64,000 nucleotides of DNA from Hyphomicrobiales bacterium (GTDB taxonomy: Bacteria; Pseudomonadota; Alphaproteobacteria; Rhizobiales; Xanthobacteraceae). The notes beneath the pieces were generated by a model that worked only from the letters and a program-made list of their open reading frames with translations, searched no databases and had not been told where the DNA came from. Numbering within the stretch: position 1 is the first letter of the stretch; the number at the start of each line of letters is the position of its first letter. Below, piece after piece: positions 1-64,000 of this stretch. The DNA lies in the NCBI GenBank assembly GCA_017305715.1, contig JAFKKG010000030.1, positions 3,728 through 67,727 on the forward strand, in the 5' to 3' direction. The translations under genes and the position numbers were made by a program.

Positions 1-17
1 GAAGGCAACAGGGGGAT

Positions 18-1196
18 ATGATGAAGAAGAAACTTTTCGCGGCGGCGCTGGCGATGTCGACGTCGATCGTGGCCGCGCAGGCGGCCGATGGTCCGGTCAA
101 AATCGGTTTCGTCAACACGTTCAGCGGTCCGAACGCCGCACTGGGCAATGACGAGCGGGACGGATTCGAACTCGCGCTCGATCATCTCGGCCGCAAGATG
201 GGCGGTCTGCCGGTGGAGGTCATCTACGAGGACGACCAGATGAAGCCCGACGTCGGCAAGCAGGCCACGGAAAGGCTGGTGCTGTCGCGCAAGGTCGATT
301 TCATCACCGGCTTCAACTGGTCCAACGTGCTGCTGGCCTCGCTGAAGCCGGCCGTCGACGGCAAGACGTTTCTGATCAGCGGCAATGCCGGGCCTTCGCA
401 GATCGCCGGCGAGCAATGTTCGCCGTATTTCTTCTCGACCTCATGGCAGAACGACCAGACGCCGATGGCGCTCGGCGAGACCCTGAACAATCGCGGCGTC
501 AAGCGTTTGTTCATCCTGGCGCCGAACTACGCCGCCGGCAAGGACATGGCCGCCGGCGTCAAGAAAACGTTCAAGGGCGAGGTGGTCGGCGAAGAGTATA
601 CCGGCTGGCCGGCCCAACTCGATTTCTCGGCGGAGTTGACAAAAATCCGTTCGGTCAAGCCCGATGCGGTCTGGGTGTTCTATCCCGGACAGGCCGGCGC
701 GCAGTTCATGCAGCAATATGCCCAGGCCGGGCTCAAGGGGACCTTGCCGATCTACAGCGTGTTCACGGTCGACGCGCTGACGCTGCCCCAGATCAAGGAG
801 CAGGCGCTGGGCCACCTCAGCACCCAGCAATGGGTGCAGGACCTCGACAATGAGGTGAACAAGCGTTTTGTCAGTGACTTCCGCAAGAAATACGGCCGCT
901 ACCCGTCCTATTATTCGGCGCAGCATTACGATGCCGGGATGCTGATCAACAGCGCGGTCGTCGCGTTGAAGGGCGATCTGAGCAACAAGGACGCGGTGCG
1001 GGACGCCTTGCGCAAGGCCGACTTCAAATCGGTGCGCGGATCATTCCGATACAATCACAATCATTTCCCGATCCAGAATTTCTATCTGCAGGAAGTCGTC
1101 AAGGACGAGGCCGGCGAGTTCACCATGAAGAGCCTCGGCCTGGTCCTGAAGGACAGTGCCGATCCCTATGCCGAGAAATGCGCGATGAAGTGGTAA
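18..1196 (+). CDS. ABC transporter substrate-binding protein, branched-chain amino acid/aromatic acid (LivK-like) family
   Basis: Signal peptide followed by VKIGFVNTFSGP...EDDQMKPDVG and AGPSQIAGEQCSPYFF, typical of PBP type 1 aromatic-binding proteins; GGGGA RBS. Confidence 0.9.
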   Translation: MMKKKLFAAALAMSTSIVAAQAADGPVKIGFVNTFSGPNAALGNDERDGFELALDHLGRKMGGLPVEVIYEDDQMKPDVGKQATERLVLSRKVDFITGFNWSNVLLASLKPAVDGKTFLISGNAGPSQIAGEQCSPYFFSTSWQNDQTPMALGETLNNRGVKRLFILAPNYAAGKDMAAGVKKTFKGEVVGEEYTGWPAQLDFSAELTKIRSVKPDAVWVFYPGQAGAQFMQQYAQAGLKGTLPIYSVFTVDALTLPQIKEQALGHLSTQQWVQDLDNEVNKRFVSDFRKKYGRYPSYYSAQHYDAGMLINSAVVALKGDLSNKDAVRDALRKADFKSVRGSFRYNHNHFPIQNFYLQEVVKDEAGEFTMKSLGLVLKDSADPYAEKCAMKW

Positions 1197-1209
1197 CGGC
1201 GGCAGTTCG

Positions 1210-1230
1210 AGCCCGTAAAGTCAACGGGCT
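1210..1230 (+). terminator. Short hairpin downstream of the binding-protein gene (possible terminator)
   Basis: AGCCCGT-N7-ACGGGCT, 14 bp after the stop; no clear U-tract. Confidence 0.3.
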
Positions 1231-1248
1231 ATGCTGACCGGCTTTGCC

Positions 1249-1331
1249 GTCATTGCGAGGAGCGTCAGCGACGAAGCAATCCATTCCTGCGCTTGGCGGG
1301 ATATGGATTGCTTCGCTTCGCTCGCAATGAC
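1249..1331. repeat. REP-like palindromic intergenic element (GTCATTGCGAG...GCAATCCA / TGGATTGC...CTCGCAATGAC type)
   Basis: Imperfect inverted arms GTCATTGCGAG-GAAGCAATCCA and TGGATTGCTTC-CTCGCAATGAC between convergent genes; a widespread rhizobial repeat type. Confidence 0.85.
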
Positions 1332-1341
1332 GACGTAGCCG

Positions 1342-1656
1342 TCAGCCGACGACGACTTCGCTGATCTGCATCACCGGCGCGATGTCGGTGTAGTTCGGGA
1401 TGTCGCCCATGATCTCCTTGGCGTGCGGGCCGAAGCCGGCCTGGAATGCCTCGACCGAGTCGGCGAAGATGTGGCACATCCCGACATAGGTCGCGGGCGC
1501 GCCGGGCGCGCCGCCGCCGAGGCCCTTGTCCACCGTGTAGGACTTGCAGGCGTCGCCCATCCGCGCCTTCACCAGCGGCATGTGCTTGTTCTTGTAATAA
1601 TCGTGGTCGAAGCGCGCCCCCGGTGTGTTTGGATACATAACGCTTACCTTGATCAT
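1342..1656 (-). CDS. EthD family reductase/dimeric alpha-beta barrel protein
   Basis: MIKVSVMYP...FDHDYYKNKHMPLV...IMGDIPNYTD; GAGGGA RBS before ATG 1656. Confidence 0.85.
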   Translation of the reverse strand: MIKVSVMYPNTPGARFDHDYYKNKHMPLVKARMGDACKSYTVDKGLGGGAPGAPATYVGMCHIFADSVEAFQAGFGPHAKEIMGDIPNYTDIAPVMQISEVVVG

Positions 1657-1807
1657 GGCGTGCTCCCTCAATGTGACAGGCGCGGGTCGATTTCCGGCGC
1701 AGGGCCAAACTCTGCGTCAGTTTTTCCGATCCTGCAACTCGGGAATCATCAGTGTGTCGCACGTCACACCGATTTGGCGTAGGCTACGGGCAGCGAGAGG
1801 AACTGTG

Positions 1808-2806
1808 ATGCAATTGCGGGATTTCGGGCGCACGGGAATGCGGCTCTCGGTGCTGGGCTTTGGGTGCGGCGCCGTCGGCGGGATCATGGTGCGTGGCGAG
1901 CGCGCCGACCAGGAACGGCTGGTGGCGCGGGCGCTCGAGGTCGGCGTCAATTATTTCGACACCGCGGTGCTCTATGGCGACGGTGAATCGGAAAGGAATC
2001 TCGGCCGCGTTCTGCAACGGCTGAAGCCGGCGGGCGCGATCGTCGGCACCAAGGTTCGGGTGCCGCCGGCCGAGTTCGGCCGCATGGCCGATGCCATCAC
2101 GACATCGCTCGAAGGCAGCCTGGCGCGGCTGGGCCTCGATCACGTCGACATCTTTCATTTGCACAATCCGATCACGACGAGCGGCGGCGGATCGACGCTG
2201 GGTGCGGGGCAGGTGCTCGAAGAAGTGGTGCCGGCGTTCGAACGGCTGCGCCAGCAGGGCAAGATTCGATATCTCGGAATTTCGGCGGTCGGCGATACCG
2301 CGGCTTTGCATCAGGTGATCGATTCAGGCCGCTTCGACAGCGCGCAGATCGTCTACAACATGCTCAATCCATCCGCCGCGGAAGAATTGCCGCCCAACTA
2401 TCCGGCGCAGGATTACCGGCGCCTGTTCGATCATACGCGCGACGCCGGTGTCGGCGTCGTCGGCATCCGCGTGCTGGCTGGTGGCGCATTGTCGGGCTCG
2501 GCGGCGCGGCATCCGATCGCCAGCCCGGCGCCGGAGCCGATCGGCTCGGCCATGCGCTACGACGCCGATATCGAGCGCGCGCGCCGCCTGATGCCGCTGG
2601 TGCAGGAAGGGTTTGCCAGCAGTTTGACCGAAGCCGCCACCCGGTTTGCGCTGTCGCATCCGGCGATGGGGACCATCCTGGTCGGCATGGCAACGCCGCA
2701 GGAGTTCGAGGGCGCCTTCGCCGCGGTCGAAAAAGGCCCGCTGCCGCAGGCGGCACTCGACCGGCTGTCGGCGCTGCGGCAGGCCTTTTCCGGCGAGGCG
2801 CGCTGA
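1808..2806 (+). CDS. Aldo/keto reductase
   Basis: FGRTGMRLSVLGFGCG, NYFDTAVLYGDGESE, VDIFHLH; GAGAGG RBS before ATG 1808. Confidence 0.9.
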   Translation: MQLRDFGRTGMRLSVLGFGCGAVGGIMVRGERADQERLVARALEVGVNYFDTAVLYGDGESERNLGRVLQRLKPAGAIVGTKVRVPPAEFGRMADAITTSLEGSLARLGLDHVDIFHLHNPITTSGGGSTLGAGQVLEEVVPAFERLRQQGKIRYLGISAVGDTAALHQVIDSGRFDSAQIVYNMLNPSAAEELPPNYPAQDYRRLFDHTRDAGVGVVGIRVLAGGALSGSAARHPIASPAPEPIGSAMRYDADIERARRLMPLVQEGFASSLTEAATRFALSHPAMGTILVGMATPQEFEGAFAAVEKGPLPQAALDRLSALRQAFSGEAR

Positions 2807-2813
2807 ACGTCCT

Positions 2814-3389
2814 CTACCGTCCCGGGCTGGAAATCAGCGGCGGGGCGGTGGCGCCGGCGGCGAGCGAGCGCTGCACCATGACGGTGTCCGACCAGCGGCC
2901 ATAGCGATAGGCGACGCCAGGCAAGAGGCCCGCCCGCGCAAACCCGAATCGCTCATGCAGCGCGAGCGAGGCGGTGTTGTCGGAATCGATATAGCCGATC
3001 ATCTGCCGAAAGCCGGCCGCCGCGCACACATCGATCAGTTCCCGCAGCAGCAGCCGTCCGACGCCGCGTCCCTGATGTTCGCGGTGGACATAGATCGAAT
3101 GCTTGACGGCGTAGCGATAGGCCGGCCGCTTGCGGAACAGCACGACATAGGCATAGCCCACCACCTCGCCGCCGCAGACCGCCACCAGATGCGGCAGGCG
3201 CTGGCTGCGCAGATTCTTGCGCCGGTCGCGCAGATCGTCCGGCTCCGGCGTGCCGCTGTCATCGACGCCTTCCTCGATGCCGCGGCGGATGTGGTGGCGG
3301 TAGATCGCCAGCATCGCCTCGACATCGCCGTCGCGCGAGGCTCGCACCAGCACCGGCGCCTCGTTGGTTGTTTCGATCGGCCGGTTCAT
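2814..3389 (-). CDS. GNAT N-acetyltransferase, phosphinothricin acetyltransferase (Pat/YncA)-like
   Basis: GYAYVVLFRKRPAYRYAVKHSIYV...QGRGVGRLLL; NTASLALHERFGF; ATGA overlap with the upstream stop. Confidence 0.9.
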   Translation of the reverse strand: MNRPIETTNEAPVLVRASRDGDVEAMLAIYRHHIRRGIEEGVDDSGTPEPDDLRDRRKNLRSQRLPHLVAVCGGEVVGYAYVVLFRKRPAYRYAVKHSIYVHREHQGRGVGRLLLRELIDVCAAAGFRQMIGYIDSDNTASLALHERFGFARAGLLPGVAYRYGRWSDTVMVQRSLAAGATAPPLISSPGR

Positions 3390-5743
3390 TCGCAGACCAC
3401 GTAAGTGTAAAGCCGGATGCGGCCGGACGCGTCGACTTCCTTGTAGACGCCCTGGATCTCGACGTCGAAGCCGGGGAAGCTGTTGAAGCAGGTTTCGAAC
3501 ATTTTGAGGTAGTCGATCATCGGCTGCGCCCGCTCGCTCAATCGCTCGCCCGGCACGATGGTGGCGATCCCGGGCGGATAGACGACAAAGGGCGTCGTGG
3601 CAATGCGGCCGCCGATGGCGTCGATGGCGAGATAGTCGACGTCGTTGCGCACGAGGTAACGCGCGGCATCGCGCGGCGACATTGCGATGTCCGGCAAATG
3701 CTCGGCGAGGAACTGCCTGGCCTGCAGCGTGCTGACGCCGGCGTCGCGGAAGAAGCGATGCATGTCGCCGCAGAGATCGCGCAGGCGCACGCCGGCATAG
3801 CGCTTCGGCCGGCGCTGGAAAAATTCCGGGATCACGTCTTCCAGCAGCGCGTTGTCGTCGTGCAGCTTCTTGAAGGCGACGAGGCCGCTGATCAACGTGC
3901 CGGCCTTGCTGGCCTCGACGCCGGGGGTCAGCAGGAACAGCAGCGAGTTGAGGTCGTTCTTCTCCGCCACGATACGGTTTTCGCGCAGATATTGCGCGAC
4001 GATGGGCGCGGGGATGCCGTGGTCGGCATAGCGGCCGGTGGCGTGGTCGAAACCGGGGGTCAGCACGGTGAGCTTGTTCGGGTCGGTCATGGCAAAGCCC
4101 GCGGTCAGGCCGGGAAAGCCGTGCCACAGCGAGTCCGGCGAAAGCTGCCAATAGCCGGGATCGGTGACCAGCAGGTCGGTCGAGATGCTCTCCCAGGCCA
4201 CATTGTGCACGGCGCCCTCGCGCGAGGCGTCCGGGATCGCGACGCGGTCGGGCACGAACGGCTCGAAGAACCAGCGGCGCTCGGGGCGGGTTTCCTTTTC
4301 CTCGAATTCGCGGCGGACCGCGCGCATCTTCTTGCGCAGTTCGATGCCGAGCCGGATGGTGTCGTCCCACAGCACTTCGCCGGAGCGGCCTTTCATCATC
4401 TGCGCGCCGACGTCGAGGGAAGCAAAGATCGGATAGAACGGCGAGGTCGAGGCGTGCTGCATGAAGCTTTCGTTGAAGCGGCGGTGCTCGATGCGGCGCT
4501 TCTGGCCGGTGATGTGGCGATCCTTGATGTGGATTTGCGAAGCCTGCGAAAAACTCGCCAGCTGCTTGTGGGTCGACTGGGTCGCGATGATGCCGGGCGC
4601 CTCGGGACCGAGATTCCCGAGCCCCATCGCGAAACGTCCGGCATAAAGCGGATGAAACTTCATGAAGCCGGCCCAGGCCTCGTCGAACAGGATGTAATCG
4701 CAGAGATGGCCGATCGCCTTGATGATCATCTCGGCATTGTGGATGGTGCCGTCATAGGTGCACTGCTCGATCACCGCCACCCGAAAAGGGCGCGGCTTGC
4801 GCCAGGCTTCCGGGTCCTTGACCAGCGGATGGCTGCGGATGCGTTCGCGCAAACTGGTCTCGTCGATCGCATCCCAGCGCATCGGGCCGATCAACCCCCA
4901 GGCGTTGCGGACCGTCGGGATATAGACCGGGATGCCGCCGGCCATCATCAGCGCGCCATGATGGGCCGCCTTGTGGTTGTTGCGGTCGAACAGCACGAGG
5001 TCGCCGTCGGTGACCAGCGCGCCCAGCACCACCTTGTTGGAGGTCGAGGTGCCGTTGAGCACGAAATAGGTCTTTTCCGCGCCGAAGATCTGCGCGGCTT
5101 CCTTTTGCGCCTTCAGCGCCGGGCCCTCATGGGTCAGGAGATCGCCGAGGTCGAGCACGGAATTGTCGAGGTCGTCGCGGAACACCGCTTCGCCGAGATG
5201 TTCGACGAACACCCGGCCGATCGGGCTGCGGCTGTAGAACACGCCGCCATTATGGCCCGGGCAGGTCCATAGCTGGTTGCCCTCTTCGGCATAGTCGACC
5301 AGCGCGCCGAAGAACGGCGTCTTCAGGGTCTCGGCATATTGCTTCAGCCGGCTGATCAAATTCTTGGCGATGAAGGGCGGCGTTTCCTCGGACAGGAAGA
5401 CGTAACCGTCGATGAAATCCAGCACTTCCACCGGCAAATCCTCGAACCGCTTGCGGCGGATCAACAGGATGATCGGGAAGTCGAGGCCGCGCCGCCGCAT
5501 CAGGTTGATCAGGGCCATGGTCTTGCCTTCGAGGCCCTTCTTGCCCCAGTCGACCACCATGCAGCCGATCGCCGCGTCGGTCTGGACCTGGATTTCCGCA
5601 TCCTCGAGCTTGCGCGCCCGGACCACTTCAAAGCCGGAACGCTCGATCTCGGTGATGATCTGGTTGAAACGCAGCCCCTCGAGATCGTCATTATCGAACA
5701 CGGGCGCGGCGAACAGAAAGGTGAAGCGTCGGAAATAGTCCAT
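3386..5743 (-). CDS. Orn/Lys/Arg decarboxylase (PLP-dependent, with N-terminal wing domain)
   Basis: TCPGHNGG, YFVLNGTSTSNK, FDEAW, TQSTHKQLAS (PLP lysine), YPPG; 785 aa from MDYFRRF. Confidence 0.92.
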   Translation of the reverse strand: MDYFRRFTFLFAAPVFDNDDLEGLRFNQIITEIERSGFEVVRARKLEDAEIQVQTDAAIGCMVVDWGKKGLEGKTMALINLMRRRGLDFPIILLIRRKRFEDLPVEVLDFIDGYVFLSEETPPFIAKNLISRLKQYAETLKTPFFGALVDYAEEGNQLWTCPGHNGGVFYSRSPIGRVFVEHLGEAVFRDDLDNSVLDLGDLLTHEGPALKAQKEAAQIFGAEKTYFVLNGTSTSNKVVLGALVTDGDLVLFDRNNHKAAHHGALMMAGGIPVYIPTVRNAWGLIGPMRWDAIDETSLRERIRSHPLVKDPEAWRKPRPFRVAVIEQCTYDGTIHNAEMIIKAIGHLCDYILFDEAWAGFMKFHPLYAGRFAMGLGNLGPEAPGIIATQSTHKQLASFSQASQIHIKDRHITGQKRRIEHRRFNESFMQHASTSPFYPIFASLDVGAQMMKGRSGEVLWDDTIRLGIELRKKMRAVRREFEEKETRPERRWFFEPFVPDRVAIPDASREGAVHNVAWESISTDLLVTDPGYWQLSPDSLWHGFPGLTAGFAMTDPNKLTVLTPGFDHATGRYADHGIPAPIVAQYLRENRIVAEKNDLNSLLFLLTPGVEASKAGTLISGLVAFKKLHDDNALLEDVIPEFFQRRPKRYAGVRLRDLCGDMHRFFRDAGVSTLQARQFLAEHLPDIAMSPRDAARYLVRNDVDYLAIDAIGGRIATTPFVVYPPGIATIVPGERLSERAQPMIDYLKMFETCFNSFPGFDVEIQGVYKEVDASGRIRLYTYVVCE

Positions 5744-5895
5744 CGGGTTCCTCGATTGTGTGCCGGACAAGCTGTTGGGGCATTCGATGACATCTGGATG
5801 ACAGTAGTTCCACAGCTCCGGAACGGCGCCAAGCGGCTCACCTCGGCGCCGTGGAGCCACGCGGCGGCCTCCTGTCTGTGAAGTGAGGGCCGCTT

Positions 5896-5921
5896 GGAAC
5901 ATCCGGGGAGGCTTCGTGGTT
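5896..5921 (+). promoter_or_regulatory. Putative sigma-EcfG (general stress) promoter of paoABC
   Basis: GGAAC-N17-GGTT, ending 24 bp before the paoA ATG; matches the alphaproteobacterial EcfG/RpoE2 consensus GGAAC-N16/17-[CG]GTT. Confidence 0.5.
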
Positions 5922-5944
5922 GGGATGCAGCAGTGGAGAACAGC

Positions 5945-6607
5945 ATGCCCAACCCGGCCGATTTGAAATTCTCCCGGCGCGACCTCTTGATCGTTGGCGC
6001 CGCCTCGCTGGCGGCGCCTGCCGCCGCGGTGACGACGTCTCCCTTCGTGGCGAAGGCCGAGGTGACCCTGAAGCCCGCGCTTGCCGAGGCCCCCGTGATG
6101 TCCAAAGTTTCGTTCAGCGTGAACGGCAAAACGCGCGAGCTCATGGTCGATACGCGAACCACGCTGCTCGACGCCCTGCGCGAGAATCTGCATTTCACCG
6201 GAACGAAAAAAGGCTGCGATCACGGCCAGTGCGGCGCATGCACGGTGATTGTCGACGGGCGCCGGATCAATTCCTGCCTCACGCTCGCCGTGATGCACGA
6301 GGGCGACAGCGTCACCACCATCGAGGGGTTGGGGACGCCCGAAAACATGCATCCGATGCAGGCGGCGTTCGTCAAGCATGACGGCTATCAATGCGGCTAC
6401 TGCACGCCCGGGCAGATCTGCTCGGCGGTGGCGGTGCTCGACGAGATCAAGGCGGGCATCCCGAGCCACGTCAGTGCCGACCTGAACGCGGCCCCGCAAT
6501 TTTCCGCCGCTGAACTCCGCGAACGGATGAGCGGCAATATCTGCCGCTGCGCAGCCTATTCCAACATCGTCGATGCGGTCACCGAGGTTGCCGGGAGCAA
6601 GGCATGA
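5945..6607 (+). CDS. paoA: Aldehyde oxidoreductase 2Fe-2S subunit, Tat-exported
   Basis: SRRDLL Tat motif; [16 protein letters not shown] and QCGYCTPGQ...NICRC clusters. Confidence 0.9.
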
Positions 6608-7554
6608 AATCCGTCAGCTACGAGCGCGCCAATTCGCCCGCCGAGGCGGCCGCCGCTGCCGCGCGCACCCCGCGCGCCAAGTTTATCGCGGGCGGTACCA
6701 ATCTGCTCGATTTGATGAAACTCGAAATCGAGACGCCGTCCCATCTGATCGACGTCAATCGCCTCGACCTTGCCAAGATCGAGCCGACGTCGGACGGCGG
6801 CCTGCGGATCGGCGCGCTGGTGCGCAATACCGATCTTGCTGCCGACCCGCGGGTGCGGAGGGATTACGGCGTGCTGGCACGCGCGCTGCTCGCCGGCGCC
6901 TCCGGTCAGCTGCGCAACAAGGCGACCACCGCGGGCAATCTGCTGCAACGGACCCGTTGCCCCTATTTCTACGACACCGACCAGCCCTGCAACAAACGCC
7001 GGCCCGGCGCCGGCTGCGCGGCGATCGGCGGATTCAGCCGTCAGCATGCGGTGATCGGCGCCAGCGACGCCTGCATCGCGACCCATCCGAGCGATATGGC
7101 GGTAGCGATGCGGGCACTCGATGCTACCGTGGAGACAATTCGACCCGATGGCGCCACGCGAAACGTTCCGATTGCGGAGTTCTACCGGCTGCCGGGCGAG
7201 ACGCCCGAGATCGAGACCACACTGGCGCCGGATGAATTGATCACGGCGGTGACGCTGCCGAAGCCCGTCGGTGGCAAGCAGATTTATCGCAAGGTGCGCG
7301 ACCGCGCATCCTATGCGTTCGCGCTGGTTTCCGTCGCCGCCATCGTGCAGCGCGACGGAAGCGGAAGCGTTGCGCTTGGTGGCGTCGCGCACAAGCCGTG
7401 GCGCCTCGAAGCGGCCGACGCCGAACTGCCGCGCGGCGCACGGGCGACGACCGCGCTGTTGCTTGGCGACGCCAAGCCGACACGGGAAAACGCATTCAAG
7501 CTGACGCTGGCCGAGCGCACGCTCGGCGCGGTGCTGGCCGCGGCGAAGGGATAG
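6604..7554 (+). CDS. paoB: Aldehyde oxidoreductase FAD-binding subunit
   Basis: [31 protein letters not shown]...CNKR...[24 protein letters not shown]. Confidence 0.9.
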
Positions 7555-7557
7555 ATC

Positions 7558-9762
7558 ATGAAATTCGATTCCCCGGCTACCACGAATGCGATCGACCAGC
7601 TCAAGGTGATCGGCCAACCCGTCAGCCGCATCGACGGTCCGCGCAAAACCACGGGGACAGCGCCTTACGCCTTTGAACGGCACGACGCCGTGCCCGACCC
7701 GGCCTATGGTTACGTCGTTGGTTCGGCTATTTCCAAAGGCCGCATCGATGCGATCGACCTGACCGCGGCCAAGACCGCGCCCGGGGTGCTTGCCGTCGTC
7801 ACGGCTGACAATGCCGGTAAACTGGCCAAGGGCAGCCGCAATTTCGCTGCGCTGCTCGGCGGGCCGGACATCGAGCATTATCATCAGGCCATCGCCGTGG
7901 TGGTTGCCGAAACGTTTGAGCAGGCGAGGGCCGCCGCGCAATTGGTGAAGGTCGATTACAGCAGGGCCGAGGGAGTGTTCGAACTTGCTGCGGTAGCGGA
8001 TGCAGGCAATCCCGCCGAAGGCAACAGCGGTCCGGCCGATACCCAGGTCGGCGATTTTTCCGGCGCGTTTGCGGCCGCGCCCGTCAAGCTCGACGCGACC
8101 TACACCACGCCCGACGAAGCGCATGCGATGATGGAGCCGCATGCCTCCACGGCTGCCTGGAACGGGGAGACGCTCACGGTTTGGACCTCGAACCAGATGA
8201 TCGACTGGGGCGCTACCGACCTTGCCGAGACCCTGGGCATCGCCAGAGAGAAGGTTCGGCTGATATCTCCATTCATCGGCGGCGGGTTTGGCGGCAAGCT
8301 GTTCCTGCGCGCCGACGCGCTGCTTGCCGCACTCGGCGCGCGCGCGGCTGGACGGCCCGTGAAGGTGGCGCTGCACCGGCCCTTGATGTTCAACAACACC
8401 ACGCACCGTCCCGCGACAATCCAGCGCATTCGCCTCGGCGCGACCAAGGATGGCAAGATCACCGCGATCGGTCATGAGTGCTGGTCCGGCAATCTGCCGG
8501 GCGGCAAGCCCGAGGCGGCGGTGGAGCAGACCCGCTTGCTTTATGCCGGGGCCAACCGGATGACCAACATAAGGCTGTCGGCGCTCGATTTGCCCGAAGG
8601 CAATGCGATGCGGGCGCCGGGTGAGGCGTCCGGCATGATGGCGCTCGAGATTGCCATTGACGAGATGGCCGAGAAGCTCGGGCTCGATCCGGTCGAATTT
8701 CGTATCCTCAACGATACGCAGGTCGACCCGGAAAAGCCGCAGCGGCCGTTCTCCCTGCGCCGCTTCACCGAATGCTTCGAAACCGGCGCCGCGCGCTTCG
8801 GCTGGAGCAAGCGCAACGCCCAGCCTGGCAAGGTCCGTGATGGCAACTGGCTGGTTGGTCTCGGGACAGCCGCCGCCTTCCGGAACAATCTTTTGACCAA
8901 ATCGGCCGCGCGCGTCCGGCTCGACGGCCGCGGGGTCGTCACGGTCGAAACCGACATGACCGATATCGGTACCGGCAGCTATACGATCATCGCGCAGACT
9001 GCCGCCGAGATGATGGGTGTCCCGCTGGAGAAGGTCGTGGTGCATCTGGGCGACTCGACCTTCCCGGTGTCGGCAGGTTCAGGCGGGCAATGGGGCGGTA
9101 ACAATTCGACAGCCGGTGTCTATGCCGCCTGTATGAAGCTGCGCGAAGCCGTCGCGCAAAGGCTGGGCTTCAACTCTGCCGAAGCCGATTTCATCGACGG
9201 GCAGGTCCGCTCGGGCACCCGCAGCGTCCCGCTCGTGCAGGCCGCGGGCGACATCGAGCTCGTTGCCGAAGACGGCATTGAATATGGCGACCTCGGCAAG
9301 ATGGTTCAGCAGTCGACGTTCGGCGCGCACTTCGTCGAGGTTGGCGTCGATACCGCGACCGCAGAAATCCGCGTGCGGCGAATGCTGGCGGTGTGCTCCG
9401 CCGGCCGCATCCTCAATCCGAAGACGGCGCGCAGCCAGGTCATCGGGGCGATGACCATGGGGGTCGGTGCGGCGCTGATGGAAGAGCTCGTGGTCGACAA
9501 GCGCCATGGCTTCTTCGTTAATCACGATCTCGCCGGTTACGAGGTGCCGGTTCACGCCGATATTCCGCATCAGGATGTGATCTTCCTCGACGAAACCGAT
9601 CCGATGTCGTCGCCGATGAAGGCCAAGGGCATCGCCGAACTCGGCATTTGCGGGGTCGCCGCGGCGGTCGCCAACGCGATCTACAATGCGACAGGGGTGC
9701 GGGTGCGGGACTATCCGATCACGCTCGACAAGCTCTTGCCGCGGCTTCCGGAAGTCGGGTGA
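7558..9762 (+). CDS. paoC: Aldehyde oxidoreductase molybdenum-binding subunit
   Basis: IGGGFGGKL, AMRAPGEA, TDIGTGSYT, SAGSGGQ, KGIAELGICG. Confidence 0.9.
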   Translation: MKFDSPATTNAIDQLKVIGQPVSRIDGPRKTTGTAPYAFERHDAVPDPAYGYVVGSAISKGRIDAIDLTAAKTAPGVLAVVTADNAGKLAKGSRNFAALLGGPDIEHYHQAIAVVVAETFEQARAAAQLVKVDYSRAEGVFELAAVADAGNPAEGNSGPADTQVGDFSGAFAAAPVKLDATYTTPDEAHAMMEPHASTAAWNGETLTVWTSNQMIDWGATDLAETLGIAREKVRLISPFIGGGFGGKLFLRADALLAALGARAAGRPVKVALHRPLMFNNTTHRPATIQRIRLGATKDGKITAIGHECWSGNLPGGKPEAAVEQTRLLYAGANRMTNIRLSALDLPEGNAMRAPGEASGMMALEIAIDEMAEKLGLDPVEFRILNDTQVDPEKPQRPFSLRRFTECFETGAARFGWSKRNAQPGKVRDGNWLVGLGTAAAFRNNLLTKSAARVRLDGRGVVTVETDMTDIGTGSYTIIAQTAAEMMGVPLEKVVVHLGDSTFPVSAGSGGQWGGNNSTAGVYAACMKLREAVAQRLGFNSAEADFIDGQVRSGTRSVPLVQAAGDIELVAEDGIEYGDLGKMVQQSTFGAHFVEVGVDTATAEIRVRRMLAVCSAGRILNPKTARSQVIGAMTMGVGAALMEELVVDKRHGFFVNHDLAGYEVPVHADIPHQDVIFLDETDPMSSPMKAKGIAELGICGVAAAVANAIYNATGVRVRDYPITLDKLLPRLPEVG

Positions 9763-9923
9763 GCGGTTCCCCCGGCCGCAACCTCTCCATGGTACTGCCT
9801 TGCTTTGGTCAAACCGGAATGGGGTAACGGGCAGGAAGCCATGGCAGGTGAAACCTCGGGCTTCTGCGTCAATTCTGCCCGTCGCCCTCAGTCAGGGGAC
9901 ATTGGACCGAGTACGGAGCCCCG

Positions 9924-10922
9924 ATGCAACCCATGTCGAACCCGAAACCGAGCGATGATCCGCACGACATCGTCGTGGTCGCACCCGATGCCATCAGGGT
10001 GGTGCCCGCGGATGAAGAGATCGAGAGCCTGCTGAAGGAAAAAGTACGCGCGCCTTCGGAGCCGCAGCCACCTTCTGAACCGCATTTGCACGTGGAGCCG
10101 CAGCTTCGCGTCGCACCGGAGGTCGAAGCGAGTGCGCCTGTGCCGCCGGTCGATACCACGTTTCGCGCCACCGCCGTCAACGAGATCCTGAACAAGGGCC
10201 GCCGCCGATCTATGGCGGGGCGGCTGCTGCGCGGCGTCGCGGCGTTGTTGCTGGCGGCGTGCATCGGTGGCGCGGCGATGGCCTGGCGCTATCACGGCGA
10301 TGCCGCCCAGCAGATGATTGCGGATTGGCTGCCGCTATTCGCCGGGAAGTCATCACAGTCACCGGAAAAGACCGCGCTTGCCGCGCCGCCGGTCCTGGCC
10401 GCCGCCGAGGTGAATGCCGCGAATGCGTCACCGGCGCCGCCCGCCGAAACGGGTGCCCCGCCAGCCACTGCCGAAGCTGCTGCGGCCCCCGCGGTCGCCG
10501 CCTCGGCTGCCGAGCCGCAGTCGCTCGAGACGATGGCGCGCGATCTGGCCAACGCAAGCCAGCAGATCGAGCAACTCAAGGCCAGCGTCGAGCAGCTCAA
10601 AGCCAGCCAGCAGCAACTGGTTGCCATGGTCGCCGAGAAGGAGAAGGCTGCCGCCCTGCGTCCGAAAAAGCCGGCGCAAGCGGCGCCGCCGCCGCGACCC
10701 GTCGCCGCCCTGACGCCCGCGCGCACGACGGCACCGCCGCCGCCATTGCCGCCGCGTCCGTACCGGCCGGCCGCAGCGCCGATCATGCCGTCGTCGGCGG
10801 CAGCGCCATTGCCACCGCCAGCGCCGGCCTACGTGCCGCGCCAGGTCGAGCCGCAATCGGCGGAAACGCTGAACGATCCGGAACTGACGTCGGTGCCGCG
10901 GCCGCCTATGCCGCTGCGGTAG
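9924..10922 (+). CDS. Hypothetical single-pass membrane protein with coiled coil and Pro/Ala-rich regions
   Basis: One hydrophobic segment (GVAALLLAACIGGAAMAW), heptad-like MARDLANASQQIEQLKASVEQLKASQQQL, Pro-rich tail; GGAG RBS. Confidence 0.7.
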   Translation: MQPMSNPKPSDDPHDIVVVAPDAIRVVPADEEIESLLKEKVRAPSEPQPPSEPHLHVEPQLRVAPEVEASAPVPPVDTTFRATAVNEILNKGRRRSMAGRLLRGVAALLLAACIGGAAMAWRYHGDAAQQMIADWLPLFAGKSSQSPEKTALAAPPVLAAAEVNAANASPAPPAETGAPPATAEAAAAPAVAASAAEPQSLETMARDLANASQQIEQLKASVEQLKASQQQLVAMVAEKEKAAALRPKKPAQAAPPPRPVAALTPARTTAPPPPLPPRPYRPAAAPIMPSSAAAPLPPPAPAYVPRQVEPQSAETLNDPELTSVPRPPMPLR

Positions 10923-10938
10923 CGGCGATTGGCTGACC

Positions 10939-10977
10939 AAAGCGCGATGAGATTAGGTTTAACCGTCATCGCGCTTT
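10939..10977. repeat. Palindromic intergenic element
   Basis: Perfect 12-bp arms AAAGCGCGATGA-N15-TCATCGCGCTTT between convergent genes. Confidence 0.8.
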
Positions 10978-10983
10978 AGATCT

Positions 10984-11040
10984 TGTTTGAGCATGATCTG
11001 TTCGGAAAACCGCTCCCCGCTTTTCCGGGTCATGCTCTAG
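10984..11040. repeat. Nested palindromic intergenic repeat, copy 1 (GAGCATGATC...GGAAAA...TTTTCC...GTCATGCTCTAG)
   Basis: Nested inverted repeat; homologous copy at 14274-14331; its right end overlaps the stop codon of the PatB-like gene. Confidence 0.8.
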
Positions 11041-12218
11041 CTTCGGATGTCTCGAAAGGCGTCATCGAGCCGATCGAGCGCCTCGTTCAGAATCGGACGT
11101 GGCGTTGCGAAGTTGAAGCGTAGCCAGGTTTCGCCGCCGGGGCCGAACTGCTCGCCGGGGCTGGCAAAGATGCGCGCGCGGTCTTTTACCCGCGCGGCGA
11201 CGTCCGCTGCCGGCAATCGGGTGCCGGAGAAATCGATCCAGCCGAGATAGGTCGCATCGAGCCGCATCGCGCGCGCGCCGGGCGCGGCACGCTCGATCCG
11301 CGTATTGAGCGTATCGTGATTGCCGGCGAGATAGGGCAGCAGCGCATCGAGCCAGGCCTCGCCGGTGCGCCAGGCCGCCTCGGTCGCGATCATGCCGAAG
11401 GCGTTGTAGGAGGCGAGCCCGCTCGCTGCGATCCGCGCGTCGATGCGCTGCTTGAACGCCGCATTCGACGTGAAGCAGGCGCCGACATGGGCGCCGGCGA
11501 GATTGAAGGTCTTGGTCGCGGCGACGCAGGTGATCAGCCGATCGGCGATCTCGGGCGCGGCGTTGAGGGTCGGCGTGTGCCTGACGCCGCCCAGCAGCAG
11601 GTCGCAATGGATCTCGTCGGACACCAAAATCAGATCATGTTCGGCGCAGAAGCCGGCGAGGCTGCGGATTTCCTCCGCGGACCACACCGTGCCACCCGGA
11701 TTGTGCGGGCTGCAGAAGAATACGATCTTGGTGCGGGGCGTCAGTTTTTTTGCCAGCGCTTCGAGGTCCATCTCGTAGCGGCCCTGACGCTGGACCGGTT
11801 GCGCGTCGAGGATTTTGCGGTCATTGCCGACGATGATCCTGCGGAAGGCATGATAGGCTGGCGGAAACACCACGACCTCGTCGCCCGCTTCGGTGACGGC
11901 TTGCAGGATCAGGCCGAGACCGGAGACCACGCCGGGCGTCGGGCTGACCCATGCCGGATCGATCTTGAGTTTGTGCCGGCGCGCCATCCATTCGGCAAGT
12001 GCGGCCGCCCAACTGCCGGTATCGGCATAATAGCCGTGGACGCCGCGGGTGACGACCTCGGACAGCGCCTCGGTGACGCCAGGAGGCGCCGCGAAATCCA
12101 TATCGGCGACCCACATCGGAATGCCGTCCGCTGCGGTGATGCCGGAATTCTTGGCCATCATATCCCATTTCGACGCGTGGGTGCCGCGGCGGTTAATGAC
12201 GCGATCGAAGTCAAACAT
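11037..12218 (-). CDS. PLP-dependent cystathionine beta-lyase, PatB/MalY family
   Basis: IPMWVADMDFA, FCSPHNPGG, VSDEIHCDL, AATKTFNLAG, ATYLGWID, LRFNFATPR. Confidence 0.9.
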   Translation of the reverse strand: MFDFDRVINRRGTHASKWDMMAKNSGITAADGIPMWVADMDFAAPPGVTEALSEVVTRGVHGYYADTGSWAAALAEWMARRHKLKIDPAWVSPTPGVVSGLGLILQAVTEAGDEVVVFPPAYHAFRRIIVGNDRKILDAQPVQRQGRYEMDLEALAKKLTPRTKIVFFCSPHNPGGTVWSAEEIRSLAGFCAEHDLILVSDEIHCDLLLGGVRHTPTLNAAPEIADRLITCVAATKTFNLAGAHVGACFTSNAAFKQRIDARIAASGLASYNAFGMIATEAAWRTGEAWLDALLPYLAGNHDTLNTRIERAAPGARAMRLDATYLGWIDFSGTRLPAADVAARVKDRARIFASPGEQFGPGGETWLRFNFATPRPILNEALDRLDDAFRDIRS

Positions 12219-12278
12219 CGGAACGGTGGCTCCTTTTTGGGATTTTTCTTGGCAAACGTTGCGACGTCACGGATCGTG

Positions 12279-14063
12279 TCAAGCCAGCAGCACCGCGTCC
12301 GCGCCGTTGACCGCGTCGGCGCTGTCGATGACGGTCTTTTCCAGCGAGGTCGCCTGCACCGAAACGTTCTCGGCGAAGAATCGCGCCAGCGTCACATAGC
12401 GCTGCGGGTCGCCACCGGCATCGCCGTTGCTCTTGGCGGCGAGGGCTTCACCGGCCAGCATGCAGCCGCCGAGCGTCGAGCCGAACAGCCGCAGATAGGG
12501 CGTCGCACCGGCCAGTGCATCGTTCGGCTTCGAGGTGACCCGCTCCAGCAGCCATTTGCTGGAACGTTCGAGCGAGCCGAGCGCGTCGCGCAGTTTTGCC
12601 CCCGTGGTGCCGAAGGCCGGATCGTTCGAGGCTTCGACCTGCTTGACGATGCCGTTGAGTTCATCGATCAGGGCCCACACCGACGCGCCGCCATTGGCCG
12701 CGAGTTTGCGCGTCACAAGGTCAATCGACTGGATGCCGTTGGTGCCTTCATAGATCGAGGTGATGCGGGCGTCGCGATAATGCTGGGCGGCACCGGTCTC
12801 CTCGATGAAACCCATGCCGCCATGGATTTGCACGCCGAGATAGGCGACCTCATTGCCGATGTCGGTGGAGAAGGCCTTTGCGATCGGCGTCAGCAGCGCG
12901 CCGCGGGCGGCGGCGTCGCTGCGCACCTTGGCGTCCTTGGCGCGCACTGAAATATCGAGCGCAACGGCGGTGGCGTAGCAGATGGTGCGGGCGGCCGCCG
13001 TCATGCTGCGCATCTGCAGCAGCATGCGCTTGACGTCGGGGTGCACGATGATCGCGTCCATGCCGTCGCCCTTGGACCCGACGGCGCGGCCCTGGCGGCG
13101 CTCCTGCGCGTAGGCCAGCGCCTGCTGATAGGCGCGGTCGGCAATGCCGACGCCTTCGAGGCCAACGCCGAGGCGGGCCTGGTTCATCATCGTGAACATG
13201 CAGGCCATGCCCTTGTTTTCCTCGCCGACGAGGTAGCCGATCGCGCCGCCCTTGTCGCCCATCGTCATGGTGCAGGTGGGGGAGGCGTGCATGCCGAGCT
13301 TGTGCTCGACGCCGCTCGGATAGATGTCGTTCTGCGCGCCGATCGAGCCGTCGGCATTGACCAGGAATTTGGGAACAAGGAAGAGCGAGATGCCCTTGGT
13401 GCCCGCGGGCGCATCGGGCAGGCGGGCCAGCACGAAATGCACGATGTTCTCGGTCATGTCGTGGTCGCCATAGGTGATGAAGATTTTTGAACCCTTGATG
13501 CGATAGGACCCGTCGGAAGCGCGTTCGGCGCGGGTGCGCAGCGCGCCGACATCGGAGCCGGCCTGCGGCTCGGTGAGCTGCATGGTGCCGGTCCATTCGC
13601 CGGAGATCAGTTTCTCCAGATAGATCTTTTTCAGTTCCTCGCTGCCATGGGCGTCGAGCGCCTCGATGGCGGACAGCGTCAGCAGCGGGCAGAGGCCGAA
13701 GGCGATGTTCGACGCGCTCCAGATTTCGGTGCAGGCGGCGTTGATCGCCAGCGGCAGGCCCTGGCCGCCAAAGGCTTCCGGACCCGACACTGCGTTCCAG
13801 CCCGCCGCCGTCCAGCGCTGATACGCATCGGGCCAGCCGGGCGCTGTCGTCACCTTGTTGTCGGCGAGCTTGATGCCGTGCTCGTCGCCGACAACGTTCA
13901 GGGGCGCCAGCACGTCACCGGCGAATTTGCCGGCTTCCTCCAGCACGGCGGCGGTGATATCGGCGTCGAAATCGCCGTAATGACCGGCCTCGACGGCGGC
14001 CTTGAGGCCGGCGCCATGGTTGAGGGCCAGCAGGATGTCGTTGATCGGCGCGCGGTAGGTCAT
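12279..14063 (-). CDS. Acyl-CoA dehydrogenase (about 595 aa, DmdC/FadE-like long form)
   Basis: MTYRAP start, GTMQLTEPQAGSDVG, GSKIFIT, EHKLGMHASPT, QIHGGMGFIEE, IYEGTNGIQ. Confidence 0.9.
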   Translation of the reverse strand: MTYRAPINDILLALNHGAGLKAAVEAGHYGDFDADITAAVLEEAGKFAGDVLAPLNVVGDEHGIKLADNKVTTAPGWPDAYQRWTAAGWNAVSGPEAFGGQGLPLAINAACTEIWSASNIAFGLCPLLTLSAIEALDAHGSEELKKIYLEKLISGEWTGTMQLTEPQAGSDVGALRTRAERASDGSYRIKGSKIFITYGDHDMTENIVHFVLARLPDAPAGTKGISLFLVPKFLVNADGSIGAQNDIYPSGVEHKLGMHASPTCTMTMGDKGGAIGYLVGEENKGMACMFTMMNQARLGVGLEGVGIADRAYQQALAYAQERRQGRAVGSKGDGMDAIIVHPDVKRMLLQMRSMTAAARTICYATAVALDISVRAKDAKVRSDAAARGALLTPIAKAFSTDIGNEVAYLGVQIHGGMGFIEETGAAQHYRDARITSIYEGTNGIQSIDLVTRKLAANGGASVWALIDELNGIVKQVEASNDPAFGTTGAKLRDALGSLERSSKWLLERVTSKPNDALAGATPYLRLFGSTLGGCMLAGEALAAKSNGDAGGDPQRYVTLARFFAENVSVQATSLEKTVIDSADAVNGADAVLLA

Positions 14064-14273
14064 GACGGTTACTCGCCCAAGCCTGAGAATAGCGGGCTGC
14101 CGTCTTCCCACGAAACCGGCGTTCTCTCAACTCTCCGAAGGGACCGCCGGGGAGGAGCGTCGGAGCGGCCGGCCATGGCAGGCCGGGCGCCCGAAATGGT
14201 CGAACATCCGGCGCCCATTATAAAGGGTGGTGTTTCCGGGCCTGATTTGGGGCCCAATCCGACCCTATCCTTC

Positions 14274-14331
14274 TGTTTGCGCATGATCTTTTAAGGAAAA
14301 CCGGCGTCCGTTATTCCGGATCGCGCTCTAG
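14274..14331. repeat. Nested palindromic intergenic repeat, copy 2 (diverged)
   Basis: TGTTTGCGCATGATCTT...GGAAAACC...TTCCGGATCGCGCTCTAG aligns by eye to 10984-11040. Confidence 0.75.
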
Positions 14332-14421
14332 CCGGTTGAAATGGCCCACCGCTCTCTATAGACCGGCGGTGCCGGAAGGGAATCCGGGCGGGTTTCCTGC
14401 CCGCGTTCCCGATCCGCCTGT

Positions 14422-14496
14422 TGGGGCGTAGCCAAGCGGTAAGGCAGCGGATTTTGATTCCGCCATTCGGAGGTTCGATCCCTCCCGCCCCAGCCA
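14422..14496 (+). tRNA. tRNA-Gln (TTG)
   Basis: Acceptor stem TGGGGCG/CGCCCCA, D-loop AGCCAAGCGGTAAGGC, anticodon arm GCGGA-TTTTGAT-TCCGC, T-arm GGAGGTTCGATCCCTCC, encoded CCA. Confidence 0.97.
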
Positions 14497-15001
14497 GGCA
14501 GCCGCTCAACCGGAGAGGGTGGGCATCTGCCACGTGAAAGCCAGATAATTTACAGGCATTTTTCGCGTTCGCGCCGAGTTTCCGGTTTTTCGAAAAATAA
14601 CAACTCTAACGTTGCGAACGGCTCGTGCTTTGGCCGAGCTGAGGTTGTTCCACAGCTCGTGCCGCCGTGCACATTTTCGCTACGGTTCGGCTGCGGCGCA
14701 ACGCAATGAAAAGACATCTCAACAAATTCTGCGATCCATGCGCGCCTGAATGATCTGCGGATGGTTCGTGCTGCGGTCCATCCTTGGGGTCCGGCATCGC
14801 TCATCGTTCCCATTCCGCTTTTCGAGGGGTGGCGTGGTGGGCTGGTCTGGTCGCCGTGGAGGCGGCTGGAGATCGCTGCCCAACAGCATCGGTTTGATAG
14901 ATGAAATTCTCAGCAGCTTCTGCAAAGGACCAAAAAAAGGGCAAAAAATTCCTGGCGCCCGGTGTCATCATTCGGCTCGTTCAACAACCACAGAGCCTGT
15001 C

Positions 15002-15748
15002 TTGTCCTCATCCAGCACCTTGCCGTATCGAACCGCCGTCGTCACCGGAGCGTCCAGTGGCATCGGGCATGCCACCGTGGAAAAGCTTGCTGCGGCGGGC
15101 GTGGAAGTCCATGCCATCGCGCGGCGCGCCGATCGGCTGAAGGAGTTGAGCCGACGAACTGGCTGCATCGCGCATGCTATCGATGTGACCAATCTTGAAT
15201 CCTGCCGCCGGGCGCTCGACGGCCTCGAGGTGGATGTGCTGGTCAACAATGCCGGCGTGTCCCACAACGACCGTCTGTATGATTTTCCGGTCGAGAAGAT
15301 CGACCAGATCATCGACCTGAACCTGCGCGCGGTACTTCACCTGACGCGATTCGTACTGCCCGGCATGATGGCCCGAAACAACGGCCATGTGGTGATCGTC
15401 AGCTCGATGGCCGGCCATTACCCGATGCTGGGATCGGCGCCGTATTCCGCGACCAAGGCGGCCGTCTCGCAATTCCTCGACGTCATGAGGCTCGATACCA
15501 ACGGCTCGCGGATCCGCTGGACCGAGATCATGCCAGGCCGGGTCGCCACCGAAGTGTTCGAAATCGCCATGGGCGGTGATCGCAAGGCCGCGCAGGAGAA
15601 GTTTCTCGATGGCAAGGATCCGCTGCAGGCCGGGGACCTTGCCGACATGATCATGTTCGCCTTGTCCGCGCCCGCGCATGTCAACATCAGCCGGATCGAT
15701 GCCTACCCGACGCGCCAGGCGTCCGGCGGCTTCGTCTATGCCGGGTAA
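15002..15748 (+). CDS. SDR oxidoreductase, YdfG/3-hydroxy acid dehydrogenase-like (start uncertain, TTG 15002 or 15020)
   Basis: VVTGASSGIG, LVNNAG, YSATK, WTEIMPGRVATE, HVNI. Confidence 0.85.
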   Translation: MSSSSTLPYRTAVVTGASSGIGHATVEKLAAAGVEVHAIARRADRLKELSRRTGCIAHAIDVTNLESCRRALDGLEVDVLVNNAGVSHNDRLYDFPVEKIDQIIDLNLRAVLHLTRFVLPGMMARNNGHVVIVSSMAGHYPMLGSAPYSATKAAVSQFLDVMRLDTNGSRIRWTEIMPGRVATEVFEIAMGGDRKAAQEKFLDGKDPLQAGDLADMIMFALSAPAHVNISRIDAYPTRQASGGFVYAG

Positions 15749-15765
15749 CTCCATTACATAGGTCC

Positions 15766-17394
15766 ATGCTGAAAGGTACTTCGATGGGTTCCACGCGACG
15801 TGACGTTATTGCCGGCTTCGCGGCAGCCGGCCTTTCAGCCGCCATGCCGCACGGCCTGATTTCGCAAGGCATGGCGCAGACCGGCAAACCCAGGAAGGGT
15901 GGCATGCTGAAAATGTGGCTTGCCGAGCCGGTGATGCTGACGGGCGCTTTCAACTCTACCGGCCAGATCTTCCAGATCTCGGGAAAGATGTTCGACGGCC
16001 TGGTGAGCTATGATTTCGATCTCAATCCAAAACCGCAGCTCGCCACCTCGTGGGAGGTGTCGCCCGACGGCAAGTCGATCACGTTCAAGCTGCGGTCCGG
16101 CGTGAAATGGCACGACGGCCAGCCCTTCACTGCTGCTGATGTCCAGTTTTCGGCGACCAAGGTCTGGAAGGCGCTGCATCCGCGCGGTCGTTCGACCTAT
16201 CGCTATCTCTCCGACGTCGAAGCGCCTGATGCGCTCACCGCCATATTCCGTTTCGAGCGGCCATCGCCCTATGTGATGAACTCGCTTGCCGGAATGGAAT
16301 CGCAGATTCTGCCGCGTCATCTGTACGAGGGTAAGGATATCCTGACCAATCCGGCCAACCTGCGGCCGGTTGGAACCGGCCCGTTCAAGTTCAAGGAATG
16401 GCAGCGCGGCCAGTACATCCTGCTCGAACGCAACCCGGATTATTGGGATGCACCGAAACCGTATCTGGACGGTATCGTGATGGTCATCATGCCCGATTCC
16501 GCTTCGCGGGCGGTCGCGCTCGAATCCTCCGAGCTCGATATCGCCGGAGCGATCCCGGTTTCACTCGCCGATGCTCGTCGCCTGGAAAAAATCCCGACAT
16601 TGACGATCCCGCAGCGCGGCAGCGAAGCGATCGCCTATCAGGCGTTCATGGAGCTCAATCTGCGGCGACCTTATTTCCAGGACGTGCGCGTCCGCCAGGC
16701 AATGTATCACGCCATCGATCGCGCGTTCATCGTCAAGAACATCTATTTCGATTTCGGCAAGCCGGCGACGGGACCGATCTCGTACGAAAATACCAAATAC
16801 TATTCCGGTAGCGTGCCACGATACGAATTCAGCATCGCCAGGGCCAATGCGCTGCTCGACGAGGCCGGCATGAAGCGCCAGAGCGACGGGCTTCGTTTCA
16901 GGATCACCCAGGACCCGTTGCCGTTTGGCGATCACTATTTGCGCTCGGCCGACTACTTCAAGCAGCAGATGGCGCTGGTCGGTATCGCGGTCGATATCCG
17001 AAACCAGGATTTCCCCACTTATTACAAGCGGGTCTATACCGACTACGACTTCGACACCACGACCACCGGCGCGTTTGGCCTGACCGACCCTACCGTGGGT
17101 ATCCAGCGATTCTACTGGTCGAAGAACATCACGCCGGGCGTCTCGTTTTCCAATGGCAGCGGTTACAACAGCCCCGCCGCCGACGCTGCGCTGGAGGCAG
17201 CCCAGATCGAGGTCGATCCGGTCAAGCGGGCCGCCTTGTTTCATGACTTTCAGAACATCGTCATGAACGATCTGCCGATCTTTCCGATCGCGGATGCCCA
17301 ATACGTCACGATCAAGAACAAGGCCGTCACCAATACCGAGGTGGATCCATTCGGCATCCATGGCAATTTTGCCGAGGTCTACCTCAACCGATGA
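15766..17394 (+). CDS. ABC transporter substrate-binding protein, family 5 (peptide/nickel), Tat signal
   Basis: STRRDVIAG, PQLATSWEVSPDGKSITFKLRSGVKWHDGQPFTAADV, GTGPFKF; start may be ATG 15784. Confidence 0.9.
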   Translation: MLKGTSMGSTRRDVIAGFAAAGLSAAMPHGLISQGMAQTGKPRKGGMLKMWLAEPVMLTGAFNSTGQIFQISGKMFDGLVSYDFDLNPKPQLATSWEVSPDGKSITFKLRSGVKWHDGQPFTAADVQFSATKVWKALHPRGRSTYRYLSDVEAPDALTAIFRFERPSPYVMNSLAGMESQILPRHLYEGKDILTNPANLRPVGTGPFKFKEWQRGQYILLERNPDYWDAPKPYLDGIVMVIMPDSASRAVALESSELDIAGAIPVSLADARRLEKIPTLTIPQRGSEAIAYQAFMELNLRRPYFQDVRVRQAMYHAIDRAFIVKNIYFDFGKPATGPISYENTKYYSGSVPRYEFSIARANALLDEAGMKRQSDGLRFRITQDPLPFGDHYLRSADYFKQQMALVGIAVDIRNQDFPTYYKRVYTDYDFDTTTTGAFGLTDPTVGIQRFYWSKNITPGVSFSNGSGYNSPAADAALEAAQIEVDPVKRAALFHDFQNIVMNDLPIFPIADAQYVTIKNKAVTNTEVDPFGIHGNFAEVYLNR

Positions 17395-17410
17395 TGGGGA
17401 GCTCGCGCCG

Positions 17411-18391
17411 TTGACCCGCTATGCTGCGTTTCTGATCCGCCGGCTGATGCAGGCATGCATCATCGTCGTCGGCATCGTCTGTGTGAACTTCGTGGTGGTT
17501 CATCTGGCGCCGGGCAACCTCGCGGAGGTAATGGCGGGGCAGGGCGGCGGCGCGGATGCGGGCTATATCGCGGCTCTGAAGGAGCGCTTCGGCCTCGATC
17601 AATCCCTTTGGGTGCAGTTCGGTCGCTATGTCTGGAATTTGCTTCAGTTCGACCTCGGCTATTCGTTCCGCGAAAGCATGCCGGTCTCGGTGCTGATCGC
17701 TGACAAGCTCGCGGCGACGCTGATCCTGATGGTGTCATCGCTGGCCATCGCCTTCATGCTGGGCGTGAGCCTCGGCATGCTGGCGGCGATGCGTCCCAAT
17801 GCGATCTCGGACGTCGTCATCTCGCTGCTGGCGCTGATCGGCTACGCCACGCCGCTGTTCTGGCTCGGGTTGCTGCTGATTCTCCTTTTCACGGTAAAGC
17901 TTGGCTGGCTGCCATCCGGCGGCATGCGAACCATCGGCGTCCCCTCCACGGGGCTTGCCGGTATCCTCGACATCGCCCGTCATGCCATCTTGCCGGTCGT
18001 GACGCTCACGGTGTTCTACATGGCCGTGTTCATCCGCTTGATGCGCGCGTCGGTGCTCAACGTCGCTTCGCTGGATTTCGTCAAGACTGCCTACGCCAAG
18101 GGCATGAGTTTTCGCCAGGTCTATGCCCATCACGTGCTTGGCAACGCGCTGTTGCCGATGGTCACGATGCTCGGCGTCAATGTCGGCGGCATCCTCGGCG
18201 GCTCGGTCGTGGTCGAAACGGTGTTCGGCTGGCCCGGCCTCGGACGGCTGACGTTCGACGCGATCTTCTCGCGCGACATCAATCTGCTGTTGGGCATCCT
18301 GTTCTTTTCGTCGCTGCTGGTGGTCGTGACCAACCTGGTCACCGATCTCGTTTCGGCATGGATCGACCCGCGTATCGAGGTGTCGAAATGA
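17411..18391 (+). CDS. ABC permease, OppB/DppB-like
   Basis: VHLAPG, FDLGYSF, LMRASVL...FVKTAYAKG EAA loop, VVETVFGWPGLG; TTG start after GGGGAG. Confidence 0.9.
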   Translation: MTRYAAFLIRRLMQACIIVVGIVCVNFVVVHLAPGNLAEVMAGQGGGADAGYIAALKERFGLDQSLWVQFGRYVWNLLQFDLGYSFRESMPVSVLIADKLAATLILMVSSLAIAFMLGVSLGMLAAMRPNAISDVVISLLALIGYATPLFWLGLLLILLFTVKLGWLPSGGMRTIGVPSTGLAGILDIARHAILPVVTLTVFYMAVFIRLMRASVLNVASLDFVKTAYAKGMSFRQVYAHHVLGNALLPMVTMLGVNVGGILGGSVVVETVFGWPGLGRLTFDAIFSRDINLLLGILFFSSLLVVVTNLVTDLVSAWIDPRIEVSK

Positions 18392-19230
18392 GTGCGCGTG
18401 GCATGAGAGGCCGGACGCCGTGGCTTCGTCCGTCGGCGCTCACCGGAGCCCTTATCCTGCTCGTCGTCCTGATCGGGGCGGTGGTGGCGCCGGTTCTGTT
18501 TCCTGCGGGACCCTGGCCAGCGGTCGGTGTTCCCTACACGCCGCCCTTCGGGAGCCTCGCGCAGCCTTTCGGCACGGATACGCTGGGGCGCGACGTGGCT
18601 GCGGGCCTGTTCTATGGTGCGCGGGTGTCGCTGACGATCGCGATCGTCGCCACCGTCGCGGCGCTTTCGATCGGCGTACTTGTGGGCGCAACGGCGGGCT
18701 ATGTGCCGGGCTGGTGCGATGACGTATTGATGCGGGTCACCGAGATTTTCCAGACCATCCCGAATTTCATCTTCGTGATCGTGCTGGTGGTGATCTTCCA
18801 GCCATCGATCGTCGCCATCATCAGCGCCATCGCGATTGTCTCATGGCCTCCGATCGCCCGCCTGGTCCGCGCCGAGTTCATGTCGTTGCGTAACCGTGAA
18901 TTCGTGTTGTCCTGCAAGCTGGTGGGCGTTCCGCCTCTGAAAATCATCTTCACCGAAATCCTCCCGAACTGCCTGTCGCCCGTCATCGTCACCAGTTCGA
19001 TCATGGTGGCGACGGCGGTCTTGCTGGAGGCGGGACTGTCGTTTCTCGGGCTTGGCGATCCCAACGTGATTTCCTGGGGGACTATGGTGGCCATCGGCCG
19101 CCCGGCGCTGCGCACCGCGCCCTATCTGTCGATCTTTCCGGGCATCGCGATCTTCCTCACGGTGGTGGCCATCAATCTCGTCGGTGAAGCGCTGAATGAA
19201 GCTCTCGATCCGAGGCGCAACCGTGGCTGA
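18388..19230 (+). CDS. ABC permease, OppC/DppC-like
   Basis: FGTDTLGRDV, ARLVRAEFMSLRNREFV, EAGLSFLGLG. Confidence 0.9.
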   Translation: MSARGMRGRTPWLRPSALTGALILLVVLIGAVVAPVLFPAGPWPAVGVPYTPPFGSLAQPFGTDTLGRDVAAGLFYGARVSLTIAIVATVAALSIGVLVGATAGYVPGWCDDVLMRVTEIFQTIPNFIFVIVLVVIFQPSIVAIISAIAIVSWPPIARLVRAEFMSLRNREFVLSCKLVGVPPLKIIFTEILPNCLSPVIVTSSIMVATAVLLEAGLSFLGLGDPNVISWGTMVAIGRPALRTAPYLSIFPGIAIFLTVVAINLVGEALNEALDPRRNRG

Positions 19231-19266
19231 AACATCTTCTCTGCGCATGTTCGACTGGATACCGAG

Positions 19267-20697
19267 ATGAGCAGGTCGCTCCAGACACTGGAATTGGCGC
19301 TGACGCGCGAAATGGAAATGTTCGCCTATCCGCCGAGGATCTGGCCGCGCGCAACGCAGAGCGCAGACGGCACGCAGGTCTACGACGTCGTCATCATCGG
19401 TGCCGGCCAAGCCGGCATCTCCCTGGCGTTCGGGCTGTTGCGGGAGCGGATCACCAACATCCTGCTGATCGATCGCAGCGGCGCCGGCGAAGAAGGTCCC
19501 TGGGTCACCTGGGCGCGCATGCTGACGCTGCGGACGATCAAGGAACTGACGGGGCCGGACAATGGGCTGCCGTCTGCATCGTTCCGCTCGTGGTACGAGG
19601 CGCAGCATGGCGAGCAGGCGTGGCGAGACCTTGTCCGCATTCCCAAGGCGGAATGGATGGATTATCTGGTATGGCTGCGCCGGTTCCTGCAGCTCCCGGT
19701 CGAGAACGATGCGGCCGTGAGCGCGGTGACGACGGAAGGAGACAGGCTGCGCGTTACGCTACGCGGATCCACCGGCGATCGCACCGTCCAGGCGCGCAAG
19801 GTGGTGGTCGCGACCGGCATAGACGGTTCCGGAGGTCCGCAGGTGCCGGCTTTCGCGCAAGGTCTGCCCAAGACGCTGTGTGCCCACAGTTCCGAGCCAA
19901 TTGATTTCAGCGCCTTGGCCGGCAAGCGCGTCGCCGTGCTTGGCGCGGGAGCTTCGGCCTTCGACAATGCTGCCACGGCACTCGAGGCCGGTGCCCGCGA
20001 GGTGACGCAGTATATGCGTCGTCCGGCGCTCCCCGAAGTCAATGCGCTGAGATTTCTCGAATTCAGCGGATTCTTCCGAAATTTTCGCGCGCTGGACGAT
20101 GTCCGCAAGCTCCGCTTCATGCGCCGCTACCTGTCGCTTCCTACTCCCCCGCCGGCCGACACGCTGCAGCGCTGCCGCAAGCATTCCAACTTCTCGCTGA
20201 AACCCGGCCAGGGCTGGACCGGAATGCGGGCCACCCGGACTGCACTCGAGATCGCCACGCCGGCCGGCGCTGTCGAGGCGGACTTCGCGATACTGGGTAC
20301 CGGATTCAAGATTGATCTCGCCAGCGCGCCGTTTCTGAGGGCGCTGGTGCCCGACATTCTGTTCTGGAACGAGCGCGTCACGCTGACCGGGGAGCGCGTG
20401 GACAGCCTGATCGGAAACTACCCCTATCTGGGATCGGCGATGCAGGCGGTCGGGCGAACGCCTCAGGCCGACCGCGCGTTGCGCAACCTGCATTTCTTCA
20501 ACAGTTCGGGCCTGGTGAGTATCGGCCCGATCTGCAGCGGCATCAACGGCATGCCCTGGGGGGTCGCCGCACTGGTCGCGGGGATTTCCCGCGACCTGTT
20601 CTGCGCGGACGCCGACGCCTTCTATGAGGACTTCGCGGGCTACGACGAGTCGGACGCGAACGAGGCCTACAGGACCGCTACCGCTGCGGCAAACTGA
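19267..20697 (+). CDS. FAD/NAD(P)H-dependent flavoprotein monooxygenase, HpyO (urate hydroxylase)-like family
   Basis: DVVIIGAGQAG, EGPWVTWARMLTLRT.KELTGP, VAVLGAGASAFD, ILGTGF; the N-terminal LE..L..E...YP...WP pattern recalls HpyO homologues. Confidence 0.75.
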   Translation: MSRSLQTLELALTREMEMFAYPPRIWPRATQSADGTQVYDVVIIGAGQAGISLAFGLLRERITNILLIDRSGAGEEGPWVTWARMLTLRTIKELTGPDNGLPSASFRSWYEAQHGEQAWRDLVRIPKAEWMDYLVWLRRFLQLPVENDAAVSAVTTEGDRLRVTLRGSTGDRTVQARKVVVATGIDGSGGPQVPAFAQGLPKTLCAHSSEPIDFSALAGKRVAVLGAGASAFDNAATALEAGAREVTQYMRRPALPEVNALRFLEFSGFFRNFRALDDVRKLRFMRRYLSLPTPPPADTLQRCRKHSNFSLKPGQGWTGMRATRTALEIATPAGAVEADFAILGTGFKIDLASAPFLRALVPDILFWNERVTLTGERVDSLIGNYPYLGSAMQAVGRTPQADRALRNLHFFNSSGLVSIGPICSGINGMPWGVAALVAGISRDLFCADADAFYEDFAGYDESDANEAYRTATAAAN

Positions 20698-20711
20698 AAC
20701 GTCTTGTTGCG

Positions 20712-21230
20712 TCACACCGCGGCGATCGCGTGCCGTGAGGTTTGGGCGGCGCCACGCCCGTTTTGCGCCGATGCGTAGACCAGCGGCAGTTCCGTCGTCG
20801 ACTTGATCTGTTCCATCGCGAACATCGACGACACGTCGTAGAGATCAATTTTCGCGATCAGTCGCTGGTAGAGTTCATCATAGGCGCGGATGTCCGGTAC
20901 CACGGCGCGGATCAGATAATCGACGTCACCACTCAACCGGAAAAAATCCACGACCTCCGGAAAGCCGGTCACGATCTTCCTGAATCGATCGACCCATTCG
21001 GCATTATGCTGGTTGGTCTTCACGGCGATGAACACGCTGACGCCGACATTCAGCTTCTCGGCGTTGAGCAGCGCTACGCGCCCGCGGATATAGCCCAGAC
21101 TCTCCAGCTTCTGGATTCGCCGCCAGCACGGTGTCGAACTCAAGCCGACCCGATCAGCGACTTCCTGGACCGAAAGGCTGCTGTCCACTTGAAGCGTCGC
21201 CAGGATCTTGCGGTCAAACTCGTCGAGCAC
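20712..21230 (-). CDS. Lrp/AsnC family regulator, DecR(YbaO)-like
   Basis: DEFDRKILATLQ, VGLSSTPCWRRIQKLE, RLSGDVDYLIR, SSMFAMEQIKSTTELP; divergent from a cysteine desulfhydrase. Confidence 0.85.
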   Translation of the reverse strand: MLDEFDRKILATLQVDSSLSVQEVADRVGLSSTPCWRRIQKLESLGYIRGRVALLNAEKLNVGVSVFIAVKTNQHNAEWVDRFRKIVTGFPEVVDFFRLSGDVDYLIRAVVPDIRAYDELYQRLIAKIDLYDVSSMFAMEQIKSTTELPLVYASAQNGRGAAQTSRHAIAAV

Positions 21231-21436
21231 GTTGGTCTCCAGTTCAGGTGAAAATGAGATGACTCTCTTTGCCTCTAACGATGTTCATGCAAGTTTATTG
21301 CCAGATTTCAGCTATCGCGAGCATGAATATCTGTCACCGCGCTCAAACTTGCGGCAACAAGCAAGCAAACTGCGGACACTTTCCGTTAGGCTTCAACGTA
21401 TCGGCCGGAGCGATGCGGGCCGCGAAAGGTGATTTG

Positions 21437-22579
21437 ATGACGCGCCCTTGCCGCGAGTGGGTGAACGCCTCGATCCGCCGGATCGAAATGGAGCGCATGC
21501 GCTCCGCCGAAACCCATTTGCTCAGGATCGATCTGCCGGCTCTGCCGGGGCTCACGCTTTATCTGAAAGACGAAACGACCCATTTGACCGGCAGCCTCAA
21601 GCACCGTCTCGCGCGCTCGCTGTTTCTCTACGCGCTGTGCAATGACCGGATCGGGCCGAACTCGACGCTTGTCGAGGCCTCGAGTGGTTCGACCGCCGTC
21701 TCCGAAGCCTATTTCGCGCGGCTGCTGGGGCTACGCTTCGTCGCGGTGATGCCGCGAACCACGACGACGGAGAAGCAGGCGGAGATCGTGGCGAACGGCG
21801 GCGAGATCCATCTCGTCGACGATCCCGGAGCGATCTACGCAACGGCGCGACGCCTCGCGGATGAAACCGGCGGCTGCTATCTGGATCAATTTACCTTCGC
21901 AGAACGCGCGGTCGACTGGCGCTGCGACAATATCGCCGATTCGATTTTCTCACAGATGGCGGCTGAAGAGCATCGGGTCCCGACGTGGCTGGTGTGTGGA
22001 GCAGGCACCGGCGGAACCTCGGCGACGATCGGCCGGTATGTCCGCCATCGTGGACTGCCGACGAGGCTTTGCCTGGCCGATCCCCTTGAGTCCGTCTACC
22101 ACCGGCATATGGCCGATCCCCGAATCCGGATATGGCCGAACGGCCGCTCGGTCATCGAGGGCATCGGCCGTCCGCAGGTCGAGGCCTCCTTTGTTCCCGA
22201 ACTGATTGACCGGACAATTGCGGTGCCGGATGCGGCGAGCATCGCCGCGGCCCGCGTCCTGTCACAGTTTCTCGGGCGGCGCTGCGGCGGTTCGACGGGC
22301 ACCAACCTGTGGGCGTCCCTTGCGATCCTGAAGGAGATGGCGGCAGCGGGCGAGAAGGGATCGCTGGTGACGATATTGTGCGATTCCGGCGATCGCTATC
22401 GCAGCACGCTGTTCGACGACGGGTGGCTGGCGGAGCAGGGACTGTCGTGTGCCGGCTACATGGCGCAGCTGGAGCAACTGCTGGCGCCGACTCCGGCAAC
22501 GGCAAGAACCGGCAGGAACGATGCGGCGTACGGCCGTCCCGTCAGTGAACTGGCGGCCACGCTCGCTCAGGGCCGATAG
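21437..22579 (+). CDS. PLP-dependent cysteine synthase-family protein, Cds1-type L-cysteine desulfhydrase
   Basis: [70 protein letters not shown]. Confidence 0.85.
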
Positions 22580-22624
22580 GCACGAACGCCGGCGTGACGC
22601 TTGTTACATGGAGGTGCAACCTGA

Positions 22625-22990
22625 ATGTCAGAGCTTCTCTTTTCACCCGATCATGCATGGGTGCTTCGTGACGGCGATCATGCGACGGTCGGAATCAGCG
22701 ATCACGCTCAGGATTCGCTCGGGCCTCTCGTCCATGTCGACCTGCCGTCGATCGACACGATCCTCGTCAGCGGAGCCTCTTGCGGCTTGGTGGAAAGCAT
22801 GAAGACGGCCTCCGATGTGATCGCGCCGCTCGCCGGCAGGGTGGTGGAGATCAACAAAGCGGTTCTGGACGATCCATCCCTCATCAATCGTGCGGCGGAG
22901 ACCGATGGCTGGCTTTTCCGGCTTGCCGTTACCGACGGCATAGCTGCAAGCCGGTTGATGGCGCGGGCGGCCTATATCGCGGGTCTCTAG
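22625..22990 (+). CDS. gcvH: Glycine cleavage H-like lipoyl carrier protein (orphan)
   Basis: DHAWV, ATVGISDHAQDSLG, VESMKTASDVIAP (lipoyl Lys), GWLF; GGAGG RBS. Confidence 0.85.
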   Translation: MSELLFSPDHAWVLRDGDHATVGISDHAQDSLGPLVHVDLPSIDTILVSGASCGLVESMKTASDVIAPLAGRVVEINKAVLDDPSLINRAAETDGWLFRLAVTDGIAASRLMARAAYIAGL

Positions 22991-23041
22991 AAGGTTCGAG
23001 CAGACGGCTTCTTCTTCAAGACGAGACGGATTGAGAATCTC

Positions 23042-24754
23042 ATGCTGGACAGCCCGGAAACATCAGTCGTGACGCCCTCGGCACGTCGTGCTCAAATTGA
23101 GCCGTGCTTGCCGGAAAGCGGTGCCATGCTGCTGCAACTCGACGATCTGACCTTGCAGCTGCCGCCGGGGGCTGACCGCACTTTCGCGACCGAAGGCGTA
23201 TCGCTCTCGGTCAAGCCCGGCGAGATCGTTTGCATCGTGGGTGAAAGCGGTTCGGGCAAATCGATGACGGCCAGCGCCGTCATGCGGCTGTTGCCCCCCG
23301 GTGCGGCCATCGCGCGCGGCAGCATCCGGCTCGACGGGCGCGACCTTGCGGTGCTGCCGGAAGCTCAGATACGAAAAATCCGGGGTGCGGAGATCGGTAT
23401 GATCTTCCAGGACCCGATGAGCGCGCTCAACCCGATCCGGCGGGTCGGCGATCAGATCGCGGAGGTATTTCGGCTTCACACCGATCTTGGCAAGGCGGAA
23501 ATCCGTACACGGATCCTGGCGCTGCTCCATGATGTCCACATCCGCGATCCCGAGCGTACGCTGCGCTCCTATCCGCACCAGCTCTCCGGTGGTCAGCGCC
23601 AGCGCGCGATGATCGCCATGGCGCTGGCGCTGGAGCCACGCGTTCTCATTGCCGACGAGCCGACCACCGCGCTCGACGTGACGACGCAGGCCCAGATCCT
23701 CAAATTGATCCGCGAGCTTCAACGCAAGATCGGCACCGGGGTGTTGTTCATCACGCATGATTTCGGTGTGGTGGCCGATATCGCCGACCGGATCATTGTC
23801 ATGCAGTCGGGCCGTGTCGTCGAACAAGGACCCGCCGAGCAGATCCTCAACGCGCCGCAGCACCCCTATACCCAGAAGCTGATCGCCGCCGTTCCCAAGC
23901 TTACGGCGCCGGACCCGGCAGATGTGTCATCCGATCATGTCCTCGTCCTCGACCGGCTGTCGAAGACCTACGGGTCGTACGGCCTGTTCGGCTTCGGTCG
24001 CAAGCTGACCCATGCCGTCAAGGCGGTAAGCCTGGAACTTCCGCGCGGCGCATCGCTCGGCATCGTGGGCGAAAGCGGATCGGGCAAATCGACACTTGCC
24101 CGATGCATCGTGCGCCTGCTCGATCCCGATGAAGGCAGCATATGGCTCGACGGTATCGACTACACTTCGCTCGGGCCACGTGAGCTGAGGAAACGTTCGC
24201 AGGCCATGCAGATGGTGTTTCAGGACCCGTTTGCGTCGTTGAACCCGCGCCGAAAAGCGGGCGAACTGGTGGCGCAAGGGCTGCGGGAATTGGGTGTCAA
24301 GAAAGCGGCAGCTCGCGAGCGCGCCGTCGAATTGTTCACGCTCGTGGGTCTCGATCCCGCTTCTCTCGATCGCTATCCTCACGAATTCTCGGGCGGGCAG
24401 CGACAGCGCATCGGGCTGGCGCGGGCGCTTGCGCTGCAGCCGAAGGTGCTGATCGCGGATGAACCGGTCTCGGCGCTCGATGTGCTGGTCCAGGCACAAG
24501 TGCTCGAGCTGTTGGCCGATCTGCGACGTCGTCTTGGCATTTCACTGGTGTTCATCACGCACGATCTGCGGGTCACATCCCAGATATGCGATCGAGTGGC
24601 GGTGATGCAGAACGGCGAGATCGTCGAGCATGGCCCGACTGCGGCTGTCTTCACGTCGCCACAGCATCCCTACACGCGGCTGCTGCTGGATTCGATCCCC
24701 GGGCGCCGATGGTCTTCGCGCCCGGATAGCGAAAGGCAGGTCGCGAGGGGGTGA
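23042..24754 (+). CDS. ABC ATP-binding protein with two fused domains (OppD/F-like)
   Basis: Two Walker A motifs (GESGSGKS), LSGGQRQR and FSGGQRQR, two HPYT motifs. Confidence 0.92.
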   Translation: MLDSPETSVVTPSARRAQIEPCLPESGAMLLQLDDLTLQLPPGADRTFATEGVSLSVKPGEIVCIVGESGSGKSMTASAVMRLLPPGAAIARGSIRLDGRDLAVLPEAQIRKIRGAEIGMIFQDPMSALNPIRRVGDQIAEVFRLHTDLGKAEIRTRILALLHDVHIRDPERTLRSYPHQLSGGQRQRAMIAMALALEPRVLIADEPTTALDVTTQAQILKLIRELQRKIGTGVLFITHDFGVVADIADRIIVMQSGRVVEQGPAEQILNAPQHPYTQKLIAAVPKLTAPDPADVSSDHVLVLDRLSKTYGSYGLFGFGRKLTHAVKAVSLELPRGASLGIVGESGSGKSTLARCIVRLLDPDEGSIWLDGIDYTSLGPRELRKRSQAMQMVFQDPFASLNPRRKAGELVAQGLRELGVKKAAARERAVELFTLVGLDPASLDRYPHEFSGGQRQRIGLARALALQPKVLIADEPVSALDVLVQAQVLELLADLRRRLGISLVFITHDLRVTSQICDRVAVMQNGEIVEHGPTAAVFTSPQHPYTRLLLDSIPGRRWSSRPDSERQVARG

Positions 24755-24763
24755 ACCGGCGCG

Positions 24764-24777
24764 TTGACCCTGGTCAA
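24764..24777. promoter_or_regulatory. Putative FNR/FixK2-type box
   Basis: Perfect palindrome TTGAC-CCTG-GTCAA fitting TTG(A/C)-N6-(T/G)CAA, centred about 59 bp before ATG 24830. Confidence 0.45.
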
Positions 24778-24829
24778 TCGCTTCGGTCGCACATGCTGGT
24801 CCAGGGACGTAAACGGAGGGTGAGAGCAC

Positions 24830-25246
24830 ATGAGTTCAACTCATTTCGATCAGGGCATGGCGCTCAAGCGCAAGGTTCTCGGCGATGATTATGTCGACCG
24901 CGCCTGGGCCGAAGCCCAGAACGACGACTTCGCCAAGGCCATGCAGCAAGTCATGACGGAAGCCGGCTGGGGAACGGTCTGGATTCGCCCGGGGATCGAG
25001 GTCAAGACCCGGCTGATGCTGAATCTGGCGATGCTGACGGCACTCAACAGGCCGCACGAACTGGCGATCCATCTGCGCGGCGCGATCCGCAATGGTGTGA
25101 CCCGCGACCAGGTCCGGGAGATCCTGATCCATACCGGTCCCTATTGTGGTTGGCCCGCCACGCTCGACGCCGTGCGCGTCGCAAGGCGTGTGTTCGCGGA
25201 GATCGAAGCCGGTGAGGCGGGAGAGACGCCGGTGGGGTCCGGATAG
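24830..25246 (+). CDS. Carboxymuconolactone decarboxylase (CMD) family protein
   Basis: GMALKRKVLGDDYVDRA, WGTVWIRPG, ELAIHLRGAIRNG, HTGPYCGWPA. Confidence 0.88.
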   Translation: MSSTHFDQGMALKRKVLGDDYVDRAWAEAQNDDFAKAMQQVMTEAGWGTVWIRPGIEVKTRLMLNLAMLTALNRPHELAIHLRGAIRNGVTRDQVREILIHTGPYCGWPATLDAVRVARRVFAEIEAGEAGETPVGSG

Positions 25247-25397
25247 ACCATTGAGGCACTCCGCCTGCTCGGGCCCGATGGCCTCATGATCCACGCTCAG
25301 GCTTGATTGATTGCCTCGGTTGGTATGTGTCGTACGATGAACAAGAGGCGGCTGGGCCTCGACCTCATATGCTCCTATTCCAGTCCCGAAGGTCCTC

Positions 25398-26423
25398 ATG
25401 AAGCGTTTCGCAAACTTGAAGAGACTAGGCTTTTTCACCCGGCTTCTCGATGACGCGACGCCGGCGGAACGATATCGGCTGGCGGCGGAGCAGATCAGGC
25501 ATGCGGAGAAAGCCGGTCTTGATTCCGCTTGGATCGCGCAGCACCATTTTCACGAAGGCGAGGGCGGCCTGCCGGCTCCTTTCGCTTTCCTCGGTTTCGT
25601 CGCGGCGCAGACCTCCCGCATTCGCCTCGGGACCGGAATCGTCACGCTTCCGCTGGAACATCCGGTGCGAGTGGCGGAGGACGCCGCGGTGCTCGACCTG
25701 TTGTCGAACGGTCGTTTTGAACTCGGCGTCGGGACCGGCGGAAACCCGTCGGCCTTTGCGGCCTTTGGCCTCGATAGCGCGCTGCGTGCGGAAATTTTCG
25801 CGAAGAATCTCGATGTTGTCCGCAACGCCCTGGCGGGCGGACCGCTGGTCGGCGGCGACACGCTCTATCCACCGAGGCCGCAATTGTGCGACCGGATCTG
25901 GCAAGCGACCTTTTCGGTGAGCGGCGGGACGCGGGCGGGCGAGGCGGGCGACGGCCTGCTGTTGTCGCGGACGCAGCCCCGTTCCAGGGAAGCGCCGCGC
26001 GCATCGCTGGCCGAGATCCAGCATCCCATTATCCACGCTTATCTCAAGGCCCTGCCGCCGGGGCGTGAGCCCCGGATCATGGCATCGCGCAACGTCTTCG
26101 TCGCCGACGATCGCGCGGAAGCGTTGCGCCTGGCCGACATCGGACTGCGGCGTGTGCGCGATCACCTGGTCGCGACCGGTCACATCCTGTTGGGAGACAC
26201 GCTGCCCGACATGATCAGGTCGTTTGATATTCATGTCGGGACGCCTGACGATGTCATCGCCTCGCTCCGTGGGGACAGCACGCTGGAGCGGGTGACCGAT
26301 CTGGTCTTTCAGGCCCATTCGATCGATCCCCCGCATCGCTTTATCCTGCGATCGATCGAACTGGTTGCCGAGAAAGTTGCCCCGGCGCTGGGTTGGGTGG
26401 CGGACGCGGCGCGGGTGGATTGA
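25398..26423 (+). CDS. Putative FMN-dependent luciferase-like monooxygenase (KPN_01858-type)
   Basis: RLGFFTRLLD, SAWIAQHHFH, IRLGTGIVTLPLEHPVRVAED, QATFS, GLLLSRTQPR. Confidence 0.85.
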   Translation: MKRFANLKRLGFFTRLLDDATPAERYRLAAEQIRHAEKAGLDSAWIAQHHFHEGEGGLPAPFAFLGFVAAQTSRIRLGTGIVTLPLEHPVRVAEDAAVLDLLSNGRFELGVGTGGNPSAFAAFGLDSALRAEIFAKNLDVVRNALAGGPLVGGDTLYPPRPQLCDRIWQATFSVSGGTRAGEAGDGLLLSRTQPRSREAPRASLAEIQHPIIHAYLKALPPGREPRIMASRNVFVADDRAEALRLADIGLRRVRDHLVATGHILLGDTLPDMIRSFDIHVGTPDDVIASLRGDSTLERVTDLVFQAHSIDPPHRFILRSIELVAEKVAPALGWVADAARVD

Positions 26424-26458
26424 TAGAACATGAAAATCGTCGAACTGAAAGAAACCGA

Positions 26459-27097
26459 ATGATGAGTGCCGAGACAACAGATATCATCGATCTTCTTGCC
26501 GGCATCGAACCCGGCTCCAGCTTGAACGGCATCCGCGCCCGGCGCTTGCAAGCGCGGGAGAACGCCCAGAAGAGCTATATCGCCTTATTTGAACCAGCCG
26601 ATTTCGGAGACGTCACGGCCACGGAACGATATGCCGTCGCGGCTTTCGTCGCCGGCGTCCATCAGGAGCCGGCCACCGCCGCCTTCTATCTGGCCAGGCT
26701 TGCCGAGGCCGCAAACGGATCAGGGCTGGTCGAAGCGCTCAAGGTCGAAATCGGACGGGCCAGAACGGAAGGCCCGTATGGCGCCTTTCCGGCCGGGCCG
26801 CTCTCGGTCGAGGACAAGGCCGGCTTGATCTATCGCATGGCCGGAGACGGCCGAGAGGTCCTTGGCGCAAGACTTGCCGCCGCGCTCGAACATGCGCATC
26901 TGCTGGTCTTCCGTCCACGCGATGCGGCTCCCGCGGCCATGCAGGCGCTACTCGATGCCGGCTGGTCGACCACCGCGATCGTGACATTGTCTCAACTGGT
27001 CTCGTTCCTCTCGTTTCAGATTCGGGTTGTCGCCGGCCTGCGGACGCTTGGCGCGTCTCTCCCGTCTCAGGCCAATGCCGCAGTCAAAGCCAGCTAA
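26459..27097 (+). CDS. CMD-domain protein (Avi_7170-type)
   Basis: DIIDLLAGIEPGS, RLQARENAQKSY.ALF, HAHLLVFRP, IVTLSQLVSFLSFQIR. Confidence 0.75.
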   Translation: MMSAETTDIIDLLAGIEPGSSLNGIRARRLQARENAQKSYIALFEPADFGDVTATERYAVAAFVAGVHQEPATAAFYLARLAEAANGSGLVEALKVEIGRARTEGPYGAFPAGPLSVEDKAGLIYRMAGDGREVLGARLAAALEHAHLLVFRPRDAAPAAMQALLDAGWSTTAIVTLSQLVSFLSFQIRVVAGLRTLGASLPSQANAAVKAS

Positions 27098-27111
27098 GGA
27101 GGCAGGGAATC

Positions 27112-27720
27112 ATGCGTGATTCAATCGTCGTTCAGACCAACGAGAATGAACCGGTCGTTTTCACCCAGGCCGAATTGGGCTGGCTGCCCTGGCTCGAGCC
27201 GTTTCCCGAAGCGGGGTTGACCGAGCGGCACTGGGCCGGCCTGGTCGATCGCTCGCGCGCGAAGTCGGACTACTTTCGTCTGCTGGTGCGCGATCCCGAA
27301 ATCCTGGAAGCCAGGACCAAGACCGACAAGGACATCTTCTACAACATCGCCGACGGCTTGCCGCGGGCCGATCGCGAACTCGCGGCTGCCGCGACATCCC
27401 GCTACAATGGGTGCATCTATTGTGTGTCCGTGCACGCGCGCTTCGCCACGGTCCATTCCAAGCGCCGTGACGATGTTCAGCGTTTGCTCGACGAAGGCGT
27501 CGGTGCCGATCTCGGCGAGCGCTGGAACGCAATCGTCAGGGCCTCGGTTGCGCTGGCCTCGACGCCTGTCGGATTCGGTCAACAGCATATCGAGGAACTG
27601 CGCAGCGTCGGTCTCGATGACGCCGAAATCGTCGATGTGATCAACAGCGCGGCATTCTTCAACTGGGCCAACCGATTGATGCTTTCCCTGGGCGAGCCGA
27701 CGATGGCGGGCGAGGCGTGA
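27112..27720 (+). CDS. Alkylhydroperoxidase AhpD-domain protein (Avi_7169-type)
   Basis: FTQAELGWLPWL, RTKTDKDIFY, SRYNGCIYCVSVHAR (CxxC), AFFNWANRLMLSLGEP. Confidence 0.82.
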   Translation: MRDSIVVQTNENEPVVFTQAELGWLPWLEPFPEAGLTERHWAGLVDRSRAKSDYFRLLVRDPEILEARTKTDKDIFYNIADGLPRADRELAAAATSRYNGCIYCVSVHARFATVHSKRRDDVQRLLDEGVGADLGERWNAIVRASVALASTPVGFGQQHIEELRSVGLDDAEIVDVINSAAFFNWANRLMLSLGEPTMAGEA

Positions 27721-27907
27721 TCGCATCGGCCGCTCGCACGTTCTGCATCTTGCAAGCGGAACGCGAGGGTTGCGAATTCTGCTGCGATCTTGAACCGCAC
27801 GATGATATGGCGGGAAGGTCGCCCAGCAGCCAGCGGTGCCGGGACCGCTGCCGGATCAGAACAACGTCGACGATGTGCTGTTCTTCGGAGTGATTGGATA
27901 TCAATCG

Positions 27908-28825
27908 TCAGCCCAGGGCAACCCGTGCTTCGGTTGAACATCCCTGCCGGACAATTCGTTCGAATGCGTTTGCTGCGGGGATGTCGATCCTTCCAGGCGC
28001 CTTCAGCTGCCACAGCGTGCGTTCGATGGCCAGATCACGCATCGGCACGACCTTCAATCGCTCCAGTTTGAGCTGGTCCTCAATCGTCGCCGTTGAAACG
28101 ATGGAGACACCGAGCCCCGCGGCGACGACCTGCTTGATGGCTTCGGTACTGCCGACTTCGAGTGTCCGTCGAGGCTCTACCCCCTGCGATGCCAGGGCCT
28201 GGGCCACGACTTCCCGGGATCCCGAACCCGGCTCTCGAATGATCAGGATTTCTTCCGCCAGAGCCGCGGACTCAATGGCGTCACCGGCTAGCGCGAACGG
28301 ATGACGGGGATTGACGATAAGGTGCATTTCATCCGTCAGCCAAGGCTCGCTGACCAGATGGTCATCCTCCACCGGACCTTCGACGAGGGCGACTTCAATA
28401 TCGTGCCCCGCCATCAGATCGGCGATATCGCGTGTGTTGGCGCTGACCAAATGCAGGTCTATCCCGGGGTAGGCGCGGTGGAAGTTTCCCAGATATTCGG
28501 CGATCATATAGGTGGCGATGGTGGTGCTGGCTCCAATGCGAAGTGAGCCGCTGCTGAGATTGTGCAGAGAGGCCAGTTCATCTTCAGCTGCGCGTTCAGC
28601 CGCAAACAGGGCATCGGCGTGCCTCACCAGCAAATGTCCTTCGCGGGTTGGGCGGACGCCCTTGGGGGTCCGATCCAGCAGTCGACATCCAACCTGCAAT
28701 TCGAAGTCCCGCACGCCCTTGGAGATCGCGGGCTGGCTGATGTGGAGAAGGTCCGCAGCCCGCGAAAAACTCCCGGCTCGCACCACTGTGGCGAACAGGC
28801 GAAACAAATGAAGGTTTAGAGGCAT
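27908..28825 (-). CDS. LysR family regulator, YeiE/CysL-like
   Basis: SFSRAADLLHISQPAISK, LRIGASTTIATY, ALVEGP, IIREPGSGSRE, GSTEAIKQ; divergent from a YeiH-like gene. Confidence 0.88.
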   Translation of the reverse strand: MPLNLHLFRLFATVVRAGSFSRAADLLHISQPAISKGVRDFELQVGCRLLDRTPKGVRPTREGHLLVRHADALFAAERAAEDELASLHNLSSGSLRIGASTTIATYMIAEYLGNFHRAYPGIDLHLVSANTRDIADLMAGHDIEVALVEGPVEDDHLVSEPWLTDEMHLIVNPRHPFALAGDAIESAALAEEILIIREPGSGSREVVAQALASQGVEPRRTLEVGSTEAIKQVVAAGLGVSIVSTATIEDQLKLERLKVVPMRDLAIERTLWQLKAPGRIDIPAANAFERIVRQGCSTEARVALG

Positions 28826-28838
28826 AACTTCTCTCTAT
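28824..28838. promoter_or_regulatory. Putative LysR binding site (T-N11-A core)
   Basis: ATA-N9-TAT overlapping the LysR start codon in the short divergent spacer. Confidence 0.4.
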
Positions 28839-28903
28839 TGGCCCAGACAGAAAATATACTAACACCTGGGCGCTTGTTGGCGCATAGAACTTTCCAATGT
28901 CTG

Positions 28904-29983
28904 GTGAATTCTGTGCCGCTCGATAGAAAATCTCCACCGCCAAAGGGGCGCCTGGCCTCGCTGGTCGGCTACCCCGTCAAATTGTTGCCCGGCGTGTTGC
29001 TTTGCATTCTCGTCGCCGCGATCTCGTTTGGATTGGAAGGCCTCGAGCTGCGTCTGTTCGAGCATCCCTATGTCGAAGCGCTCGTGATGGCGATCCTGCT
29101 CGGAATGTGCATTCGAGGCTTCTGGACGCCGCCCGAACGGTGGCGGTACGGGATAGCCTTCAGCGCAAAGCAGTTGCTGGAAGTTGCGGTGATGCTGCTG
29201 GGCGCCTCCATAAGCTTTGCGATGATCGCAGCCTCCGGCCCGTTGCTGCTGGGCATCATTGTCCTGGCCGTCCTCATCACCCTGGCGGCCAGCTTCGCGC
29301 TTGGCAGGATGCTGGGCCTGCCGCTGAAACTCTCGATTCTGATTGCGTGCGGCAATTCGATCTGCGGAAACTCGGCCATTGCAGCCGTTGCGCCCGTGAT
29401 CGGAGCCGATGCTGACGACATCGCATCATCAATTTCGTTCACCGCGATACTTGGTGTTTTGATGGTGCTGGGCTTGCCGCTGCTCATTCCGCTATTGCAG
29501 TTGTCGGCCACCCAGTACGGGATTCTGGTCGGACTCACTGTCTACGCGGTGCCGCAGGTGCTTGCTGCCACGGTGCCGGCCGGTTTGGTCAGCACGCAGA
29601 TCGGCACGCTCGTGAAGCTGGTCCGCGTGCTGATGCTGGGACCAGTCGTGGTGGGACTGTCGCTGGCGGCTTCGCGCCGGCGCGGTGATTCCAGAATCGG
29701 GGCGGGGAAAAAGCGGTTCGACCTGTTCAAGTTCGTGCCGTGGTTCATCCTCGGATTTCTGGTACTCGCCGCCCTGCGCTCGTTCGACGCCATACCCGGT
29801 GACCTGGCAGGCCCCATCAGAACGCTAACGGTCTACCTCACGGTCGTTTCGATGGCGGCGCTCGGACTTGGCGTCGACGTGAGGGTTTTGGCAAAGGTCG
29901 GAGGACGGGTGACGGCGGCCGTTGCGTTGTCGTTGCTGCTGCTGCTTGCCATGAGCATTGGGCTCATACGTCTATTTCCCTAG
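28904..29983 (+). CDS. yeiH: YeiH family membrane protein (putative sulfite/sulfate exporter); start uncertain
   Basis: AKQLLEVAVMLLG, CGNSICGNSAIAAVAPVI, VYAVPQVLA, KLVRVLMLGP, VPWFILGF, MAALGL. Confidence 0.82.
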   Translation: MNSVPLDRKSPPPKGRLASLVGYPVKLLPGVLLCILVAAISFGLEGLELRLFEHPYVEALVMAILLGMCIRGFWTPPERWRYGIAFSAKQLLEVAVMLLGASISFAMIAASGPLLLGIIVLAVLITLAASFALGRMLGLPLKLSILIACGNSICGNSAIAAVAPVIGADADDIASSISFTAILGVLMVLGLPLLIPLLQLSATQYGILVGLTVYAVPQVLAATVPAGLVSTQIGTLVKLVRVLMLGPVVVGLSLAASRRRGDSRIGAGKKRFDLFKFVPWFILGFLVLAALRSFDAIPGDLAGPIRTLTVYLTVVSMAALGLGVDVRVLAKVGGRVTAAVALSLLLLLAMSIGLIRLFP

Positions 29984-30082
29984 AGCCTTCCGCTCCGATG
30001 GAATCGGAACGGGGCTCCGCATTGATCCCGGCTTCCTTGCGCCGCCAAACCGGTCCATGCCGGCGGGAGGGGATACTGACCA

Positions 30083-30433
30083 TCACGCCGGTGAAAGGGG
30101 AAATCGTTCAGCGGCTTCGTGGATGGCCTGGAGCAATCCCGATGGATGTTCCAACTTCACTTCGCAGAGCGATACGGTCTGCGAACCGAGCAGATGCGGG
30201 CGGATCGCGACGATCGATCGCGCATATTGCTCGGAGGATTCCCAGGCCTGGATCGCGGCTTCGTCCTCCCACAGCGTCACCGTGATGACGCAGTCGGGAT
30301 CATTGGTGTCCCGGGTGACCCAACGCGCGAGGCGGCCCTGCACGTTCGTCTTGCTGAAATCGCGGCGGTAGAGATCGTGCACGGCCTCCCATGCACCCGG
30401 CTGGAGGCGGCTCCAGTATAGACGAAGAAACAT
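30083..30433 (-). CDS. Antibiotic biosynthesis monooxygenase (ABM)-like protein
   Basis: About 116 aa; ITVTLWEDEAAIQAWESS; AAGGAG RBS. Confidence 0.65.
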   Translation of the reverse strand: MFLRLYWSRLQPGAWEAVHDLYRRDFSKTNVQGRLARWVTRDTNDPDCVITVTLWEDEAAIQAWESSEQYARSIVAIRPHLLGSQTVSLCEVKLEHPSGLLQAIHEAAERFPLSPA

Positions 30434-30532
30434 CGCTCTCTCCTTCAAGTCGGCATCGGGCAGGTGGATGATCCACGAAACATCGCCTGGCCCGGCCCAT
30501 CCTTATTACCCGCTGCGTCCGGGCCGCACGCT

Positions 30533-31135
30533 CTACCGGACGATTTCCCGTTCGAGGCGGCTCATTGCTTCAGACATCCGCGAAAAGCGCACGACTTGTT
30601 GTCCTACCGTTTCGAGCTGGAAACGAGAAGACAAATCGGTGCACTGACCGGAATCATCGAACAGTTTCGCCGAGGTGTTGAGCGCCGCGCCCAGGGGGGT
30701 CGGCCAGCCCCGCAGCGAATGCGCAATGGATCGCAGGGCTGCGAGCGTCTGTCCGGTCGCCTGCCATCCGGCGGCGCAGGCGATCAGCCCGATTGCGACG
30801 CCGTCGAAATAGACGCGCTCGGACGAGCGCAGTTCCTCGGCGTAGTCGAGTGCGTTCTTCACGAGACCGGACAGCGAACCGTGGTAGGCCGGCGAGGCGA
30901 TCACGATGCCGTCGCAACGGCGATAGAGGTCGATCAGCCGTTCCGCCTCGGGCGTATTCGGCGTCTGACCCGGATTGTACATCGGGAGCATCAGGTCGGG
31001 GCCGCTGATCATCACGGTTTCGGCACCCTCCGCGGCGGCGGCCGCCAGACATACGGCCAAGGCGCGTTCCGTGGAGGACCCGCTGCGCGGTGTCCCGCCG
31101 ACCCCAAGGATAAGCGGTCGTTTGTTCTCACCCAT
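30533..31135 (-). CDS. NAD(P)H-dependent FMN reductase (SsuE/MsuE-like fold)
   Basis: ILGVGGTPRSGSSTE, DGIVIASPAYHGSLSGLVKNALDY. Confidence 0.88.
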   Translation of the reverse strand: MGENKRPLILGVGGTPRSGSSTERALAVCLAAAAAEGAETVMISGPDLMLPMYNPGQTPNTPEAERLIDLYRRCDGIVIASPAYHGSLSGLVKNALDYAEELRSSERVYFDGVAIGLIACAAGWQATGQTLAALRSIAHSLRGWPTPLGAALNTSAKLFDDSGQCTDLSSRFQLETVGQQVVRFSRMSEAMSRLEREIVR

Positions 31136-31592
31136 GCCGTTCTCCCCCGAAATGTTGACGAGCCTGTTCCTGGTCCGGCCACACAACCGTCGCCTTGCCT
31201 TCGGCGACCTGCCGATCGCCCACGAAGGCGGCAAGGTCGCAATCGATGCCGGGCTGGGCGCTGTCGTCCCTGCGCGAACTCACGGTCACGATCGTCGTGA
31301 CGGTATCGCCCGGCCGGACCGGCGACAGGAACCGCGCCGCGACGCGGCTGACGCTGCCGCGCGGGCCGGCGCGATCGGTCAGCGCGCGGCACATGAAGGC
31401 CATCGTCAGCATGCCATGTGCGATCACCCCGCCGAGCTTGGCGTCGACCGCATAGTGATGATCGTAGTGGATCCGGTTGAAGTCGCCCGAAGCGCCGGCA
31501 TAACGGACGAGCTGCGTGGTCGTGACGGGACCGCAGGCCGCCTCGAACCGCGAGCCGACTTCGAAGGTGGCGAGATCGGGCAGGGAAATCAT
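31128..31592 (-). CDS. MaoC-like (R)-hydratase, catalytic subunit
   Basis: YAGASGDFNRIHYD, IAHGMLTM, RFLSPVRPGD. Confidence 0.88.
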   Translation of the reverse strand: MISLPDLATFEVGSRFEAACGPVTTTQLVRYAGASGDFNRIHYDHHYAVDAKLGGVIAHGMLTMAFMCRALTDRAGPRGSVSRVAARFLSPVRPGDTVTTIVTVSSRRDDSAQPGIDCDLAAFVGDRQVAEGKATVVWPDQEQARQHFGGERHG

Positions 31593-32047
31593 GCGAGGCT
31601 CTGTTCTGCCGGTCGATAGACCGTCGTGCGGCTCGAGACGAATACGATGTCCCCGTTCGCGTCGCTGCCTTCGAGGTCCTGATGCAGGAGCTGCATCTGC
31701 CCCTTGCGGCCGCCCTTGTCTTCGACGGCGCGCAGCTTCATCCGGCAGGTCAGCACCATGCCGGCCGTGATTGGGCGAACGATCGCAAAGGAGGTCTCGC
31801 CGGCCATGATCCGGCGTCGATCGAGATTGGCGATCCAGGGCGGGTCCATCGGCAGGCGGAAGGAGGTCGCGAAGGTCGGTGGCGCGACGAGATCGGCATA
31901 GCCTTGCTGCTTTGCCGCCGCCGGATCGTTGAAGATCGGATTATTGTCCCCGATCGCTTCGGCGAAGCGGCGGATCGCGCCGCGTTCGACCTCGACGGTG
32001 AAGGGGGCGGTCTCCGTCCCGACCAGGTTGCGGTCGACCTCGCTCAC
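31589..32047 (-). CDS. MaoC N-terminal/FAS1-like dehydratase domain protein (partner subunit)
   Basis: VERGAIRRFAEAIGDNNPIF, APPTF; GTGA overlap with the thiolase stop. Confidence 0.82.
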   Translation of the reverse strand: MSEVDRNLVGTETAPFTVEVERGAIRRFAEAIGDNNPIFNDPAAAKQQGYADLVAPPTFATSFRLPMDPPWIANLDRRRIMAGETSFAIVRPITAGMVLTCRMKLRAVEDKGGRKGQMQLLHQDLEGSDANGDIVFVSSRTTVYRPAEQSLA

Positions 32048-33213
32048 TGCAACGCCTCGACGATGGTCGCGGTGCCGAGACCGCCGCCGCAGCACATCGA
32101 TTGCAGCCCGTAGCGGCCACCGCGGCGTTCCAGTTCGTCGATCATGATCGTCATCAGCCTCGCGCCGGTCGATCCGAGCGGGTGACCGATCGCCATCGAG
32201 CCGCCATTGACGTTGACGCGGTCGAGATCCGGCTCGATCTCCTTGAGCCAGGAGCCGAGGATCGGCGCGAAGGCTTCGTTGATCTCGAACAGATCGATCT
32301 CGGACAGCCGGAGGCCTGAGCGCTTCAGGATATTCTGCGTCGCCGGAATCGGGCCGGTCAGCATCAGTTCGGGATCGACGCCGACGACGAGCTGCGCCTT
32401 GAGCCTGGCGCGGGGCCGGAGCGAGAATTCGCGCGCCGCACGCGCGCTCATGACGAGAATAGCCGACGCTCCGTCCGAAACCTGGCTGGCATTTCCGGCG
32501 GTGACGCGGCCGTTCTCGCGAAAGGCCGTTTTCAGGGAAGCGAGCTTTTCGCGCGAGGCATCGGCCCGGATGCCCTCGTCCCGCGTAAGCGTGGATCCGT
32601 CGGCCGCGGCGACGGGGACGATCTGCCGATCGAAACGACCCTCTTGCGTCGCTTCGGCCGCGAGTGCGTGGCTGCGCAGCGCCAGATCGTCCATATAGGC
32701 GCGATCAAGCTGCCAGTGGTCAGCGATCCGCTCGGCGGCCTCGCCCATCGAGGGCATCGAAAAGCGGCGCACCAGCTCTTCCGGATGGCGACGGCCATAT
32801 TTGGTATCTTCGTTGCCGCCCTGCGTCTTCGACATCAGCTCGACGCCGCAGGCGATCACGATTTCCGCGACGCCGCTCCGGATCATGTTGTCGGCGACAT
32901 GCACGGCCTGCTGAGAGGAGCCGCACGCACGCTGTACGGTCATGCCCGGTACGGTGACGGGGAGGCCGGCCATGAGAAGCGCCGTGCGTCCGACATTTCC
33001 GGCCTGCTCGCCGACCTGGGTCGCGCAACCCGCCACGACATCGTCGATCCGCGTGGCCGGCACGCCGCTACGGGCCACGATCGCCTTCAAGGTCTCCGCA
33101 AGGAGCGCCGCCGCATGCCATTCCCGCAGGGCTCCGCCGCGCCGTCCGACCGCCGTTCTGACGGCTTCCACGATGACGGGCTCGCGGTCCTCCAATTGGC
33201 TTACTTTCGTCAT
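32044..33213 (-). CDS. Thiolase (acetyl-CoA C-acyltransferase)
   Basis: QRACGSSQQA (Cys), FEINEAFA, GHPLGSTG (His), MCCGGGLG (Cys). Confidence 0.92.
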   Translation of the reverse strand: MTKVSQLEDREPVIVEAVRTAVGRRGGALREWHAAALLAETLKAIVARSGVPATRIDDVVAGCATQVGEQAGNVGRTALLMAGLPVTVPGMTVQRACGSSQQAVHVADNMIRSGVAEIVIACGVELMSKTQGGNEDTKYGRRHPEELVRRFSMPSMGEAAERIADHWQLDRAYMDDLALRSHALAAEATQEGRFDRQIVPVAAADGSTLTRDEGIRADASREKLASLKTAFRENGRVTAGNASQVSDGASAILVMSARAAREFSLRPRARLKAQLVVGVDPELMLTGPIPATQNILKRSGLRLSEIDLFEINEAFAPILGSWLKEIEPDLDRVNVNGGSMAIGHPLGSTGARLMTIMIDELERRGGRYGLQSMCCGGGLGTATIVEALQ

Positions 33214-33223
33214 CGGTGTCTCC

Positions 33224-34573
33224 TCAGTTGGCGATTTCGGCCGCAAGACCGGTATGAATCGCGCCCGCCCGGAAAGGATCGTGGCGAAGCGCGCGCAGGA
33301 TGAACGGGATATTGGTCTTCACGCCCTGGACCTCGAAATCCGCCAGAGCCGCCGCGAGAGTGTCGAGCGCCTCGTCGCGCGTGGCGCCATGCGCGATGAC
33401 CTTGGCCAGCATCGGGTCGTAGAAGGGCGTAACCTCGCAGCCCGTGGCATAGCCGGTCTCGACCCTCAATCCCGGTTTCGGCGAACAGGGCCGGAACTGC
33501 TCGAGCCGCCCGGGCGAGGGCATGAAGCTTTGCGGGTCTTCGGCGTAGATGCGGGCTTCAACGGCATGGCCGTCGAGGGAGATCTCCTTGGGCAGGACAT
33601 CGGAGATCGCCGTGCCGGCGGCGAGACGGAGCTGCGCCTTCACGATGTCGACGCCGGTGACCATCTCGGTGACGGCATGCTCGACCTGAAGACGGGTATT
33701 CATCTCGAGAAAGGAGAAGCTGCCGTCATCGGCCCGCAGCATCTCGACCGTGCCGATATTATCGTAGCCGAGCCCGGCCAGGATGCCCGTCGCGATATCG
33801 GCGATGGCGCGGAGCGGATCGCGGGGAAGCGCCGGGGCGGGCGCCTCCTCGACGACCTTCTGATGCCGGCGCTGGAGCGAGCAATCCCGCTCGAAGAGAT
33901 GGCGCGCTGCACCGTATTTGTCGGCGAGCAGCTGGAACTCGATGTGACGCGGCCGCGCGAGATAGCGTTCGAGATAGACCTGGCCGTTGCCGAAGCTGCG
34001 GGTTGCGAGGGAACGTGCACGCTCGACGCCGCGGGACAGGCTGGCCTCGTCCTGGGCGACGATCATCCCGATGCCGCCACCGCCGAGGGCCGGCTTCACG
34101 AGGACGGGATAACCGATCTGCCGGGCGGCGGCGGCGAAGTCGCCTCCTTCCTGCAACAGCTCCGAGCCGGCCGCCACGGGCATGCCGTGGCGGCGCATCA
34201 GATCGCGCGCCTCGGTCTTGTGGCCCATCGCCTCGATCCATCGCGGCGATGGACCGATGAACGTCATTCCGGCGTCCGCGACCGCTTGCGCGAAGGCGGC
34301 GTTCTCCGACAGGAAGCCGTAGCCGGGATGGATGGCATCGGCGCCGCTCTCGCGGGCGATGGCGATGATCTTGTCGGCCCGCAAATAGCTTTCGCGCGCG
34401 GGTGCGGCGCCGACGCCAAAAGCCTGGGTCGCCGCCTGCAGATACGGCGCCTTCGCGTCGGCTTCCGAGAATATCGCCACGGATGCAATGTCGAGCTCGC
34501 CGAGCGCGCGGATGATCCGGGATGCGGCGGCGCCGCGATTGGCGACCAGTACCTTGTGGAACGGCCGTTTCAT
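33224..34573 (-). CDS. Biotin carboxylase subunit (stand-alone, no fused BCCP)
   Basis: VLVANRG, IHPGYGFLSENA, GGGGIGM, RDCSLQRRHQKVVEEAP, EMNTRLQVEH, YDPMLAK. Confidence 0.92.
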   Translation of the reverse strand: MKRPFHKVLVANRGAAASRIIRALGELDIASVAIFSEADAKAPYLQAATQAFGVGAAPARESYLRADKIIAIARESGADAIHPGYGFLSENAAFAQAVADAGMTFIGPSPRWIEAMGHKTEARDLMRRHGMPVAAGSELLQEGGDFAAAARQIGYPVLVKPALGGGGIGMIVAQDEASLSRGVERARSLATRSFGNGQVYLERYLARPRHIEFQLLADKYGAARHLFERDCSLQRRHQKVVEEAPAPALPRDPLRAIADIATGILAGLGYDNIGTVEMLRADDGSFSFLEMNTRLQVEHAVTEMVTGVDIVKAQLRLAAGTAISDVLPKEISLDGHAVEARIYAEDPQSFMPSPGRLEQFRPCSPKPGLRVETGYATGCEVTPFYDPMLAKVIAHGATRDEALDTLAAALADFEVQGVKTNIPFILRALRHDPFRAGAIHTGLAAEIAN

Positions 34574-35295
34574 GTGGTCGCTCCGGCGAGACGCTGCAGC
34601 TTTCCGCTGACGTTGGTGTCCTTCGCGATCGCGGCCGCGGCAAGCATGTCGGCGTCCGAGATATCGCGCAGCAGCTCCTTCAGCGAACGGAGGATTGTCC
34701 CGGAGGCGGCGAGCGCGTCGGCCAAGGCCGTCGTCTCGGCGCGGAGCGTCGCCTGCGGCACCGCCTTCACGAGGCCGAGCCGCATCGCGTCGTCTGCCGA
34801 GACCGGCTTGGCAGTGGCCAGGATCTCGAAGGCGCGCGCGTACCCGACGCGGCGCAGCAGGGGAGGTGCCACGAGAGCCGGTATCATGCCGTGGCGGATT
34901 TCGGGGAAGGACAGGATCGCGTCATCCGCGCACAGCGCCATGTCGCAAGCGAGAGTCAGGCCGAAGCCTGCTCCAAGCGCAAAACCATGGACCTCGGCGA
35001 TGACGGGCTTGCGGAGTTGCCACGGCGCGAGCAGCAGGCGCGACATCAACTCCGCATGATGGCCGATCGCCCCGGCATCCTTGAGGCCGCTTGCTTCGCG
35101 CAGGTCGGCTCCGGCCGAGAAGCCGGCGCCGGTGCCCGCGAGGACGACGACGTTGACCGTCTCGTCTCTTTCAGCCCGCTCGAATTCGCTTAGCAGGGCT
35201 TCGATCGTACGGTGATTCAGCGCGTTCCGTTTGTCCGGCCGGTTCAGCACCAATCGGCGCACCGCGCCGCTGTCATCGACGAGCAGCTCAGGCAC
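34570..35295 (-). CDS. Enoyl-CoA hydratase/isomerase family protein
   Basis: LNRPDKRNAL, FSAGADL, VHGFALGAG, FPEIRHG. Confidence 0.88.
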   Translation of the reverse strand: MPELLVDDSGAVRRLVLNRPDKRNALNHRTIEALLSEFERAERDETVNVVVLAGTGAGFSAGADLREASGLKDAGAIGHHAELMSRLLLAPWQLRKPVIAEVHGFALGAGFGLTLACDMALCADDAILSFPEIRHGMIPALVAPPLLRRVGYARAFEILATAKPVSADDAMRLGLVKAVPQATLRAETTALADALAASGTILRSLKELLRDISDADMLAAAAIAKDTNVSGKLQRLAGATT

Positions 35296-36859
35296 CGATC
35301 GGCTCCCGGCCTGCGGCCTCGCGGCCGGCAATGCGGCCGCCGATCATGCACTCGGCGAGATTGCCGCCGCTGAGATAGAGATGGCCGAAGACCGATCCCA
35401 ATTCGCCGGCGGCGTAGAGGCCGGGGATCGCCTCGCCGAACGGGTTGAGGACTTCTTGCCGGACGTTGTGGACCGGCCCGCCTTGTGTGTTGATGACGAG
35501 CGGCCAGACCTGTCCGACATAGAAGGGCGGCGTATCGAGCGGCACCATGGTGTCGGGACGCCGGCCAAAGCCTTCGTCGTCGCCGGCGGTGCAGGCCCGA
35601 TTCCAGGTCGCGATCTCCTGGTTCAGGATCTCGGGATCGACTCCGATGCCTTGCGCCAACGCGTCCCAACTGTCGAACCGCCGGAAGAATCCGAGTTCGA
35701 TCTCCCGGGAATTATCGGCACTCCATTCGTACCAGCCGTCACGCCCGTTGATCGCGCAGCGTCCGAGCGGATACATCCGGCGACCCTTCTCGTCGAAGAC
35801 GATATGAGCGGGGATGCGGGGGAAGTCCTGGATCTTCGAATCGTAGAGATCGAGCGGACGAACGCCGAAATCGCCGGGGTAGGGCGGATATTCGTCCATG
35901 AAGCGGCGGCCGGTCTTGTCGAGAAGAATCCAGGCGAGCCGCGGGAGTTGCTTGCCTCCGGCCGGACGTCCCTGCTGGTCGACGACGCCGAGATCCGAGG
36001 TGCTCTCCGGATGTCCGGGATGCCACATCGGAATCGCCTTGAGATACAAACCATAGGGATAGGACGGATCCGGGTGACGGAAGCCGTAAGGTCCGTGATA
36101 GTGCCACATGTGCCAGAGCGCGGCCCCGACCTCCTGGGCCATCGCGATACCGTCGCCCGTATTGCCGAGGAACGAAGCCGGGATCACGGGATCGGCCTGC
36201 AGGAAATTCTGCTTCATTTCGGAATTCGCCTCGAAGCCGCCACAGGCGAGAATGACGCCGCGTCGCGCGCGAACGCGGCGCTGCTGTCCGTCCGCTTCGA
36301 CCACGACGCCGCAGACCCTGGCTCCCTCGCGGATCAGGCGCCGGACCGGGTGTCCCAGGTGGACGGCAATGGCGCGGGTCTGCATATTGTCTTCGAGGAC
36401 CTTGAACAGTCGGCATCCCGGCCGAATTCCGCGCACCGCGTGGAAGGAGGACGCGCCTTCGATCGCCGGGACCTCCGCCACCTCGCAGTAACCGAGCGCT
36501 TCCGAACCCGGCAGCGGATAATTGCCTCTTGCCGGCGTGACCTTCACGGTGGCACCGCTCACCTCGGCAAGCGTGCGCACCCAGTCGGAGACTTCTGTCA
36601 TGCCGTCCGCAAGGACGCGCAGCAGGTCATCCGGCGTCCGTCCGCCGCAGGTCGCCTTGAGATAGTCGAAAGCGGCATCGGCCTCGAATGCGATACGGAT
36701 TCCGCCGGCCGACACGATCGAGAGACCGCCGGGATCGGGCATCTTCTCAAAGACGGCGACCTGCGCTCCGGCATCGTGCGCCGCGATGGCAGCAGCCGCT
36801 CCCGCGGCGCCGAGGCCGACCACGACGACATCGACTTCCAGCTCCGTCATGTCTGTCAC
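35288..36859 (-). CDS. FAD-dependent oxidoreductase, FAD_binding_2 family (3-ketosteroid dehydrogenase/fumarate reductase flavoprotein-like)
   Basis: DVVVVGLGAAG, VILACGGFEAN, NTGDGIAMA, NTQGGP, IPGLYAAGE, GGNLAECM. Confidence 0.85.
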   Translation of the reverse strand: MTDMTELEVDVVVVGLGAAGAAAAIAAHDAGAQVAVFEKMPDPGGLSIVSAGGIRIAFEADAAFDYLKATCGGRTPDDLLRVLADGMTEVSDWVRTLAEVSGATVKVTPARGNYPLPGSEALGYCEVAEVPAIEGASSFHAVRGIRPGCRLFKVLEDNMQTRAIAVHLGHPVRRLIREGARVCGVVVEADGQQRRVRARRGVILACGGFEANSEMKQNFLQADPVIPASFLGNTGDGIAMAQEVGAALWHMWHYHGPYGFRHPDPSYPYGLYLKAIPMWHPGHPESTSDLGVVDQQGRPAGGKQLPRLAWILLDKTGRRFMDEYPPYPGDFGVRPLDLYDSKIQDFPRIPAHIVFDEKGRRMYPLGRCAINGRDGWYEWSADNSREIELGFFRRFDSWDALAQGIGVDPEILNQEIATWNRACTAGDDEGFGRRPDTMVPLDTPPFYVGQVWPLVINTQGGPVHNVRQEVLNPFGEAIPGLYAAGELGSVFGHLYLSGGNLAECMIGGRIAGREAAGREPIGA

Positions 36860-38391
36860 GGCATGATCCGTCGCTTGAAGCCGGGCACGACGCGATCGGC
36901 CGTGCAGTCCAGGGTATGAATGATGACCTGGCGCGTTTCGGCCGGATGGATGACGTCGTCGATCAGTGCCATCTCGGCGGCGAGATAGGCGGAGGATTCC
37001 GCTTCGACTTTCTTGAGAATCTCGGCGCGCTTGGCGGCCGGATCGGCCGCTCTGGCGATCTCCTTGCCGTGGACGAGTTCGACGCCGGCTGCGGTGCCCA
37101 TCACGTCGAACCGCGCCGTCGGCCAGGCCACGATGCGGTCCGGCTTGGTCGATTTGCCGCCGAGCGCGATGTAGGCGAGCCCGATCGCCTTGCGCAGGAT
37201 GATGGTGACTTTCGGTGCGGTCGCGCTGACGATCGAATTCAGCAGTTGCGAGGCCAGCACGACCATGCGCCGATCCTCGATATCCGGGCCGACCAGGAAG
37301 CCGGGACAATCGACCAATGAAATAATCGGGATGTGGAAAGCGTCGCAGATGTCGATGAACCGACGCGCCTTGACCGCTGCCTTCTCGTCGAGCGCGCCGG
37401 CGAGCTGCATCGGCTGGTTCGCCACGAGGCCAACCGATCGGCCCCCGATCCGAGCCCAGGCCGTGATCAGATTCGGGCCGTAGTTCTCCTTGTATGGCGT
37501 GAGCTTGCCGTCATCGACGATGAGGCGCAGGAGCTTGCGCATGTCGTAGGCGCGCCGATGATTGTCAGACACGAGCGCGGTGATCTCGCGCCGTCCTTCT
37601 TCGGTGTCGATGGGCGCGGGGCTCGATGGCCGGATCGGCGGAAACTCGTCGCTGCTCGACGGAAAATAGGACAAAACCTCGCGGATCGCGGCGATGCTGT
37701 CGGCATCCGTCTCACCGAGATGGTCGGCGAGGCCGCGCTCGGTCGCCACCTTGTCGGCGCCGCCGATCTCTTCGGCACTGACCTCGAGGCCGATGCCGAC
37801 GCGCACCACGGCGGGACCCGACATTCCCATGAAGCCGGTTCGTGTGATGGTGACGAAATCGGATTGCGCTGCCGTGAAGGACGGTCCGCCGAAACAGGCG
37901 CCCATCAGGCCCGCCACCTGCGGCACCACGCCCGAGAGCAGAAAATGTTCGCGGAAGCGGACGCCCATGCCCGCGGCGACCGCGCCGTTGTTCTCCTGGA
38001 AACGCCCGGCGCCAGCCTCCTGCAACGCGATGAAGGGCTTGCGATGCGCAAGGGCGAGTTCGCGAATCCGCGCAATCTTTGCTTCCGCCACCCGTCCGCG
38101 GGTGCCGGCGAGAACGGTGGCATCCTCGGACACCACGTAGACGATCCGTCCGTCGATCCGCCCCGAACCTGCCACGAGACCGTCCGCCGGGGTCCGGTCG
38201 CGCAGGCCAGGATGCTGACTGCGACCCTGGACACCGATTTCCTGGAAGCTCCCGTTATCGAGGAGCAAATCGAGACGCTCCCGCGCGCTGAGCTTTCCCG
38301 CGGCGTGCAGACGTTCGAGAGCCTCCGGGCCGCCCATGAGTCGGGCCACCCTTCTTCTCTCGGCAAGTTCCTCCTCGGTCGCTTTATCCAT
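36856..38391 (-). CDS. Acyl-CoA carboxylase carboxyltransferase subunit (PccB/LiuB-like)
   Basis: GKLSARERLDLLLD, PADGLVAG, AGTRG, VANQP, DCPGFLVG, IDDVIHPAETR. Confidence 0.9.
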   Translation of the reverse strand: MDKATEEELAERRRVARLMGGPEALERLHAAGKLSARERLDLLLDNGSFQEIGVQGRSQHPGLRDRTPADGLVAGSGRIDGRIVYVVSEDATVLAGTRGRVAEAKIARIRELALAHRKPFIALQEAGAGRFQENNGAVAAGMGVRFREHFLLSGVVPQVAGLMGACFGGPSFTAAQSDFVTITRTGFMGMSGPAVVRVGIGLEVSAEEIGGADKVATERGLADHLGETDADSIAAIREVLSYFPSSSDEFPPIRPSSPAPIDTEEGRREITALVSDNHRRAYDMRKLLRLIVDDGKLTPYKENYGPNLITAWARIGGRSVGLVANQPMQLAGALDEKAAVKARRFIDICDAFHIPIISLVDCPGFLVGPDIEDRRMVVLASQLLNSIVSATAPKVTIILRKAIGLAYIALGGKSTKPDRIVAWPTARFDVMGTAAGVELVHGKEIARAADPAAKRAEILKKVEAESSAYLAAEMALIDDVIHPAETRQVIIHTLDCTADRVVPGFKRRIMP

Positions 38392-38424
38392 GCGATCCCC
38401 TCACTGTGGGTGCAATACTACAGG

Positions 38425-38450
38425 ATTGTGTGTATATCAAGGGACACAAT
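38425..38450. promoter_or_regulatory. Putative operator in divergent promoter region (MocR-motif site A)
   Basis: ATTGTGTG-N10-GACACAAT inverted repeat in an AT-rich 134-bp spacer. Confidence 0.55.
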
Positions 38451-38525
38451 TTGGGGAATATGATCTAGACAAAGATCGAAATTGTTAGCTAGTGATGGAG
38501 ACAGGCGTGACCCAGGGGAGCAATT

Positions 38526-38744
38526 GTGTCGACAGAGATTAAGGCAGAGATCGCCGGCATCGTCTTCGAGATTCTCGTTGAGCAAGGCGCTCGTATCTCG
38601 GCCGGCGGGACAATTCTGGTGATCGAATCGATGAAAATGGAAATCCCGGTGGATAGCCCGGGTGAGGGCGTCGTCGCCGAACTTTGCGTCTCCGCCGGCG
38701 ACGTCGTCGCTGTCGGCCAGGTTCTGGCGCGGATCAAGGAGTGA
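38526..38744 (+). CDS. Biotin carboxyl carrier protein (stand-alone)
   Basis: IESMKMEIPV biotinylation motif; 72 aa; GTG start after GGGGAG. Confidence 0.9.
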   Translation: MSTEIKAEIAGIVFEILVEQGARISAGGTILVIESMKMEIPVDSPGEGVVAELCVSAGDVVAVGQVLARIKE

Positions 38745-38747
38745 TTC

Positions 38748-39914
38748 ATGGACTTTCAATTCACCGATCGGCAGCGCGAACTCATCGATCACGCCGGTGA
38801 GCACTATCAACGGTCGCTCAAGCAACTGGCTTCCGATCACAGCCGCGAGGGTATCGCGCGGTTGCGCGGCAAGATGGCCGAGGCGGGGCTGCTCGGTCTC
38901 AATATGCCGGAGGAGTATGGCGGGGCCGGCCTGCCTCTTCTCGATACGCTCCTCGTCATCCAGAAGCTGCAATCCTGCGCCTCGATCGTCGGCGCTCTGG
39001 CGCATCGCAGTTCGACCGGGGCGATCGGGGCCATCCTCGAACTTGGGACACCGCAGCAAAAGTCTTTCTTCGTCGGCGGCGTCTGCCGCGGCGAGTTCGG
39101 CGTGAGCATCGGCATCACGGAGCCGGAAGCCGGGTCGGCTGCGACGGCGATGAAAACCGCTGCGCGTCACGACGGCAACGATACCGTCGTGCTGAACGGC
39201 AAGAAGCAGTTCGTCAGCTTCGTCGACCACAACAGCTTCACGCTCACCTATTGCCGTTTCGGCAGCACGGGAAAGCCCGCCGATATCGGAGCGGTGATCG
39301 TGCCGCATGATGCGCCGGGCTTCTCGCACAGCCAGGGCGGGATCAACATGGCGGATGAGAGGCTGTTCGAGCTGTTTTTCGATGACTGCCGCGTGCCCGC
39401 CCAGAATGTGCTTCTGAACGGCAATGCCTTCGGGCGGCTGATCAGCGTCTATAACGCCGAACGACTCGGGAGCATCGCGCGGATGCTCGGATCGGCGCAA
39501 GCCTCGTTCGAACTCGCCGTCGACTACGCGAAAGAGCGGCGTCAGTTCGGCCGCGAGATCGCGGACTTCCAGGGCGTGCAATGGATGCTGGCCGACATGA
39601 AGGTGAAGCTCGAGGCCGCCCAGCTGCTGACCTATCGGGCGGCGTCGAATGCCGGCCACGGCCTGCCGAGCCGCAGCGAGGTCTCGATCGCGAAGGTCTA
39701 TACCGCGCAGGCGGCTCGCGAGATCTGCGACGATGCGCTCCAGATCCATGGCGCCAATGGCTACATGAAGGAATTCCCGCTCGCCCAACGCTACGCCGAA
39801 GTCCGTGGCGGCTCGATCTATGGTGGGACGATCCAGATCCACAAGAACATGATCGCGGGCGATCTGCTGGGCCGCTCGAACAACCAATGGAAGCGCGCCG
39901 AGAAGGCGGGCTGA
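38748..39914 (+). CDS. Acyl-CoA dehydrogenase family protein (motifs resemble the 3-sulfinopropionyl-CoA desulfinase clade)
   Basis: ITEPEAGSAA, RRQFGREIADFQGVQWMLADM, LQIHGANGY; SSTGAIGAI and YNAERLG; IYGGT rather than IYEGT. Confidence 0.85.
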   Translation: MDFQFTDRQRELIDHAGEHYQRSLKQLASDHSREGIARLRGKMAEAGLLGLNMPEEYGGAGLPLLDTLLVIQKLQSCASIVGALAHRSSTGAIGAILELGTPQQKSFFVGGVCRGEFGVSIGITEPEAGSAATAMKTAARHDGNDTVVLNGKKQFVSFVDHNSFTLTYCRFGSTGKPADIGAVIVPHDAPGFSHSQGGINMADERLFELFFDDCRVPAQNVLLNGNAFGRLISVYNAERLGSIARMLGSAQASFELAVDYAKERRQFGREIADFQGVQWMLADMKVKLEAAQLLTYRAASNAGHGLPSRSEVSIAKVYTAQAAREICDDALQIHGANGYMKEFPLAQRYAEVRGGSIYGGTIQIHKNMIAGDLLGRSNNQWKRAEKAG

Positions 39915-39918
39915 CGCC

Positions 39919-41466
39919 GTGGCCGGCGATATCGATGTCGGTGCGCTTGCAGGATTGATGGCGCAGCGTCCGCGTTCGCTCGCTGTTTTCGACATCCGCG
40001 AGGCAGGCGAAGCCGAGCAGGGGCATCTGCCGTTTGCGACCTTCCTGCCGCGCCGACTGATCGAATGGCGGATCGGAGAACTCGTTCCGTCCACCGCACA
40101 GGACATCGTCGTCTATGATGACGGCGCGGGGGACGGACGTGCGGCGCTTGCCGCCGCAACGCTCGGCGAATTCGGCTATCGCGCTGTCCGTATCCTCACC
40201 GGTGGCCTCGGCGCCTGGAGGGCTGCGGGCCGTCCCGTCGCAACCGGCGTGAACGTTCCCAGCAAGCGTTTCGGGGAAGAGATCCTCGAACATGACGGCG
40301 TGAAGTCGATCGATGCCGATCGTCTCGCGCAGATGCAAGCCGCCGGCGAGACCTTCGAGCAATGGGATGTGCGCACGCCGGCCGAGTTCGGCCGCGCTAC
40401 GCTGCCCGGCAGCCGCAATGTTCCAGGCGTCGAGATCGCCGGCCGGGCGGCGGAGGCGGCGCGCGACGGCCGGCTGGTCGTGGTTCACTGCGCGGGGCGG
40501 ACGCGTGGGGTGATCGCCGCCGCGACCCTCGCGCTGCTTGGCGTTGAGCGGGTCGTCACGCTGGAGAACGGCACGATGGGCTGGCGCCTTTCCGGCCGCA
40601 GCCTCGTGCCGGGAGAACGCAGCGGGGCGTCGTCCGATGGCGACGCCGCCGTCGATGGTGCCGTCGCCAATGCCTTGGCGGATGCGAGTGGCGTGTTGCG
40701 TCTCGCGCCCGCTGAAGTCCGGCACCGGGCCAGCCGGCAAGCGTCGGAGCCTGTCATCCTCGTGGATGTGCGGAGCGAGGAAGCCTATTTGGCGGGGCAT
40801 ATCGCGTCCTCCTGCTCGCGGCCCGGCGGGCAGCTCATTCAGTGCACGGACGAAGTTCTCGCGGTTGAAGCGGTACCCGTCATTCTCGTCGACGACGGTA
40901 ACGGGCGCGCGGTCATGGCCGCCCATTGGCTGCGCCGGATGGGATTTCCGGAGGTCGCATTGCTCGAAGGAGGTATTCCGGCCTGGCGCGCCGCGGGCCT
41001 TCCACTCGCAAGAGGTCCGGCCGCGATCCCGACATGGCTCATCGGCCTGCGCGACAGGGTCCCTTCGATGGCACCGAACCGCCTCGACGGGACGTCCCGC
41101 ATCGTGCTCGACGTCGGCACGAGCCGCGACTTCAAGAAGGGTCACATTCCCGGCGCGCGCTGGCTGCCCCGGGGTTGGCTCGAGGCGCGGCTCGGCGAGA
41201 TCGAGCATCACGATCGCGAGATGGTTGTGACGGCCGCGGATGAAAGCCAAGCTATCCTGGCGGCCGCGACGCTGCTCCGGCTCGGACACCGCGCCAGTTG
41301 GCTCGCGGGCGGAAATGCCGGCTGGGTCGCGCAGGGCGGGACCCTGGAGTCGACCGAAGATCTTGCTCTCGATCTGCCGCCGGATGTCGTCGATCCGCCC
41401 TATCTGAAGGGAGAGGCGGGGATGCGGGCCTATCTCGAATGGGAGATCGCCCTGACGGAGCGATAA
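39919..41466 (+). CDS. Four-domain rhodanese-type sulfurtransferase (PA2603-like)
   Basis: Four repeats of D[IV]R/DVG...GH[LI]P; VNVPSKRFGE; HCAGRTR active-site loop in domain 2. Confidence 0.85.
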   Translation: MAGDIDVGALAGLMAQRPRSLAVFDIREAGEAEQGHLPFATFLPRRLIEWRIGELVPSTAQDIVVYDDGAGDGRAALAAATLGEFGYRAVRILTGGLGAWRAAGRPVATGVNVPSKRFGEEILEHDGVKSIDADRLAQMQAAGETFEQWDVRTPAEFGRATLPGSRNVPGVEIAGRAAEAARDGRLVVVHCAGRTRGVIAAATLALLGVERVVTLENGTMGWRLSGRSLVPGERSGASSDGDAAVDGAVANALADASGVLRLAPAEVRHRASRQASEPVILVDVRSEEAYLAGHIASSCSRPGGQLIQCTDEVLAVEAVPVILVDDGNGRAVMAAHWLRRMGFPEVALLEGGIPAWRAAGLPLARGPAAIPTWLIGLRDRVPSMAPNRLDGTSRIVLDVGTSRDFKKGHIPGARWLPRGWLEARLGEIEHHDREMVVTAADESQAILAAATLLRLGHRASWLAGGNAGWVAQGGTLESTEDLALDLPPDVVDPPYLKGEAGMRAYLEWEIALTER

Positions 41467-41473
41467 TGCAAAC

Positions 41474-42856
41474 TCAGATGATGGTCGCCGACATGATCGG
41501 CCGGCTGTCGAGCATGCCCTTCAGTGTGATCAGGCCCCGATGCAGCAGGTTATCCCCGGCGCCTGGACTGAGTGACAGCCGTACCGCGCCAGGCGGGCGT
41601 ACGCCGTCGGTTGCGAAATTGTCGGCGGCGACCACGGCCACGCCCTTTCGGCGCGCGGCCGCCTCGAAATCCAGTGGCCGCCATTCCGGCGGCAGGCTCA
41701 ACCACATATGGACCGAAGCCGGATGAGAGCGAACCCGATCGGGTCCGAGAAAGTCGACCGCGAAGGCGACACGCTCGGCGATGATCTCGCGCATTCGCGC
41801 GATCACCCGGTCAAGTTCGGGATGGCTGAGGATGCTCGATACCATCTCGCCGACGAACGGCGTGGGGCCGAGCGTCATCGCGTGGAGCGTGTTTGACAGG
41901 GCCTCGTTGAGCGCGGGCGGGCAGACGATAAACCCGGTCCGGAAAGCCGGGCTCAGCCCCTTGGCGAGGCCGGTCGAATAGACGGTTCTCTCGGGCGCGA
42001 GCGCAGCGAGCGGTGCCGGGCGCTCCGCCAAAATTGCGGCCTGGGCGTCGTCCTCGAACAGCGTGAGCCTGAGCTCTTCGGCGACATCCGCGATCGCCTG
42101 CCGGCGTTCGAGGCTCATCGTGGCGATCGTCGGATTGTGCAGGGTTGTTTGAAGCGCGACGACGCTGGCGCCGGTTCGCGCGACGGCTTCGCGCAACGCC
42201 TCCGGACGCATGCCCTCCCGGTCCATGCCGACGCCGACGAGGCGCAGTCCCTGCAGTCCCGCAAGCGCCTTCAGGCCCGGATAGGTCAGTTCATCCGTCA
42301 GGATTGTGTCGCCGGGCCCGGCGAGTGTCGCCAGCGTGACATGGATCGCCTGCTGTACGCCGGCGCAGATCAAGACGTCTTCCGCACGCACCGAGAGCCC
42401 CAGCCGGCCAAGCCATTCGGCTGCGACGGCGCGATGGGCCGGGAGCCCGGCCGCGGGCGGATATTTCTGGAGCGGCAGAAGGGCTGCGCGCTGGGCCAAG
42501 GTCGTCAACGACGCCGAGACGAGATCGCCAAGGCCTGCGATTGGCGCGCGGTAGCAGGAAAAATCGACCGTACGCTCGAGTGCGGCAGGCCGGAATTCCA
42601 GTCGCTGTCCGACATTCCGTCCCGCTTTCACGAAGGTGCCACGACCGACCTCGCCTGTGACGAGATTCTTCTCGCTGGCCAGCGCATAGGCGCGCGTCAC
42701 CGTTCCGACCGTGACACCCAGACTTTCGGCCAGATCCCGTTGGGGCGGCAGCTGAGTGCCAGGAGGCAATTCGCCATTGTCGATCGCTTGCGCGATCGCA
42801 GTCGCGATCACGATGTAGCGGGGGCCTTCGAGATCGCGGATATCAGGTGTCCACAT
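41474..42856 (-). CDS. MocR/GabR family regulator (GntR wHTH plus PLP aminotransferase-like domain)
   Basis: GPRYIVIA, LPPQRDLAESLGVTVGTVTRAY, GEVGRGTFV, TLHNPT, FEDD, GLAKGLSPAFRTG. Confidence 0.92.
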   Translation of the reverse strand: MWTPDIRDLEGPRYIVIATAIAQAIDNGELPPGTQLPPQRDLAESLGVTVGTVTRAYALASEKNLVTGEVGRGTFVKAGRNVGQRLEFRPAALERTVDFSCYRAPIAGLGDLVSASLTTLAQRAALLPLQKYPPAAGLPAHRAVAAEWLGRLGLSVRAEDVLICAGVQQAIHVTLATLAGPGDTILTDELTYPGLKALAGLQGLRLVGVGMDREGMRPEALREAVARTGASVVALQTTLHNPTIATMSLERRQAIADVAEELRLTLFEDDAQAAILAERPAPLAALAPERTVYSTGLAKGLSPAFRTGFIVCPPALNEALSNTLHAMTLGPTPFVGEMVSSILSHPELDRVIARMREIIAERVAFAVDFLGPDRVRSHPASVHMWLSLPPEWRPLDFEAAARRKGVAVVAADNFATDGVRPPGAVRLSLSPGAGDNLLHRGLITLKGMLDSRPIMSATII

Positions 42857-42937
42857 GGGTATGTCCGTCGCCGTGCCTCTGAGAGAAAAATCTGGCGCAT
42901 AGGGAATGCATCTTAGCATATAATGACATTGACGTCG

Positions 42938-42968
42938 ATTGTATCCATGTCCTAATCTTGGATGTATC
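42938..42968. promoter_or_regulatory. Putative MocR operator (site B) between divergent mocR and CoA ligase genes
   Basis: ATTGTATC at 42938 and a second TGTATC 23 bp downstream. Confidence 0.5.
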
Positions 42969-43013
42969 GATCCAGCCTCGGGGGGCTGGGAGGGACAGTA
43001 CGACGGATTGTGG

Positions 43014-44660
43014 ATGGCGGCACCAGGAAATCCCTTTGTCGGCGCAACCTACGGCTCGGCCTTGAGGTGGCTCGCGGATCAATTCGGCCCGCGCGAGGCG
43101 TTGGTCTTCGGAGGCGAGAGATACACGTTTGCCGAGGTGAAACGTCGGGTCGACGAGGCCTCCCGCCGCTTCGAGGCGCTCGGTTTGCGGCCCGGCGATC
43201 GCGTGGCGTTGTGGCTGCCCAATCGGCCGGAATTCCTCTGGTGCTGGCTGGGTGCATCGCAAATCGGCTTGATCACCGTCGTGCTTAATACGCGCCTCAA
43301 GCTGCCGGAGGTCCGCTATCAGCTCGCGCAATCCGATAGTAATGCGCTGATCATTCCGGGTCGCGGTTCATTTCGCGATTTCCCCGCCGAAATTGCCGAA
43401 TTGTGCCCGGAGGTGCGGGTACAGTCGGCGCAAGCTCTGGCGACGGCCGAATTACCCGGACTTCGGCGTATCGTGACGCTCGATACCGGGCTCGGCTGGC
43501 CGGGACTGGTCGAATGGTCGCCATTCGGCCGCGCGACAGAGGCGGCGGCGCCCCCTGCCTATGCGGAAAATCCCAACGAGCCCGCCCTGATTTCCTATAG
43601 CTCCGGGACCACGGCGCTTCCGAAGGGGGCGTTGATTACACATTGCGTGTGGCGCAAGGCTTTCGACATCGGCGAGCGCGCTGATCTCACCTCCGAAGAT
43701 CGCCTTTATCTCTGCATCCCGCTGTTCGGTTCGATGGCGATGATGAATGGTGTCCTGCCGTTTTGGGCCCGCGGTGCGTCGGTCGTTCTCGCGGAACGGT
43801 TCGAGGTGCGCGAATTCCTGCGGGGCGTTTCGCAAGAGCGCTGCACAGCGACGCATTTCCTGCCGCCGATGGTCGAATCGCTCGTCGCCTCGTCCGAGCG
43901 CGCCGATTTCGACCTGTCGCGCCTGCGACTTGGCTGGGTGCTCAGCAGTGAGCGCCGAATTTTGGAATTGGTCGCGCACGATCTTGCCGTTCCCGGCATG
44001 ATGACCGGATACGGCCTCACGGAAACGACGACCGTTCTGACGCGCAACCGGTGGGATGATCCACTCGAGACGCGGATCACGACGCAGGGCTATGCGCTGC
44101 CGGACGTCGAACTGCGTGTCGTCGATCCCGAATCGGGCCGCGATGTCGCGACGGGCGACACAGGGGAGATCTGGGCCCGCGGCTATTGCATCACGCCCGG
44201 CTATTTCAGGAAGCCTGAAGAGAGCAGCAAGGCGCTAACGCCGGACGGATGGTTCAAGACGGGCGATGGCGGCTCGCTGGATGAGACGGGGCGGCTGACG
44301 TTTCGCGGGCGCCTTGGCGACGGTTACAAAAGCCGCGGTTTCAACGTCTCGCCGGCCGAGATCGAAGCCGTGCTCCTCGAGCACGCCGACGTCGAGGCGG
44401 CTGCCGTGGTCGGCGTCGCGCATCCGCGTTGGGGGCAGGTGGGCATCGCCTTCGTGGTCCCAGTCGAAGGCCGCGCTGCGGATCCGGCGGAACTCGCCAA
44501 ATATCTCAAGCCGCGCCTGTCGTCGTTCAAGCTTCCGGAACTGATCACGTGCGTGTCCGAACTCCCGCTGACGGCCGGGACCGGAAAAATCCAGAAATTC
44601 GTTTTGCGGGCGGAGGGAGAGCGTCTGCTCGCCGGCCGGCTGGCCGTCTCGCCGGGATGA
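43014..44660 (+). CDS. Acyl-CoA synthetase (AMP-forming)
   Basis: YSSGTTALPKG, GYGLTET, GEIWARG, WFKTGDGG, GFNVSPAEIE, KIQK. Confidence 0.9.
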   Translation: MAAPGNPFVGATYGSALRWLADQFGPREALVFGGERYTFAEVKRRVDEASRRFEALGLRPGDRVALWLPNRPEFLWCWLGASQIGLITVVLNTRLKLPEVRYQLAQSDSNALIIPGRGSFRDFPAEIAELCPEVRVQSAQALATAELPGLRRIVTLDTGLGWPGLVEWSPFGRATEAAAPPAYAENPNEPALISYSSGTTALPKGALITHCVWRKAFDIGERADLTSEDRLYLCIPLFGSMAMMNGVLPFWARGASVVLAERFEVREFLRGVSQERCTATHFLPPMVESLVASSERADFDLSRLRLGWVLSSERRILELVAHDLAVPGMMTGYGLTETTTVLTRNRWDDPLETRITTQGYALPDVELRVVDPESGRDVATGDTGEIWARGYCITPGYFRKPEESSKALTPDGWFKTGDGGSLDETGRLTFRGRLGDGYKSRGFNVSPAEIEAVLLEHADVEAAAVVGVAHPRWGQVGIAFVVPVEGRAADPAELAKYLKPRLSSFKLPELITCVSELPLTAGTGKIQKFVLRAEGERLLAGRLAVSPG

Positions 44661-44741
44661 GCGAGAAGGCCGAGTTCAACCGAATCGACCGCAGTGTCGG
44701 GAAAAAGCAAACCGGGGCGTAACGCTCGCAAGGAGGGAAGA

Positions 44742-46283
44742 ATGTTCAGTCGCCGCGATTTCGGAGCTGCGATCGGTGCGGCCGCAGTTCTTGGAACGAT
44801 TGGCAGGGCCAATGCGCAATCCAGCCCCAAGCCTGCCGTCGACAAGGACACCCTTGTTATCGCGCTGGAGAAGGAGATTCAGAGTCTCGACGCCCTGGTG
44901 ACAGCCAGCGGCGATTCGCAGCGCTATGCGCTCCAACTGTTCGATTCGCTCTACGGATTCGATCTCAAGGGCCGGACGGTCCCCCGCATGGCGACGGAGG
45001 TGAAGGTCTCCGACGACGGGCTCAGCTATACCTACAAGCTTCGTCCCGGCATTCGCTTTCACAATGGCGATCCGCTGACCTCCGAGGACGTCAAGTTCAC
45101 GATGGAGCGGGTGATCGATCCCGCCGCCAAGAGCACGCGACGGCCGTTCTTCGCGCCGATCATCGCCGGCGTCGAGACGCCCGACCCGTTGACGGTCGTC
45201 TTCAAGCTCAAGCAGTCCGACGGCGCCTTCCTCAACAAGATCGCCGGCTTTCTGTTCATCGTCCCGAAGGCCTACACCAGCGGGTTGCCCAACACGGATG
45301 CCTTTGCCTCTGCGCCTATCGGCTCGGGTCCCTACAAGTTGAAGCGCCACAATATCGGTCAGACGCTCGAGCTGGAGCGGTTCGAGGATTTCTATGGCGA
45401 GAAGCCGGGCGTCAAAAACCTCATCATGAAGATGATCCCCGAGGGATCGACACGCGTGAATGCGCTGCTGACGGGGGAGGTCGATCTCGTCGTGCAGGCG
45501 CCGCTCAACGAAAAGGAACGGCTCAGCAAGACGCCGGGGCTGAAGACGCTGACCAACCCGGTCTCCGCCCCGATGCATGTCAGGCTCTATTCAGACGATG
45601 CCTCCTTGCCGGTCTCCAAGCGCGACGTGCGTCTCGCCCTGAACCACGCTCTTGATTCCAAAGCGATCATCCGCTCGGTTTATTACGGGGTCGGTCAGCC
45701 GATGGGAACGTTCATCTCGGCATTTTACCCTTACGGGTCAGATCCCGACACCAAGCCCTATGCGTACGATCCCAAGAAGGCCCGCGAGCTTCTCAAGAAG
45801 GCGGGCTATCCGGATGGTTTCCAGCTCAAGCTCTACAGCGCCAACGACCATCCCAAGGAATTGGCGGAAGCCATCGCCGCCTATTGGGGCCAGGTCGGCG
45901 TGAAGACCGAAATCCTGCGCATCGACTACGCCGCCTGGAGCCGGCTCAACAATACCCACAAGAGCGGCCCGGCGACGATCACGCAATTCACCAATGCCAT
46001 CTACGATCCGATCCACCCGGTGGCCGGCTCTTTCTCGAAGAACGGGACCTGGTCCAACTACTACAATCCGGAAGTCGAAGCGCTGATCGCGAAGCTTGAT
46101 TCCACGGTCGGTGCCGAGAAACGCGGCGCCGTCTTCCGCGAAATCGGGCGGCTGCTTCACGACGATGCGGCGGCGGTCTTCATCACCGAGCTGTTTCACC
46201 TGTTCAGCCACAAGAATGGGCTGCAATGGAGCATGCAGGAGGGGTCCGGATTCCTGAACCTCCGGCAAGTGTCCTGGTCGTGA
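44742..46283 (+). CDS. ABC substrate-binding protein, family 5, paralog 1 (Tat-like SRRDF signal)
   Basis: FHNGDPLTSEDVKF, IGSGPYK, RLNNTHKSGP; AGGAGG RBS. Confidence 0.9.
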   Translation: MFSRRDFGAAIGAAAVLGTIGRANAQSSPKPAVDKDTLVIALEKEIQSLDALVTASGDSQRYALQLFDSLYGFDLKGRTVPRMATEVKVSDDGLSYTYKLRPGIRFHNGDPLTSEDVKFTMERVIDPAAKSTRRPFFAPIIAGVETPDPLTVVFKLKQSDGAFLNKIAGFLFIVPKAYTSGLPNTDAFASAPIGSGPYKLKRHNIGQTLELERFEDFYGEKPGVKNLIMKMIPEGSTRVNALLTGEVDLVVQAPLNEKERLSKTPGLKTLTNPVSAPMHVRLYSDDASLPVSKRDVRLALNHALDSKAIIRSVYYGVGQPMGTFISAFYPYGSDPDTKPYAYDPKKARELLKKAGYPDGFQLKLYSANDHPKELAEAIAAYWGQVGVKTEILRIDYAAWSRLNNTHKSGPATITQFTNAIYDPIHPVAGSFSKNGTWSNYYNPEVEALIAKLDSTVGAEKRGAVFREIGRLLHDDAAAVFITELFHLFSHKNGLQWSMQEGSGFLNLRQVSWS

Positions 46284-46298
46284 TGCGTTTTGCGCCAA

Positions 46299-46344
46299 AT
46301 TGTCACTAGCATTGTATCGATAAGCTAGATACAATTGACACAAT
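46299..46344. promoter_or_regulatory. Putative MocR operator array (site C)
   Basis: Perfect ATTGTATC-N9-GATACAAT (46311-46335) flanked by ATTGTCAC (46299) and GACACAAT (46337). Confidence 0.65.
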
Positions 46345-46356
46345 CAGAGAGCCAAA

Positions 46357-47160
46357 ATGGCTCTCCAATCGGATGAGACAATGTCAGGGCGGAAACACGG
46401 GCGCGTCGCGCTCATCACCGGTGGCGCCGGTGGCATCGGTTTCGCGACAGCCGAGCGGCTGGCGCGCGACGGCGCCGCAATCGCGATTTGCGATCTCGAC
46501 GGCGCGGCGGCGCAGGAAGCCGCCGCCCGGATCAATGCGAGCCATGGCGTGCCGGCGCGGGGCTATCAGGCCAATGTCGGCGAGCCCGATGCGGTCGAAC
46601 AACTCGTCGCGGAGGTGGTGCGGGAGCTCGGATCGCTCGATATCCTCGTGAACAATGCGGGGGTCACCCGCGACAACCTCGTCCACAAGATGAGCCTGCA
46701 GAACTGGGACGACATCATGTTCGTCCATCTGCGCGGGGCGTTCCTGTGCAGCAGCGCCGCGCAGCGGGTTATGGTGGAGCGCGGCTGGGGGCGGATCGTG
46801 AATCTGTCCTCGACGTCCGCGCTCGGCAATCGCGGTCAGGTCAACTACTCGACGGCCAAGGCGGGCTTGCAGGGCTTCACGCGATCGCTCGCGCTCGAAC
46901 TCGGCCGCTTCGGCGTTACGGTGAACTGCGTCGCACCGGGCTTCATCGACACGGAAATGACACGCAAGACGGCGACGAGGCTCGGAAAAGATCCGGAGGC
47001 CTACAAGGCGGAGCGCGCGAAGGGCATCGCGGTCGGGCGTGTCGGGGTGCCGGCCGACGTCGCCGCCGTGATCGCTTTCCTGGCCGACGACGAGGCGTCC
47101 TACGTGTCCGGCCAGGTCATCTATGTCAGCGGCGGGCCGGAAACCCGTCGCGGCGGCTGA
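46357..47160 (+). CDS. SDR oxidoreductase, FabG-like 3-oxoacyl-CoA/ACP reductase
   Basis: ITGGAGGIG, LVNNAG, NYSTAK, VAPGFIDT; start may be 46381. Confidence 0.88.
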   Translation: MALQSDETMSGRKHGRVALITGGAGGIGFATAERLARDGAAIAICDLDGAAAQEAAARINASHGVPARGYQANVGEPDAVEQLVAEVVRELGSLDILVNNAGVTRDNLVHKMSLQNWDDIMFVHLRGAFLCSSAAQRVMVERGWGRIVNLSSTSALGNRGQVNYSTAKAGLQGFTRSLALELGRFGVTVNCVAPGFIDTEMTRKTATRLGKDPEAYKAERAKGIAVGRVGVPADVAAVIAFLADDEASYVSGQVIYVSGGPETRRGG

Positions 47161-47171
47161 GAGGGGACATC

Positions 47172-48713
47172 ATGACAACCGGCATCGCGCGGCATCTTCG
47201 GACGCTCTCTCTTGTGAGCGTGCTCCTCGCCCCTGTTCCGGCGGCCGCAATCGGCGGCAAGCCGGCCGTCGACCGGGACACGGTCGTCATGGCGGTCAGC
47301 AAGGAGATATTCAATCTCGATGGGCAGGTCACCGCCAGCGGCGATTCCCAACGCTACGGCTGGCAACTCTACGACACGCTCTACGCGCTCGACCGCAACG
47401 GCGACATCGTGCCGAGGCTGGCGGCGGGCATGACCCGGTCCGAGGACGGTCTCACCTATACGTTCACGCTGCGGACCGACGTGAAGTTTCACAATGGCGA
47501 GTTGATGACGGCCGAGGATGTGGCCTACTCGATGGATCGGATTCTCGATCCAGCCGTGAAAAGCACCCGCCGTCCCGCCTTCGCGCCCGTCGTCGCCAAA
47601 TCGGAAGCCAAGGACGCGAAGACGGTCGTCTTCACGCTCAAGGAGCCGGACGGGGCGTTCCTCAACAAGATCGCCGGCTATCTCTTCATCGTGCCCAAGG
47701 CCTATACGCAATCGCTCGGAAGCCCCGAGGCGTTTGCGCGCGCGCCCATCGGCACCGGCCCGTATCGTTTCGTCGAGCAGAAGATCGGCCAGTTCGTCAC
47801 ATTCGAACGCTTCGATGACTACTTTGGTCCGAAACCCGGCATCAAGCGCCTGATCATGCGCCTGATCGAGGAACCCTCGAGCCGGGTGAATGCGCTCCTG
47901 ACAGGCGAAGTCGATCTGAGCGACGGCATTCCGACCGCCGAGATCGAGCGGCTCAAGAAGACGCCCGGCCTCACGGTCCATTCCGTCCCGATCGGGAGCC
48001 CGCTCGGGGTTCGCCTCTACGCCAACGATCCGTCGCTGCCGATCTCGAAGGCGAAGGTGCGGCTTGCCTTCAACTACGCCATCGACGCCAACGCCTTGAT
48101 CAAGAACGTGCTGCACGGCGCCGGGGCGCCGCTCACGAGCTATATCTCGTCCTACTATTCCTATGGCGTGAACCGCGACCTCAAGCCCTACGGCTACAAT
48201 CCCGGCAAGGCGAAACAACTGCTGAAAGAGGCCGGCTATCCCAACGGCTTCGAGATCTCGATCTATTCGTCGAGTGATTGGCCGAAGGAGATCGCCGAGA
48301 CATTGGCCGCCTATTGGTCCCAGGTCGGCGTCAAGGCGAAGATTCAAAGGATCGACTACGCGGCCTGGAGCCGGCTCAACAACACCCACAAGAGCGGGCC
48401 GATGACCTTGATGCAGATGTCGAACGCCATCTTCGACCCGATCCATCCGGTGACGGGTGGGGCGAGCAAGGCCGGCACCTGGTCCGACTACTCGAATCCC
48501 GAGATCGAAGAGCTCATCCTCGAGGCGAACAAGACCGCCGACCGGTCCGAACGCGATCGGGTCTTCAAGCGGATCGGCGCGATCCTGCACGAGGATGCGC
48601 AGGCCGTGCTGATCACCGAGATATTCTATGTCTACGGCGCCGACAGCGCGTTGGATTGGGCGCCCCAGCCGGGCATCGCCTGGTACGACCTGCGCACGAT
48701 CCGCTGGAAGTGA
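47172..48713 (+). CDS. ABC substrate-binding protein, family 5, paralog 2
   Basis: FHNGELMTAEDV, IGTGPYRF, RLNNTHKSGP; GAGGGG RBS. Confidence 0.9.
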   Translation: MTTGIARHLRTLSLVSVLLAPVPAAAIGGKPAVDRDTVVMAVSKEIFNLDGQVTASGDSQRYGWQLYDTLYALDRNGDIVPRLAAGMTRSEDGLTYTFTLRTDVKFHNGELMTAEDVAYSMDRILDPAVKSTRRPAFAPVVAKSEAKDAKTVVFTLKEPDGAFLNKIAGYLFIVPKAYTQSLGSPEAFARAPIGTGPYRFVEQKIGQFVTFERFDDYFGPKPGIKRLIMRLIEEPSSRVNALLTGEVDLSDGIPTAEIERLKKTPGLTVHSVPIGSPLGVRLYANDPSLPISKAKVRLAFNYAIDANALIKNVLHGAGAPLTSYISSYYSYGVNRDLKPYGYNPGKAKQLLKEAGYPNGFEISIYSSSDWPKEIAETLAAYWSQVGVKAKIQRIDYAAWSRLNNTHKSGPMTLMQMSNAIFDPIHPVTGGASKAGTWSDYSNPEIEELILEANKTADRSERDRVFKRIGAILHEDAQAVLITEIFYVYGADSALDWAPQPGIAWYDLRTIRWK

Positions 48714-48738
48714 TGGGTATCGAAGGCGAGATGCGGCC

Positions 48739-49656
48739 ATGCTCCGCTACCTGACACTCCGGATCGCGCAGTCGATCGTGACGGTGCTGCTGGTCACGAT
48801 GATCATCTTCGTGATCATCCGCCTGATCGGCGATCCGACCCATCTGATGCTGCCTCCCGAGGCGACGGAGGCGGATCGTGAGTTGCTGCGCCAGCAGATG
48901 GGCCTCTCCGATCCGGTCGCGGTCCAGTACTGGCGCTATCTGCTGCAATTGCTCCACGGCGATATGGGGATGTCCTATCGCTTCAGCCTGCCGGCGCTCG
49001 ATGTCGTGCTGGGGCGGATCGGTCCGACGCTTCTGCTCACGTGCACCTCGCTCGCGATCGGAATCCTGGTCGGCGTGCCGCTGGGTGTCGCCTCGGCCGT
49101 TCGCCCCGACGGCTGGATCGATTTTGTCGCCAAGGCGATCGCCCTGTTCGGACAGGCGGCGCCGCCCTTCTTCTTCGGGCTGATCTTCGTGCTTGTCTTC
49201 GCCGTTCAGCTCCGCTGGCTGCCGACGAGCGGCTATGGCGGTCCGCAATATCTCATTATGCCGGCGATCGCGCTCGGATGGTATTCCGCCGCCGGTCTGA
49301 TGCGGCTGACGCGTTCCAACATGATGGAGGTGCTCACCTCCGAATACGTCAGGATGGCCCGCATCAAGGGCGTGCCCGAGCGGGTCGTCGTATACAAGCA
49401 CGCGCTCAAGAACGCGGCGCTCCCGGTTCTCACCTTCGCCTCGCTCCAGTTCGGCATCCTGATGGGCGGCGCGGTATCGATCGAGTCCGTTTTCGCCTGG
49501 CCGGGAATGGGCAAGCTCATCCTCGATTCGATCGCCAATCTCGATTACGCGGTCGTTCAGGCGGCGGTGACCGTTTCCGCCCTGATGTTCACCGCGATCA
49601 ATCTCGCGGTGGATCTCCTCTACGCCTATATCGACCCGCGTATCCGCTATGCGTGA
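48739..49656 (+). CDS. ABC permease, DppB-like
   Basis: IGDPT, RLTRSNMMEVL..EYVRMARIKG, ESVFAWPGMG. Confidence 0.9.
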   Translation: MLRYLTLRIAQSIVTVLLVTMIIFVIIRLIGDPTHLMLPPEATEADRELLRQQMGLSDPVAVQYWRYLLQLLHGDMGMSYRFSLPALDVVLGRIGPTLLLTCTSLAIGILVGVPLGVASAVRPDGWIDFVAKAIALFGQAAPPFFFGLIFVLVFAVQLRWLPTSGYGGPQYLIMPAIALGWYSAAGLMRLTRSNMMEVLTSEYVRMARIKGVPERVVVYKHALKNAALPVLTFASLQFGILMGGAVSIESVFAWPGMGKLILDSIANLDYAVVQAAVTVSALMFTAINLAVDLLYAYIDPRIRYA

Positions 49657-50560
49657 CGCCCCCTCGCCAGACCGACCGGTCCTGCAGCGGACGGGCGCGA
49701 AGGATCGCACGCTTGCGGCGAGCGCGTCGGAGCGCTCCTCGCGCTGGCTCGCATCGCTGCAGATCTGGGTCGCAATCATCCTCCTTGCCATCGTCTTCGG
49801 CTCAGCATTGCTGGCCGCCTTCGTGACGCCTTACGATCCGAACGAGATCGGCCTCGACAAGGCCCTTCAGGCTCCCTCCGTGCAGCATTGGTTCGGGACC
49901 GATCAACTCGGACGCGATGTCCTGTCGCGGGTGATCTGGGGCGGACAGGTCTCGCTGTTCCTTGCCGCCTGCGCGGTCGCGCTCGCGGGAGCTTTCGGCA
50001 CGCTTCTCGGCCTCGTCGCGGGCTATTTCGGCGGTGCCGTCGACAGGGCGGTGATGTGGATCGCCGACGTGCAGTTTTCGCTGCCGGCCGTCATTCTTGC
50101 GCTCGTCCTGGTCGGCGCCGTCGGCCCGAGTTTCACCAACATCGTCGTTGTCCTCAGCCTCGCCAACTGGGCGCGTTTCGCGCGCGTCATCCGCTCCGAA
50201 GCGCTCTCGCTCAAGAGCCGCGATTTCGTGTTGTTGGCCAAGCTCGGAGGGGCATCGCCGCTCAGGATCATCGCCTATCACATCCTGCCGAACGTGCTCG
50301 GCACCTTCATCGTCCTTGCGACGCTGGATGTCGGCCTGATCATTATCCTGGAAGCCACGCTGTCCTTCCTCGGGCTCGGCGTGCAGCCGCCCGATCCCTC
50401 CTGGGGCACCATGATCGCAGACGGTCGCGGCTATCTCGAAAGAGCCTGGTGGATTTCCGTGTTCCCCGGTCTTGCACTCATGGCGACCGTGCTGTCCGGC
50501 AATCTGCTGGGCGATGCGCTGCGCGACAGGCTCAATCCCAGCCAAAGGCGGAGATGGTAG
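49649..50560 (+). CDS. ABC permease, DppC-like
   Basis: HWFGTDQLGRDVLSR, EATLSFLGLG, WGTMIADGR. Confidence 0.9.
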   Translation: MRDAPSPDRPVLQRTGAKDRTLAASASERSSRWLASLQIWVAIILLAIVFGSALLAAFVTPYDPNEIGLDKALQAPSVQHWFGTDQLGRDVLSRVIWGGQVSLFLAACAVALAGAFGTLLGLVAGYFGGAVDRAVMWIADVQFSLPAVILALVLVGAVGPSFTNIVVVLSLANWARFARVIRSEALSLKSRDFVLLAKLGGASPLRIIAYHILPNVLGTFIVLATLDVGLIIILEATLSFLGLGVQPPDPSWGTMIADGRGYLERAWWISVFPGLALMATVLSGNLLGDALRDRLNPSQRRRW

Positions 50561-50562
50561 GA

Positions 50563-51543
50563 ATGAGCGATCTCCTCCGCGTCGAGAATCTGACCACCTG
50601 GCTCGCCACCGAGTCCGGCATCATCACGGCTGTCGACGATGTGAGTTTCTCCGTTCGGCCCGGCCGCGCATTGGCGCTTGTCGGCGAATCCGGCTCCGGC
50701 AAGAGCATGACCTGCTCTTCCATCATGCGTCTTTTGCCCGCCAGTGGGCATATCGCCGGCGGCCGCGTGCTGTTCGAGGGGGAGGATCTCCTGGCCAAGA
50801 GCCCGGCCGAGATGGAGGCCATTCGCGGCCGCAAGATCGGCATGATCGTGCAGGATCCGATGACCTCGCTCAACCCGCTCTTTGACGTCGAGGATCAGGT
50901 CGGAGAGGTCTTCAGATATCACCTTGGCGATCGCTCGCGTCGCGCCCGACGGCCGAAGGTCCTGGACGTGCTGTCGCGTGTGCAGATTCCGGCCGCGGAG
51001 AAGCGCCTCGGATCCTATCCGCACGAATTTTCGGGCGGCATGCGCCAGCGCGTCGCGATTGCGCTCAACATCGCCTGCGCGCCGAAACTCCTGATCGCGG
51101 ACGAGCCGACGACTGCGCTCGACGTGACGGTGCAGCAGCAGATTTTGGCCCTGCTTCGCGATCTCCAGCGCGAGACCGGGATGGCGATCATTCTCGTGAC
51201 GCACGACCTGCACACGGTGCAACGCTTCTGCGACGAGGTCGCGATCATGTATGCCGGCCGGATCGTCGAGCAGGGGCCGGTGGCCGAGATCTTCGCGCGG
51301 CCGGCCCATCCTTATACGGAGGGACTTCTGCGAGCGCTGCCTCAGCTCGGGGGGCAGGAAGATCGCCTGCCGTTGATCCCCGGCCAGCCTCCGTCGCTGG
51401 CGTCGCTTCCTGCCGGGTGCAGGTTCGCGCCTCGCTGCCGGCGCGCGACCGATTTGTGCCGGACGGAATACCCCGACTGGATGGCAACGGCCGGCGAGAC
51501 ACGCCGCTCGGCCTGCTGGTACGCCGATGAGGTGCTCGGATGA
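50563..51543 (+). CDS. ABC ATP-binding protein, DppD-like
   Basis: GESGSGKS, FSGGMRQR, HPYT, GCRFAPRC. Confidence 0.92.
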   Translation: MSDLLRVENLTTWLATESGIITAVDDVSFSVRPGRALALVGESGSGKSMTCSSIMRLLPASGHIAGGRVLFEGEDLLAKSPAEMEAIRGRKIGMIVQDPMTSLNPLFDVEDQVGEVFRYHLGDRSRRARRPKVLDVLSRVQIPAAEKRLGSYPHEFSGGMRQRVAIALNIACAPKLLIADEPTTALDVTVQQQILALLRDLQRETGMAIILVTHDLHTVQRFCDEVAIMYAGRIVEQGPVAEIFARPAHPYTEGLLRALPQLGGQEDRLPLIPGQPPSLASLPAGCRFAPRCRRATDLCRTEYPDWMATAGETRRSACWYADEVLG

Positions 51544-52517
51544 GCGCTTTTCTCTCGGTACGGGACTTACGAAAGACGTTTCCGGTCTCCCGCGGCCTGT
51601 TCGGGAAGCCGGAGCTCTTGCACGCTGTCGCCGGGGTTTCGTTCGACGTGCCCGCCGGAACGACCTTCGGTCTCGTCGGCGAATCCGGTTCCGGCAAGAC
51701 CACGATCGCGAAAATGGTCATGGCAGCCGACGAGCCGACGTCGGGCGGGATCGTCATCGACGGCAGCGACATCGCCACGCACGGCAAGGCCGAACGTTTC
51801 GCCTTCCGGCGTCTCCTGCAGCCGGTGCTCCAGGATCCCTACAGCGCGCTCAGTCCGCGCATGCGAGTCGATCGCATCATCGACGAGCCGCTGCGGATTC
51901 ATCGCACCTATTCGAGCAAGGCGGCGCGCGCCGAACGGGTCGCCTACCTGCTCGACGCGGTCGGGCTGCCAGCGAGTGCGGCGCAGCGCTATCCGAACGA
52001 GATGTCGGGTGGGCAGCGCCAGCGCGTGGCGATCGCTCGGGCTCTCGCGCTTGAACCACGCCTTCTTGTTCTGGACGAACCGGTTTCGGCGCTCGACGTG
52101 TCGATTCAGGCCCAGATCCTGAACCTGCTTCGCGACCTGCAGGACCGGCTCGGTCTGACCTTCCTGCTGATTTCGCACGATCTCGCCGTCATCGGCTTCA
52201 TGAGCACGCAGGTTGGCGTGCTCTATCTGGGAAGATTCGTCGAAGTCGGCTCGAAAGAGACGATCCTTTCCGACGCGCGGCATCCCTACACCCTGGCTCT
52301 GATTGCCTCCGCCGTGCCCGAAGCCGACGCCGCCCCGGTTACCGGGGAGATACCCTCGCCTTTGTCCCCGCCATCGGGCTGCGTGTTTCACACCCGCTGT
52401 CCCGTTGCCACCGATCGCTGCCGCCAGGAGGTGCCATCCCTGCGCCAGTTGAAGCCCAACCACCTCGTTGCCTGCCATTTCGCGGAAACAACCCGCAAGG
52501 AGACCCGTAATGCTTGA
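51540..52517 (+). CDS. ABC ATP-binding protein, DppF-like
   Basis: GESGSGKT, MSGGQRQR, HPYT, GCVFHTRC. Confidence 0.92.
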   Translation: MSAFLSVRDLRKTFPVSRGLFGKPELLHAVAGVSFDVPAGTTFGLVGESGSGKTTIAKMVMAADEPTSGGIVIDGSDIATHGKAERFAFRRLLQPVLQDPYSALSPRMRVDRIIDEPLRIHRTYSSKAARAERVAYLLDAVGLPASAAQRYPNEMSGGQRQRVAIARALALEPRLLVLDEPVSALDVSIQAQILNLLRDLQDRLGLTFLLISHDLAVIGFMSTQVGVLYLGRFVEVGSKETILSDARHPYTLALIASAVPEADAAPVTGEIPSPLSPPSGCVFHTRCPVATDRCRQEVPSLRQLKPNHLVACHFAETTRKETRNA

Positions 52518-53703
52518 AAGGAATCGACTCATGGAACGCCCGATTGATCCGGAAGCAGCCCTGCATACCGCGGACATGAAGGCGCTGCGCGAACTCGCGA
52601 TCACCAAGTTTCGCGAACGCGGGCGCGGCTACGATGCCAATTGCGACATGCCGGTCGAGAACATCGAGGAGCTTCACCGGGGCGGATGGCTGCGCACCAC
52701 GCTGTCGAAGGAGCGCGGAGGTCGCGGCAGCAATCTCGATACCGACGATCCGGCGACATATCTGCAGGCTCAGCGTAGCATTGCGCAGGGTTGTCCCGGC
52801 ACCGCACATTGTTATCAGGTGACCAACCACACCGCCTGGTGTCTGGAAGCCATCGGCACAAAGAGCCAGAAGGAGCGCTACCTTGACCCGATGCGGGAGC
52901 GCTCGTTCCTGGGTTCGTTCGTTGGCAGCGAAGCCAAGCGCAAGCACATGTACATGATGAATACGACCGCCAAGAAGGTCGATGGCGGATGGGTCATCAA
53001 CGGCGAGAAGAACTACGCCACCAATGCGCCGACGATGGCCTTCGCGATCATCTTCGTCGCCCTCGAAGGAACCGAGGACTACAACCAAAATCACCAGATG
53101 ATCATCATCGAGCCCGGTATGAAGGGCGTCTCGATGGATCACACCTGGTATCGGCCGAACGGGATGCGGGCGACGCCATCCTCGATCATCACGCTCGACA
53201 ACGTATTTGTGACGGAAGACCAACTCCTCGGCGAGCCGGGCGCCTATCCGCGTCAGCGCTGGCAGGGGAAATTCCATCTCGGTTTCGCGGCGACCTATCT
53301 GGGCGCGACCGAGGGCATGTACGAATGGTACCTCGATTACGTTCGCAAGCGCGGCCGTGGCCGGGACGGCATCGTCCAGATGCGAACCGGCGAAATGAAG
53401 ATTCAGCTCGAAGCGGCGCGGGCGATTTTTCATCACGCCATCACGTGCTGGAAGACGAAACCGGTCGTTGAGGCGGAGCTTGCGTCCATGGCGGCCAAAT
53501 CGACGATTGCGCATGTCGCCTTCGAGCTCTCCCACAAGATCATCCACGCCGCCGGATCGACCGCGCTGTTCGACGAGTTCCCGCTCAGCCGCTATCTGCG
53601 CGATTTGGAAACCCACGTGCTGCACGCGGGACACGACCGGACGTCGCAAATCATAGGGCTGTCGGAGCTGGGAGAAAGCTTCGATTCGACCCTGCAGCGC
53701 TGA
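52510..53703 (+). CDS. Acyl-CoA dehydrogenase-fold protein, probably a DszC/SfnB-like flavin-dependent monooxygenase
   Basis: NGEKNYATNA, W...GMRATPS, GSTAL, LSRYLRD..THVLH; lacks the QF(G)...FQ and GGxG CoA/FAD motifs of true dehydrogenases; start may be 52531. Confidence 0.7.
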   Translation: MLERNRLMERPIDPEAALHTADMKALRELAITKFRERGRGYDANCDMPVENIEELHRGGWLRTTLSKERGGRGSNLDTDDPATYLQAQRSIAQGCPGTAHCYQVTNHTAWCLEAIGTKSQKERYLDPMRERSFLGSFVGSEAKRKHMYMMNTTAKKVDGGWVINGEKNYATNAPTMAFAIIFVALEGTEDYNQNHQMIIIEPGMKGVSMDHTWYRPNGMRATPSSIITLDNVFVTEDQLLGEPGAYPRQRWQGKFHLGFAATYLGATEGMYEWYLDYVRKRGRGRDGIVQMRTGEMKIQLEAARAIFHHAITCWKTKPVVEAELASMAAKSTIAHVAFELSHKIIHAAGSTALFDEFPLSRYLRDLETHVLHAGHDRTSQIIGLSELGESFDSTLQR

Positions 53704-53712
53704 CCACGTCGA

Positions 53713-53738
53713 GCGGAGGCGGATCACGCCGCCTCCGC
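53713..53738. other. Intercistronic GC-rich hairpin
   Basis: Perfect 10-bp stem GCGGAGGCGG-N6-CCGCCTCCGC with no U-tract. Confidence 0.55.
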
Positions 53739-53822
53739 AACATCCGCTGCAACTGAAAGGCTCGGCACCGCGACGATCGTCGCGGATTCGCCGGGTGGTC
53801 CATCGGGGAGGTTTGCCGGAAG

Positions 53823-54881
53823 ATGCGAAAACTCGAACTGGGCTGGTTCATTCCCACGCAAGGCGATACGACGGCTTACGGCGATCCGGGTGCATCCGTG
53901 CCGCCATCGATCGATGCTTTCGACCGCGTGTCGCTCAGTGCGGAGCGCGCTGGTTTCGAGTACCTGCTGATTCCGGTCAACGTCCATTGCTGGGAAGCCT
54001 GGATCACAGGCGCGATGATGGCGGCCCGAACCAAATCGATCAAGCCGCTCATCGCGGCCCGGCCCGGCTACATCAATCCCGTGCTGCTGGCAAAGATGAT
54101 CTCGACATTCGATCAACTCACCGGCGGACGGATCTGCATCAATCTGATCGCCGGTCTGAGCGACGAGCAATATGCCGCCGACGGGCTGCCCTACAGCAAA
54201 AACGACCGCTATCTGCTGATGGATGAGGAAGTCAGCATCCTCAAGGCCCTATGGAAGGCCGACGGGCCAATCGACTACAACGGTCAATTCTACAAGCTCA
54301 AGGGCGTTCAGGTCATCCCGCCGGTCCTTCAGAAGCCGTATCCGAAATTCTATCTGGGAGGCGGCTCGAAGGAAGCTTGGGAGATCTCGGCCAAGCATGC
54401 GGACGTCCATCTCTTCTGGGGCGACCACCCGGATCGGGTGGCCGAGAATATGAGCCAGATTCGACAACGCGCGGCAACGTACGGGCGGGCCGCCGAGATC
54501 GGCTTCGGCATGCGCCTGCAGATCATCTGCCGCGAGCGCGAGGAGGACGCCTGGGCGGCCGCCGACCAACTCATTCGTCACGCGGATGCGGAATTCCGCA
54601 AGGATGTCGCCGGCCGTTTCCAGAATTCGGTGGCGAACAGCCGGATGCAGGAACTCTCCAGCCAGGACCTTATCATCCCCCATCTGTGGACCGGCATCAC
54701 CAAAGTGCGTCCCGGTGCAGGCATCGCAGTCGTCGGCGATCCCCGGCAGTGCGCCGACACGCTGCAGAAGTTCATCGACATCGGCTGCCATTCATTCTGC
54801 CTGTCGGGCTATCTCCACGACGAGGAGGCGGAGCGCTTTGGCCGCATGGTGCTGCCGCTGCTGAGGGCGAAGAACGCATAG
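53823..54881 (+). CDS. Luciferase-like monooxygenase, SsuD (alkanesulfonate monooxygenase)-like
   Basis: WFIPTQGD, LIP...CWEAW, RPG, YLGGGS, LWTGITKVRPGAGIAVVG, LSGY.HDEEA all parallel SsuD motifs. Confidence 0.82.
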   Translation: MRKLELGWFIPTQGDTTAYGDPGASVPPSIDAFDRVSLSAERAGFEYLLIPVNVHCWEAWITGAMMAARTKSIKPLIAARPGYINPVLLAKMISTFDQLTGGRICINLIAGLSDEQYAADGLPYSKNDRYLLMDEEVSILKALWKADGPIDYNGQFYKLKGVQVIPPVLQKPYPKFYLGGGSKEAWEISAKHADVHLFWGDHPDRVAENMSQIRQRAATYGRAAEIGFGMRLQIICREREEDAWAAADQLIRHADAEFRKDVAGRFQNSVANSRMQELSSQDLIIPHLWTGITKVRPGAGIAVVGDPRQCADTLQKFIDIGCHSFCLSGYLHDEEAERFGRMVLPLLRAKNA

Positions 54882-54931
54882 TCATTTTGTCGGCGAGAAT
54901 TCAAGCCAACCGCAGTATGTGAGGAACGACG

Positions 54932-56482
54932 ATGTGGGTGAATAAACATGGACCGCGCGTCGCGATCGCTGCGCTCGCTCTCGTCTGTGCCATGCTCGGC
55001 GCTACGCCGTCGATCGCGATTGGCGGGAAGCCGGCAGCCGACAAGGGCACCATCATCATCGCTATCGGCCGAGATATCGCGATGCTCGACGCACAGGTCG
55101 ACAATACCGGGAATTCCGACCGCTATGCCTGGCAGATGTTCGATAATCTCTACACGTTCGACAAGCAGGGCAAGCTGATCCCTCAGGTCGCCAGGGATGT
55201 GAAGGTTTCCGACGACGGTCTCGACTATCGATTTTCCATCCGGCAGGACGTCATCTTTCACAACGGCGCCAAATTGACGGCCGAAGACGTGAAGTTCTCC
55301 TTCGACCGAATCCTGGACCCGGCAACCAAGAGCACGCGGCGGCCTTATTTTTCCGACATCATCGACCGGGTCGAGGTCATTGATCCCGCGACCGTCAACG
55401 TCAAGCTCAGGCAGCGCGACGTGGTCTTCATGAACAAGGTGGCGGCTTTCGTCGCCCTGGTGCCGAAGGCGTATGTGGAGTCGCTGCCGTCCGCCGAGGC
55501 TTTCGCCAGGGCGCCGGTCGGCGCTGGGCCCTACAAGCTTGTCTCGCACAAGATTGGACAATCTCTCGAACTCGAGCGTCACGACGCCTATTACGGCGCC
55601 AAGCCGGCGATCAAGCGTTTGGTTTTTCGGTACATCCCCGACGCATCAAGCCGCCTCAACGCGATGCGTGCCGGCGAGGTCGATATGGCCGACATGATCG
55701 CACCGAGCGACGTGAAGCAGATCAAAGAATCGGCCGGGGTATCGGTTGTGCTCGTACCGGCCGGGAGTCCGCTGCACATTCGTCTCTATTCGAGCGTGCC
55801 GAACACGCCGCTGGCCGACAAACGCGTGCGCCTTGCGTTGAACTACGCGATTGACGTCGATGCCATCATCAAGCATGTGCAACATGGCATCGGCAAGCCT
55901 CTGACGTCCTTCATCTCGGCCTACTATCCGGTGGGCGTCGATCCCGATCTGAAGCCCTATCCATTCGATCCGAAGCTGGCGCGTAAGCTTCTCGCCGACG
56001 CGGGCTATCCACGCGGCTTCGAGACCGAACTGCTGAGCCCGAATTCCTATCCGAAGGATGTCACCGACGCGGTCGCCGGCTACTGGCAGGCCATCGGCGT
56101 GCGGGCAAAGACCAAAGTGCTGGACTATCCAGCGTGGAATCGGCTCAACAACACGCACGCGTCCGGGCCGATGACCGTTATGCAATATTCGAACGCGATC
56201 TATGATCCGATCACCGCGATCTTCGGTACCGCAGCCAAGAAGGGCACCTGGTCGGACTATAGCAATCCCGAAGTCGATGCGCTGATCGAACAGACCAACT
56301 CGGTCGAGGATCCGGCCGAGCGCGACAAGCTGTTCCGCAAGATCGCACGCATCATGCGCGATGACGGGCATGCCGTTCTGATTTCGGAGCTGTTCTCCGT
56401 TTTTGCGATGGACAGCCAGATCGAATGGGTGCCTCAACAGGGTTACGCGTTCTACGACCTGCGCACCATCCATTGGAAATGA
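54932..56482 (+). CDS. ABC substrate-binding protein, family 5, paralog 3
   Basis: FHNGAKLTAEDVKF, VGAGPYK, RLNNTHASGP. Confidence 0.9.
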   Translation: MWVNKHGPRVAIAALALVCAMLGATPSIAIGGKPAADKGTIIIAIGRDIAMLDAQVDNTGNSDRYAWQMFDNLYTFDKQGKLIPQVARDVKVSDDGLDYRFSIRQDVIFHNGAKLTAEDVKFSFDRILDPATKSTRRPYFSDIIDRVEVIDPATVNVKLRQRDVVFMNKVAAFVALVPKAYVESLPSAEAFARAPVGAGPYKLVSHKIGQSLELERHDAYYGAKPAIKRLVFRYIPDASSRLNAMRAGEVDMADMIAPSDVKQIKESAGVSVVLVPAGSPLHIRLYSSVPNTPLADKRVRLALNYAIDVDAIIKHVQHGIGKPLTSFISAYYPVGVDPDLKPYPFDPKLARKLLADAGYPRGFETELLSPNSYPKDVTDAVAGYWQAIGVRAKTKVLDYPAWNRLNNTHASGPMTVMQYSNAIYDPITAIFGTAAKKGTWSDYSNPEVDALIEQTNSVEDPAERDKLFRKIARIMRDDGHAVLISELFSVFAMDSQIEWVPQQGYAFYDLRTIHWK

Positions 56483-56516
56483 TGTCCATCAGCCGAATGG
56501 TCGGCCGTTTCCCATG

Positions 56517-56600
56517 GACCGGCGGCGCCAGGGAAAATCCAGGTAGGCTTGCTGCCGCGTTCCCGATCCGCCTGTTGGGAGCGTAACCAAGCGGTAAGGC
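56517..56600 (+). pseudogene. Decayed copy of the tRNA-Gln leader and 5' half (att-like direct repeat of 14361-14445)
   Basis: Core 56555-56600 equals 14401-14445 apart from one inserted A and one G>A; weaker similarity extends upstream to GACCGGCGG at 56517/14361. Confidence 0.88.
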
Positions 56601-56608
56601 TGCGAAGG

Positions 56609-58270
56609 TCATCCAGCCGCTACAGAATTGTCCCGTACGAGAGCCGATATCCACGACCCCAATGCCGCGGCGATTTCCAGGCGTGACCGCTCGGTATCAT
56701 CGGCAACAGTCCTGGCAACGTGGCCGTCCGGGCGGACCAGCATGGCGCCGCTTCCGGACAGGCCGCATGTCTTCAACCAGTCCGTTTCGAAAACGTAACC
56801 ATCGTTCAGATTGACGAATTTTACCCCATAGGGAGCGACGACGTCCCCTTGCCAGCGCGAAGCTTCCGTGCGGGTGAACAGCGTGAACGACACTGGATCG
56901 ACCAGGTCGAGCGTTGATATTCGGCGACCGCGATGGGTCACCCAGGCATGGGGCATGCGATCCCCCGGGTTCGCCGACGGATCGTACCGCGTAGGTTCGG
57001 CAGGCCCGCGAACGGGAGGACCGTACGAATAACCGAGCTGCAGTCCGGGGCTGAGAAAATGCTCGCGGTGTGTCGAGATTTCGGAACCAAGTGCGGTCCG
57101 GCCAGCATCGCTCACCGTTCCCCCGATGATCGATTGCTCGGCCAGACGAAACAGGTCTGGCAGCCGGTTCGAATTGTGCAAACTCTGCCGACAGTTGTTC
57201 TCGGCGATGGGTCGGCGTTCTTCGTCATAGCTGTCGAGTATGGCTGATGCTGCTGCGTTGCGCAGCGCCAAGGCCATCTTCCAGGCGAGGTTATGCGCGT
57301 CAGCAATCCCGGTATTGAGTCCCAGGCCACCGGTCGGTGGAAAGCGATGCGCGGCGTCGCCGACCAGAAAGCAGTTGCCCCGGCGATACGCAGTAGCAAC
57401 CTGGGCCGCCATCATCCAGGGCACGACATGCTTGACCTGAAGCTCAACGTCGCGGACGCCAATGGCGTTTCGGATCAGCGTTGCGCAATGTTCATCGGTG
57501 TAGACCGCCCGGTCGAATATTTGCGGCATTGCCCGCGGCGTGTAGACCCACGTGCGGTCGATATCATAGGCGATGAAGGTGCCTGCAACCGACGGGTCGA
57601 GTATCCAGTACAGGATGGCCGGTCGGTCCCGGAGCAACGCACGAAGGTTTGCTTCGAAATGAATGGTAATGCGCGGCCGTACTGACGGATTGCCGTCGAG
57701 CGGAATGGCGAGGAATTCCCGCACCGCGCTATTCGCGCCATCCGCGGCTATCAGGAAGGTGCTCTTGATCTGATATTTCGAGCCATGCGACTGAATTGTC
57801 GATATGGCTCCGCCGTCTTCGAGACGACATCCGACCCAGTCATGTTCGGTCCGAAGTTCGATTGCCGCATTCTTCTCGGCCGCGGCGCGCAGGATGGCCT
57901 CGAATTTCGGTTGCGCCAGGTTCAGTAGCGGTGTTGGAGTGGCCTGGACCGCACTGGCTTCGGGCGTATCCAGCGGTATCTTGCCAAGTTCGATCCCCGC
58001 CAGGGTCGTCATGAAGCGCGAATACTCCTGGTCGCCGCGAGGGGGGCCGGCTGACCGCATCATGTCGACATCGATATCGAGCGATCGCAGGATCTCGAGC
58101 GAGCGCGGATTCACGACGTGCGCCTTTGGCGCGCTGTCGGCTCTCGTTGGCCGCCGTTCCACGACGACCGAAGGAATGTTCTGTCGCGCCAGCAACAGCG
58201 CCATTGTCAGCCCGACCGGACCGCCGCCAACGATCAGAACGGGGATATCGGCCTGCTGATCAAATATCAT
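56609..58270 (-). CDS. FAD-dependent monooxygenase (TfdB/2,4-dichlorophenol hydroxylase- or RdmE-like group A)
   Basis: IVGGGPVGL, LIAADGANS, LVGDAAHRFPPTGGLGLNTGIADAHNLAWK, PGDRMPH, LVRPDGHV. Confidence 0.88.
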   Translation of the reverse strand: MIFDQQADIPVLIVGGGPVGLTMALLLARQNIPSVVVERRPTRADSAPKAHVVNPRSLEILRSLDIDVDMMRSAGPPRGDQEYSRFMTTLAGIELGKIPLDTPEASAVQATPTPLLNLAQPKFEAILRAAAEKNAAIELRTEHDWVGCRLEDGGAISTIQSHGSKYQIKSTFLIAADGANSAVREFLAIPLDGNPSVRPRITIHFEANLRALLRDRPAILYWILDPSVAGTFIAYDIDRTWVYTPRAMPQIFDRAVYTDEHCATLIRNAIGVRDVELQVKHVVPWMMAAQVATAYRRGNCFLVGDAAHRFPPTGGLGLNTGIADAHNLAWKMALALRNAAASAILDSYDEERRPIAENNCRQSLHNSNRLPDLFRLAEQSIIGGTVSDAGRTALGSEISTHREHFLSPGLQLGYSYGPPVRGPAEPTRYDPSANPGDRMPHAWVTHRGRRISTLDLVDPVSFTLFTRTEASRWQGDVVAPYGVKFVNLNDGYVFETDWLKTCGLSGSGAMLVRPDGHVARTVADDTERSRLEIAAALGSWISALVRDNSVAAG

Positions 58271-58318
58271 ATCACGCTCGCAACGGTATTTCTTGTGGTG
58301 TTCCCGTACTTGCCGGGA

Positions 58319-59518
58319 CTACATAATCGAGCCGAAATACACCCACCGCGTGCCATCGAATCGCATCAGCTTCATTTGCTTGATTGGGCTGTAGTCGGTC
58401 CGAGAGGTCGTGACCTCAATGCCCGGCAGCAGCAGATCGTAGTCGATCTTCTTCAGGTTGCGGGCCTGCTCCATGATGTTCTCGCGGGTCAGGTTGTCTC
58501 CGCATTGCCGGAGCACCTGGACCAGGCTTTGCGCGACGCTGTAGGCGTAGGCAGAGAAAAACGCGTTGCTCAAGTCACCTTCGGGGTAATAATCGGCCAT
58601 GAACTTGCGCCAGGTCTTGACGCCGGCATCGTTTTCCCACGCTGGATCGGTCGGATCCTTCATGAAGTTCGACGACACCACGCCGACTGAGTTTTCGAGT
58701 CCCGCCGGCTTCAATACGCCGCCAACCGAGATGGAAGCGAAGGCGAGTATATTGATCGAGGGTTTCCAGCCCGTCTCCGCCAAACGGCGGATCGCCTGCG
58801 CTGCCGTGCGCGGCGTGGCAAAATTCATGAAGGCGTCGGCTCCGGATTGCCGGAGGGTGGCGATTTGCGAGTCGATGGTGGGGTCGGACGGATCATATCC
58901 CGCTTCGGCGACGATCATGTCGGACTTGTTGCCAAGACCCTCTTTGAGGCCTTTCAGCATGTTTTTTCCAAAATCGTCTTTTTGAAACAGAACCGCGATC
59001 TTGGCGGAAGGGTTCTCGGTCAGGATGTATCTAGCGTAGAGGCGGCCCTCCATTTCAGCTTGCGGAAACCAGGCCATTGTCCACGGCGCGTGCTCCGGAT
59101 CGTTAAATCGTGCGTCGCCGGAAGAGAGAAACAGCTGCGGGACCTGCTTGCGGTTCATGTAGGCGACGATGGCGGCGTTCGTGGGCGTGCCGGCCGAAGC
59201 GAAAATCATCGACACCTCGTCACCCTCGACCAATCGACGCGCCTGCTCTGCGGTCTTGGGCGGGGAGTAGTTGTCGTCATACGATATGTAACGGATCTTT
59301 CGTCCATTGATGCCGCCACGATCGTTGATCATCCGGAAAAACGCTGCCTGTGTTTTTCCGATCGTCGAGACAAGCGAAACCGGTCCGCTGTAGGGAACGA
59401 TGTTGCCGATCACAATTTCCGTGTCGCTCGTGCCCGGCCCGTATTGGGGCGCCGCAACCACGGCCGTGCCGTAAACGATGGTCCCCAAGGCCATCGCGAC
59501 CGTTAGACCTGTCCGCAT
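58319..59518 (-). CDS. ABC substrate-binding protein, branched-chain amino acid/aromatic (PBP1) family
   Basis: YGPGTSDTEIVIG, GGINGRKI, DDNYSPPKT, YMNRKQVPQLF. Confidence 0.88.
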   Translation of the reverse strand: MRTGLTVAMALGTIVYGTAVVAAPQYGPGTSDTEIVIGNIVPYSGPVSLVSTIGKTQAAFFRMINDRGGINGRKIRYISYDDNYSPPKTAEQARRLVEGDEVSMIFASAGTPTNAAIVAYMNRKQVPQLFLSSGDARFNDPEHAPWTMAWFPQAEMEGRLYARYILTENPSAKIAVLFQKDDFGKNMLKGLKEGLGNKSDMIVAEAGYDPSDPTIDSQIATLRQSGADAFMNFATPRTAAQAIRRLAETGWKPSINILAFASISVGGVLKPAGLENSVGVVSSNFMKDPTDPAWENDAGVKTWRKFMADYYPEGDLSNAFFSAYAYSVAQSLVQVLRQCGDNLTRENIMEQARNLKKIDYDLLLPGIEVTTSRTDYSPIKQMKLMRFDGTRWVYFGSIM

Positions 59519-59559
59519 GATACTCTCTCCGTCACTGTTCAGAGTTGTTCTTATGCACA

Positions 59560-59967
59560 CTATGAGGCGGCAAATATCGGCAGGATCTGCCGCGACCGTA
59601 TCTTCCAGGTCCCCGCGTCATGCTGCATGGTGTCGTTGACGTCGCCGATCAATGCAGGGGTCGGCGGCCTACTCGAATCGTCCGAGCGATACAGGGTCAA
59701 TATCCAGCGGACACTGATCGAGGATTGGGTCACTTCCAAAAGATGGAGGTTCGAAACGACGTGTCGCGACGTGCGGCCGGTCATGTCACGTCGCCTGCGA
59801 AGCCCGTCCCTGATCGCGTCAATTCCACGCGTCGTTACTCCGGCGATGTTCTGCTCGGCATCGTCCGTGTAGAAACGGGCCGCTTCGTCCGCTCGGCCGT
59901 GATCGATCAGCCAGGCCCATTCCGCCAGCAGCTGTTCAATGTCCGCGCGGATTGATTGATGGTTCAT
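59560..59967 (-). CDS. NTF2/SnoaL-like fold protein
   Basis: IEQLLAEWAWLIDHG, SRHVVSNL, WKIRSRQI. Confidence 0.8.
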   Translation of the reverse strand: MNHQSIRADIEQLLAEWAWLIDHGRADEAARFYTDDAEQNIAGVTTRGIDAIRDGLRRRRDMTGRTSRHVVSNLHLLEVTQSSISVRWILTLYRSDDSSRPPTPALIGDVNDTMQHDAGTWKIRSRQILPIFAAS

Positions 59968-60055
59968 GAACCTGGCTCTTGGGCAAATAAAGCGTGAGGG
60001 ACCGGCGGCCGCGGATGGCCGTGATTGACCGCATGGCGGTCGCCGGCGGTACGAG

Positions 60056-60646
60056 TTAGGTTCGCGAAGGCAGACCGCGCGGGCCGATGTTTTTGCGCTT
60101 CTTCAATTCGGCCTCCGGGACGCCGCTGCGGAATTGCGCCAGCAATTCTTCGGGTTCGAAGTCAACACCGATCGGATTCTCGGCGAACGCGGGTGAATTG
60201 ATCCAGGCATCCGCTTCGGCATTCGTTGGGAAATTGTCGATCTGCAGTTCGACGGCATTTCCGTCCGGATCCTTGTAGTACATCGACGTGGTGGGCCCGT
60301 GATTGACGCAGTGCGACGGCACGATGGAGATGTCGCGCAGCCGTTCGTAGTTCGACAGCAGGTCGTCAAATGTCGCATAGGTGAAGGCGATATGATGAAG
60401 CCCTGCCGACCGGTCGGCGTCATGATTCAGCGTGGGGATCTGGATCGCAGCGATACGATGATGTTCGTCATCGTAGGTAAGAAAGCCGATGAAGCTGTTT
60501 TCAAAAACGATGTGCGCATTCAGGACTTTGCAGTACCAGTCGAGGAGCCTGCTCTTGTCAGTTGTCTTGAAGACGATATGGGCCAGTCGGTCCGGCACGA
60601 TCCGCCGGGTGGAACTGTGGCTCGCGATGGCTGCCGTATCAGTCAT
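60056..60646 (-). CDS. VOC family protein (small extradiol dioxygenase BphC-III-related)
   Basis: HIVFKT, TYDDEHHRIA, GLHHIAF, NHGPTTSMYYKDPDGNAVELQID; metal ligands His/His/Glu present. Confidence 0.85.
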   Translation of the reverse strand: MTDTAAIASHSSTRRIVPDRLAHIVFKTTDKSRLLDWYCKVLNAHIVFENSFIGFLTYDDEHHRIAAIQIPTLNHDADRSAGLHHIAFTYATFDDLLSNYERLRDISIVPSHCVNHGPTTSMYYKDPDGNAVELQIDNFPTNAEADAWINSPAFAENPIGVDFEPEELLAQFRSGVPEAELKKRKNIGPRGLPSRT

Positions 60647-60670
60647 GTCAGTGGCTCCGTTGCAGGGTGT

Positions 60671-61555
60671 CTAGTGAATGAACGAACCGGCACGGTCCGG
60701 CGCGATGCGTGCTTCGATATGGCCAATGCGCTCGATCTCGATGCGAACCAAATCATCGACCTTTAGCCAGGCTTTGTCCGGGCGAAACGCGGCGACGCCG
60801 GCCGGCGTGCCCGTCGCAATCACGTCGCCGACTTCCAGCGTGAAAACCGTCGACAGTGCCTCGATCAGAGCGGCGCAATCGAAGATCAGGTTGCGGGTAT
60901 TCGACGATTGCCGGACCTCGCCATTCACGTAGGTCCTGATATCGAGCTCGACCGGATCGGGAATTTCGTCGGGTGTGACGATCACCGGTCCCATGGGGCA
61001 GTGCGTGTCCCAGGACTTTCCCATGATGGCTGTCGGCGCCATGCGCTGCCAGTCGCGCACCGACACATCGTTCAGGATGGTGTATCCGGCGATGACCTGA
61101 GATGCCTGCGCCGACTTGACCCGCCGGCAGCGGCGGCCAATAACGATCGCGAGTTCTGCCTCGTAGTCGAGTTGATCCGACTCCGGCGGCAGCAAAACAG
61201 TGGCGTAGGGGGCACGCGCCGACGTCGACTGCTTGTTGAAGAAAACCGGTCGCTCCGGCATCTTGGCATTGGCACCGCCGACTTCGATGGCGTGGTCGCG
61301 GTAGTTCATGCCGGTCGCCAGGATTTTTGGCGGACGCAGGATCGGGCTTTCGATCGTTACTTGCGACCTCGAGATCGCGGGTCCTCCCCGAGTGAGAGCG
61401 CTCCTGGCCTCCGCCATCGCCACCTCGCCCTTCGTCAGGAAAGCGATCATTTCACGGGGGAGGGCGGGTGCCGCTACGCTCAGATCGAGGATATCGTTGC
61501 CTCGCATGACGCCGATACGGGTGCCGTGGTCGTCGGTAAAGGTCAAAAGTCGCAT
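60671..61555 (-). CDS. Fumarylacetoacetate hydrolase family protein
   Basis: GMNYRDHA, LDYEAEL, NDVSVRDWQ, GKSWDT, GDVIATGTPAGV. Confidence 0.92.
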   Translation of the reverse strand: MRLLTFTDDHGTRIGVMRGNDILDLSVAAPALPREMIAFLTKGEVAMAEARSALTRGGPAISRSQVTIESPILRPPKILATGMNYRDHAIEVGGANAKMPERPVFFNKQSTSARAPYATVLLPPESDQLDYEAELAIVIGRRCRRVKSAQASQVIAGYTILNDVSVRDWQRMAPTAIMGKSWDTHCPMGPVIVTPDEIPDPVELDIRTYVNGEVRQSSNTRNLIFDCAALIEALSTVFTLEVGDVIATGTPAGVAAFRPDKAWLKVDDLVRIEIERIGHIEARIAPDRAGSFIH

Positions 61556-61740
61556 GGTCTCCCCGCCATCGCCGTGAGCGTTTTATTCTTTTTGCGCTGC
61601 GATATGCCGCCTTTCGGCAGCGTAGCATCGCGGTCAGGGGCGGGGTAATAGAAAGACCTGATAACGTTATGTTGGTGGAACGCGCCCGGAAACTTCTATC
61701 CGGCCTCCACCCGTTCCGACCTGAAGGCAAGTGCGTCACA

Positions 61741-62673
61741 ATGTCCAAGCTTCCAAATAGCCATAGCATGATGGCGTTTCTGGCCGTGGCCGAGGAGGGA
61801 AGCATCAACGCCGCAGCCGAAAAACTCCATGTTTCTCAACCCGCATTGACACGCACGATCCGGGAGTTGGAAGAGCAAGTCGGCACGCAATTGTTCGATC
61901 GCAATCCCAAGGGCGTGACCTTGACCCCCTTCGGGCAATTGCTGGTGGGGCATGCGCGGCGGTTGCGTTCAGAGTTGGAAGCCCTGGCGCGGAATGCGCG
62001 CTCCTATCGGGCGAATCGACGTGGTCATTTGGCGATCGGAGCGGTGCCGGTGCATCCGGTCTTGCTCGTTGCCAAGGCCATCGCCGACATTCAGAAGCGC
62101 GACAATCTCGAGGTCAGCGTCGTTGTCGGCTCTCAGCTAGAGATGATCGCTCTACTGCGAGCGGGCAAGGTCGAATTGGTGCTGGGGCCGTTGCTGGCTG
62201 ATGCCGAGATCGCGGGATTGCATCAGGAATTGATCAATCAGGAAGGAACCGAGTTTTATTGCCGACCAGATCATCCGCTTGCGGCGAAATCACCGGCCGT
62301 AACCACCGATCTCGGCACCGCACAGTGGGTCCTCGCAGGTCGCGGCAACACACTTCGTACCCGGATTGACGAACACTTCATGCGGGCCGGTCTCGTTCTT
62401 GACGTTCCCATTGAGACCGAGGACGTGAATTTGCGGCGTTCAATCGTCGCGCAATCGGATCTGATTTCCGCGTTTCCGAGCCATCACGTGTTTAACGAAG
62501 TTAGAACCGGCACTCTGTTCAGGATCGACTATGCCGGGCTTCAGGAGCAACAGGCGATCGGATGCATCCGAATGCTCGAACATACACCGATTTCACGCGG
62601 GTTCATCGATGCGCTTCGAATGAACTTCGAAACTGCAGGGCTGTTGCCTCGCTTGCCGATCGATCAGCGATAA
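61741..62673 (+). CDS. LysR family regulator
   Basis: GSINAAAEKLHVSQPALTRTIRELEEQVG, LFDRNPKGVTLTPFG; divergent from the FAH operon. Confidence 0.9.
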   Translation: MSKLPNSHSMMAFLAVAEEGSINAAAEKLHVSQPALTRTIRELEEQVGTQLFDRNPKGVTLTPFGQLLVGHARRLRSELEALARNARSYRANRRGHLAIGAVPVHPVLLVAKAIADIQKRDNLEVSVVVGSQLEMIALLRAGKVELVLGPLLADAEIAGLHQELINQEGTEFYCRPDHPLAAKSPAVTTDLGTAQWVLAGRGNTLRTRIDEHFMRAGLVLDVPIETEDVNLRRSIVAQSDLISAFPSHHVFNEVRTGTLFRIDYAGLQEQQAIGCIRMLEHTPISRGFIDALRMNFETAGLLPRLPIDQR

Positions 62674-62700
62674 TCCGAGGACGCCGGGCACGCAGGCAGG

Positions 62701-63399
62701 CTAGAGCGTCGAGCCCGTCGCCAGAATGCGCTTTCGCAGTGATTCGATGTGGCCCTTCATCGCCTCCGCGGCGGCGCTGGCGTCGTGCCGTTCAAACGCC
62801 TTGAGCAATTCGTGATGTTCCGTACTGGTCATATCGTAGTCCGCGAATTGCCAGTGCGGCATGAACCACAATCGTGACATGCGCTCGTGAATAGGCCGAA
62901 GCACTTCAACGATGAGCTTGTTGCCGGCCACGCGCGCAATCGTGGTGTGGAAGCGGCGATCGAGCTCCATCAGCCGAATCGAATCGGACTTCTCTCTCAG
63001 TTTCTCAAACTCGTTCAGGATGTTCTTCAGCTCGGCGATATCGGCGAGCGTTGCGCGTTCGGCGCATTGCGAGGCGCAGTACGGCTCGATCAATGCGCGC
63101 ACTTCGAGCGCCGTGAAGATCTCGGAAAGCGACTCGACCTTGATGAAGATGCCCTTGCGCGGAATGATCTCGAGCAGTCCCTCCTGCTGGAGCTGATGCA
63201 GCGCTTGGTGCACGGGCGTGCGACCAAGCTTCAGATCATCGCAAATCGTGCTTTCCTGCAGAAACTGACCAGGGATGTAGCGGGCTGAAACCAGCCGCTC
63301 CTTGATCAGATCGTAGGCGAGCGCCTGAAGGGTCTTGCCAGCGCCCTTCGGCGCCGAACGCGAGGAGGGGCTGGTTTTCGCGCGCGCGTTCCGCGCCAT
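62701..63399 (-). CDS. GntR family regulator (FadR/VanR, FCD domain)
   Basis: AYDLIKERL, LGRTPVHQAL, IIPRKG, DRRFH, EHHELL. Confidence 0.9.
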   Translation of the reverse strand: MARNARAKTSPSSRSAPKGAGKTLQALAYDLIKERLVSARYIPGQFLQESTICDDLKLGRTPVHQALHQLQQEGLLEIIPRKGIFIKVESLSEIFTALEVRALIEPYCASQCAERATLADIAELKNILNEFEKLREKSDSIRLMELDRRFHTTIARVAGNKLIVEVLRPIHERMSRLWFMPHWQFADYDMTSTEHHELLKAFERHDASAAAEAMKGHIESLRKRILATGSTL

Positions 63400-63436
63400 G
63401 AGAAAACTCCAGAATGAGAATCAATGGAGATACGCT

Positions 63437-63446
63437 TAATATATCA
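63437..63446. promoter_or_regulatory. Possible GntR autoregulatory site
   Basis: Near-palindrome TGATATATTA on the minus strand in an AT-rich spacer about 40 bp upstream of gntR. Confidence 0.35.
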
Positions 63447-63488
63447 ATAGCGGGCAGCCTTCAACGAAGGCCGCCCGCATGGATTGCG

Positions 63489-63890
63489 TTAGCGGCGGCC
63501 GGCCCCCAGATGGGCGATGCCTTCGATTTCCACCAGGATTTCCGGCGAAGCGAGGTTGGAGACCTCGACGAGGGCGGAGGCCGGAAAATCCCCCGTGAAG
63601 AACTCCTTCCGCGCCTTCCAGACCTGCTGCCGATTCTCGATGCGGGTGACAAAGACGTTGATCTTGACGATATCCGCCATGGCGCCGCCGGCAGCCTCGA
63701 CGAGGGCCTTGAATTTCTCGAAGATTGCCCTGGTTTGCTCATACTCGTCCGCGCCGACAATGGTCTTGCCGTCCGCTCCACGCGCCGTCAGTCCGGAAAA
63801 ATAGGCGATCTCGCCCACGACGAGACAATTCGACCAGAGCCCGGGCTCGGCCTCGGCGACGGAGGGAGATGTGACGCGACGGATTTTCAT
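63489..63890 (-). CDS. RidA/YjgF family protein
   Basis: IVKINVFV, RKEFF.GDFPASALVEV..LA.PEILVEIEG. Confidence 0.88.
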   Translation of the reverse strand: MKIRRVTSPSVAEAEPGLWSNCLVVGEIAYFSGLTARGADGKTIVGADEYEQTRAIFEKFKALVEAAGGAMADIVKINVFVTRIENRQQVWKARKEFFTGDFPASALVEVSNLASPEILVEIEGIAHLGAGRR

Positions 63891-64000
63891 GGAGAGCTCC
63901 TTTCAAAATATCAGGATGGTGTTTCGTTCAGCCGTTGGATCGCCCGCGCGATCGCACGGGGAATGAGGTGGGCGCGATAGTTCGCACTCGCATGCAGGTC

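What the first reader, a model, noticed from the sequence alone, without database searches (positions are those of the whole stretch)
38748..41466. Desulfinase-like acyl-CoA dehydrogenase fused in an operon with a four-domain rhodanese, but no thiol dioxygenase
From memory, the motifs LDT..VI, SxxGAIGAI, EP.AGSAA and L.S.YNA[QE]R.G resemble the 3-sulfinopropionyl-CoA desulfinase (Acd) of dithiodipropionate degraders. This protein has Glu at the position where Acd has Gln (YNAER), lacks the MCAD-type Glu (IYGGT) and appears to lack the Acd Arg/Cys. The rhodanese is of the type found next to 3-mercaptopropionate dioxygenase in Pseudomonas, with Cys only in domain 2 (HCAGRTR). No cupin thiol dioxygenase is present, so sulfur oxidation may be done by the flavin monooxygenases instead.
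Basis: inference. Interest (0 to 1): 0.68.

Follow-up and report, generated by a model that had tools for sequence, protein, structure and literature searches.

The report
Acyl-CoA dehydrogenase paired with rhodanese
A flavoprotein gene that faintly resembles a known sulfur-removing enzyme is more likely a normal dehydrogenase, and with the sulfur-transfer gene next to it it belongs to a widespread, unstudied gene cluster that probably breaks down a sulfur-containing organic acid.

Summary
38748-39914 encodes a 388-aa acyl-CoA dehydrogenase (ACAD). Four bases later, 39919-41466 encodes a 515-aa protein of four rhodanese domains whose only catalytic Cys lies in domain 2 (HCAGRTR).

The desulfinase reading is only partly supported. 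The ACAD scores 279 bits on NCBI's 3-sulfinopropanoyl-CoA desulfinase model (cut-off 600), below four other ACADs of the same genome. It lacks Acd's Arg84 and Cys122. Where Acd has Gln246 it has an invariant Glu, at the catalytic-base position of isovaleryl-CoA dehydrogenase. Three genomes carry this ACAD and a separate true Acd. With broad sampling the two share only a loose superclade.

It is best read as a true dehydrogenase with an LCAD/IVD-type base. It forms a tight, uncharacterised orthogroup in 67 alpha- and betaproteobacterial species. It always sits in a CoA-dependent cluster (ligase, MaoC hydratase, SDR, thiolase). Sulfur enzymes accompany that cluster: the rhodanese, SfnB-like and SsuD-like monooxygenases, and in some variants a PhsA/SoeA-type molybdoenzyme or a 3-mercaptopropionate dioxygenase.

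The substrate is unknown, probably an anionic organosulfur acid.

The parts
38748..39914 (+). Acyl-CoA dehydrogenase (P0001, 388 aa). Uncharacterised orthogroup with a helix-G catalytic Glu238, Gly359 at the MCAD-Glu position, and an invariant His86-Arg87 pair.
   Evidence: Pfam and NCBIfam; PDB alignments; family alignment; trees; AF2 model pLDDT 85.8 and Foldseek.
39919..41466 (+). Four-domain rhodanese (P0002, 515 aa). Catalytic Cys191 (CAGRTR loop) only in domain 2. No signal peptide is apparent from reading the N-terminus (no predictor was run).
   Evidence: Pfam gives four stretches; 1yt8 matches over the full length; family alignment A2.
38526..38744 (+). Biotin carboxyl carrier protein (72 aa, ESMKME). 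First gene of the BCCP-ACAD-rhodanese operon.
   Evidence: ORF and sequence; NCBIfam NF004547 72.4 bits.
38392..38525 (.). Divergent promoter region with two copies of ATTGTGTC, the putative MocR operator.
   Evidence: Motif found 8 times in the window against 1.58 expected, 6 of them in three promoter regions.
36856..38391 (-). Carboxyltransferase, PccB type (alpha-carbon carboxylating).
   Evidence: Pfam; PDB 3n6r_B 355 bits against MCC/GCC beta subunits at 176-208 bits.
35288..36862 (-). FAD_binding_2 flavoprotein of the fumarate/urocanate-reductase and KstD type. Always next to the carboxyltransferase in alphaproteobacterial loci.
34570..35331 (-). Crotonase-type enoyl-CoA hydratase.
33224..34573 (-). 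Biotin carboxylase (no BCCP domain).
32044..33246 (-). Thiolase (acetyl-CoA C-acyltransferase type).
31128..32095 (-). Split MaoC-type (R)-hydratase: N-type subunit at 31589-32095 and catalytic subunit at 31128-31592.
   Evidence: The MaoC-N gene lies directly after the ACAD in most alphaproteobacterial loci.
30083..31234 (-). NADPH-dependent FMN reductase (30533-31234) and ABM monooxygenase (30083-30448).
41474..42919 (-). MocR-type regulator, EhuR-like (403 bits, below the cut-off of 480).
42939..44660 (+). Acyl-CoA ligase. The most constant neighbour of the ACAD, present in 64 of 67 loci.
44694..52517 (+). Two family-5 binding proteins, an SDR (46357-47160), two permeases and two ATPases (Dpp/Opp-type ABC importer).
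52468..54881 (+). ACAD-fold SfnB/DszC-like protein (52468-53703) and an SsuD-like luciferase-type monooxygenase (53823-54881).
   Evidence: An SfnB-like orthologue lies within 10 kb of the ACAD in 38 of 67 loci.

Best explanation
The ACAD is a genuine FAD-dependent alpha,beta-dehydrogenase. Its proton-abstracting base is Glu238 on helix G, the arrangement of isovaleryl-CoA and long-chain acyl-CoA dehydrogenases. The MCAD-type Glu is replaced by Gly359.

It would oxidise a CoA thioester made by the cluster's acyl-CoA ligase. The resulting enoyl-CoA would pass to the split MaoC hydratase, the SDR and the thiolase.

An invariant His86-Arg87 pair lies one helical turn beyond the site where Acd (Arg84) and glutaryl-CoA dehydrogenase (Arg94) bind an anionic substituent. 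This suggests a substrate with a distal carboxylate, sulfinate or sulfonate.

The operon (BCCP-ACAD-rhodanese) is one of three units that share a putative MocR operator. The cluster as a whole probably catabolises an imported organosulfur carboxylic acid. Its sulfur would leave as sulfite or sulfane sulfur, through the SfnB-like and SsuD-like monooxygenases with a flavin reductase. The single-Cys rhodanese would then handle it by persulfide transfer or thiosulfate formation.

Shown: the residues, their conservation, the gene order and the phylogeny. Inferred: dehydrogenase activity, an anionic sulfur-bearing substrate, and the role of the rhodanese.
For: - Glu238 falls in the column of human IVD E254 (LDLER in 1ivh) through the genome's own IVD orthologue, by MAFFT and by BLASTP. 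PMC12369846 and PMC8360864 state that IVD uses this other Glu as its base. The PDB holds an MCAD T255E/E376G mutant built with this arrangement (1egd).
- H86, R87, E238, R239 and Y358-G359-G360 are invariant in 66-67 species. Position 83 is never Arg and position 122 is never Cys.
- Neighbours within 10 kb, out of 67 loci: ligase 64, MaoC-N 55, SDR 51, rhodanese 45, SfnB-like 38, thiolase 27. MaoC-N or thiolase directly follows the ACAD.
- Most families around it in the tree also carry the helix-G Glu.
- Sulfur context: the rhodanese lies within 10 kb in 38 of 54 loci with full flanks. The cluster has an SsuD-like LLM (288 bits) and flavin reductases. A roughly 1000-aa PhsA/SoeA-type molybdoenzyme lies directly downstream in 5 of 5 genomes of one variant. 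A true 3-mercaptopropionate dioxygenase and a family III CoA-transferase abut the cluster in Variovorax sp. KK3.
- The operator motif ATTGTRTC is shared by three promoter regions.
Against: - No activity data exist and the substrate is unidentified.
- The nearest sister representatives, P0247 and P0278, have Asn and Gln at position 238. The base is therefore labile in this part of the tree.
- The AF2 model is poorly defined at 355-360, the loop over the active site, and side-chain geometry could not be inspected.
- Variovorax KK3 has Mdo and a CoA-transferase beside this ACAD but no true Acd. That leaves room for a desulfinase-like role.
- The ligase's best solved relatives are feruloyl- and coumarate-CoA ligases, not a thio-acid ligase.
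- The carboxylase and FAD_binding_2 module remains unexplained.
Confidence: 0.6

Rival explanations
1. The protein is a non-redox C-S-cleaving enzyme on the ACAD scaffold. Glu238 would remove the alpha-proton of a 3-thio-, 3-sulfinyl- or 3-sulfonyl-substituted acyl-CoA. The sulfur group would then leave by beta-elimination, or be hydrolysed off as in Acd. This gives acryloyl- or propionyl-CoA for the cluster's PccB-type carboxylase, and a sulfur species for the rhodanese.
For: - It shares a broad superclade with Acd, and Acd is the top Foldseek hit.
- The immediate sister lineages lack any catalytic Glu, so non-dehydrogenase chemistry evolves readily here.
- Variovorax KK3 has Mdo and a CoA-transferase beside this ACAD and no true Acd.
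- A propionyl-CoA-carboxylase-type carboxyltransferase and a BCCP are in the same regulon.
- Heine et al. proposed a beta-elimination variant for TDP-CoA (PMC6370202).
Against: - The defining Acd residues are absent (Arg84, Cys122, Gln246).
- The Glu plus Gly-Gly pattern is that of working dehydrogenases (IVD, LCAD).
- A hydratase, SDR and thiolase follow the gene, as expected after a dehydrogenation.
- The betaproteobacterial clusters lack the carboxylase.
Confidence: 0.15
2. It is a dehydrogenase for a sulfur-free hindered or dicarboxylic acid, for example a branched or cyclic acid. The rhodanese and monooxygenases would belong to neighbouring sulfur-scavenging functions and not to the same pathway.
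For: - 16 of 54 full-flank loci have no rhodanese within 10 kb.
- Split MaoC hydratases and SCP-x/DUF35 thiolases are typical of bulky substrates.
- The window is a sulfur-scavenging island in which juxtaposition could be incidental.
- The ligase resembles aromatic-acid ligases.
Against: - The rhodanese is in the same operon, directly after the ACAD or after MaoC-N, in 32 loci across two classes of bacteria.
- Three independent sulfur enzymes recur in different cluster variants.
Confidence: 0.17
3. It is an orthologue of 3-sulfinopropanoyl-CoA desulfinase (Acd/AcdA), with Glu tolerated in place of Gln246.
For: NF042439 is the top NCBIfam hit. Some UniRef records of family members carry that name. 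Acd is the top Foldseek hit.
Against: - It scores 279 bits against a cut-off of 600, and four other ACADs of the genome score higher.
- It is 35-37% identical to true Acds, against 41-44% to unrelated nearest representatives.
- Separate true Acds exist in three carrier genomes.
- It lies outside the Acd clade, which has support 99-100.
- Arg84, reported as essential (from my memory of Schuermann et al. 2015), is absent.
Confidence: 0.03

Closest known systems
3-Sulfinopropionyl-CoA desulfinase Acd/AcdA (Advenella mimigardefordensis DPN7, Variovorax paradoxus TBEA6; PDB 5af7/5ahs; NCBIfam NF042439)
   Same: ACAD fold with FAD. Gly instead of the MCAD-type Glu. Shared local motifs (GAIGAI, EPxAGSAA, YNAxR). 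Same broad superclade, and the nearest solved structure by a small margin.
   Different: 35-37% identity. 279 bits against a cut-off of 600. Ala/Gly/Ser instead of Arg84, Gly instead of Cys122, and an invariant Glu instead of Gln246. A separate orthogroup that coexists with true Acd in some genomes. No Mdo or Act partner in this genome.
Isovaleryl-CoA dehydrogenase and long-chain acyl-CoA dehydrogenase (catalytic base on helix G: IVD E254, LCAD E261)
   Same: Position of the catalytic Glu (xxERL). Gly at the MCAD E376 position. The Y-G-G loop is as I recall it in LCAD and as seen in two ACADs of this genome that look LCAD-like.
   Different: Only 31% identical to the genome's own IVD orthologue. 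Different clade. An invariant His-Arg pair lines the presumed acyl pocket.
Four-domain rhodanese 1yt8 (Pseudomonas aeruginosa, from memory PA2603 beside the 3-mercaptopropionate dioxygenase gene)
   Same: Same four-domain architecture and C-terminal tail, aligned over the full length (234 bits). Family members lie beside CDO_I genes (L081; P. protegens).
   Different: Here it is partnered with an ACAD, a hydratase and ligases, with no dioxygenase in the genome. No function has been tested for any member.
3,3'-Thiodipropionate (TDP) cluster of Variovorax paradoxus TBEA6 (PMC6370202)
   Same: CoA activation of a thio-dicarboxylate. Two unassigned ACAD homologues. A pair of hydratases (Ech-20/Ech-30), which the authors suggest may form a MaoC-like heteromer, is essential for growth on TDP. 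The dehydrogenase step is still unassigned.
   Different: The TBEA6 genome could not be reached, so orthology is untested. The TBEA6 cluster also holds mdo, act and acdA, which this genome lacks.
Glutaryl-CoA dehydrogenase (Arg94 binds the distal carboxylate)
   Same: A basic residue on the same pocket-lining helix hints at an anionic substrate end.
   Different: GCD keeps the MCAD-type Glu (YEG). Its Arg aligns 4-5 residues before Arg87. No sign of decarboxylation chemistry here.

Membership tests
3-Sulfinopropanoyl-CoA desulfinase (Acd, NF042439) | Score at or above NCBI's curated cut-off (600 bits) | tested here: not met
   278.8 bits. Four other ACADs of the same genome score 292-310 bits. 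True Acds score 623-681 bits.
3-Sulfinopropanoyl-CoA desulfinase (Acd, NF042439) | Arg84, reported as essential for desulfination (Schuermann 2015, from memory) | tested here: not met
   Aligns with A83. The position is G, A or S in 65 of 65 aligned species sequences.
3-Sulfinopropanoyl-CoA desulfinase (Acd, NF042439) | No catalytic base: Gln at position 246 and Gly at 366 | tested here: not met
   Glu238 at the 246 position, invariant. Gly359 at the 366 position is shared.
3-Sulfinopropanoyl-CoA desulfinase (Acd, NF042439) | Cys122 (AICI[TS]EP) | tested here: not met
   Gly122 (SIGITEP).
3-Sulfinopropanoyl-CoA desulfinase (Acd, NF042439) | Falls inside the Acd clade | tested here: not met
   The Acd clade has support 100 and Acd plus the Arg84 group 99. 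The query family is eight nodes away. The sister position in the sparse tree did not survive broader sampling.
3-Sulfinopropanoyl-CoA desulfinase (Acd, NF042439) | Sulfite release from 3SP-CoA without dehydrogenase activity | not testable with these tools
   Needs an enzyme assay.
Acyl-CoA dehydrogenase (working dehydrogenase) | N-terminal, middle and C-terminal ACAD domains and the ACAD fold | tested here: met
   Pfam PF02771, PF02770 and PF00441. AF2 pLDDT 85.8; Foldseek TM 0.85-0.89 to many ACADs.
Acyl-CoA dehydrogenase (working dehydrogenase) | Catalytic Glu/Asp at the MCAD-376 or the IVD-254 position | tested here: met
   E238 aligns with IVD E254 and is invariant.
Acyl-CoA dehydrogenase (working dehydrogenase) | Enoyl-CoA-consuming enzymes as partners | tested here: met
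   MaoC hydratase, SDR and thiolase are conserved next to it.
Acyl-CoA dehydrogenase (working dehydrogenase) | Substrate-dependent flavin reduction and electron transfer to ETF | not testable with these tools
   Needs an enzyme assay. ETF genes were not looked for.
Isovaleryl-CoA dehydrogenase (orthologue) | Orthology to IVD (GAG loop, high identity) | tested here: not met
   31% identity. The genome has its own IVD, 553 bits to 1ivh. Only the base position is shared.
Rhodanese sulfurtransferase, four-domain 1yt8 type | Four rhodanese domains, colinear with 1yt8 | tested here: met
Rhodanese sulfurtransferase, four-domain 1yt8 type | Six-residue active-site loop with a catalytic Cys | tested here: met
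   C191-AGRTR in domain 2 only, invariant in 16 homologues.
Rhodanese sulfurtransferase, four-domain 1yt8 type | Neighbouring thiol dioxygenase (Pseudomonas-type pairing) | tested here: not met
   None in the genome. The pairing is seen for a homologue in L081.

The most novel reading that the evidence does not exclude
The cluster encodes an undescribed CoA-dependent route for a thioether, sulfone or sulfo-dicarboxylic acid, for example 3,3'-thiodipropionate or a natural analogue. This ACAD would act on the thia-acyl-CoA, either by dehydrogenation followed by hydration and collapse of the hemithioacetal, or by Glu-driven beta-elimination of a sulfinate after S-oxygenation by the SfnB-like enzyme. 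The four-domain rhodanese, and in some lineages a SoeA/PhsA-type molybdoenzyme, would dispose of the released sulfur. Together these would replace the Mdo-Act-Acd route.
Probability: 0.2. Interest if true: 0.7.

Novelty: new member of a known kind. Interest (0 to 1): 0.42.

Why it matters
Some automatic annotation already labels members of this orthogroup '3-sulfinopropanoyl-CoA desulfinase' (UniRef names). The residue and phylogeny tests here argue that label is wrong.

The family marks a gene cluster conserved in at least 67 alpha- and betaproteobacterial species, from soil and plant-associated to marine bacteria. Its substrate is unknown, and its parts point to CoA-dependent breakdown of an organosulfur acid. 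Identifying that substrate would add a route to the organic sulfur cycle. It could also supply the missing dehydrogenase step of thiodipropionate-type catabolism.

The surrounding ACAD radiation switches repeatedly between Glu and non-Glu at the base position. That makes it a natural test set for how desulfinases and other non-redox enzymes arise from dehydrogenases.

Tried and rejected
- **Sister to Acd.** A first tree, with the genome's 31 paralogues, Acds and Bcd, placed the family sister to Acd (UFBoot 88). Adding 42 representatives of the nearest 50%-identity clusters dissolved this.
The carboxyltransferase is PccB-type, not MCC/GCC-type.
- **Orthology with the unassigned ACADs of V. paradoxus TBEA6.** Two Variovorax genomes with AcdA had no ACAD neighbours.
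- **Substrate hints from other cluster proteins.** The best solved relatives of the ligase, binding protein, SfnB-like protein and FAD protein were uninformative.
- **Context of the sister representative P0247.** The contig was too short.
- **The Acd structure and identification papers** (PMC4461206, PMC3911169) are not held. Their content is cited from memory only.
- **Thiophene-2-carboxylate as substrate.** It was suggested by Xanthobacter tagetidis and Aquamicrobium among the carriers, but other Xanthobacter species carry the cluster too, and I saw no molybdenum enzyme of the kind I recall for that pathway in those loci.
- **PimC/PimD-like heteromer with the SfnB-like protein.** The scores were weak (65-80 bits).
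Full report
**What is there.** The window is high-GC (about 63%) and close to Bradyrhizobium; the ACAD is 96% identical to one in B. lablabi. ORF 38748-39914 (+) gives a 388-aa protein with the three ACAD Pfam domains. ORF 39919-41466 (+, GTG start) gives a 515-aa protein with four rhodanese stretches. The genes are separated by four bases, with an AAGGCGG ribosome-binding site inside the ACAD's last codons and no terminator between them. They are adjacent, not fused. A 72-aa biotin carboxyl carrier protein (ESMKME; 38526-38744) sits three bases upstream of the ACAD, so the operon is BCCP-ACAD-rhodanese.

It pairs Acd R84 with A83, C122 with G122 and Q246 with E238, and the loop IYGGT has Gly where MCAD has its Glu. 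In the rhodanese only domain 2 has an active-site Cys (C191 in HCAGRTR). In 16 homologues down to 41% identity, that Cys and its GRTR loop are invariant and the other three domains never have one. The best solved relative is the four-domain protein 1yt8, aligned end to end. PF05995 finds nothing in the whole 7.45-Mb genome. Nor does tblastn with a true 3-mercaptopropionate dioxygenase.

**Is it a desulfinase?** NCBI's equivalog model for 3-sulfinopropanoyl-CoA desulfinase is the top hit, but at 278.8 bits against a cut-off of 600, barely above acryloyl-CoA reductase AcrC at 256.5. Four other ACADs of the same genome score higher on that model, at 292-310 bits. Of twelve genomes that carry this ACAD, three also carry a separate gene that passes the cut-off (623-681 bits): Oceanibacterium hippocampi, B. 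lablabi and Imbroritus primus. Those true Acds, like the Advenella protein, read GRI, AICITEP and YN[AS]QR. The query is 35-37% identical to them and 33.6% to a clostridial butyryl-CoA dehydrogenase.

**Phylogeny.** A first tree with the genome's own paralogues made the family sister to Acd (UFBoot 88). I then searched 1.84 billion cluster representatives. The family collapsed to one representative (681 bits). Dozens of other families (455-261 bits) ranked above the Acd representative (260 bits). A tree with 42 of these places the family with P0247/P0278 (support 97) and then P0249/P0257 (94). It is eight nodes from the Acd clade, which groups instead with three Arg84/Gln246 lineages (support 99). 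The common superclade has support of only 62. Among solved structures Acd is still the nearest by a hair (Foldseek E 1e-27 against 1e-25; TM about 0.88 for all ACADs), because nothing else from this superclade has been solved. Every defining feature of Acd that could be tested is not met.

**What the residues predict.** From memory of Schuermann et al. (2015; not held), Acd lacks dehydrogenase activity because positions 246 and 366 carry Gln and Gly instead of a base, and Arg84 is essential. PMC8360864 states that IVD uses another Glu and that the desulfinase lacks the Glu altogether. PMC12369846 identifies that Glu (E286 in the precursor, E254 in the mature protein) as the IVD base, about 120 residues before the MCAD position. 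The genome's own IVD orthologue (553 bits to 1ivh) aligns its LDYER Glu with E254 of LDLER. Both MAFFT and BLASTP align that Glu with E238 of the query. The query therefore has the IVD/LCAD arrangement: helix-G Glu plus Gly at the MCAD site. Many ACADs of this genome share it, as do most families around the query in the tree. The engineered MCAD T255E/E376G mutant in the PDB (1egd) was built with this same arrangement. E238, R239 and Y358-G359-G360 are invariant in 66-67 species. H86-R87 is invariant too. It lies 4-5 residues, one helical turn, after the column of Acd R84 and of the Arg in the genome's GCD-like protein. I infer that it binds a distal anionic group of the substrate.

**Context.** With the family alignment I fetched 67 loci from alpha- and betaproteobacterial species and mapped the window's proteins onto them. 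Counts within 10 kb of the ACAD, out of 67 loci:

| Neighbour | Loci |
|---|---|
| Acyl-CoA ligase | 64 |
| MaoC-N hydratase subunit | 55 |
| SDR | 51 |
| Carboxyltransferase | 45 |
| Rhodanese | 45 |
| FAD_binding_2 protein | 43 |
| SfnB-like protein | 38 |
| MaoC catalytic subunit | 34 |
| MocR regulator | 34 |
| Thiolase | 27 |

- Betaproteobacteria (Pandoraea, Variovorax, Pusillimonas, Paraburkholderia) have one long operon: SDR, binding protein, ligase, permeases, ATPases, SfnB-like, ACAD, thiolase, MaoC-N, MaoC. It is often followed by a ligase, the rhodanese and a second SfnB-like gene.
- Most Alphaproteobacteria have ACAD-MaoC-N-rhodanese, with carboxyltransferase and FAD protein genes diverging from it.
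- One variant uses a TRAP transporter, a family III CoA-transferase and a DUF35/SCP-x thiolase.

Among 54 loci with full flanks, the rhodanese lies within 10 kb in 38. It is directly after the ACAD in 8 and after MaoC-N in 24. In the window, the octamer ATTGTRTC occurs 8 times against 1.58 expected. Six copies lie in the three promoter regions of the cluster, which supports co-regulation by the MocR-type regulator. An ACAD followed by a hydratase, an SDR and a thiolase is the signature of a dehydrogenase step.

**Is sulfur really involved?** Four lines say yes.
- The rhodanese is embedded in the operon across two classes of bacteria.
- The cluster carries an SsuD-like monooxygenase (288 bits), an ACAD-fold SfnB/DszC-like protein and flavin reductases.
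- In one alphaproteobacterial variant (5 of 5 genomes), a roughly 1000-aa molybdopterin oxidoreductase lies directly downstream of ACAD-rhodanese-ligases. Its best match is thiosulfate reductase PhsA, which I recall as the subfamily that also holds SoeA. This agrees with an earlier follow-up on such an operon.
- In Variovorax sp. KK3 a family III CoA-transferase and a true 3-mercaptopropionate dioxygenase (216 bits to 3uss/4tlf) lie immediately upstream of the cluster and co-directional with it.

Homologues of the rhodanese also lie beside CDO_I in a Chloroflexota genome. The literature reports rhodaneses beside 3MDO in P. protegens and beside mercaptosuccinate dioxygenase in Variovorax and Advenella. 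Half of 30 carrier genomes have a CDO_I gene somewhere and half do not.

**What remains open.** The substrate is unknown.
- The carboxyltransferase is PccB-type (355 bits, against 176-208 for MCC/GCC). It therefore carboxylates an alpha-carbon, perhaps of propionyl-CoA or an analogue released by the pathway. It is absent from the betaproteobacterial clusters.
- The FAD_binding_2 protein resembles urocanate/fumarate reductases and KstD only weakly.
- The ligase and binding proteins gave no specific lead.
- The TDP cluster of V. paradoxus TBEA6 has two unassigned ACADs and an essential pair of hydratases (Ech-20/Ech-30) that the authors suggest may form a MaoC-like heteromer. The dehydrogenase for TDP-CoA is still missing (PMC6370202). 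The parallel is suggestive, but I could not reach that genome to test orthology.
- KK3 has Mdo and a CoA-transferase but no true Acd, and the sister lineages have lost the Glu. I therefore keep a non-redox C-S-cleaving role as the main rival.

**Verdict.**

| Reading | Probability |
|---|---|
| Working dehydrogenase with an LCAD/IVD-type base, in a conserved CoA-dependent pathway for an anionic organosulfur acid, with the rhodanese handling released sulfur | 0.60 |
| Non-redox C-S-cleaving enzyme on the ACAD scaffold | 0.15 |
| Dehydrogenase of a sulfur-free acid | 0.17 |
| True Acd desulfinase | 0.03 |

It is a new member of a known kind, of moderate interest mainly for the unassigned cluster it marks.

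Noticed in passing
window 38526-38744: A free-standing 72-aa BCCP gene is the first gene of the ACAD-rhodanese operon. The biotin carboxylase and the PccB-type carboxyltransferase are on the opposite strand, so one carboxylase is split across a divergent promoter.
   Followed up: partly
window 38443-38450, 38523-38530, 42938-42945, 46311-46344: ATTGTRTC occurs 8 times in the window against 1.58 expected by shuffling.
   Followed up: partly
L082 2335-2934 (Variovorax sp. KK3, just upstream of L053): A true 3-mercaptopropionate dioxygenase orthologue (216 bits to 3uss/4tlf; only 26.9 bits on PF05995) and a family III CoA-transferase sit directly upstream of the betaproteobacterial version of the cluster. 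That genome has no true Acd.
   Followed up: partly
L086 3970-6963 (downstream of L064); the same position in the genomes of L041, L042, L047 and L060: A roughly 1000-aa molybdopterin oxidoreductase (best NCBIfam match thiosulfate reductase PhsA, 214 bits) follows the ACAD-rhodanese-ligase operon, after two roughly 470-aa proteins with no family match.
   Followed up: partly
own genome, contig C51:25147-26685 (outside the window): An ACAD paralogue has neither catalytic Glu (NAFNTQR on helix G, GGG loop) and no Arg84. It may be another non-dehydrogenase on the ACAD scaffold.
   Followed up: no
proteins P0246, P0247, P0278, P0279, P0280 (cluster representatives): The nearest relatives of the family have Val, Asn, Gln or Gly at the helix-G base position and no MCAD-type Glu. 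These are several uncharacterised ACAD-fold lineages without an obvious base.
   Followed up: no
proteins P0244, P0245, P0248, P0250, P0252: Roughly 770-aa proteins made of two complete ACAD units in tandem rank among the best matches to the family profile.
   Followed up: no
L013 9331-9951 (Xanthobacter tagetidis): An HpaC-type flavin reductase gene lies between the BCCP and the ACAD. This reinforces that a two-component flavin monooxygenase belongs to the cluster.
   Followed up: no
AF2 model of P0001, residues 355-360: The GSIYGG loop over the active site is the only internal segment with pLDDT below 50.
   Followed up: no

Follow-up and report, generated by a model that had tools for sequence, protein, structure and literature searches.

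Two predicted flavin-dependent monooxygenase genes lie side by side on the forward strand of the 64,000-nucleotide stretch of DNA analysed here (the window), at 52510..53703 (gene 1) and 53823..54881 (gene 2). The reading that we favour, with slightly better than even confidence, is that these genes are neighbours rather than a conserved pair: gene 1 would be the oxygenase of an acyl-CoA catabolic gene cluster, and gene 2 a sulfonate monooxygenase appended to it. A preliminary description of this DNA had placed both genes at these coordinates, where we find both open reading frames, and had taken both for two-component-type flavin-dependent monooxygenases, a prediction with which their Pfam and NCBIfam families agree. 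Its labels, DszC/SfnB-like and SsuD-like, hold at the level of superfamily resemblance; as statements of orthology they do not, because the scores fall under the family cut-offs.

Gene 1 encodes a predicted ACAD-fold oxygenase

The open reading frame of gene 1 encodes 397 aa from 52510, and a second in-frame ATG at 52531, which has a GAAAGGA ribosome site 8 nt on its 5' side, would give 390 aa. Homologs are mostly 387-390 aa long, and 52531 is the likely start. The protein matches the Pfam families Acyl-CoA_dh_N, Acyl-CoA_dh_M and Acyl-CoA_dh_2 (56 bits), the last scoring above Acyl-CoA_dh_1 (36 bits), and its AlphaFold model (pLDDT 89) has the fold shared by acyl-CoA dehydrogenases (ACADs) and DszC. 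The top NCBIfam model is SfnB (TIGR04022), at 92 bits against a cut-off of 431, and DszC (NF043015) reaches 68 bits against a cut-off of 850; with scores so far under both cut-offs, gene 1 was rejected as an ortholog of either. MsuC gives 63 bits, and whole-protein similarity to HsaA (49 bits) and C2 (58 bits) is low. Neither fold nor whole-sequence searches tell an oxygenase from a dehydrogenase here: a PDB search with the whole sequence returned true ACADs as best matches (83-111 bits) along with DszC (67-97 bits), and a Foldseek comparison of the model with the PDB gave TM-scores of ~0.83-0.85 for dehydrogenases and DszC alike (DszC structures, ~0.83). A protein atlas search returned generic ACAD names only.

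In alignments, gene 1 has LHAGHD and QGKFHLG at the positions of MCAD-E376 (YEGT) and IVD-E254 (helix G), and thus neither form of the catalytic Glu that marks an acyl-CoA dehydrogenase proper; ACAD1, another product of the cluster, does retain the helix-G Glu of IVD type (NAERLG). Over a 69-residue fragment, at weak E-values of 0.03-0.4, the C-terminal motif RDLETHVLHAGHD of gene 1 aligns with RDAHAGRVHAAND of HsaA, the steroid 3-HSA hydroxylase, and with the region around His396 of C2, the p-hydroxyphenylacetate hydroxylase (HPAH) of Acinetobacter baumannii, so that all three have RD-x5-(V/L)-H-A-x-x-D in common. The invariant His365 of gene 1, in the sequence HAGHD that matches RVHAAND of HsaA, is aligned to C2 His396, and alignment end-points are consistent with its equivalence to DszC His391, a residue whose role has been described (PMC11134501). 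An ACAD fold without the catalytic Glu, a C-terminal His at the position of C2 His396 and DszC His391, and an NAD(P)H:flavin reductase encoded separately alongside the oxygenase are features of group D, and we propose that gene 1 would supply the oxygenase component of a reduced-flavin-dependent, two-component monooxygenase of this group, like HsaA, C2-HPAH and DszC.

The missing glutamates and the oxygenase-typical His motif make it unlikely that gene 1 is instead an acyl-CoA-acting protein of another kind, whether a dehydrogenase that uses an unusual base (Asp369), a desulfinase-like enzyme, or the subunit without catalytic activity in a ChsE1-ChsE2-type heterotetramer with ACAD1. Such a role would agree with the true ACADs that head its PDB matches, with the acyl-CoA ligase that heads the operon, and with the ~20 betaproteobacterial loci in which gene 1 directly precedes ACAD1, with thiolase and the two-subunit MaoC hydratase next in line; the adjacency recalls igr-type steroid side-chain operons and heteromeric steroid ACADs. 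It fits poorly with the many invariant polar residues of gene 1 (H93, H100, H139, H249, H362, H365, H368 and D369), unlike a degenerate subunit, with the separate operons that gene 1 and ACAD1 occupy in Alphaproteobacteria, and with the conservation in the cluster of an HsaB/C1-type reductase, counted as having no other candidate client.

Gene 1 and a flavin reductase in a conserved acyl-CoA cluster

The operon part upstream of gene 1 (46357..52517, forward strand, annotated from open reading frames, Pfam and NCBIfam) comprises genes, closely spaced as far as gene 1, for an SDR, the solute-binding protein SBP_B, two permeases and two ATPases, and MocR-type boxes lie at 46311-46344, upstream of the SDR. 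Genes 1 and 2 follow a Dpp/Opp-type ABC importer made up of three family-5 binding proteins, two permeases and two ATPases; ssuABC and ssuE are absent beside the pair, as the preliminary description had observed. The whole forms a MocR-linked cluster of ~26 kb, of acyl-CoA catabolic type and present in many Alpha- and Betaproteobacteria, that also encodes the acyl-CoA ligase, the two-subunit MaoC hydratase, a thiolase, the IVD-type ACAD1, a four-domain rhodanese, a biotin carboxylase set, an ECH and a KstD-like flavoprotein. Across 80 surveyed loci with a gene-1 homolog (49-95% identity), the neighbours include an AMP-ligase in 63, an SDR in 52, MaoC in 46, ACAD1 in 37 and a rhodanese in 32; thiolase and carboxylase genes also recur, and RibBA adjoins 17 of the loci. 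This neighbourhood places gene 1 among the core genes of the conserved cluster. A literature search on the cluster and on thiophene-2-carboxylate genes found nothing relevant.

In Betaproteobacteria, a single string of genes runs ACAD-like, ACAD1, thiolase, MaoC_N, MaoC and flavin reductase. In Enterovirga and Xanthobacter sp. DSM 24535, the whole cluster is collinear with that of the window and terminates with gene 1; in Enterovirga, convergent genes follow. Both arrangements bear out the earlier proposal that the two divergent operons and a distant reductase form one system. The reductase in question, a PF03358 FMN reductase (FMN_red, 84 bits) at 30533..31135 on the reverse strand, is the last gene of the leftward operon, with an 8-nt overlap between its start and the stop of MaoC, and it weakly resembles SsuE or ArsH. 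Orthologs hold the same position in B. lablabi (93%), Enterovirga (85%) and Xanthobacter sp. DSM 24535 (77%), and in the latter two clusters as well the gene lies ~22 kb from gene 1. It had been described as the only FMN reductase, which is true of the window but not of the genome, where we count 18 flavin reductases (6 PF03358 and 12 PF01613) and a canonical ssu locus elsewhere (C35).

A PF01613 reductase gene occurs in 26 of the 80 loci, where it immediately follows MaoC or gene 1 (L029) or comes behind a second ACAD-like paralog, and in Betaproteobacteria it is this family that holds the slot after MaoC. The cluster-encoded PF01613 reductase most resembles the C1-HPAH reductase (198 bits) and HsaB (145 bits), both of which are partners of ACAD-fold oxygenases. 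The second ACAD-like paralog (34-39% identity) adjoins the PF01613 reductase in several loci and could be its true client. For the window, we regard the PF03358 enzyme as the probable supplier of reduced flavin to gene 1 and, here, also to gene 2. Because the Enterovirga and Xanthobacter clusters keep gene 1 and the reductase without a gene-2 homolog (none at E<=1e-60 in either genome), gene 1 appears to be the reductase's conserved client.

Gene 2 encodes a predicted tail-less sulfonate monooxygenase

Profile and PDB matches of the 352-aa product of gene 2 suggest a tail-less FMNH2-dependent sulfonate monooxygenase of SsuD/MsuD type. It matches Bac_luciferase in Pfam (194 bits), and its PDB matches are MsuD (7jv3, 255 bits), SsuD (1m41, 240 bits) and SmoC structures (165-167 bits). 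With 289 bits against the SsuD equivalog TIGR03565, under the cut-off of 518, it was set aside as an SsuD ortholog; for comparison, the true SsuD of this genome (C35) reaches 640 bits with that model and shares only 33% identity with gene 2. The sulfonate-binding tetrad is present as W199, R231, R296 and A299, and 12 members of the gene 2 subfamily also keep it; in MsuD, W195, R225, R296 and A/S299 are essential to sulfite release (PMC8234197). C56, Y330 and H332 are conserved counterparts of Cys54, Tyr331 and His333 of SsuD/MsuD, while His11 is replaced by Gln and H228 by Q233, the latter Gln being found across the subfamily. The C-terminal tail of MsuD (~30 residues, including E368) closes the active site of the neighbouring protomer (PMC8234197), and this tail (MsuD 355-381) is missing from gene 2, which has 4-10 residues past the equivalent of MsuD-348 versus 34 in the genome's own SsuD. 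Gene 2 thus has the TIM-barrel LLM fold and the sulfonate tetrad in common with SsuD of E. coli and MsuD of Pseudomonas fluorescens, and differs from them in lacking the tail, in its His228-to-Gln change, and in having neither ssuEABC nor msuE alongside: the ssuEADCB or msuEDC arrangement gives way to a Dpp/Opp-type ABC system and an ACAD-fold gene. Its residues make gene 2 most likely an SsuD/MsuD-family sulfonate monooxygenase.

Gene 2 and SBP_C as a lineage-specific addition

Gene 2 is followed by SBP_C (54932..56482, forward strand; SBP_bac_5, 281 bits), a third family-5 solute-binding protein that is paralogous to the cluster's SBP_B (52% identical) and SBP_A (48%). An ortholog of gene 2 stands 3' of gene 1 in one of the 79 other loci, that of B. 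lablabi, and the SBP_C ortholog is likewise found only in this B. lablabi-type genome (G201). There the layout persists, at 90% nucleotide identity, until synteny stops at 56494, and a YeiH-family putative sulfate exporter lies directly 3' of SBP_C in B. lablabi. Window-type gene 2 is present in only two of 300 other Bradyrhizobium genomes (G201, 95%; G225, 72%). The subfamily as a whole is widespread in the genus, in unrelated contexts (at C18, with M20 deacylases and a PF01613 reductase), and was tallied in 123 of 301 Bradyrhizobium genomes, a count that includes one unpublished genome (G166), on which no claim rests, and that may miss weak copies since each per-genome search scored 5-6 candidates. 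The closest relative outside Bradyrhizobium (Reyranellaceae, 74%) sits beside MBOAT and condensation-domain genes, an unrelated context that gives no clue to substrate. The idea of a compositionally foreign insert was dropped, as GC and GC3 are the same as in gene 1; the GC3 values (0.78 for gene 2, 0.77 for SBP_C and 0.78 for gene 1) give no compositional sign of separate origin. By its distribution, the gene 2-SBP_C unit is a late joint addition to the 3' end of the operon, restricted to the B. lablabi-like lineage.

Folding of a 126-nt sequence for the spacer between genes 1 and 2 yields -57 kcal/mol (z -2.1). A 10-bp GC-rich hairpin without a T-run begins 10 nt past the gene 1 stop (53713..53738, forward strand) and is conserved in B. 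lablabi; the terminator scan did not call it as an intrinsic terminator, and it is unique in the genome, which rules out a REP-type repeat. Reading of the sequence also revealed a perfect 18-bp palindrome, CCGCGACGATCGTCGCGG (53768..53785, with no strand assigned), which precedes the start codon of gene 2 by 38 nt, folds as a second stem, is partly conserved in B. lablabi, and is possibly a second hairpin or an operator. The 119-nt spacer has no Rfam family match and no MocR box for gene 2, and neither a sigma-70-like promoter nor a canonical terminator was found in it.

Two strong hairpins and no MocR box are what might be expected if gene 2 and SBP_C were an independent sulfur-starvation unit that had landed by the catabolic operon, controlled by sulfur and drawing flavin from any of the 18 reductases. 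We think this improbable. The wide occurrence of the subfamily in unrelated Bradyrhizobium contexts and the many reductases of the genome agree with it, but the spacer offers neither promoter nor canonical terminator, SBP_C is paralogous to the other binding proteins of the cluster and, lacking a dedicated permease, needs the transporter encoded upstream, and B. lablabi keeps the arrangement at high nucleotide identity. We therefore retain the reading of gene 2 as an appended gene, which would be co-transcribed with gene 1.

Discussion

The preliminary description had read the two enzymes as a sequential pair, S-oxygenation preceding C-S cleavage. On such a model, gene 1 would S-oxygenate a thioether, sulfoxide or sulfinate and gene 2 would then release sulfite from the sulfone or sulfonate so formed, as in DszC/DszA and MsuC/MsuD, with the distant reductase feeding both. 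Gene distribution argues against this: the pair is kept in B. lablabi alone among the 79 other loci, and the collinear Enterovirga and Xanthobacter clusters, in genomes without a gene 2 homolog at E<=1e-60, retain gene 1 and the reductase. Gene 2 also has no MocR box of its own. The msuEDC and sfn routes do use both enzyme classes (PMC8234197), at the ssu/sfn locus on C35 an LLM gene comes after an ACAD-like one, and the rhodanese and the YeiH protein hint at sulfur chemistry. Moreover, other lineages repeatedly carry LLM and TauD-family genes, of different subfamilies, close to the cluster (6 and 13 of the 80 loci, respectively), and a functional tie between the pathway and desulfonation is possible. 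Set against the scores of gene 1, far under the SfnB and DszC cut-offs and low for MsuC, and its C-terminal motif, nearest to those of the ring hydroxylases HsaA and C2, these points leave us giving the relay little credence.

Comparison with known systems helps to place gene 1. DszC, SfnB and MsuC resemble it in fold and two-component logic, yet it stands outside ssu, sfn and msu contexts, among conserved neighbours of beta-oxidation type. HsaA and C2 share its ACAD fold without the Glu, and their reductases HsaB and C1 are the nearest kin of the PF01613 reductase encoded with gene 1 relatives, whereas the reductase of the window is a PF03358 protein. The setting of gene 1 is an acyl-CoA pathway with an ABC, TRAP or MFS importer, rather than an operon for aromatic or steroid ring cleavage. 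For gene 2, the SMO operon of Agrobacterium tumefaciens places an SsuD-like LLM enzyme and a flavin reductase amid catabolic genes, a binding-protein-dependent ABC importer and an SDR (PMC8795539). SmoC/SmoA thus set a precedent both for desulfonation outside sulfur-starvation regulons and for catabolic ABC operons that include an SsuD-like enzyme, although the transporter family differs and the window has no sulfoquinovosidase or sugar-pathway genes.

We propose that the cluster's own reductase would provide reduced flavin to gene 1, which would oxygenate an intermediate of the pathway. In the B. lablabi-like lineage, a sulfonate would enter through SBP_C and the shared permease, and gene 2 would most likely release sulfite from it with FMNH2 from the same reductase, much as in SmoC/SmoA. 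More tentatively, as a possibility that we rate well short of even, gene 1 may represent a new subfamily of ACAD-fold oxygenases that act on a CoA-bound intermediate in a widespread and uncharacterised pathway for degrading an acid, possibly an organosulfur one, and that use PF01613 and PF03358 reductases interchangeably. In the same proposal, the tail-less Gln233-type SsuD relatives, carried by ~40% of sampled Bradyrhizobium genomes, would form a distinct class of sulfonate monooxygenases with an active site open to bulkier substrates, for example carboxylated or peptide-like sulfonates delivered by Dpp-type binding proteins.

In this genome, then, an ACAD-fold gene adjoining an SsuD-like gene does not appear to mark a sulfur-scavenging relay. 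The distant FMN reductase gains a probable client in gene 1, and the two divergent operons become one conserved unit, a sharper target for identifying the substrate of the pathway. A Bradyrhizobium sulfonate monooxygenase was reportedly found by Speck et al., in 2019, to be required for symbiotic nitrogen fixation. Our analysis draws attention to two uncharacterised subfamilies: a predicted HsaA/C2-like oxygenase within an acyl-CoA pathway, and a relative of SsuD, without the tail, that many Bradyrhizobium genomes carry.

Organization of the gene cluster

Genes 1 and 2, which encode a candidate ACAD-fold flavin monooxygenase of the two-component type and a tail-less SsuD/MsuD-type LLM, respectively, belong to an uncharacterised pathway. 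They lie in a plus-strand string headed by an AMP-forming acyl-CoA ligase (42939-44660). Next come SBP_A (44694-46283), a binding protein of family 5, and an SDR (46357-47160). SBP_B (about 47220-48713), another binding protein, precedes a pair of permeases, a pair of ATPases and gene 1 (start at 52510 or 52531, end at 53703). A spacer of 119 nt separates gene 1 from gene 2 (53823-54881), and the string closes with SBP_C (54932-56482), the third of its binding proteins. A MocR regulator (41474-42919, minus strand) is divergent from the ligase gene, and to its left, both on the plus strand, are the acyl-CoA dehydrogenase ACAD1 (38748-39914) and a four-domain rhodanese (39919-41466). Farther left still, a leftward operon (38391 to 30533) encodes a carboxyltransferase, a KstD-like flavoprotein, ECH, biotin carboxylase, thiolase, MaoC_N, MaoC and a PF03358 FMN reductase. 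Because ACAD1 carries a glutamate on helix G (NAERLG), despite YGGT in place of YEGT, we class it as an isovaleryl-CoA-dehydrogenase (IVD)-type ACAD, a sequence-based assignment that would fit the adjoining Liu/Atu-like carboxylase genes. The closest genome, Bradyrhizobium lablabi, shares 90% nucleotide identity across 14 kb.

Gene 1 is a new member of a known enzyme kind

Gene 1 encodes three ACAD domains, the C-terminal one scoring higher with Acyl-CoA_dh_2 than with Acyl-CoA_dh_1 (Pfam). SfnB, its top NCBIfam match, scores 92 bits (cut-off 431), and the NCBIfam DszC model 68 bits (cut-off 850). Solved structures of true ACADs (83-111 bits) lie about as far from gene 1 as those of DszC (67-97 bits), with MsuC at 63 bits, and the AlphaFold model of gene 1 (pLDDT 89) gives a TM of about 0.83-0.85 to both ACADs and the DszC class; fold and overall similarity therefore cannot decide the class of gene 1. 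Across 20 aligned members of the gene 1 family (55-87% identity), the YEGT position and helix G are both without glutamate, whereas ACAD1 of the same cluster carries the IVD-type NAERLG. An invariant C-terminal motif, RDLETHVLHAGHD, lines up with RDAHAGRVHAAND of HsaA and RDAHMTGAHAYTD of C2-HPAH, such that His365 of gene 1 falls on His396 of C2. Judged from alignment end-points, His365 is also matched by DszC His391, a residue implicated in flavin hydroperoxide formation (PMC11134501). Gene 1 is a new member within a known enzyme kind.

Conserved neighbours and the probable source of reduced flavin

We scanned one genome per species for gene 1 homologs, mapped the window's proteins onto the resulting loci, and clustered the leftover ORFs. 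This yielded 80 loci in Alpha- and Betaproteobacteria whose gene 1 homologs are 49-95% identical to the window's. Beside these lie an AMP-ligase (63/80), SDR (52/80), MaoC (46/80), ACAD1 (37/80), rhodanese (32/80), thiolase (27/80), CT (26/80), BC (25/80) and MocR (25/80), while a TauD-family gene accompanies 13 of the 80 and an LLM of any kind only 6. One subgroup of homologs, at 55-56% identity (L048, L049, L052, L056, L059, L062, L063 and others), has MmgE/PrpD-family genes, TauD/TfdA-family dioxygenase genes and several family-5 binding proteins as neighbours, and is another cluster type.

The commonest neighbour family missing from the window is a PF01613 flavin reductase (26/80 loci). 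It sits directly after MaoC, the position that the PF03358 reductase occupies in the window; in L029 it is immediately 3' of the gene 1 homolog, and in L011, L047, L051, L053 and L055 it comes after a second ACAD-like paralog. It most resembles the reductase components that serve C2-HPAH (198 bits) and HsaA (145 bits). The window's genome itself encodes six PF03358 and twelve PF01613 reductases.

The preliminary description had read the distant FMN reductase and the two operons as one system, and this reading holds. In Enterovirga sp. and Xanthobacter sp. DSM 24535 the cluster is collinear with the window from FMN reductase through gene 1, with reductase orthologs of 85% and 77% identity, respectively, about 22 kb from gene 1; in Betaproteobacteria a single string joins both operons (SDR, SBP, ligase, permeases, ATPases, gene 1, ACAD1, thiolase, MaoC_N, MaoC, reductase). 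Gene 1 terminates the operon in both Enterovirga and Xanthobacter sp. DSM 24535, the next genes in Enterovirga being convergent, and a search at E<=1e-60 finds no homolog of gene 2 in either genome. Since the reductase is kept in two collinear clusters that lack the SsuD-like enzyme, gene 1 would be the sole conserved candidate client for reduced flavin. The preliminary observation is confirmed, as both tandem genes are present and of the families named. Its interpretation is partly supported: the single-system reading stands, but the proposal that the two enzymes act in sequence to scavenge sulfur finds no support in their distribution.

In Variovorax sp. KK3 (L073:13645-18714) a cluster-type SBP and an SfnG-pattern LLM with 35% identity to gene 2 stand at the cluster end, together with a PF03358 reductase that shares 66% identity with the PF03358 reductase of the window, an ABM-domain protein and an aldehyde dehydrogenase. 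An LLM-plus-reductase module seems to have been recruited separately here.

Gene 2 resembles sulfonate monooxygenases

Among proteins of solved structure, gene 2 is closest to MsuD (255 bits), followed by SsuD (240 bits). The sulfonate-binding motif of MsuD comprises W195, R225, R296 and A/S299, and alanine variants of the first three show no measurable sulfite release (PMC8234197). Gene 2 has W199, R231, R296 and A299 at these positions, and also keeps the equivalents of Cys54, Tyr331 and His333. Glutamine occupies the His228 position throughout the gene 2 subfamily and the His11 position in gene 2; mutation of these second-shell histidines in SsuD altered activity little or not at all (PMC8234197). 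Gene 2 lacks the C-terminal tail, which in MsuD closes the neighbouring active site (PMC8234197). Like gene 1, it is a new member within a known enzyme kind. Its placement in a catabolic operon with an ABC importer has a precedent in SmoC/SmoA, where an SsuD-like enzyme is likewise found within a catabolic ABC operon (PMC8795539).

The genome carries a classical sulfur-scavenging locus elsewhere (C35:328000-347999). There, along with an LLM, an SsuA-like SBP and an ABC ATPase, an ACAD-like gene (SfnB, 127 bits) is directly followed by an SsuD/SfnG-like LLM (205 bits), then a true SsuD (640 bits) and a PF01613 reductase at 346436. With this true SsuD gene 2 shares 33% identity, and with a paralog on contig C18 65%. 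Among 301 sampled Bradyrhizobium genomes, 123 contain the type of this paralog. Besides the window's own genome, only two of these have window-type gene 2, G201 (B. lablabi-type, 95%) and G225 (72%), and a 401-genome sample of the order holds four genomes matching gene 2, including the window's own, all Bradyrhizobium. Gene 2 relatives occur in varied contexts. The surroundings of the C18 paralog (C18:66000-85999) include two deacylases of the M20 family (ArgE/DapE-type) and a polysaccharide deacetylase, along with an SBP_bac_3 protein, a Usp protein and a flavin reductase of family PF01613; from this gene content, the locus may encode a route for N-acylated sulfonates.

The spacer 5' of gene 2 contains two strong hairpins, and a check for a T-run, MocR box, promoter-like site or Rfam match in it found none. 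A perfect 18-bp palindrome, CCGCGACGATCGTCGCGG (53768-53785), 38 nt upstream of gene 2, could be a putative operator of some regulator or merely the second RNA hairpin. SBP_C, which has 52% identity with SBP_B and 48% with SBP_A, lacks a permease of its own, and GC3 does not distinguish gene 2 and SBP_C by composition. Synteny with B. lablabi stops at 56494; in that species a YeiH-family putative sulfate exporter (L001:13984-15054) lies directly 3' of SBP_C. It shares 72% nucleotide identity with the window's sole YeiH (28838-29983), which adjoins a LysR gene past the reductase end of the leftward operon.

Substrate class and flavin demand

In Xanthobacter (L007-L009, L014, L016, L020; about 13200-16270, locus coordinates) a TRAP transporter (DctQ, DctM, DctP) replaces the Dpp-type ABC importer, and still other lineages have an MFS gene. 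The substrate is therefore probably a carboxylate, imported by transporters that can replace one another. Xanthobacter tagetidis and the genus Aquamicrobium are known to grow on thiophene-2-carboxylate via its CoA ester, which is hydroxylated afterwards, and both X. tagetidis (L014, L016) and Aquamicrobium sp. (L005) are among the loci with gene 1 homologs. A search of one literature collection for thiophene-2-carboxylate degradation genes found no paper, and we treat this growth as a lead to the substrate class, not as evidence. RibBA (DHBP synthase/GTP cyclohydrolase II), an enzyme of riboflavin synthesis, adjoins the cluster in 17 of the 80 loci (for example L013:6322-8526, minus strand), which suggests that the pathway has a high flavin demand.

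Follow-up and report, generated by a model that had tools for sequence, protein, structure and literature searches.

Direct repeats of the 3′ part of a tRNA gene, which delimit genomic islands, prophages and ICEs distally, were reportedly surveyed by Williams in 2002, and the anticodon loop is said to be one of the sublocations distinguished there ('class I'). A different geometry was reportedly described in the same year by Zhao and Williams (said to have appeared in J Bacteriol 184:859; PMC1635311 and PMC6563490 both contain its title) for Mesorhizobium loti, where an integrative element shows reversed target-gene orientation; the displaced 5′ piece is said to keep the host upstream flank, and the intact gene to receive the element's promoter. 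Genomes also contain tRNA pseudogene fragments, junction scars of tandem duplications or illegitimate joins, and remodelled joints with filler DNA. In the tRNA-dependent lysogeny of actinobacteriophages (Guerrero-Bustamante and Hatfull 2024), the tRNA gene can be left unrebuilt if a same-isotype copy is available, and the system comprises an integrase, an attachment core of ~10 bp, both host-gene halves at the prophage ends and a spare tRNA inside the element (PMC10865867).

Here, we have analysed a stretch of 64,000 nucleotides (the window; bases 3728-67727 of contig C16, 128.5 kb, in a genome of 7.45 Mb and 51 contigs) in which the 5′ part of a tRNA-Gln(UUG) gene recurs, together with its leader, far downstream of the intact gene. 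It is probable (about 0.72) that 56496-56604 represents a dead, neutrally drifting partial copy of the lineage's own tRNA-Gln(UUG) transcription unit, which forms a scar between two separately acquired blocks and probably derives from a former second tRNA-Gln unit. The interpretation of the copy as a working attachment site is not supported. Its exact derivation is one that we infer from sequence.

Extent and position of the copy

A genome-wide blastn search with 14250-14560 as query returned a single significant second match, in which 14340-14449 is paired with 56496-56604 (90/113 identities, 7 gap columns, E 2e-18). It contains a core, 14401-14445 versus 56555-56600, that aligns over 46 columns with one mismatch and one indel (95.7% identity, E 8e-12) and includes a 25-nt perfect block; the two changes in the copy are one extra A and one G>A, as a first-pass annotation of this DNA had described. 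The weaker similarity that the annotation had placed over a further 40 bp upstream is real (56496-56553 exceeds shuffles, p 0.0015), although at ~58 nt it is a little longer than stated, and the distal part 56496-56554 as a whole is ~72% identical to 14340-14400. Both ends of the repeat are sharp. Upstream of the left end, homology is not above shuffles (p 0.55). On the right, weak homology past the core reaches 56604, corresponding to tRNA position 28-30, in a global alignment; neither blastn nor the global alignment gave any homology in the copy to tRNA positions 31-75, and residual homology between 56601-56720 and the tRNA 3′ half is not above shuffles (p 0.35). Within the tRNA-Gln unit, the repeat begins inside the -35 box of the promoter and ends at tRNA position 28-30.

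The two copies share the + strand and are separated by 42.1 kb. The left one belongs to the intact gene, which agrees with the earlier description of a duplicated 5′ end and leader. The partial copy is located in a gap of 126 nt (56483-56608) between two convergent genes (Table 1). As had been noted, it fills most of this gap; the core ends 8 nt, rather than 9 bp, from the hydroxylase stop codon.

Table 1. Coordinates of the features discussed, as positions in the window
Feature	Position	Strand	Basis
Putative promoter, TTGAAA ... TATAGA boxes	14336..14364	+	Conserved in congeners
Source-side copy, -35 box to tRNA position 28	14340..14449	+	blastn and global alignment
Leader with strong hairpin	14365..14421	+	Folding; strain comparison
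Intact tRNA-Gln(UUG)	14422..14496	+	ARAGORN
Proximal part of the interval, separate module(s)	14523..30079		Synteny
Left accessory block: organosulfur and acyl-CoA catabolism genes, three SBP_bac_5 genes	30080..56494		Shared with G067
SBP_bac_5 solute-binding protein (SBP) gene, last of the left block	54932..56482	+	Pfam PF00496, E 2.4e-83
Decayed promoter and distal leader of the partial copy	56496..56554	+	Alignment
Core of the partial copy (tRNA positions 1-24 preceded by 21 nt of proximal leader)	56555..56600	+	blastn
FAD-dependent aromatic-ring hydroxylase (FAD_binding_3), first of the right block	56609..58270	-	Pfam PF01494 and PF21274

The resident tRNA-Gln(UUG) locus

The intact tRNA-Gln(UUG) is the only tRNA that ARAGORN called in the window. 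A tRNA search found this gene in single copy in the 51-contig genome, with a tRNA-Gln(CUG) on another contig, and tRNA search and blastn revealed neither a second tRNA-Gln(UUG) nor a separate 3′ half elsewhere in the genome.

In all eight aligned congeners, GGTTGAAATG and CTATAGACCGGC are kept before tRNA-Gln, whereas the sequence further upstream differs: conservation starts at GGTTGAAATG and includes CTATAGACCGGC, followed by a variable leader of ~60 nt and then the tRNA. The two conserved boxes presumably constitute the tRNA-Gln promoter, which a simple sigma-70 consensus scan did not call. Native 14340-14421 folds at -44 kcal/mol (z -3.85), and none of 200 shuffles was equally stable. A very stable hairpin, GGGAAUCCGGGCGGG...CCUGCCCGCGUUCCC, lies at 14374-14410 between the promoter and the mature 5′ end; its sequence varies among species, and the structure may serve in processing or regulation.

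The gene upstream of tRNA-Gln, an acyl-CoA dehydrogenase gene (12279-14111, - strand), is its neighbour in all congeners examined. With this genus-wide neighbour in place, a promoter of its own, a complete tRNA and a conserved 3′ flank of ~25 nt, the resident locus is, by these comparisons, in an unrecombined state.

Some further features were observed around the resident locus. A palindromic REP-like repeat of ~60 bp (14274-14333; TGTTTG.GCATGATC..GGAAAACCG...TTCCGGATC..GCTCTAGCC) abuts the tRNA-Gln promoter upstream. It also occurs at 10873-11072 and 1173-1372, with dozens of copies in the genome, and is found in the same place in G016 while missing there in other congeners. In G002, G005, G008 and G019, the DNA upstream of the acyl-CoA dehydrogenase/tRNA-Gln pair matches the end of contig C15 (119900-132500). 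Contig C16:1-14764 (to 11037 in the window) holds ~14.7 kb of non-syntenic DNA in that upstream position, which means that the tRNA-Gln locus is variable on both sides.

Occurrence of the joint in public data

The joint that holds the copy is found in assemblies of at least nine independent studies and is therefore not a misassembly; the first-pass annotation had named misassembly as a possible refutation, which did not materialise. An exact-protein look-up located the arrangement of SBP gene, 126 nt and hydroxylase gene in seven Logan assemblies from one bioreactor study, and k-mer searches and contigs placed the joint in algae/protist, marine-sediment, synthetic-community, soil and several isolate-labelled runs. 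One public contig of 30 kb spans it at 98.6% identity. The same strains have the native locus and its downstream DNA in common. To judge from this occurrence, the copy is fixed in the species and old.

Two strain types, ~1.4% apart, were seen in these data, and the organism is present at low depth in many unrelated runs (55500-57800, 13600-15600). The sources of the runs include bioreactors, algal and protist cultures, marine sediment, soil, cold seep and mouse gut as well as isolate-labelled material, a distribution typical of a widespread water- or reagent-associated bacterium.

Decay of the copy

The expression signals of the unit have not been preserved in the copy. A 5-nt gap removes GTTGA, and the -35 box is lost with it; the -10 box reads CCATGGAC versus CTATAGAC in the native locus, and two positions are changed relative to the boxes conserved in the genus. 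The hairpin is degraded, and the 21 nt adjoining the tRNA are unchanged. Within the 126-nt gap, no promoter- or terminator-like site was called, and the folding of the two strands is no more stable than that of shuffles (z -1.0 and -0.04). By these signs, the copy has lost its -35 box and carries an altered -10 box, with no promoter-like site called in the scan. ARAGORN called no tRNA at the copy, and Rfam gave no match at E<=1. Its truncation at position 28-30 rules out cloverleaf formation and fits the description of a non-functional tRNA remnant.

Divergence was compared between the two strain types seen in public runs, with small counts throughout. The 126-nt gap has 6 differences in 126 sites. 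The flanking coding sequence has 26 in 2175 (Fisher p 0.007 versus the gap), the third codon positions of the flanking genes 15 in 725 (p 0.11 versus the gap), and the native leader with the 5′ tRNA 0 in 110 (p 0.014 versus the gap); over 14286-14445, the native locus shows no difference from the second strain type. The two haplotypes of the copy differ at 56526, 56530, 56532, 56540, 56544 and 56580, with five of the six differences falling in 56526-56544. As far as these small counts go, the copy is evolving without purifying selection and no slower than third codon positions. Since no promoter, terminator, Rfam match or folding signal was found and the copy drifts neutrally, it would have no sequence-dependent function today. 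Terminator, small RNA and promoter were considered as roles for the copy and rejected, as folding, site scans and Rfam gave no support.

The decay is uneven. The core carries 2 changes in 46 columns versus 17 in 62 in the distal part (p 0.002), a contrast that uniform neutral decay does not predict. Occasional gene conversion by the native gene may have preserved the core. The contrast may also reflect fast evolution of the native distal leader, which is highly divergent among species, or the distal part may have decayed under selection for silencing a strong tRNA promoter aimed into the 3′ end of the convergent hydroxylase gene.

Composition of the 42-kb interval and the flanking blocks

All genes scanned are metabolic, transport or regulatory (dehydrogenases, monooxygenases, ABC transport parts and regulators); an SDR gene and a gene for an ABC binding protein lie next to the tRNA. 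The neighbours of the hydroxylase in the right block are Peripla_BP_6, SnoaL_4, Glyoxalase, FAA_hydrolase, LysR, GntR and RidA genes. No match to a tyrosine or serine recombinase (PF00589, PF00239) was obtained across the 128-kb contig, and nine tyrosine-recombinase genes are present on other contigs. No multicopy IS-like repeat was found within the interval.

Different parts of this DNA have different relatives. The segment 30080-56494 shows 86-90% DNA identity to G067:C8:54503-80121 of another species. The homologous stretch there is embedded in a large accessory region, and the 120 kb examined contain no tRNA. This homology stops at 56494, 12 nt past the SBP stop codon, and the copy begins at 56496; the G067 block contains no such tRNA-Gln piece. 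A comparison of breakpoints with relatives, as the first-pass annotation had proposed, has thus yielded one informative genome, G067, in which synteny breaks 1-2 nt from the left edge of the repeat. Nothing convincing in the way of terminal repeats was seen at the ends of the block, either here or in G067. In the proximal part, 15024-27698 has a counterpart in G119 that is retained as one unit at 72-76%; the 3.2 kb remaining on that G119 contig contain no tRNA. Relative to the closest tRNA-Gln loci, those of G016 and G299, synteny stops ~25 nt past the tRNA.

The right block has no close copy in 300 congeners. A diverged copy of its operon (56-78% at the amino acid level) is present elsewhere in G299 with no tRNA nearby, and the nearest hydroxylases outside the genus in a GTDB-wide protein scan are 54-57% identical. 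Its G+C content is lower (0.59-0.60), the drop beginning ~3 kb before the copy, inside the left block. Judged by gene content and synteny, the 42-kb interval is a mosaic of metabolic modules with different histories, not one recognisable element.

The last gene of the proximal part is YeiH-like (PF03601). This gene (28838-29983) lies immediately left of the shared 26-kb block, and in G067 a 69%-identical YeiH-family gene (G067:C8:53480-54493) lies immediately right of the same block. Such a placement resembles a circular permutation of the block plus yeiH, and it may be a coincidence.

Several searches concerned earlier states of the region. The DNA after tRNA-Gln in G299 matches contig C1 at 224.9-230.8 kb, where there is no tRNA remnant, and the DNA after tRNA-Gln in G019, G008 and G002 is a different conserved sequence, and the island-free state of this lineage is not reconstructable from the congener flanks compared. 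No intermediate arrangement was present in the 300-genome genus samples, the GTDB-wide protein scan or JGI metagenomes (leader 21-mer, 0 matches); these searches gave neither a genome with a full second copy behind the SBP gene nor one with the joint but without the patch.

tRNA-Gln as an integration hotspot in the genus

Repeats of the 3′ half of tRNA-Gln are frequent in the genus, with 11 in 8 of 24 congeners and two more in G299, and no other 5′-only piece was found in 40 relatives searched. The statement of the first-pass annotation that islands typically duplicate the tRNA 3′ end thus holds for this genus, in which tRNA-Gln is, on the evidence of these repeats, an integration hotspot. In the two repeats read directly, identity starts at tRNA position 27 (G002) and 29 (G008; mismatch at 31), which makes them sites of the anticodon-loop type.

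In these two genomes, inserts of 8.7 kb (G002, L013-L014, C1:2888113-2896848) and 7.2 kb (G008, L011, C1:6256706-6263911) lie within perfect 3′-half repeats. Judged by eye, neither has a recognisable integrase; the G008 insert contains a GroEL paralogue, and the G002 insert radical-SAM-like and GDSL-like genes. They look like decayed islands whose repeats have outlasted the integrase. ORFs adjoining tRNA-Gln in G002, G005, G008, G016, G019 and G067 likewise include no integrase as far as reading of the sequences can tell, and were read as P450, permease, IS630-like transposase, GroEL, radical-SAM protein and restriction enzyme.

Two other loci were also observed. In G005 (L001-L004), tRNA-Gln(UUG) is present as two complete, directly oriented genes (C1:1957529-1957603 and 1999975-2000049) at a distance of 42.5 kb. 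The first has a promoter and leader of the genus type and the second an unrelated leader, and the gene content between them is unrelated to that of the 42-kb interval studied here. Short 'tttggaaat' motifs follow the second copy and also occur beside the att junctions of G002 and G008. In G010 (L048, C14, about 555-686, - strand), the canonical tRNA-Gln lacks 26 nt (positions 44-69) between two CCGCC repeats, ARAGORN calls no tRNA at the locus, and a 3′ tRNA-like piece is found near the end of contig C23; this may be a real deletion or a MAG assembly error.

Origin of the copy

The leader of the copy is closer to the native leader of its own genome than to those of seven congeners. The 21 nt beside the tRNA are identical to the native ones, and G016, the nearest relative, differs at 4 of the 21. 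This comparison with the leaders of other species, proposed in the first-pass annotation, points to the lineage's own locus as the probable source, or else to the locus of a very close relative. Of the suggestion that the piece is a relic of a donor's tRNA locus, the relic has stood and the distant donor has not.

In the preferred reading, the variable region downstream of the gene would once have carried a second tRNA-Gln unit at its far end. This unit could have arisen by direct (tandem) duplication of a 42-kb segment starting at the promoter or by re-entry of a circle carrying the gene, and the twin full tRNA-Gln genes of G005, 42.5 kb apart, would provide a precedent. In a second step, this unit would have lost everything 3′ of the anticodon stem when the right block joined, at the apparent crossover point of the tRNA-Gln-specific integrases of the genus. 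A priori, it is unlikely that a duplication was followed by a deletion ending in the same short intergenic gap. Alternatively, a 110-bp piece may have been captured in one step as filler at an illegitimate joint of the two blocks. A further route would start from the same second unit, whether duplicated or re-entered, and attribute the truncation to a non-restoring site-specific insertion of the right block; the preferred route and one-step capture, taken together, are ranked above it.

The two edges of the copy bear on these routes. At the left edge, the terminal CAGCC of the block shares 4-5 nt (AGCC[G]) with TAGCCG, which directly precedes the -35 box in the native locus; this is weak evidence that the left joint may have been microhomology-mediated, with subsequent loss of 5 nt. 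The right edge lies at the anticodon stem/loop border. Because the copy ends at position 28-30 and the 3′-half repeats of the genus start at 27-29 in the two genomes read directly, the one is the complement of the other; such a match could be a coincidence, expected in ~1 of 10 cases.

Simpler mechanisms were considered as well. Retro-insertion of a tRNA precursor is ruled out because the copy includes promoter boxes upstream of any transcript start. Campbell-type single-crossover insertion of a circle bearing only the 110-bp piece would put the intact gene on the right. In the reversed-orientation model of Zhao and Williams, the displaced 5′ piece would keep the host flank, whereas the copy is preceded by an accessory block, and tRNA-dependent lysogeny needs both halves at the ends, an integrase and a spare tRNA inside the element (PMC10865867). 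These last three models are excluded since the resident gene is in its native context and accessory DNA borders the copy on either side.

Alternative explanations

It is unlikely, although conceivable, that the truncation resulted from non-restoring site-specific integration, in which a complete second tRNA-Gln behind the SBP gene was hit by an element sharing a short anticodon-loop core. The right block would then be the remnant of this element, with the 3′ half displaced and the gene left unrebuilt, a state that would be tolerable because the resident upstream gene still supplied tRNA-Gln. Integration that leaves the target gene unrebuilt, with an element-borne or spare tRNA, is documented (PMC10865867), the copy ends at the anticodon stem/loop border in a mirror image of the congener repeats, and the right block has a lower G+C content and is missing from the 300 congeners. 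However, the second complete gene is hypothetical, the contig contains no integrase or remnant of one, no displaced 3′ half is present in the genome and no tRNA lies further right on the contig, and the G+C drop starts inside the left block rather than at the copy. In addition, the hydroxylase stop codon is so close to the core that there is no room for an attachment arm. The related proposal of the first-pass annotation, a 5′-targeting element that runs to the right beyond the window, finds no support either: a search for an integrase (128-kb contig) and for a second tRNA-Gln(UUG) or its 3′ half (genome), which had been suggested as a check, gave none, and the intact gene keeps its genus-wide upstream neighbour.

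The idea that a fragment of the tRNA-Gln locus of a different strain or species was imported together with one of the blocks is rather improbable. The copy does lie exactly at the end of a block that is also found in another species, and homology starts where the genus-wide conserved unit starts, as if the upstream flank of the donor differed. Nevertheless, the block in G067 carries no such fragment, and no donor was found in the 300 congeners, JGI metagenomes or public runs. Moreover, the donor must be a very close relative, since the proximal leader is identical to that of the copy's own genome and unlike that of every sampled congener.

We regard as highly improbable a live or latent att pair from which an integrase encoded elsewhere excises a 42-kb circle with the only tRNA-Gln(UUG), leaving a broken gene behind; such a circle and broken gene had been envisaged in the first-pass annotation. 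The direct orientation, the 25-nt perfect block in the core, the nine tyrosine-recombinase genes on other contigs and the use of tRNA-Gln as an integration site in the genus are all compatible with such a pair. On the other hand, the shared half is the tRNA half missing from the att repeats of the genus; these repeats start roughly at the end point of the copy, so that the copy lacks the usual crossover site. The copy drifts neutrally, contains an indel and exists as two haplotypes. The interval combines parts with different histories, no mobility gene was found across the 128 kb, and excision would take out an essential single-copy tRNA. Still slimmer is the prospect that the copy is an unrecombined partner site at which a recombinase encoded in trans loops out the 42-kb module with the only tRNA-Gln(UUG). 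If this were true, a cell losing the circle would die, which would amount to a 'tRNA hostage' type of island addiction with a 5′-half geometry.

Chance similarity or an assembly artefact, which only the short length of the repeat would favour, can practically be dismissed in view of the genome-wide E value and the independent studies that include contigs spanning the joint.

Significance and comparison with known systems

The partial copy adds one more fossil to the record of the tRNA-Gln(UUG) locus as a recombination hotspot in this genus, and it matters little as it stands. Two points of note are that a 5′ half with its promoter is rarely seen and that it ends where the 3′ repeats of the genus begin. 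The copy also pinpoints, with single-base precision, where two accessory metabolic modules meet. It carries a caution for island-finding software, in that a tRNA-derived direct repeat at a distance of 42 kb can bound a non-mobile region. If an intermediate genome were found, the locus could show how accessory blocks are stitched together without mobility genes beside tRNA genes.

In comparison with classical 3′ att repeats, the locus is alike in the target gene, which is that of the genus, in direct orientation, in the position of a partial copy tens of kb downstream and in the break at the anticodon stem/loop. It differs in that the duplicated part is the promoter, leader and 5′ part (positions 1 to ~30), decayed with an indel, and, unlike classical islands, neither the segment nor the contig has an integrase and the interval looks like a mosaic rather than one element.

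With the reversed element of M. loti, the locus shares a duplicated or displaced 5′ portion of a tRNA gene in a rhizobial-type genome; here, however, the intact gene keeps the genus-wide flank and the conserved boxes, the piece lies between accessory blocks, and an integrase is missing. The logic of tRNA-dependent lysogeny is what the integrase-linked route would need, but this locus lacks both an integrase and a 3′ remnant, and its intact gene is the resident copy.

The resemblance to junction scars and filler DNA is that of a partial, non-functional and neutral piece at a joint of different histories, possibly with a microhomology of 4-5 nt. Random filler need neither end at a tRNA position relevant to recombinases nor lie on the same strand as its source 42 kb away, whereas this copy does both. 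Overall, the copy belongs with the known tRNA gene remnants at recombination scars.
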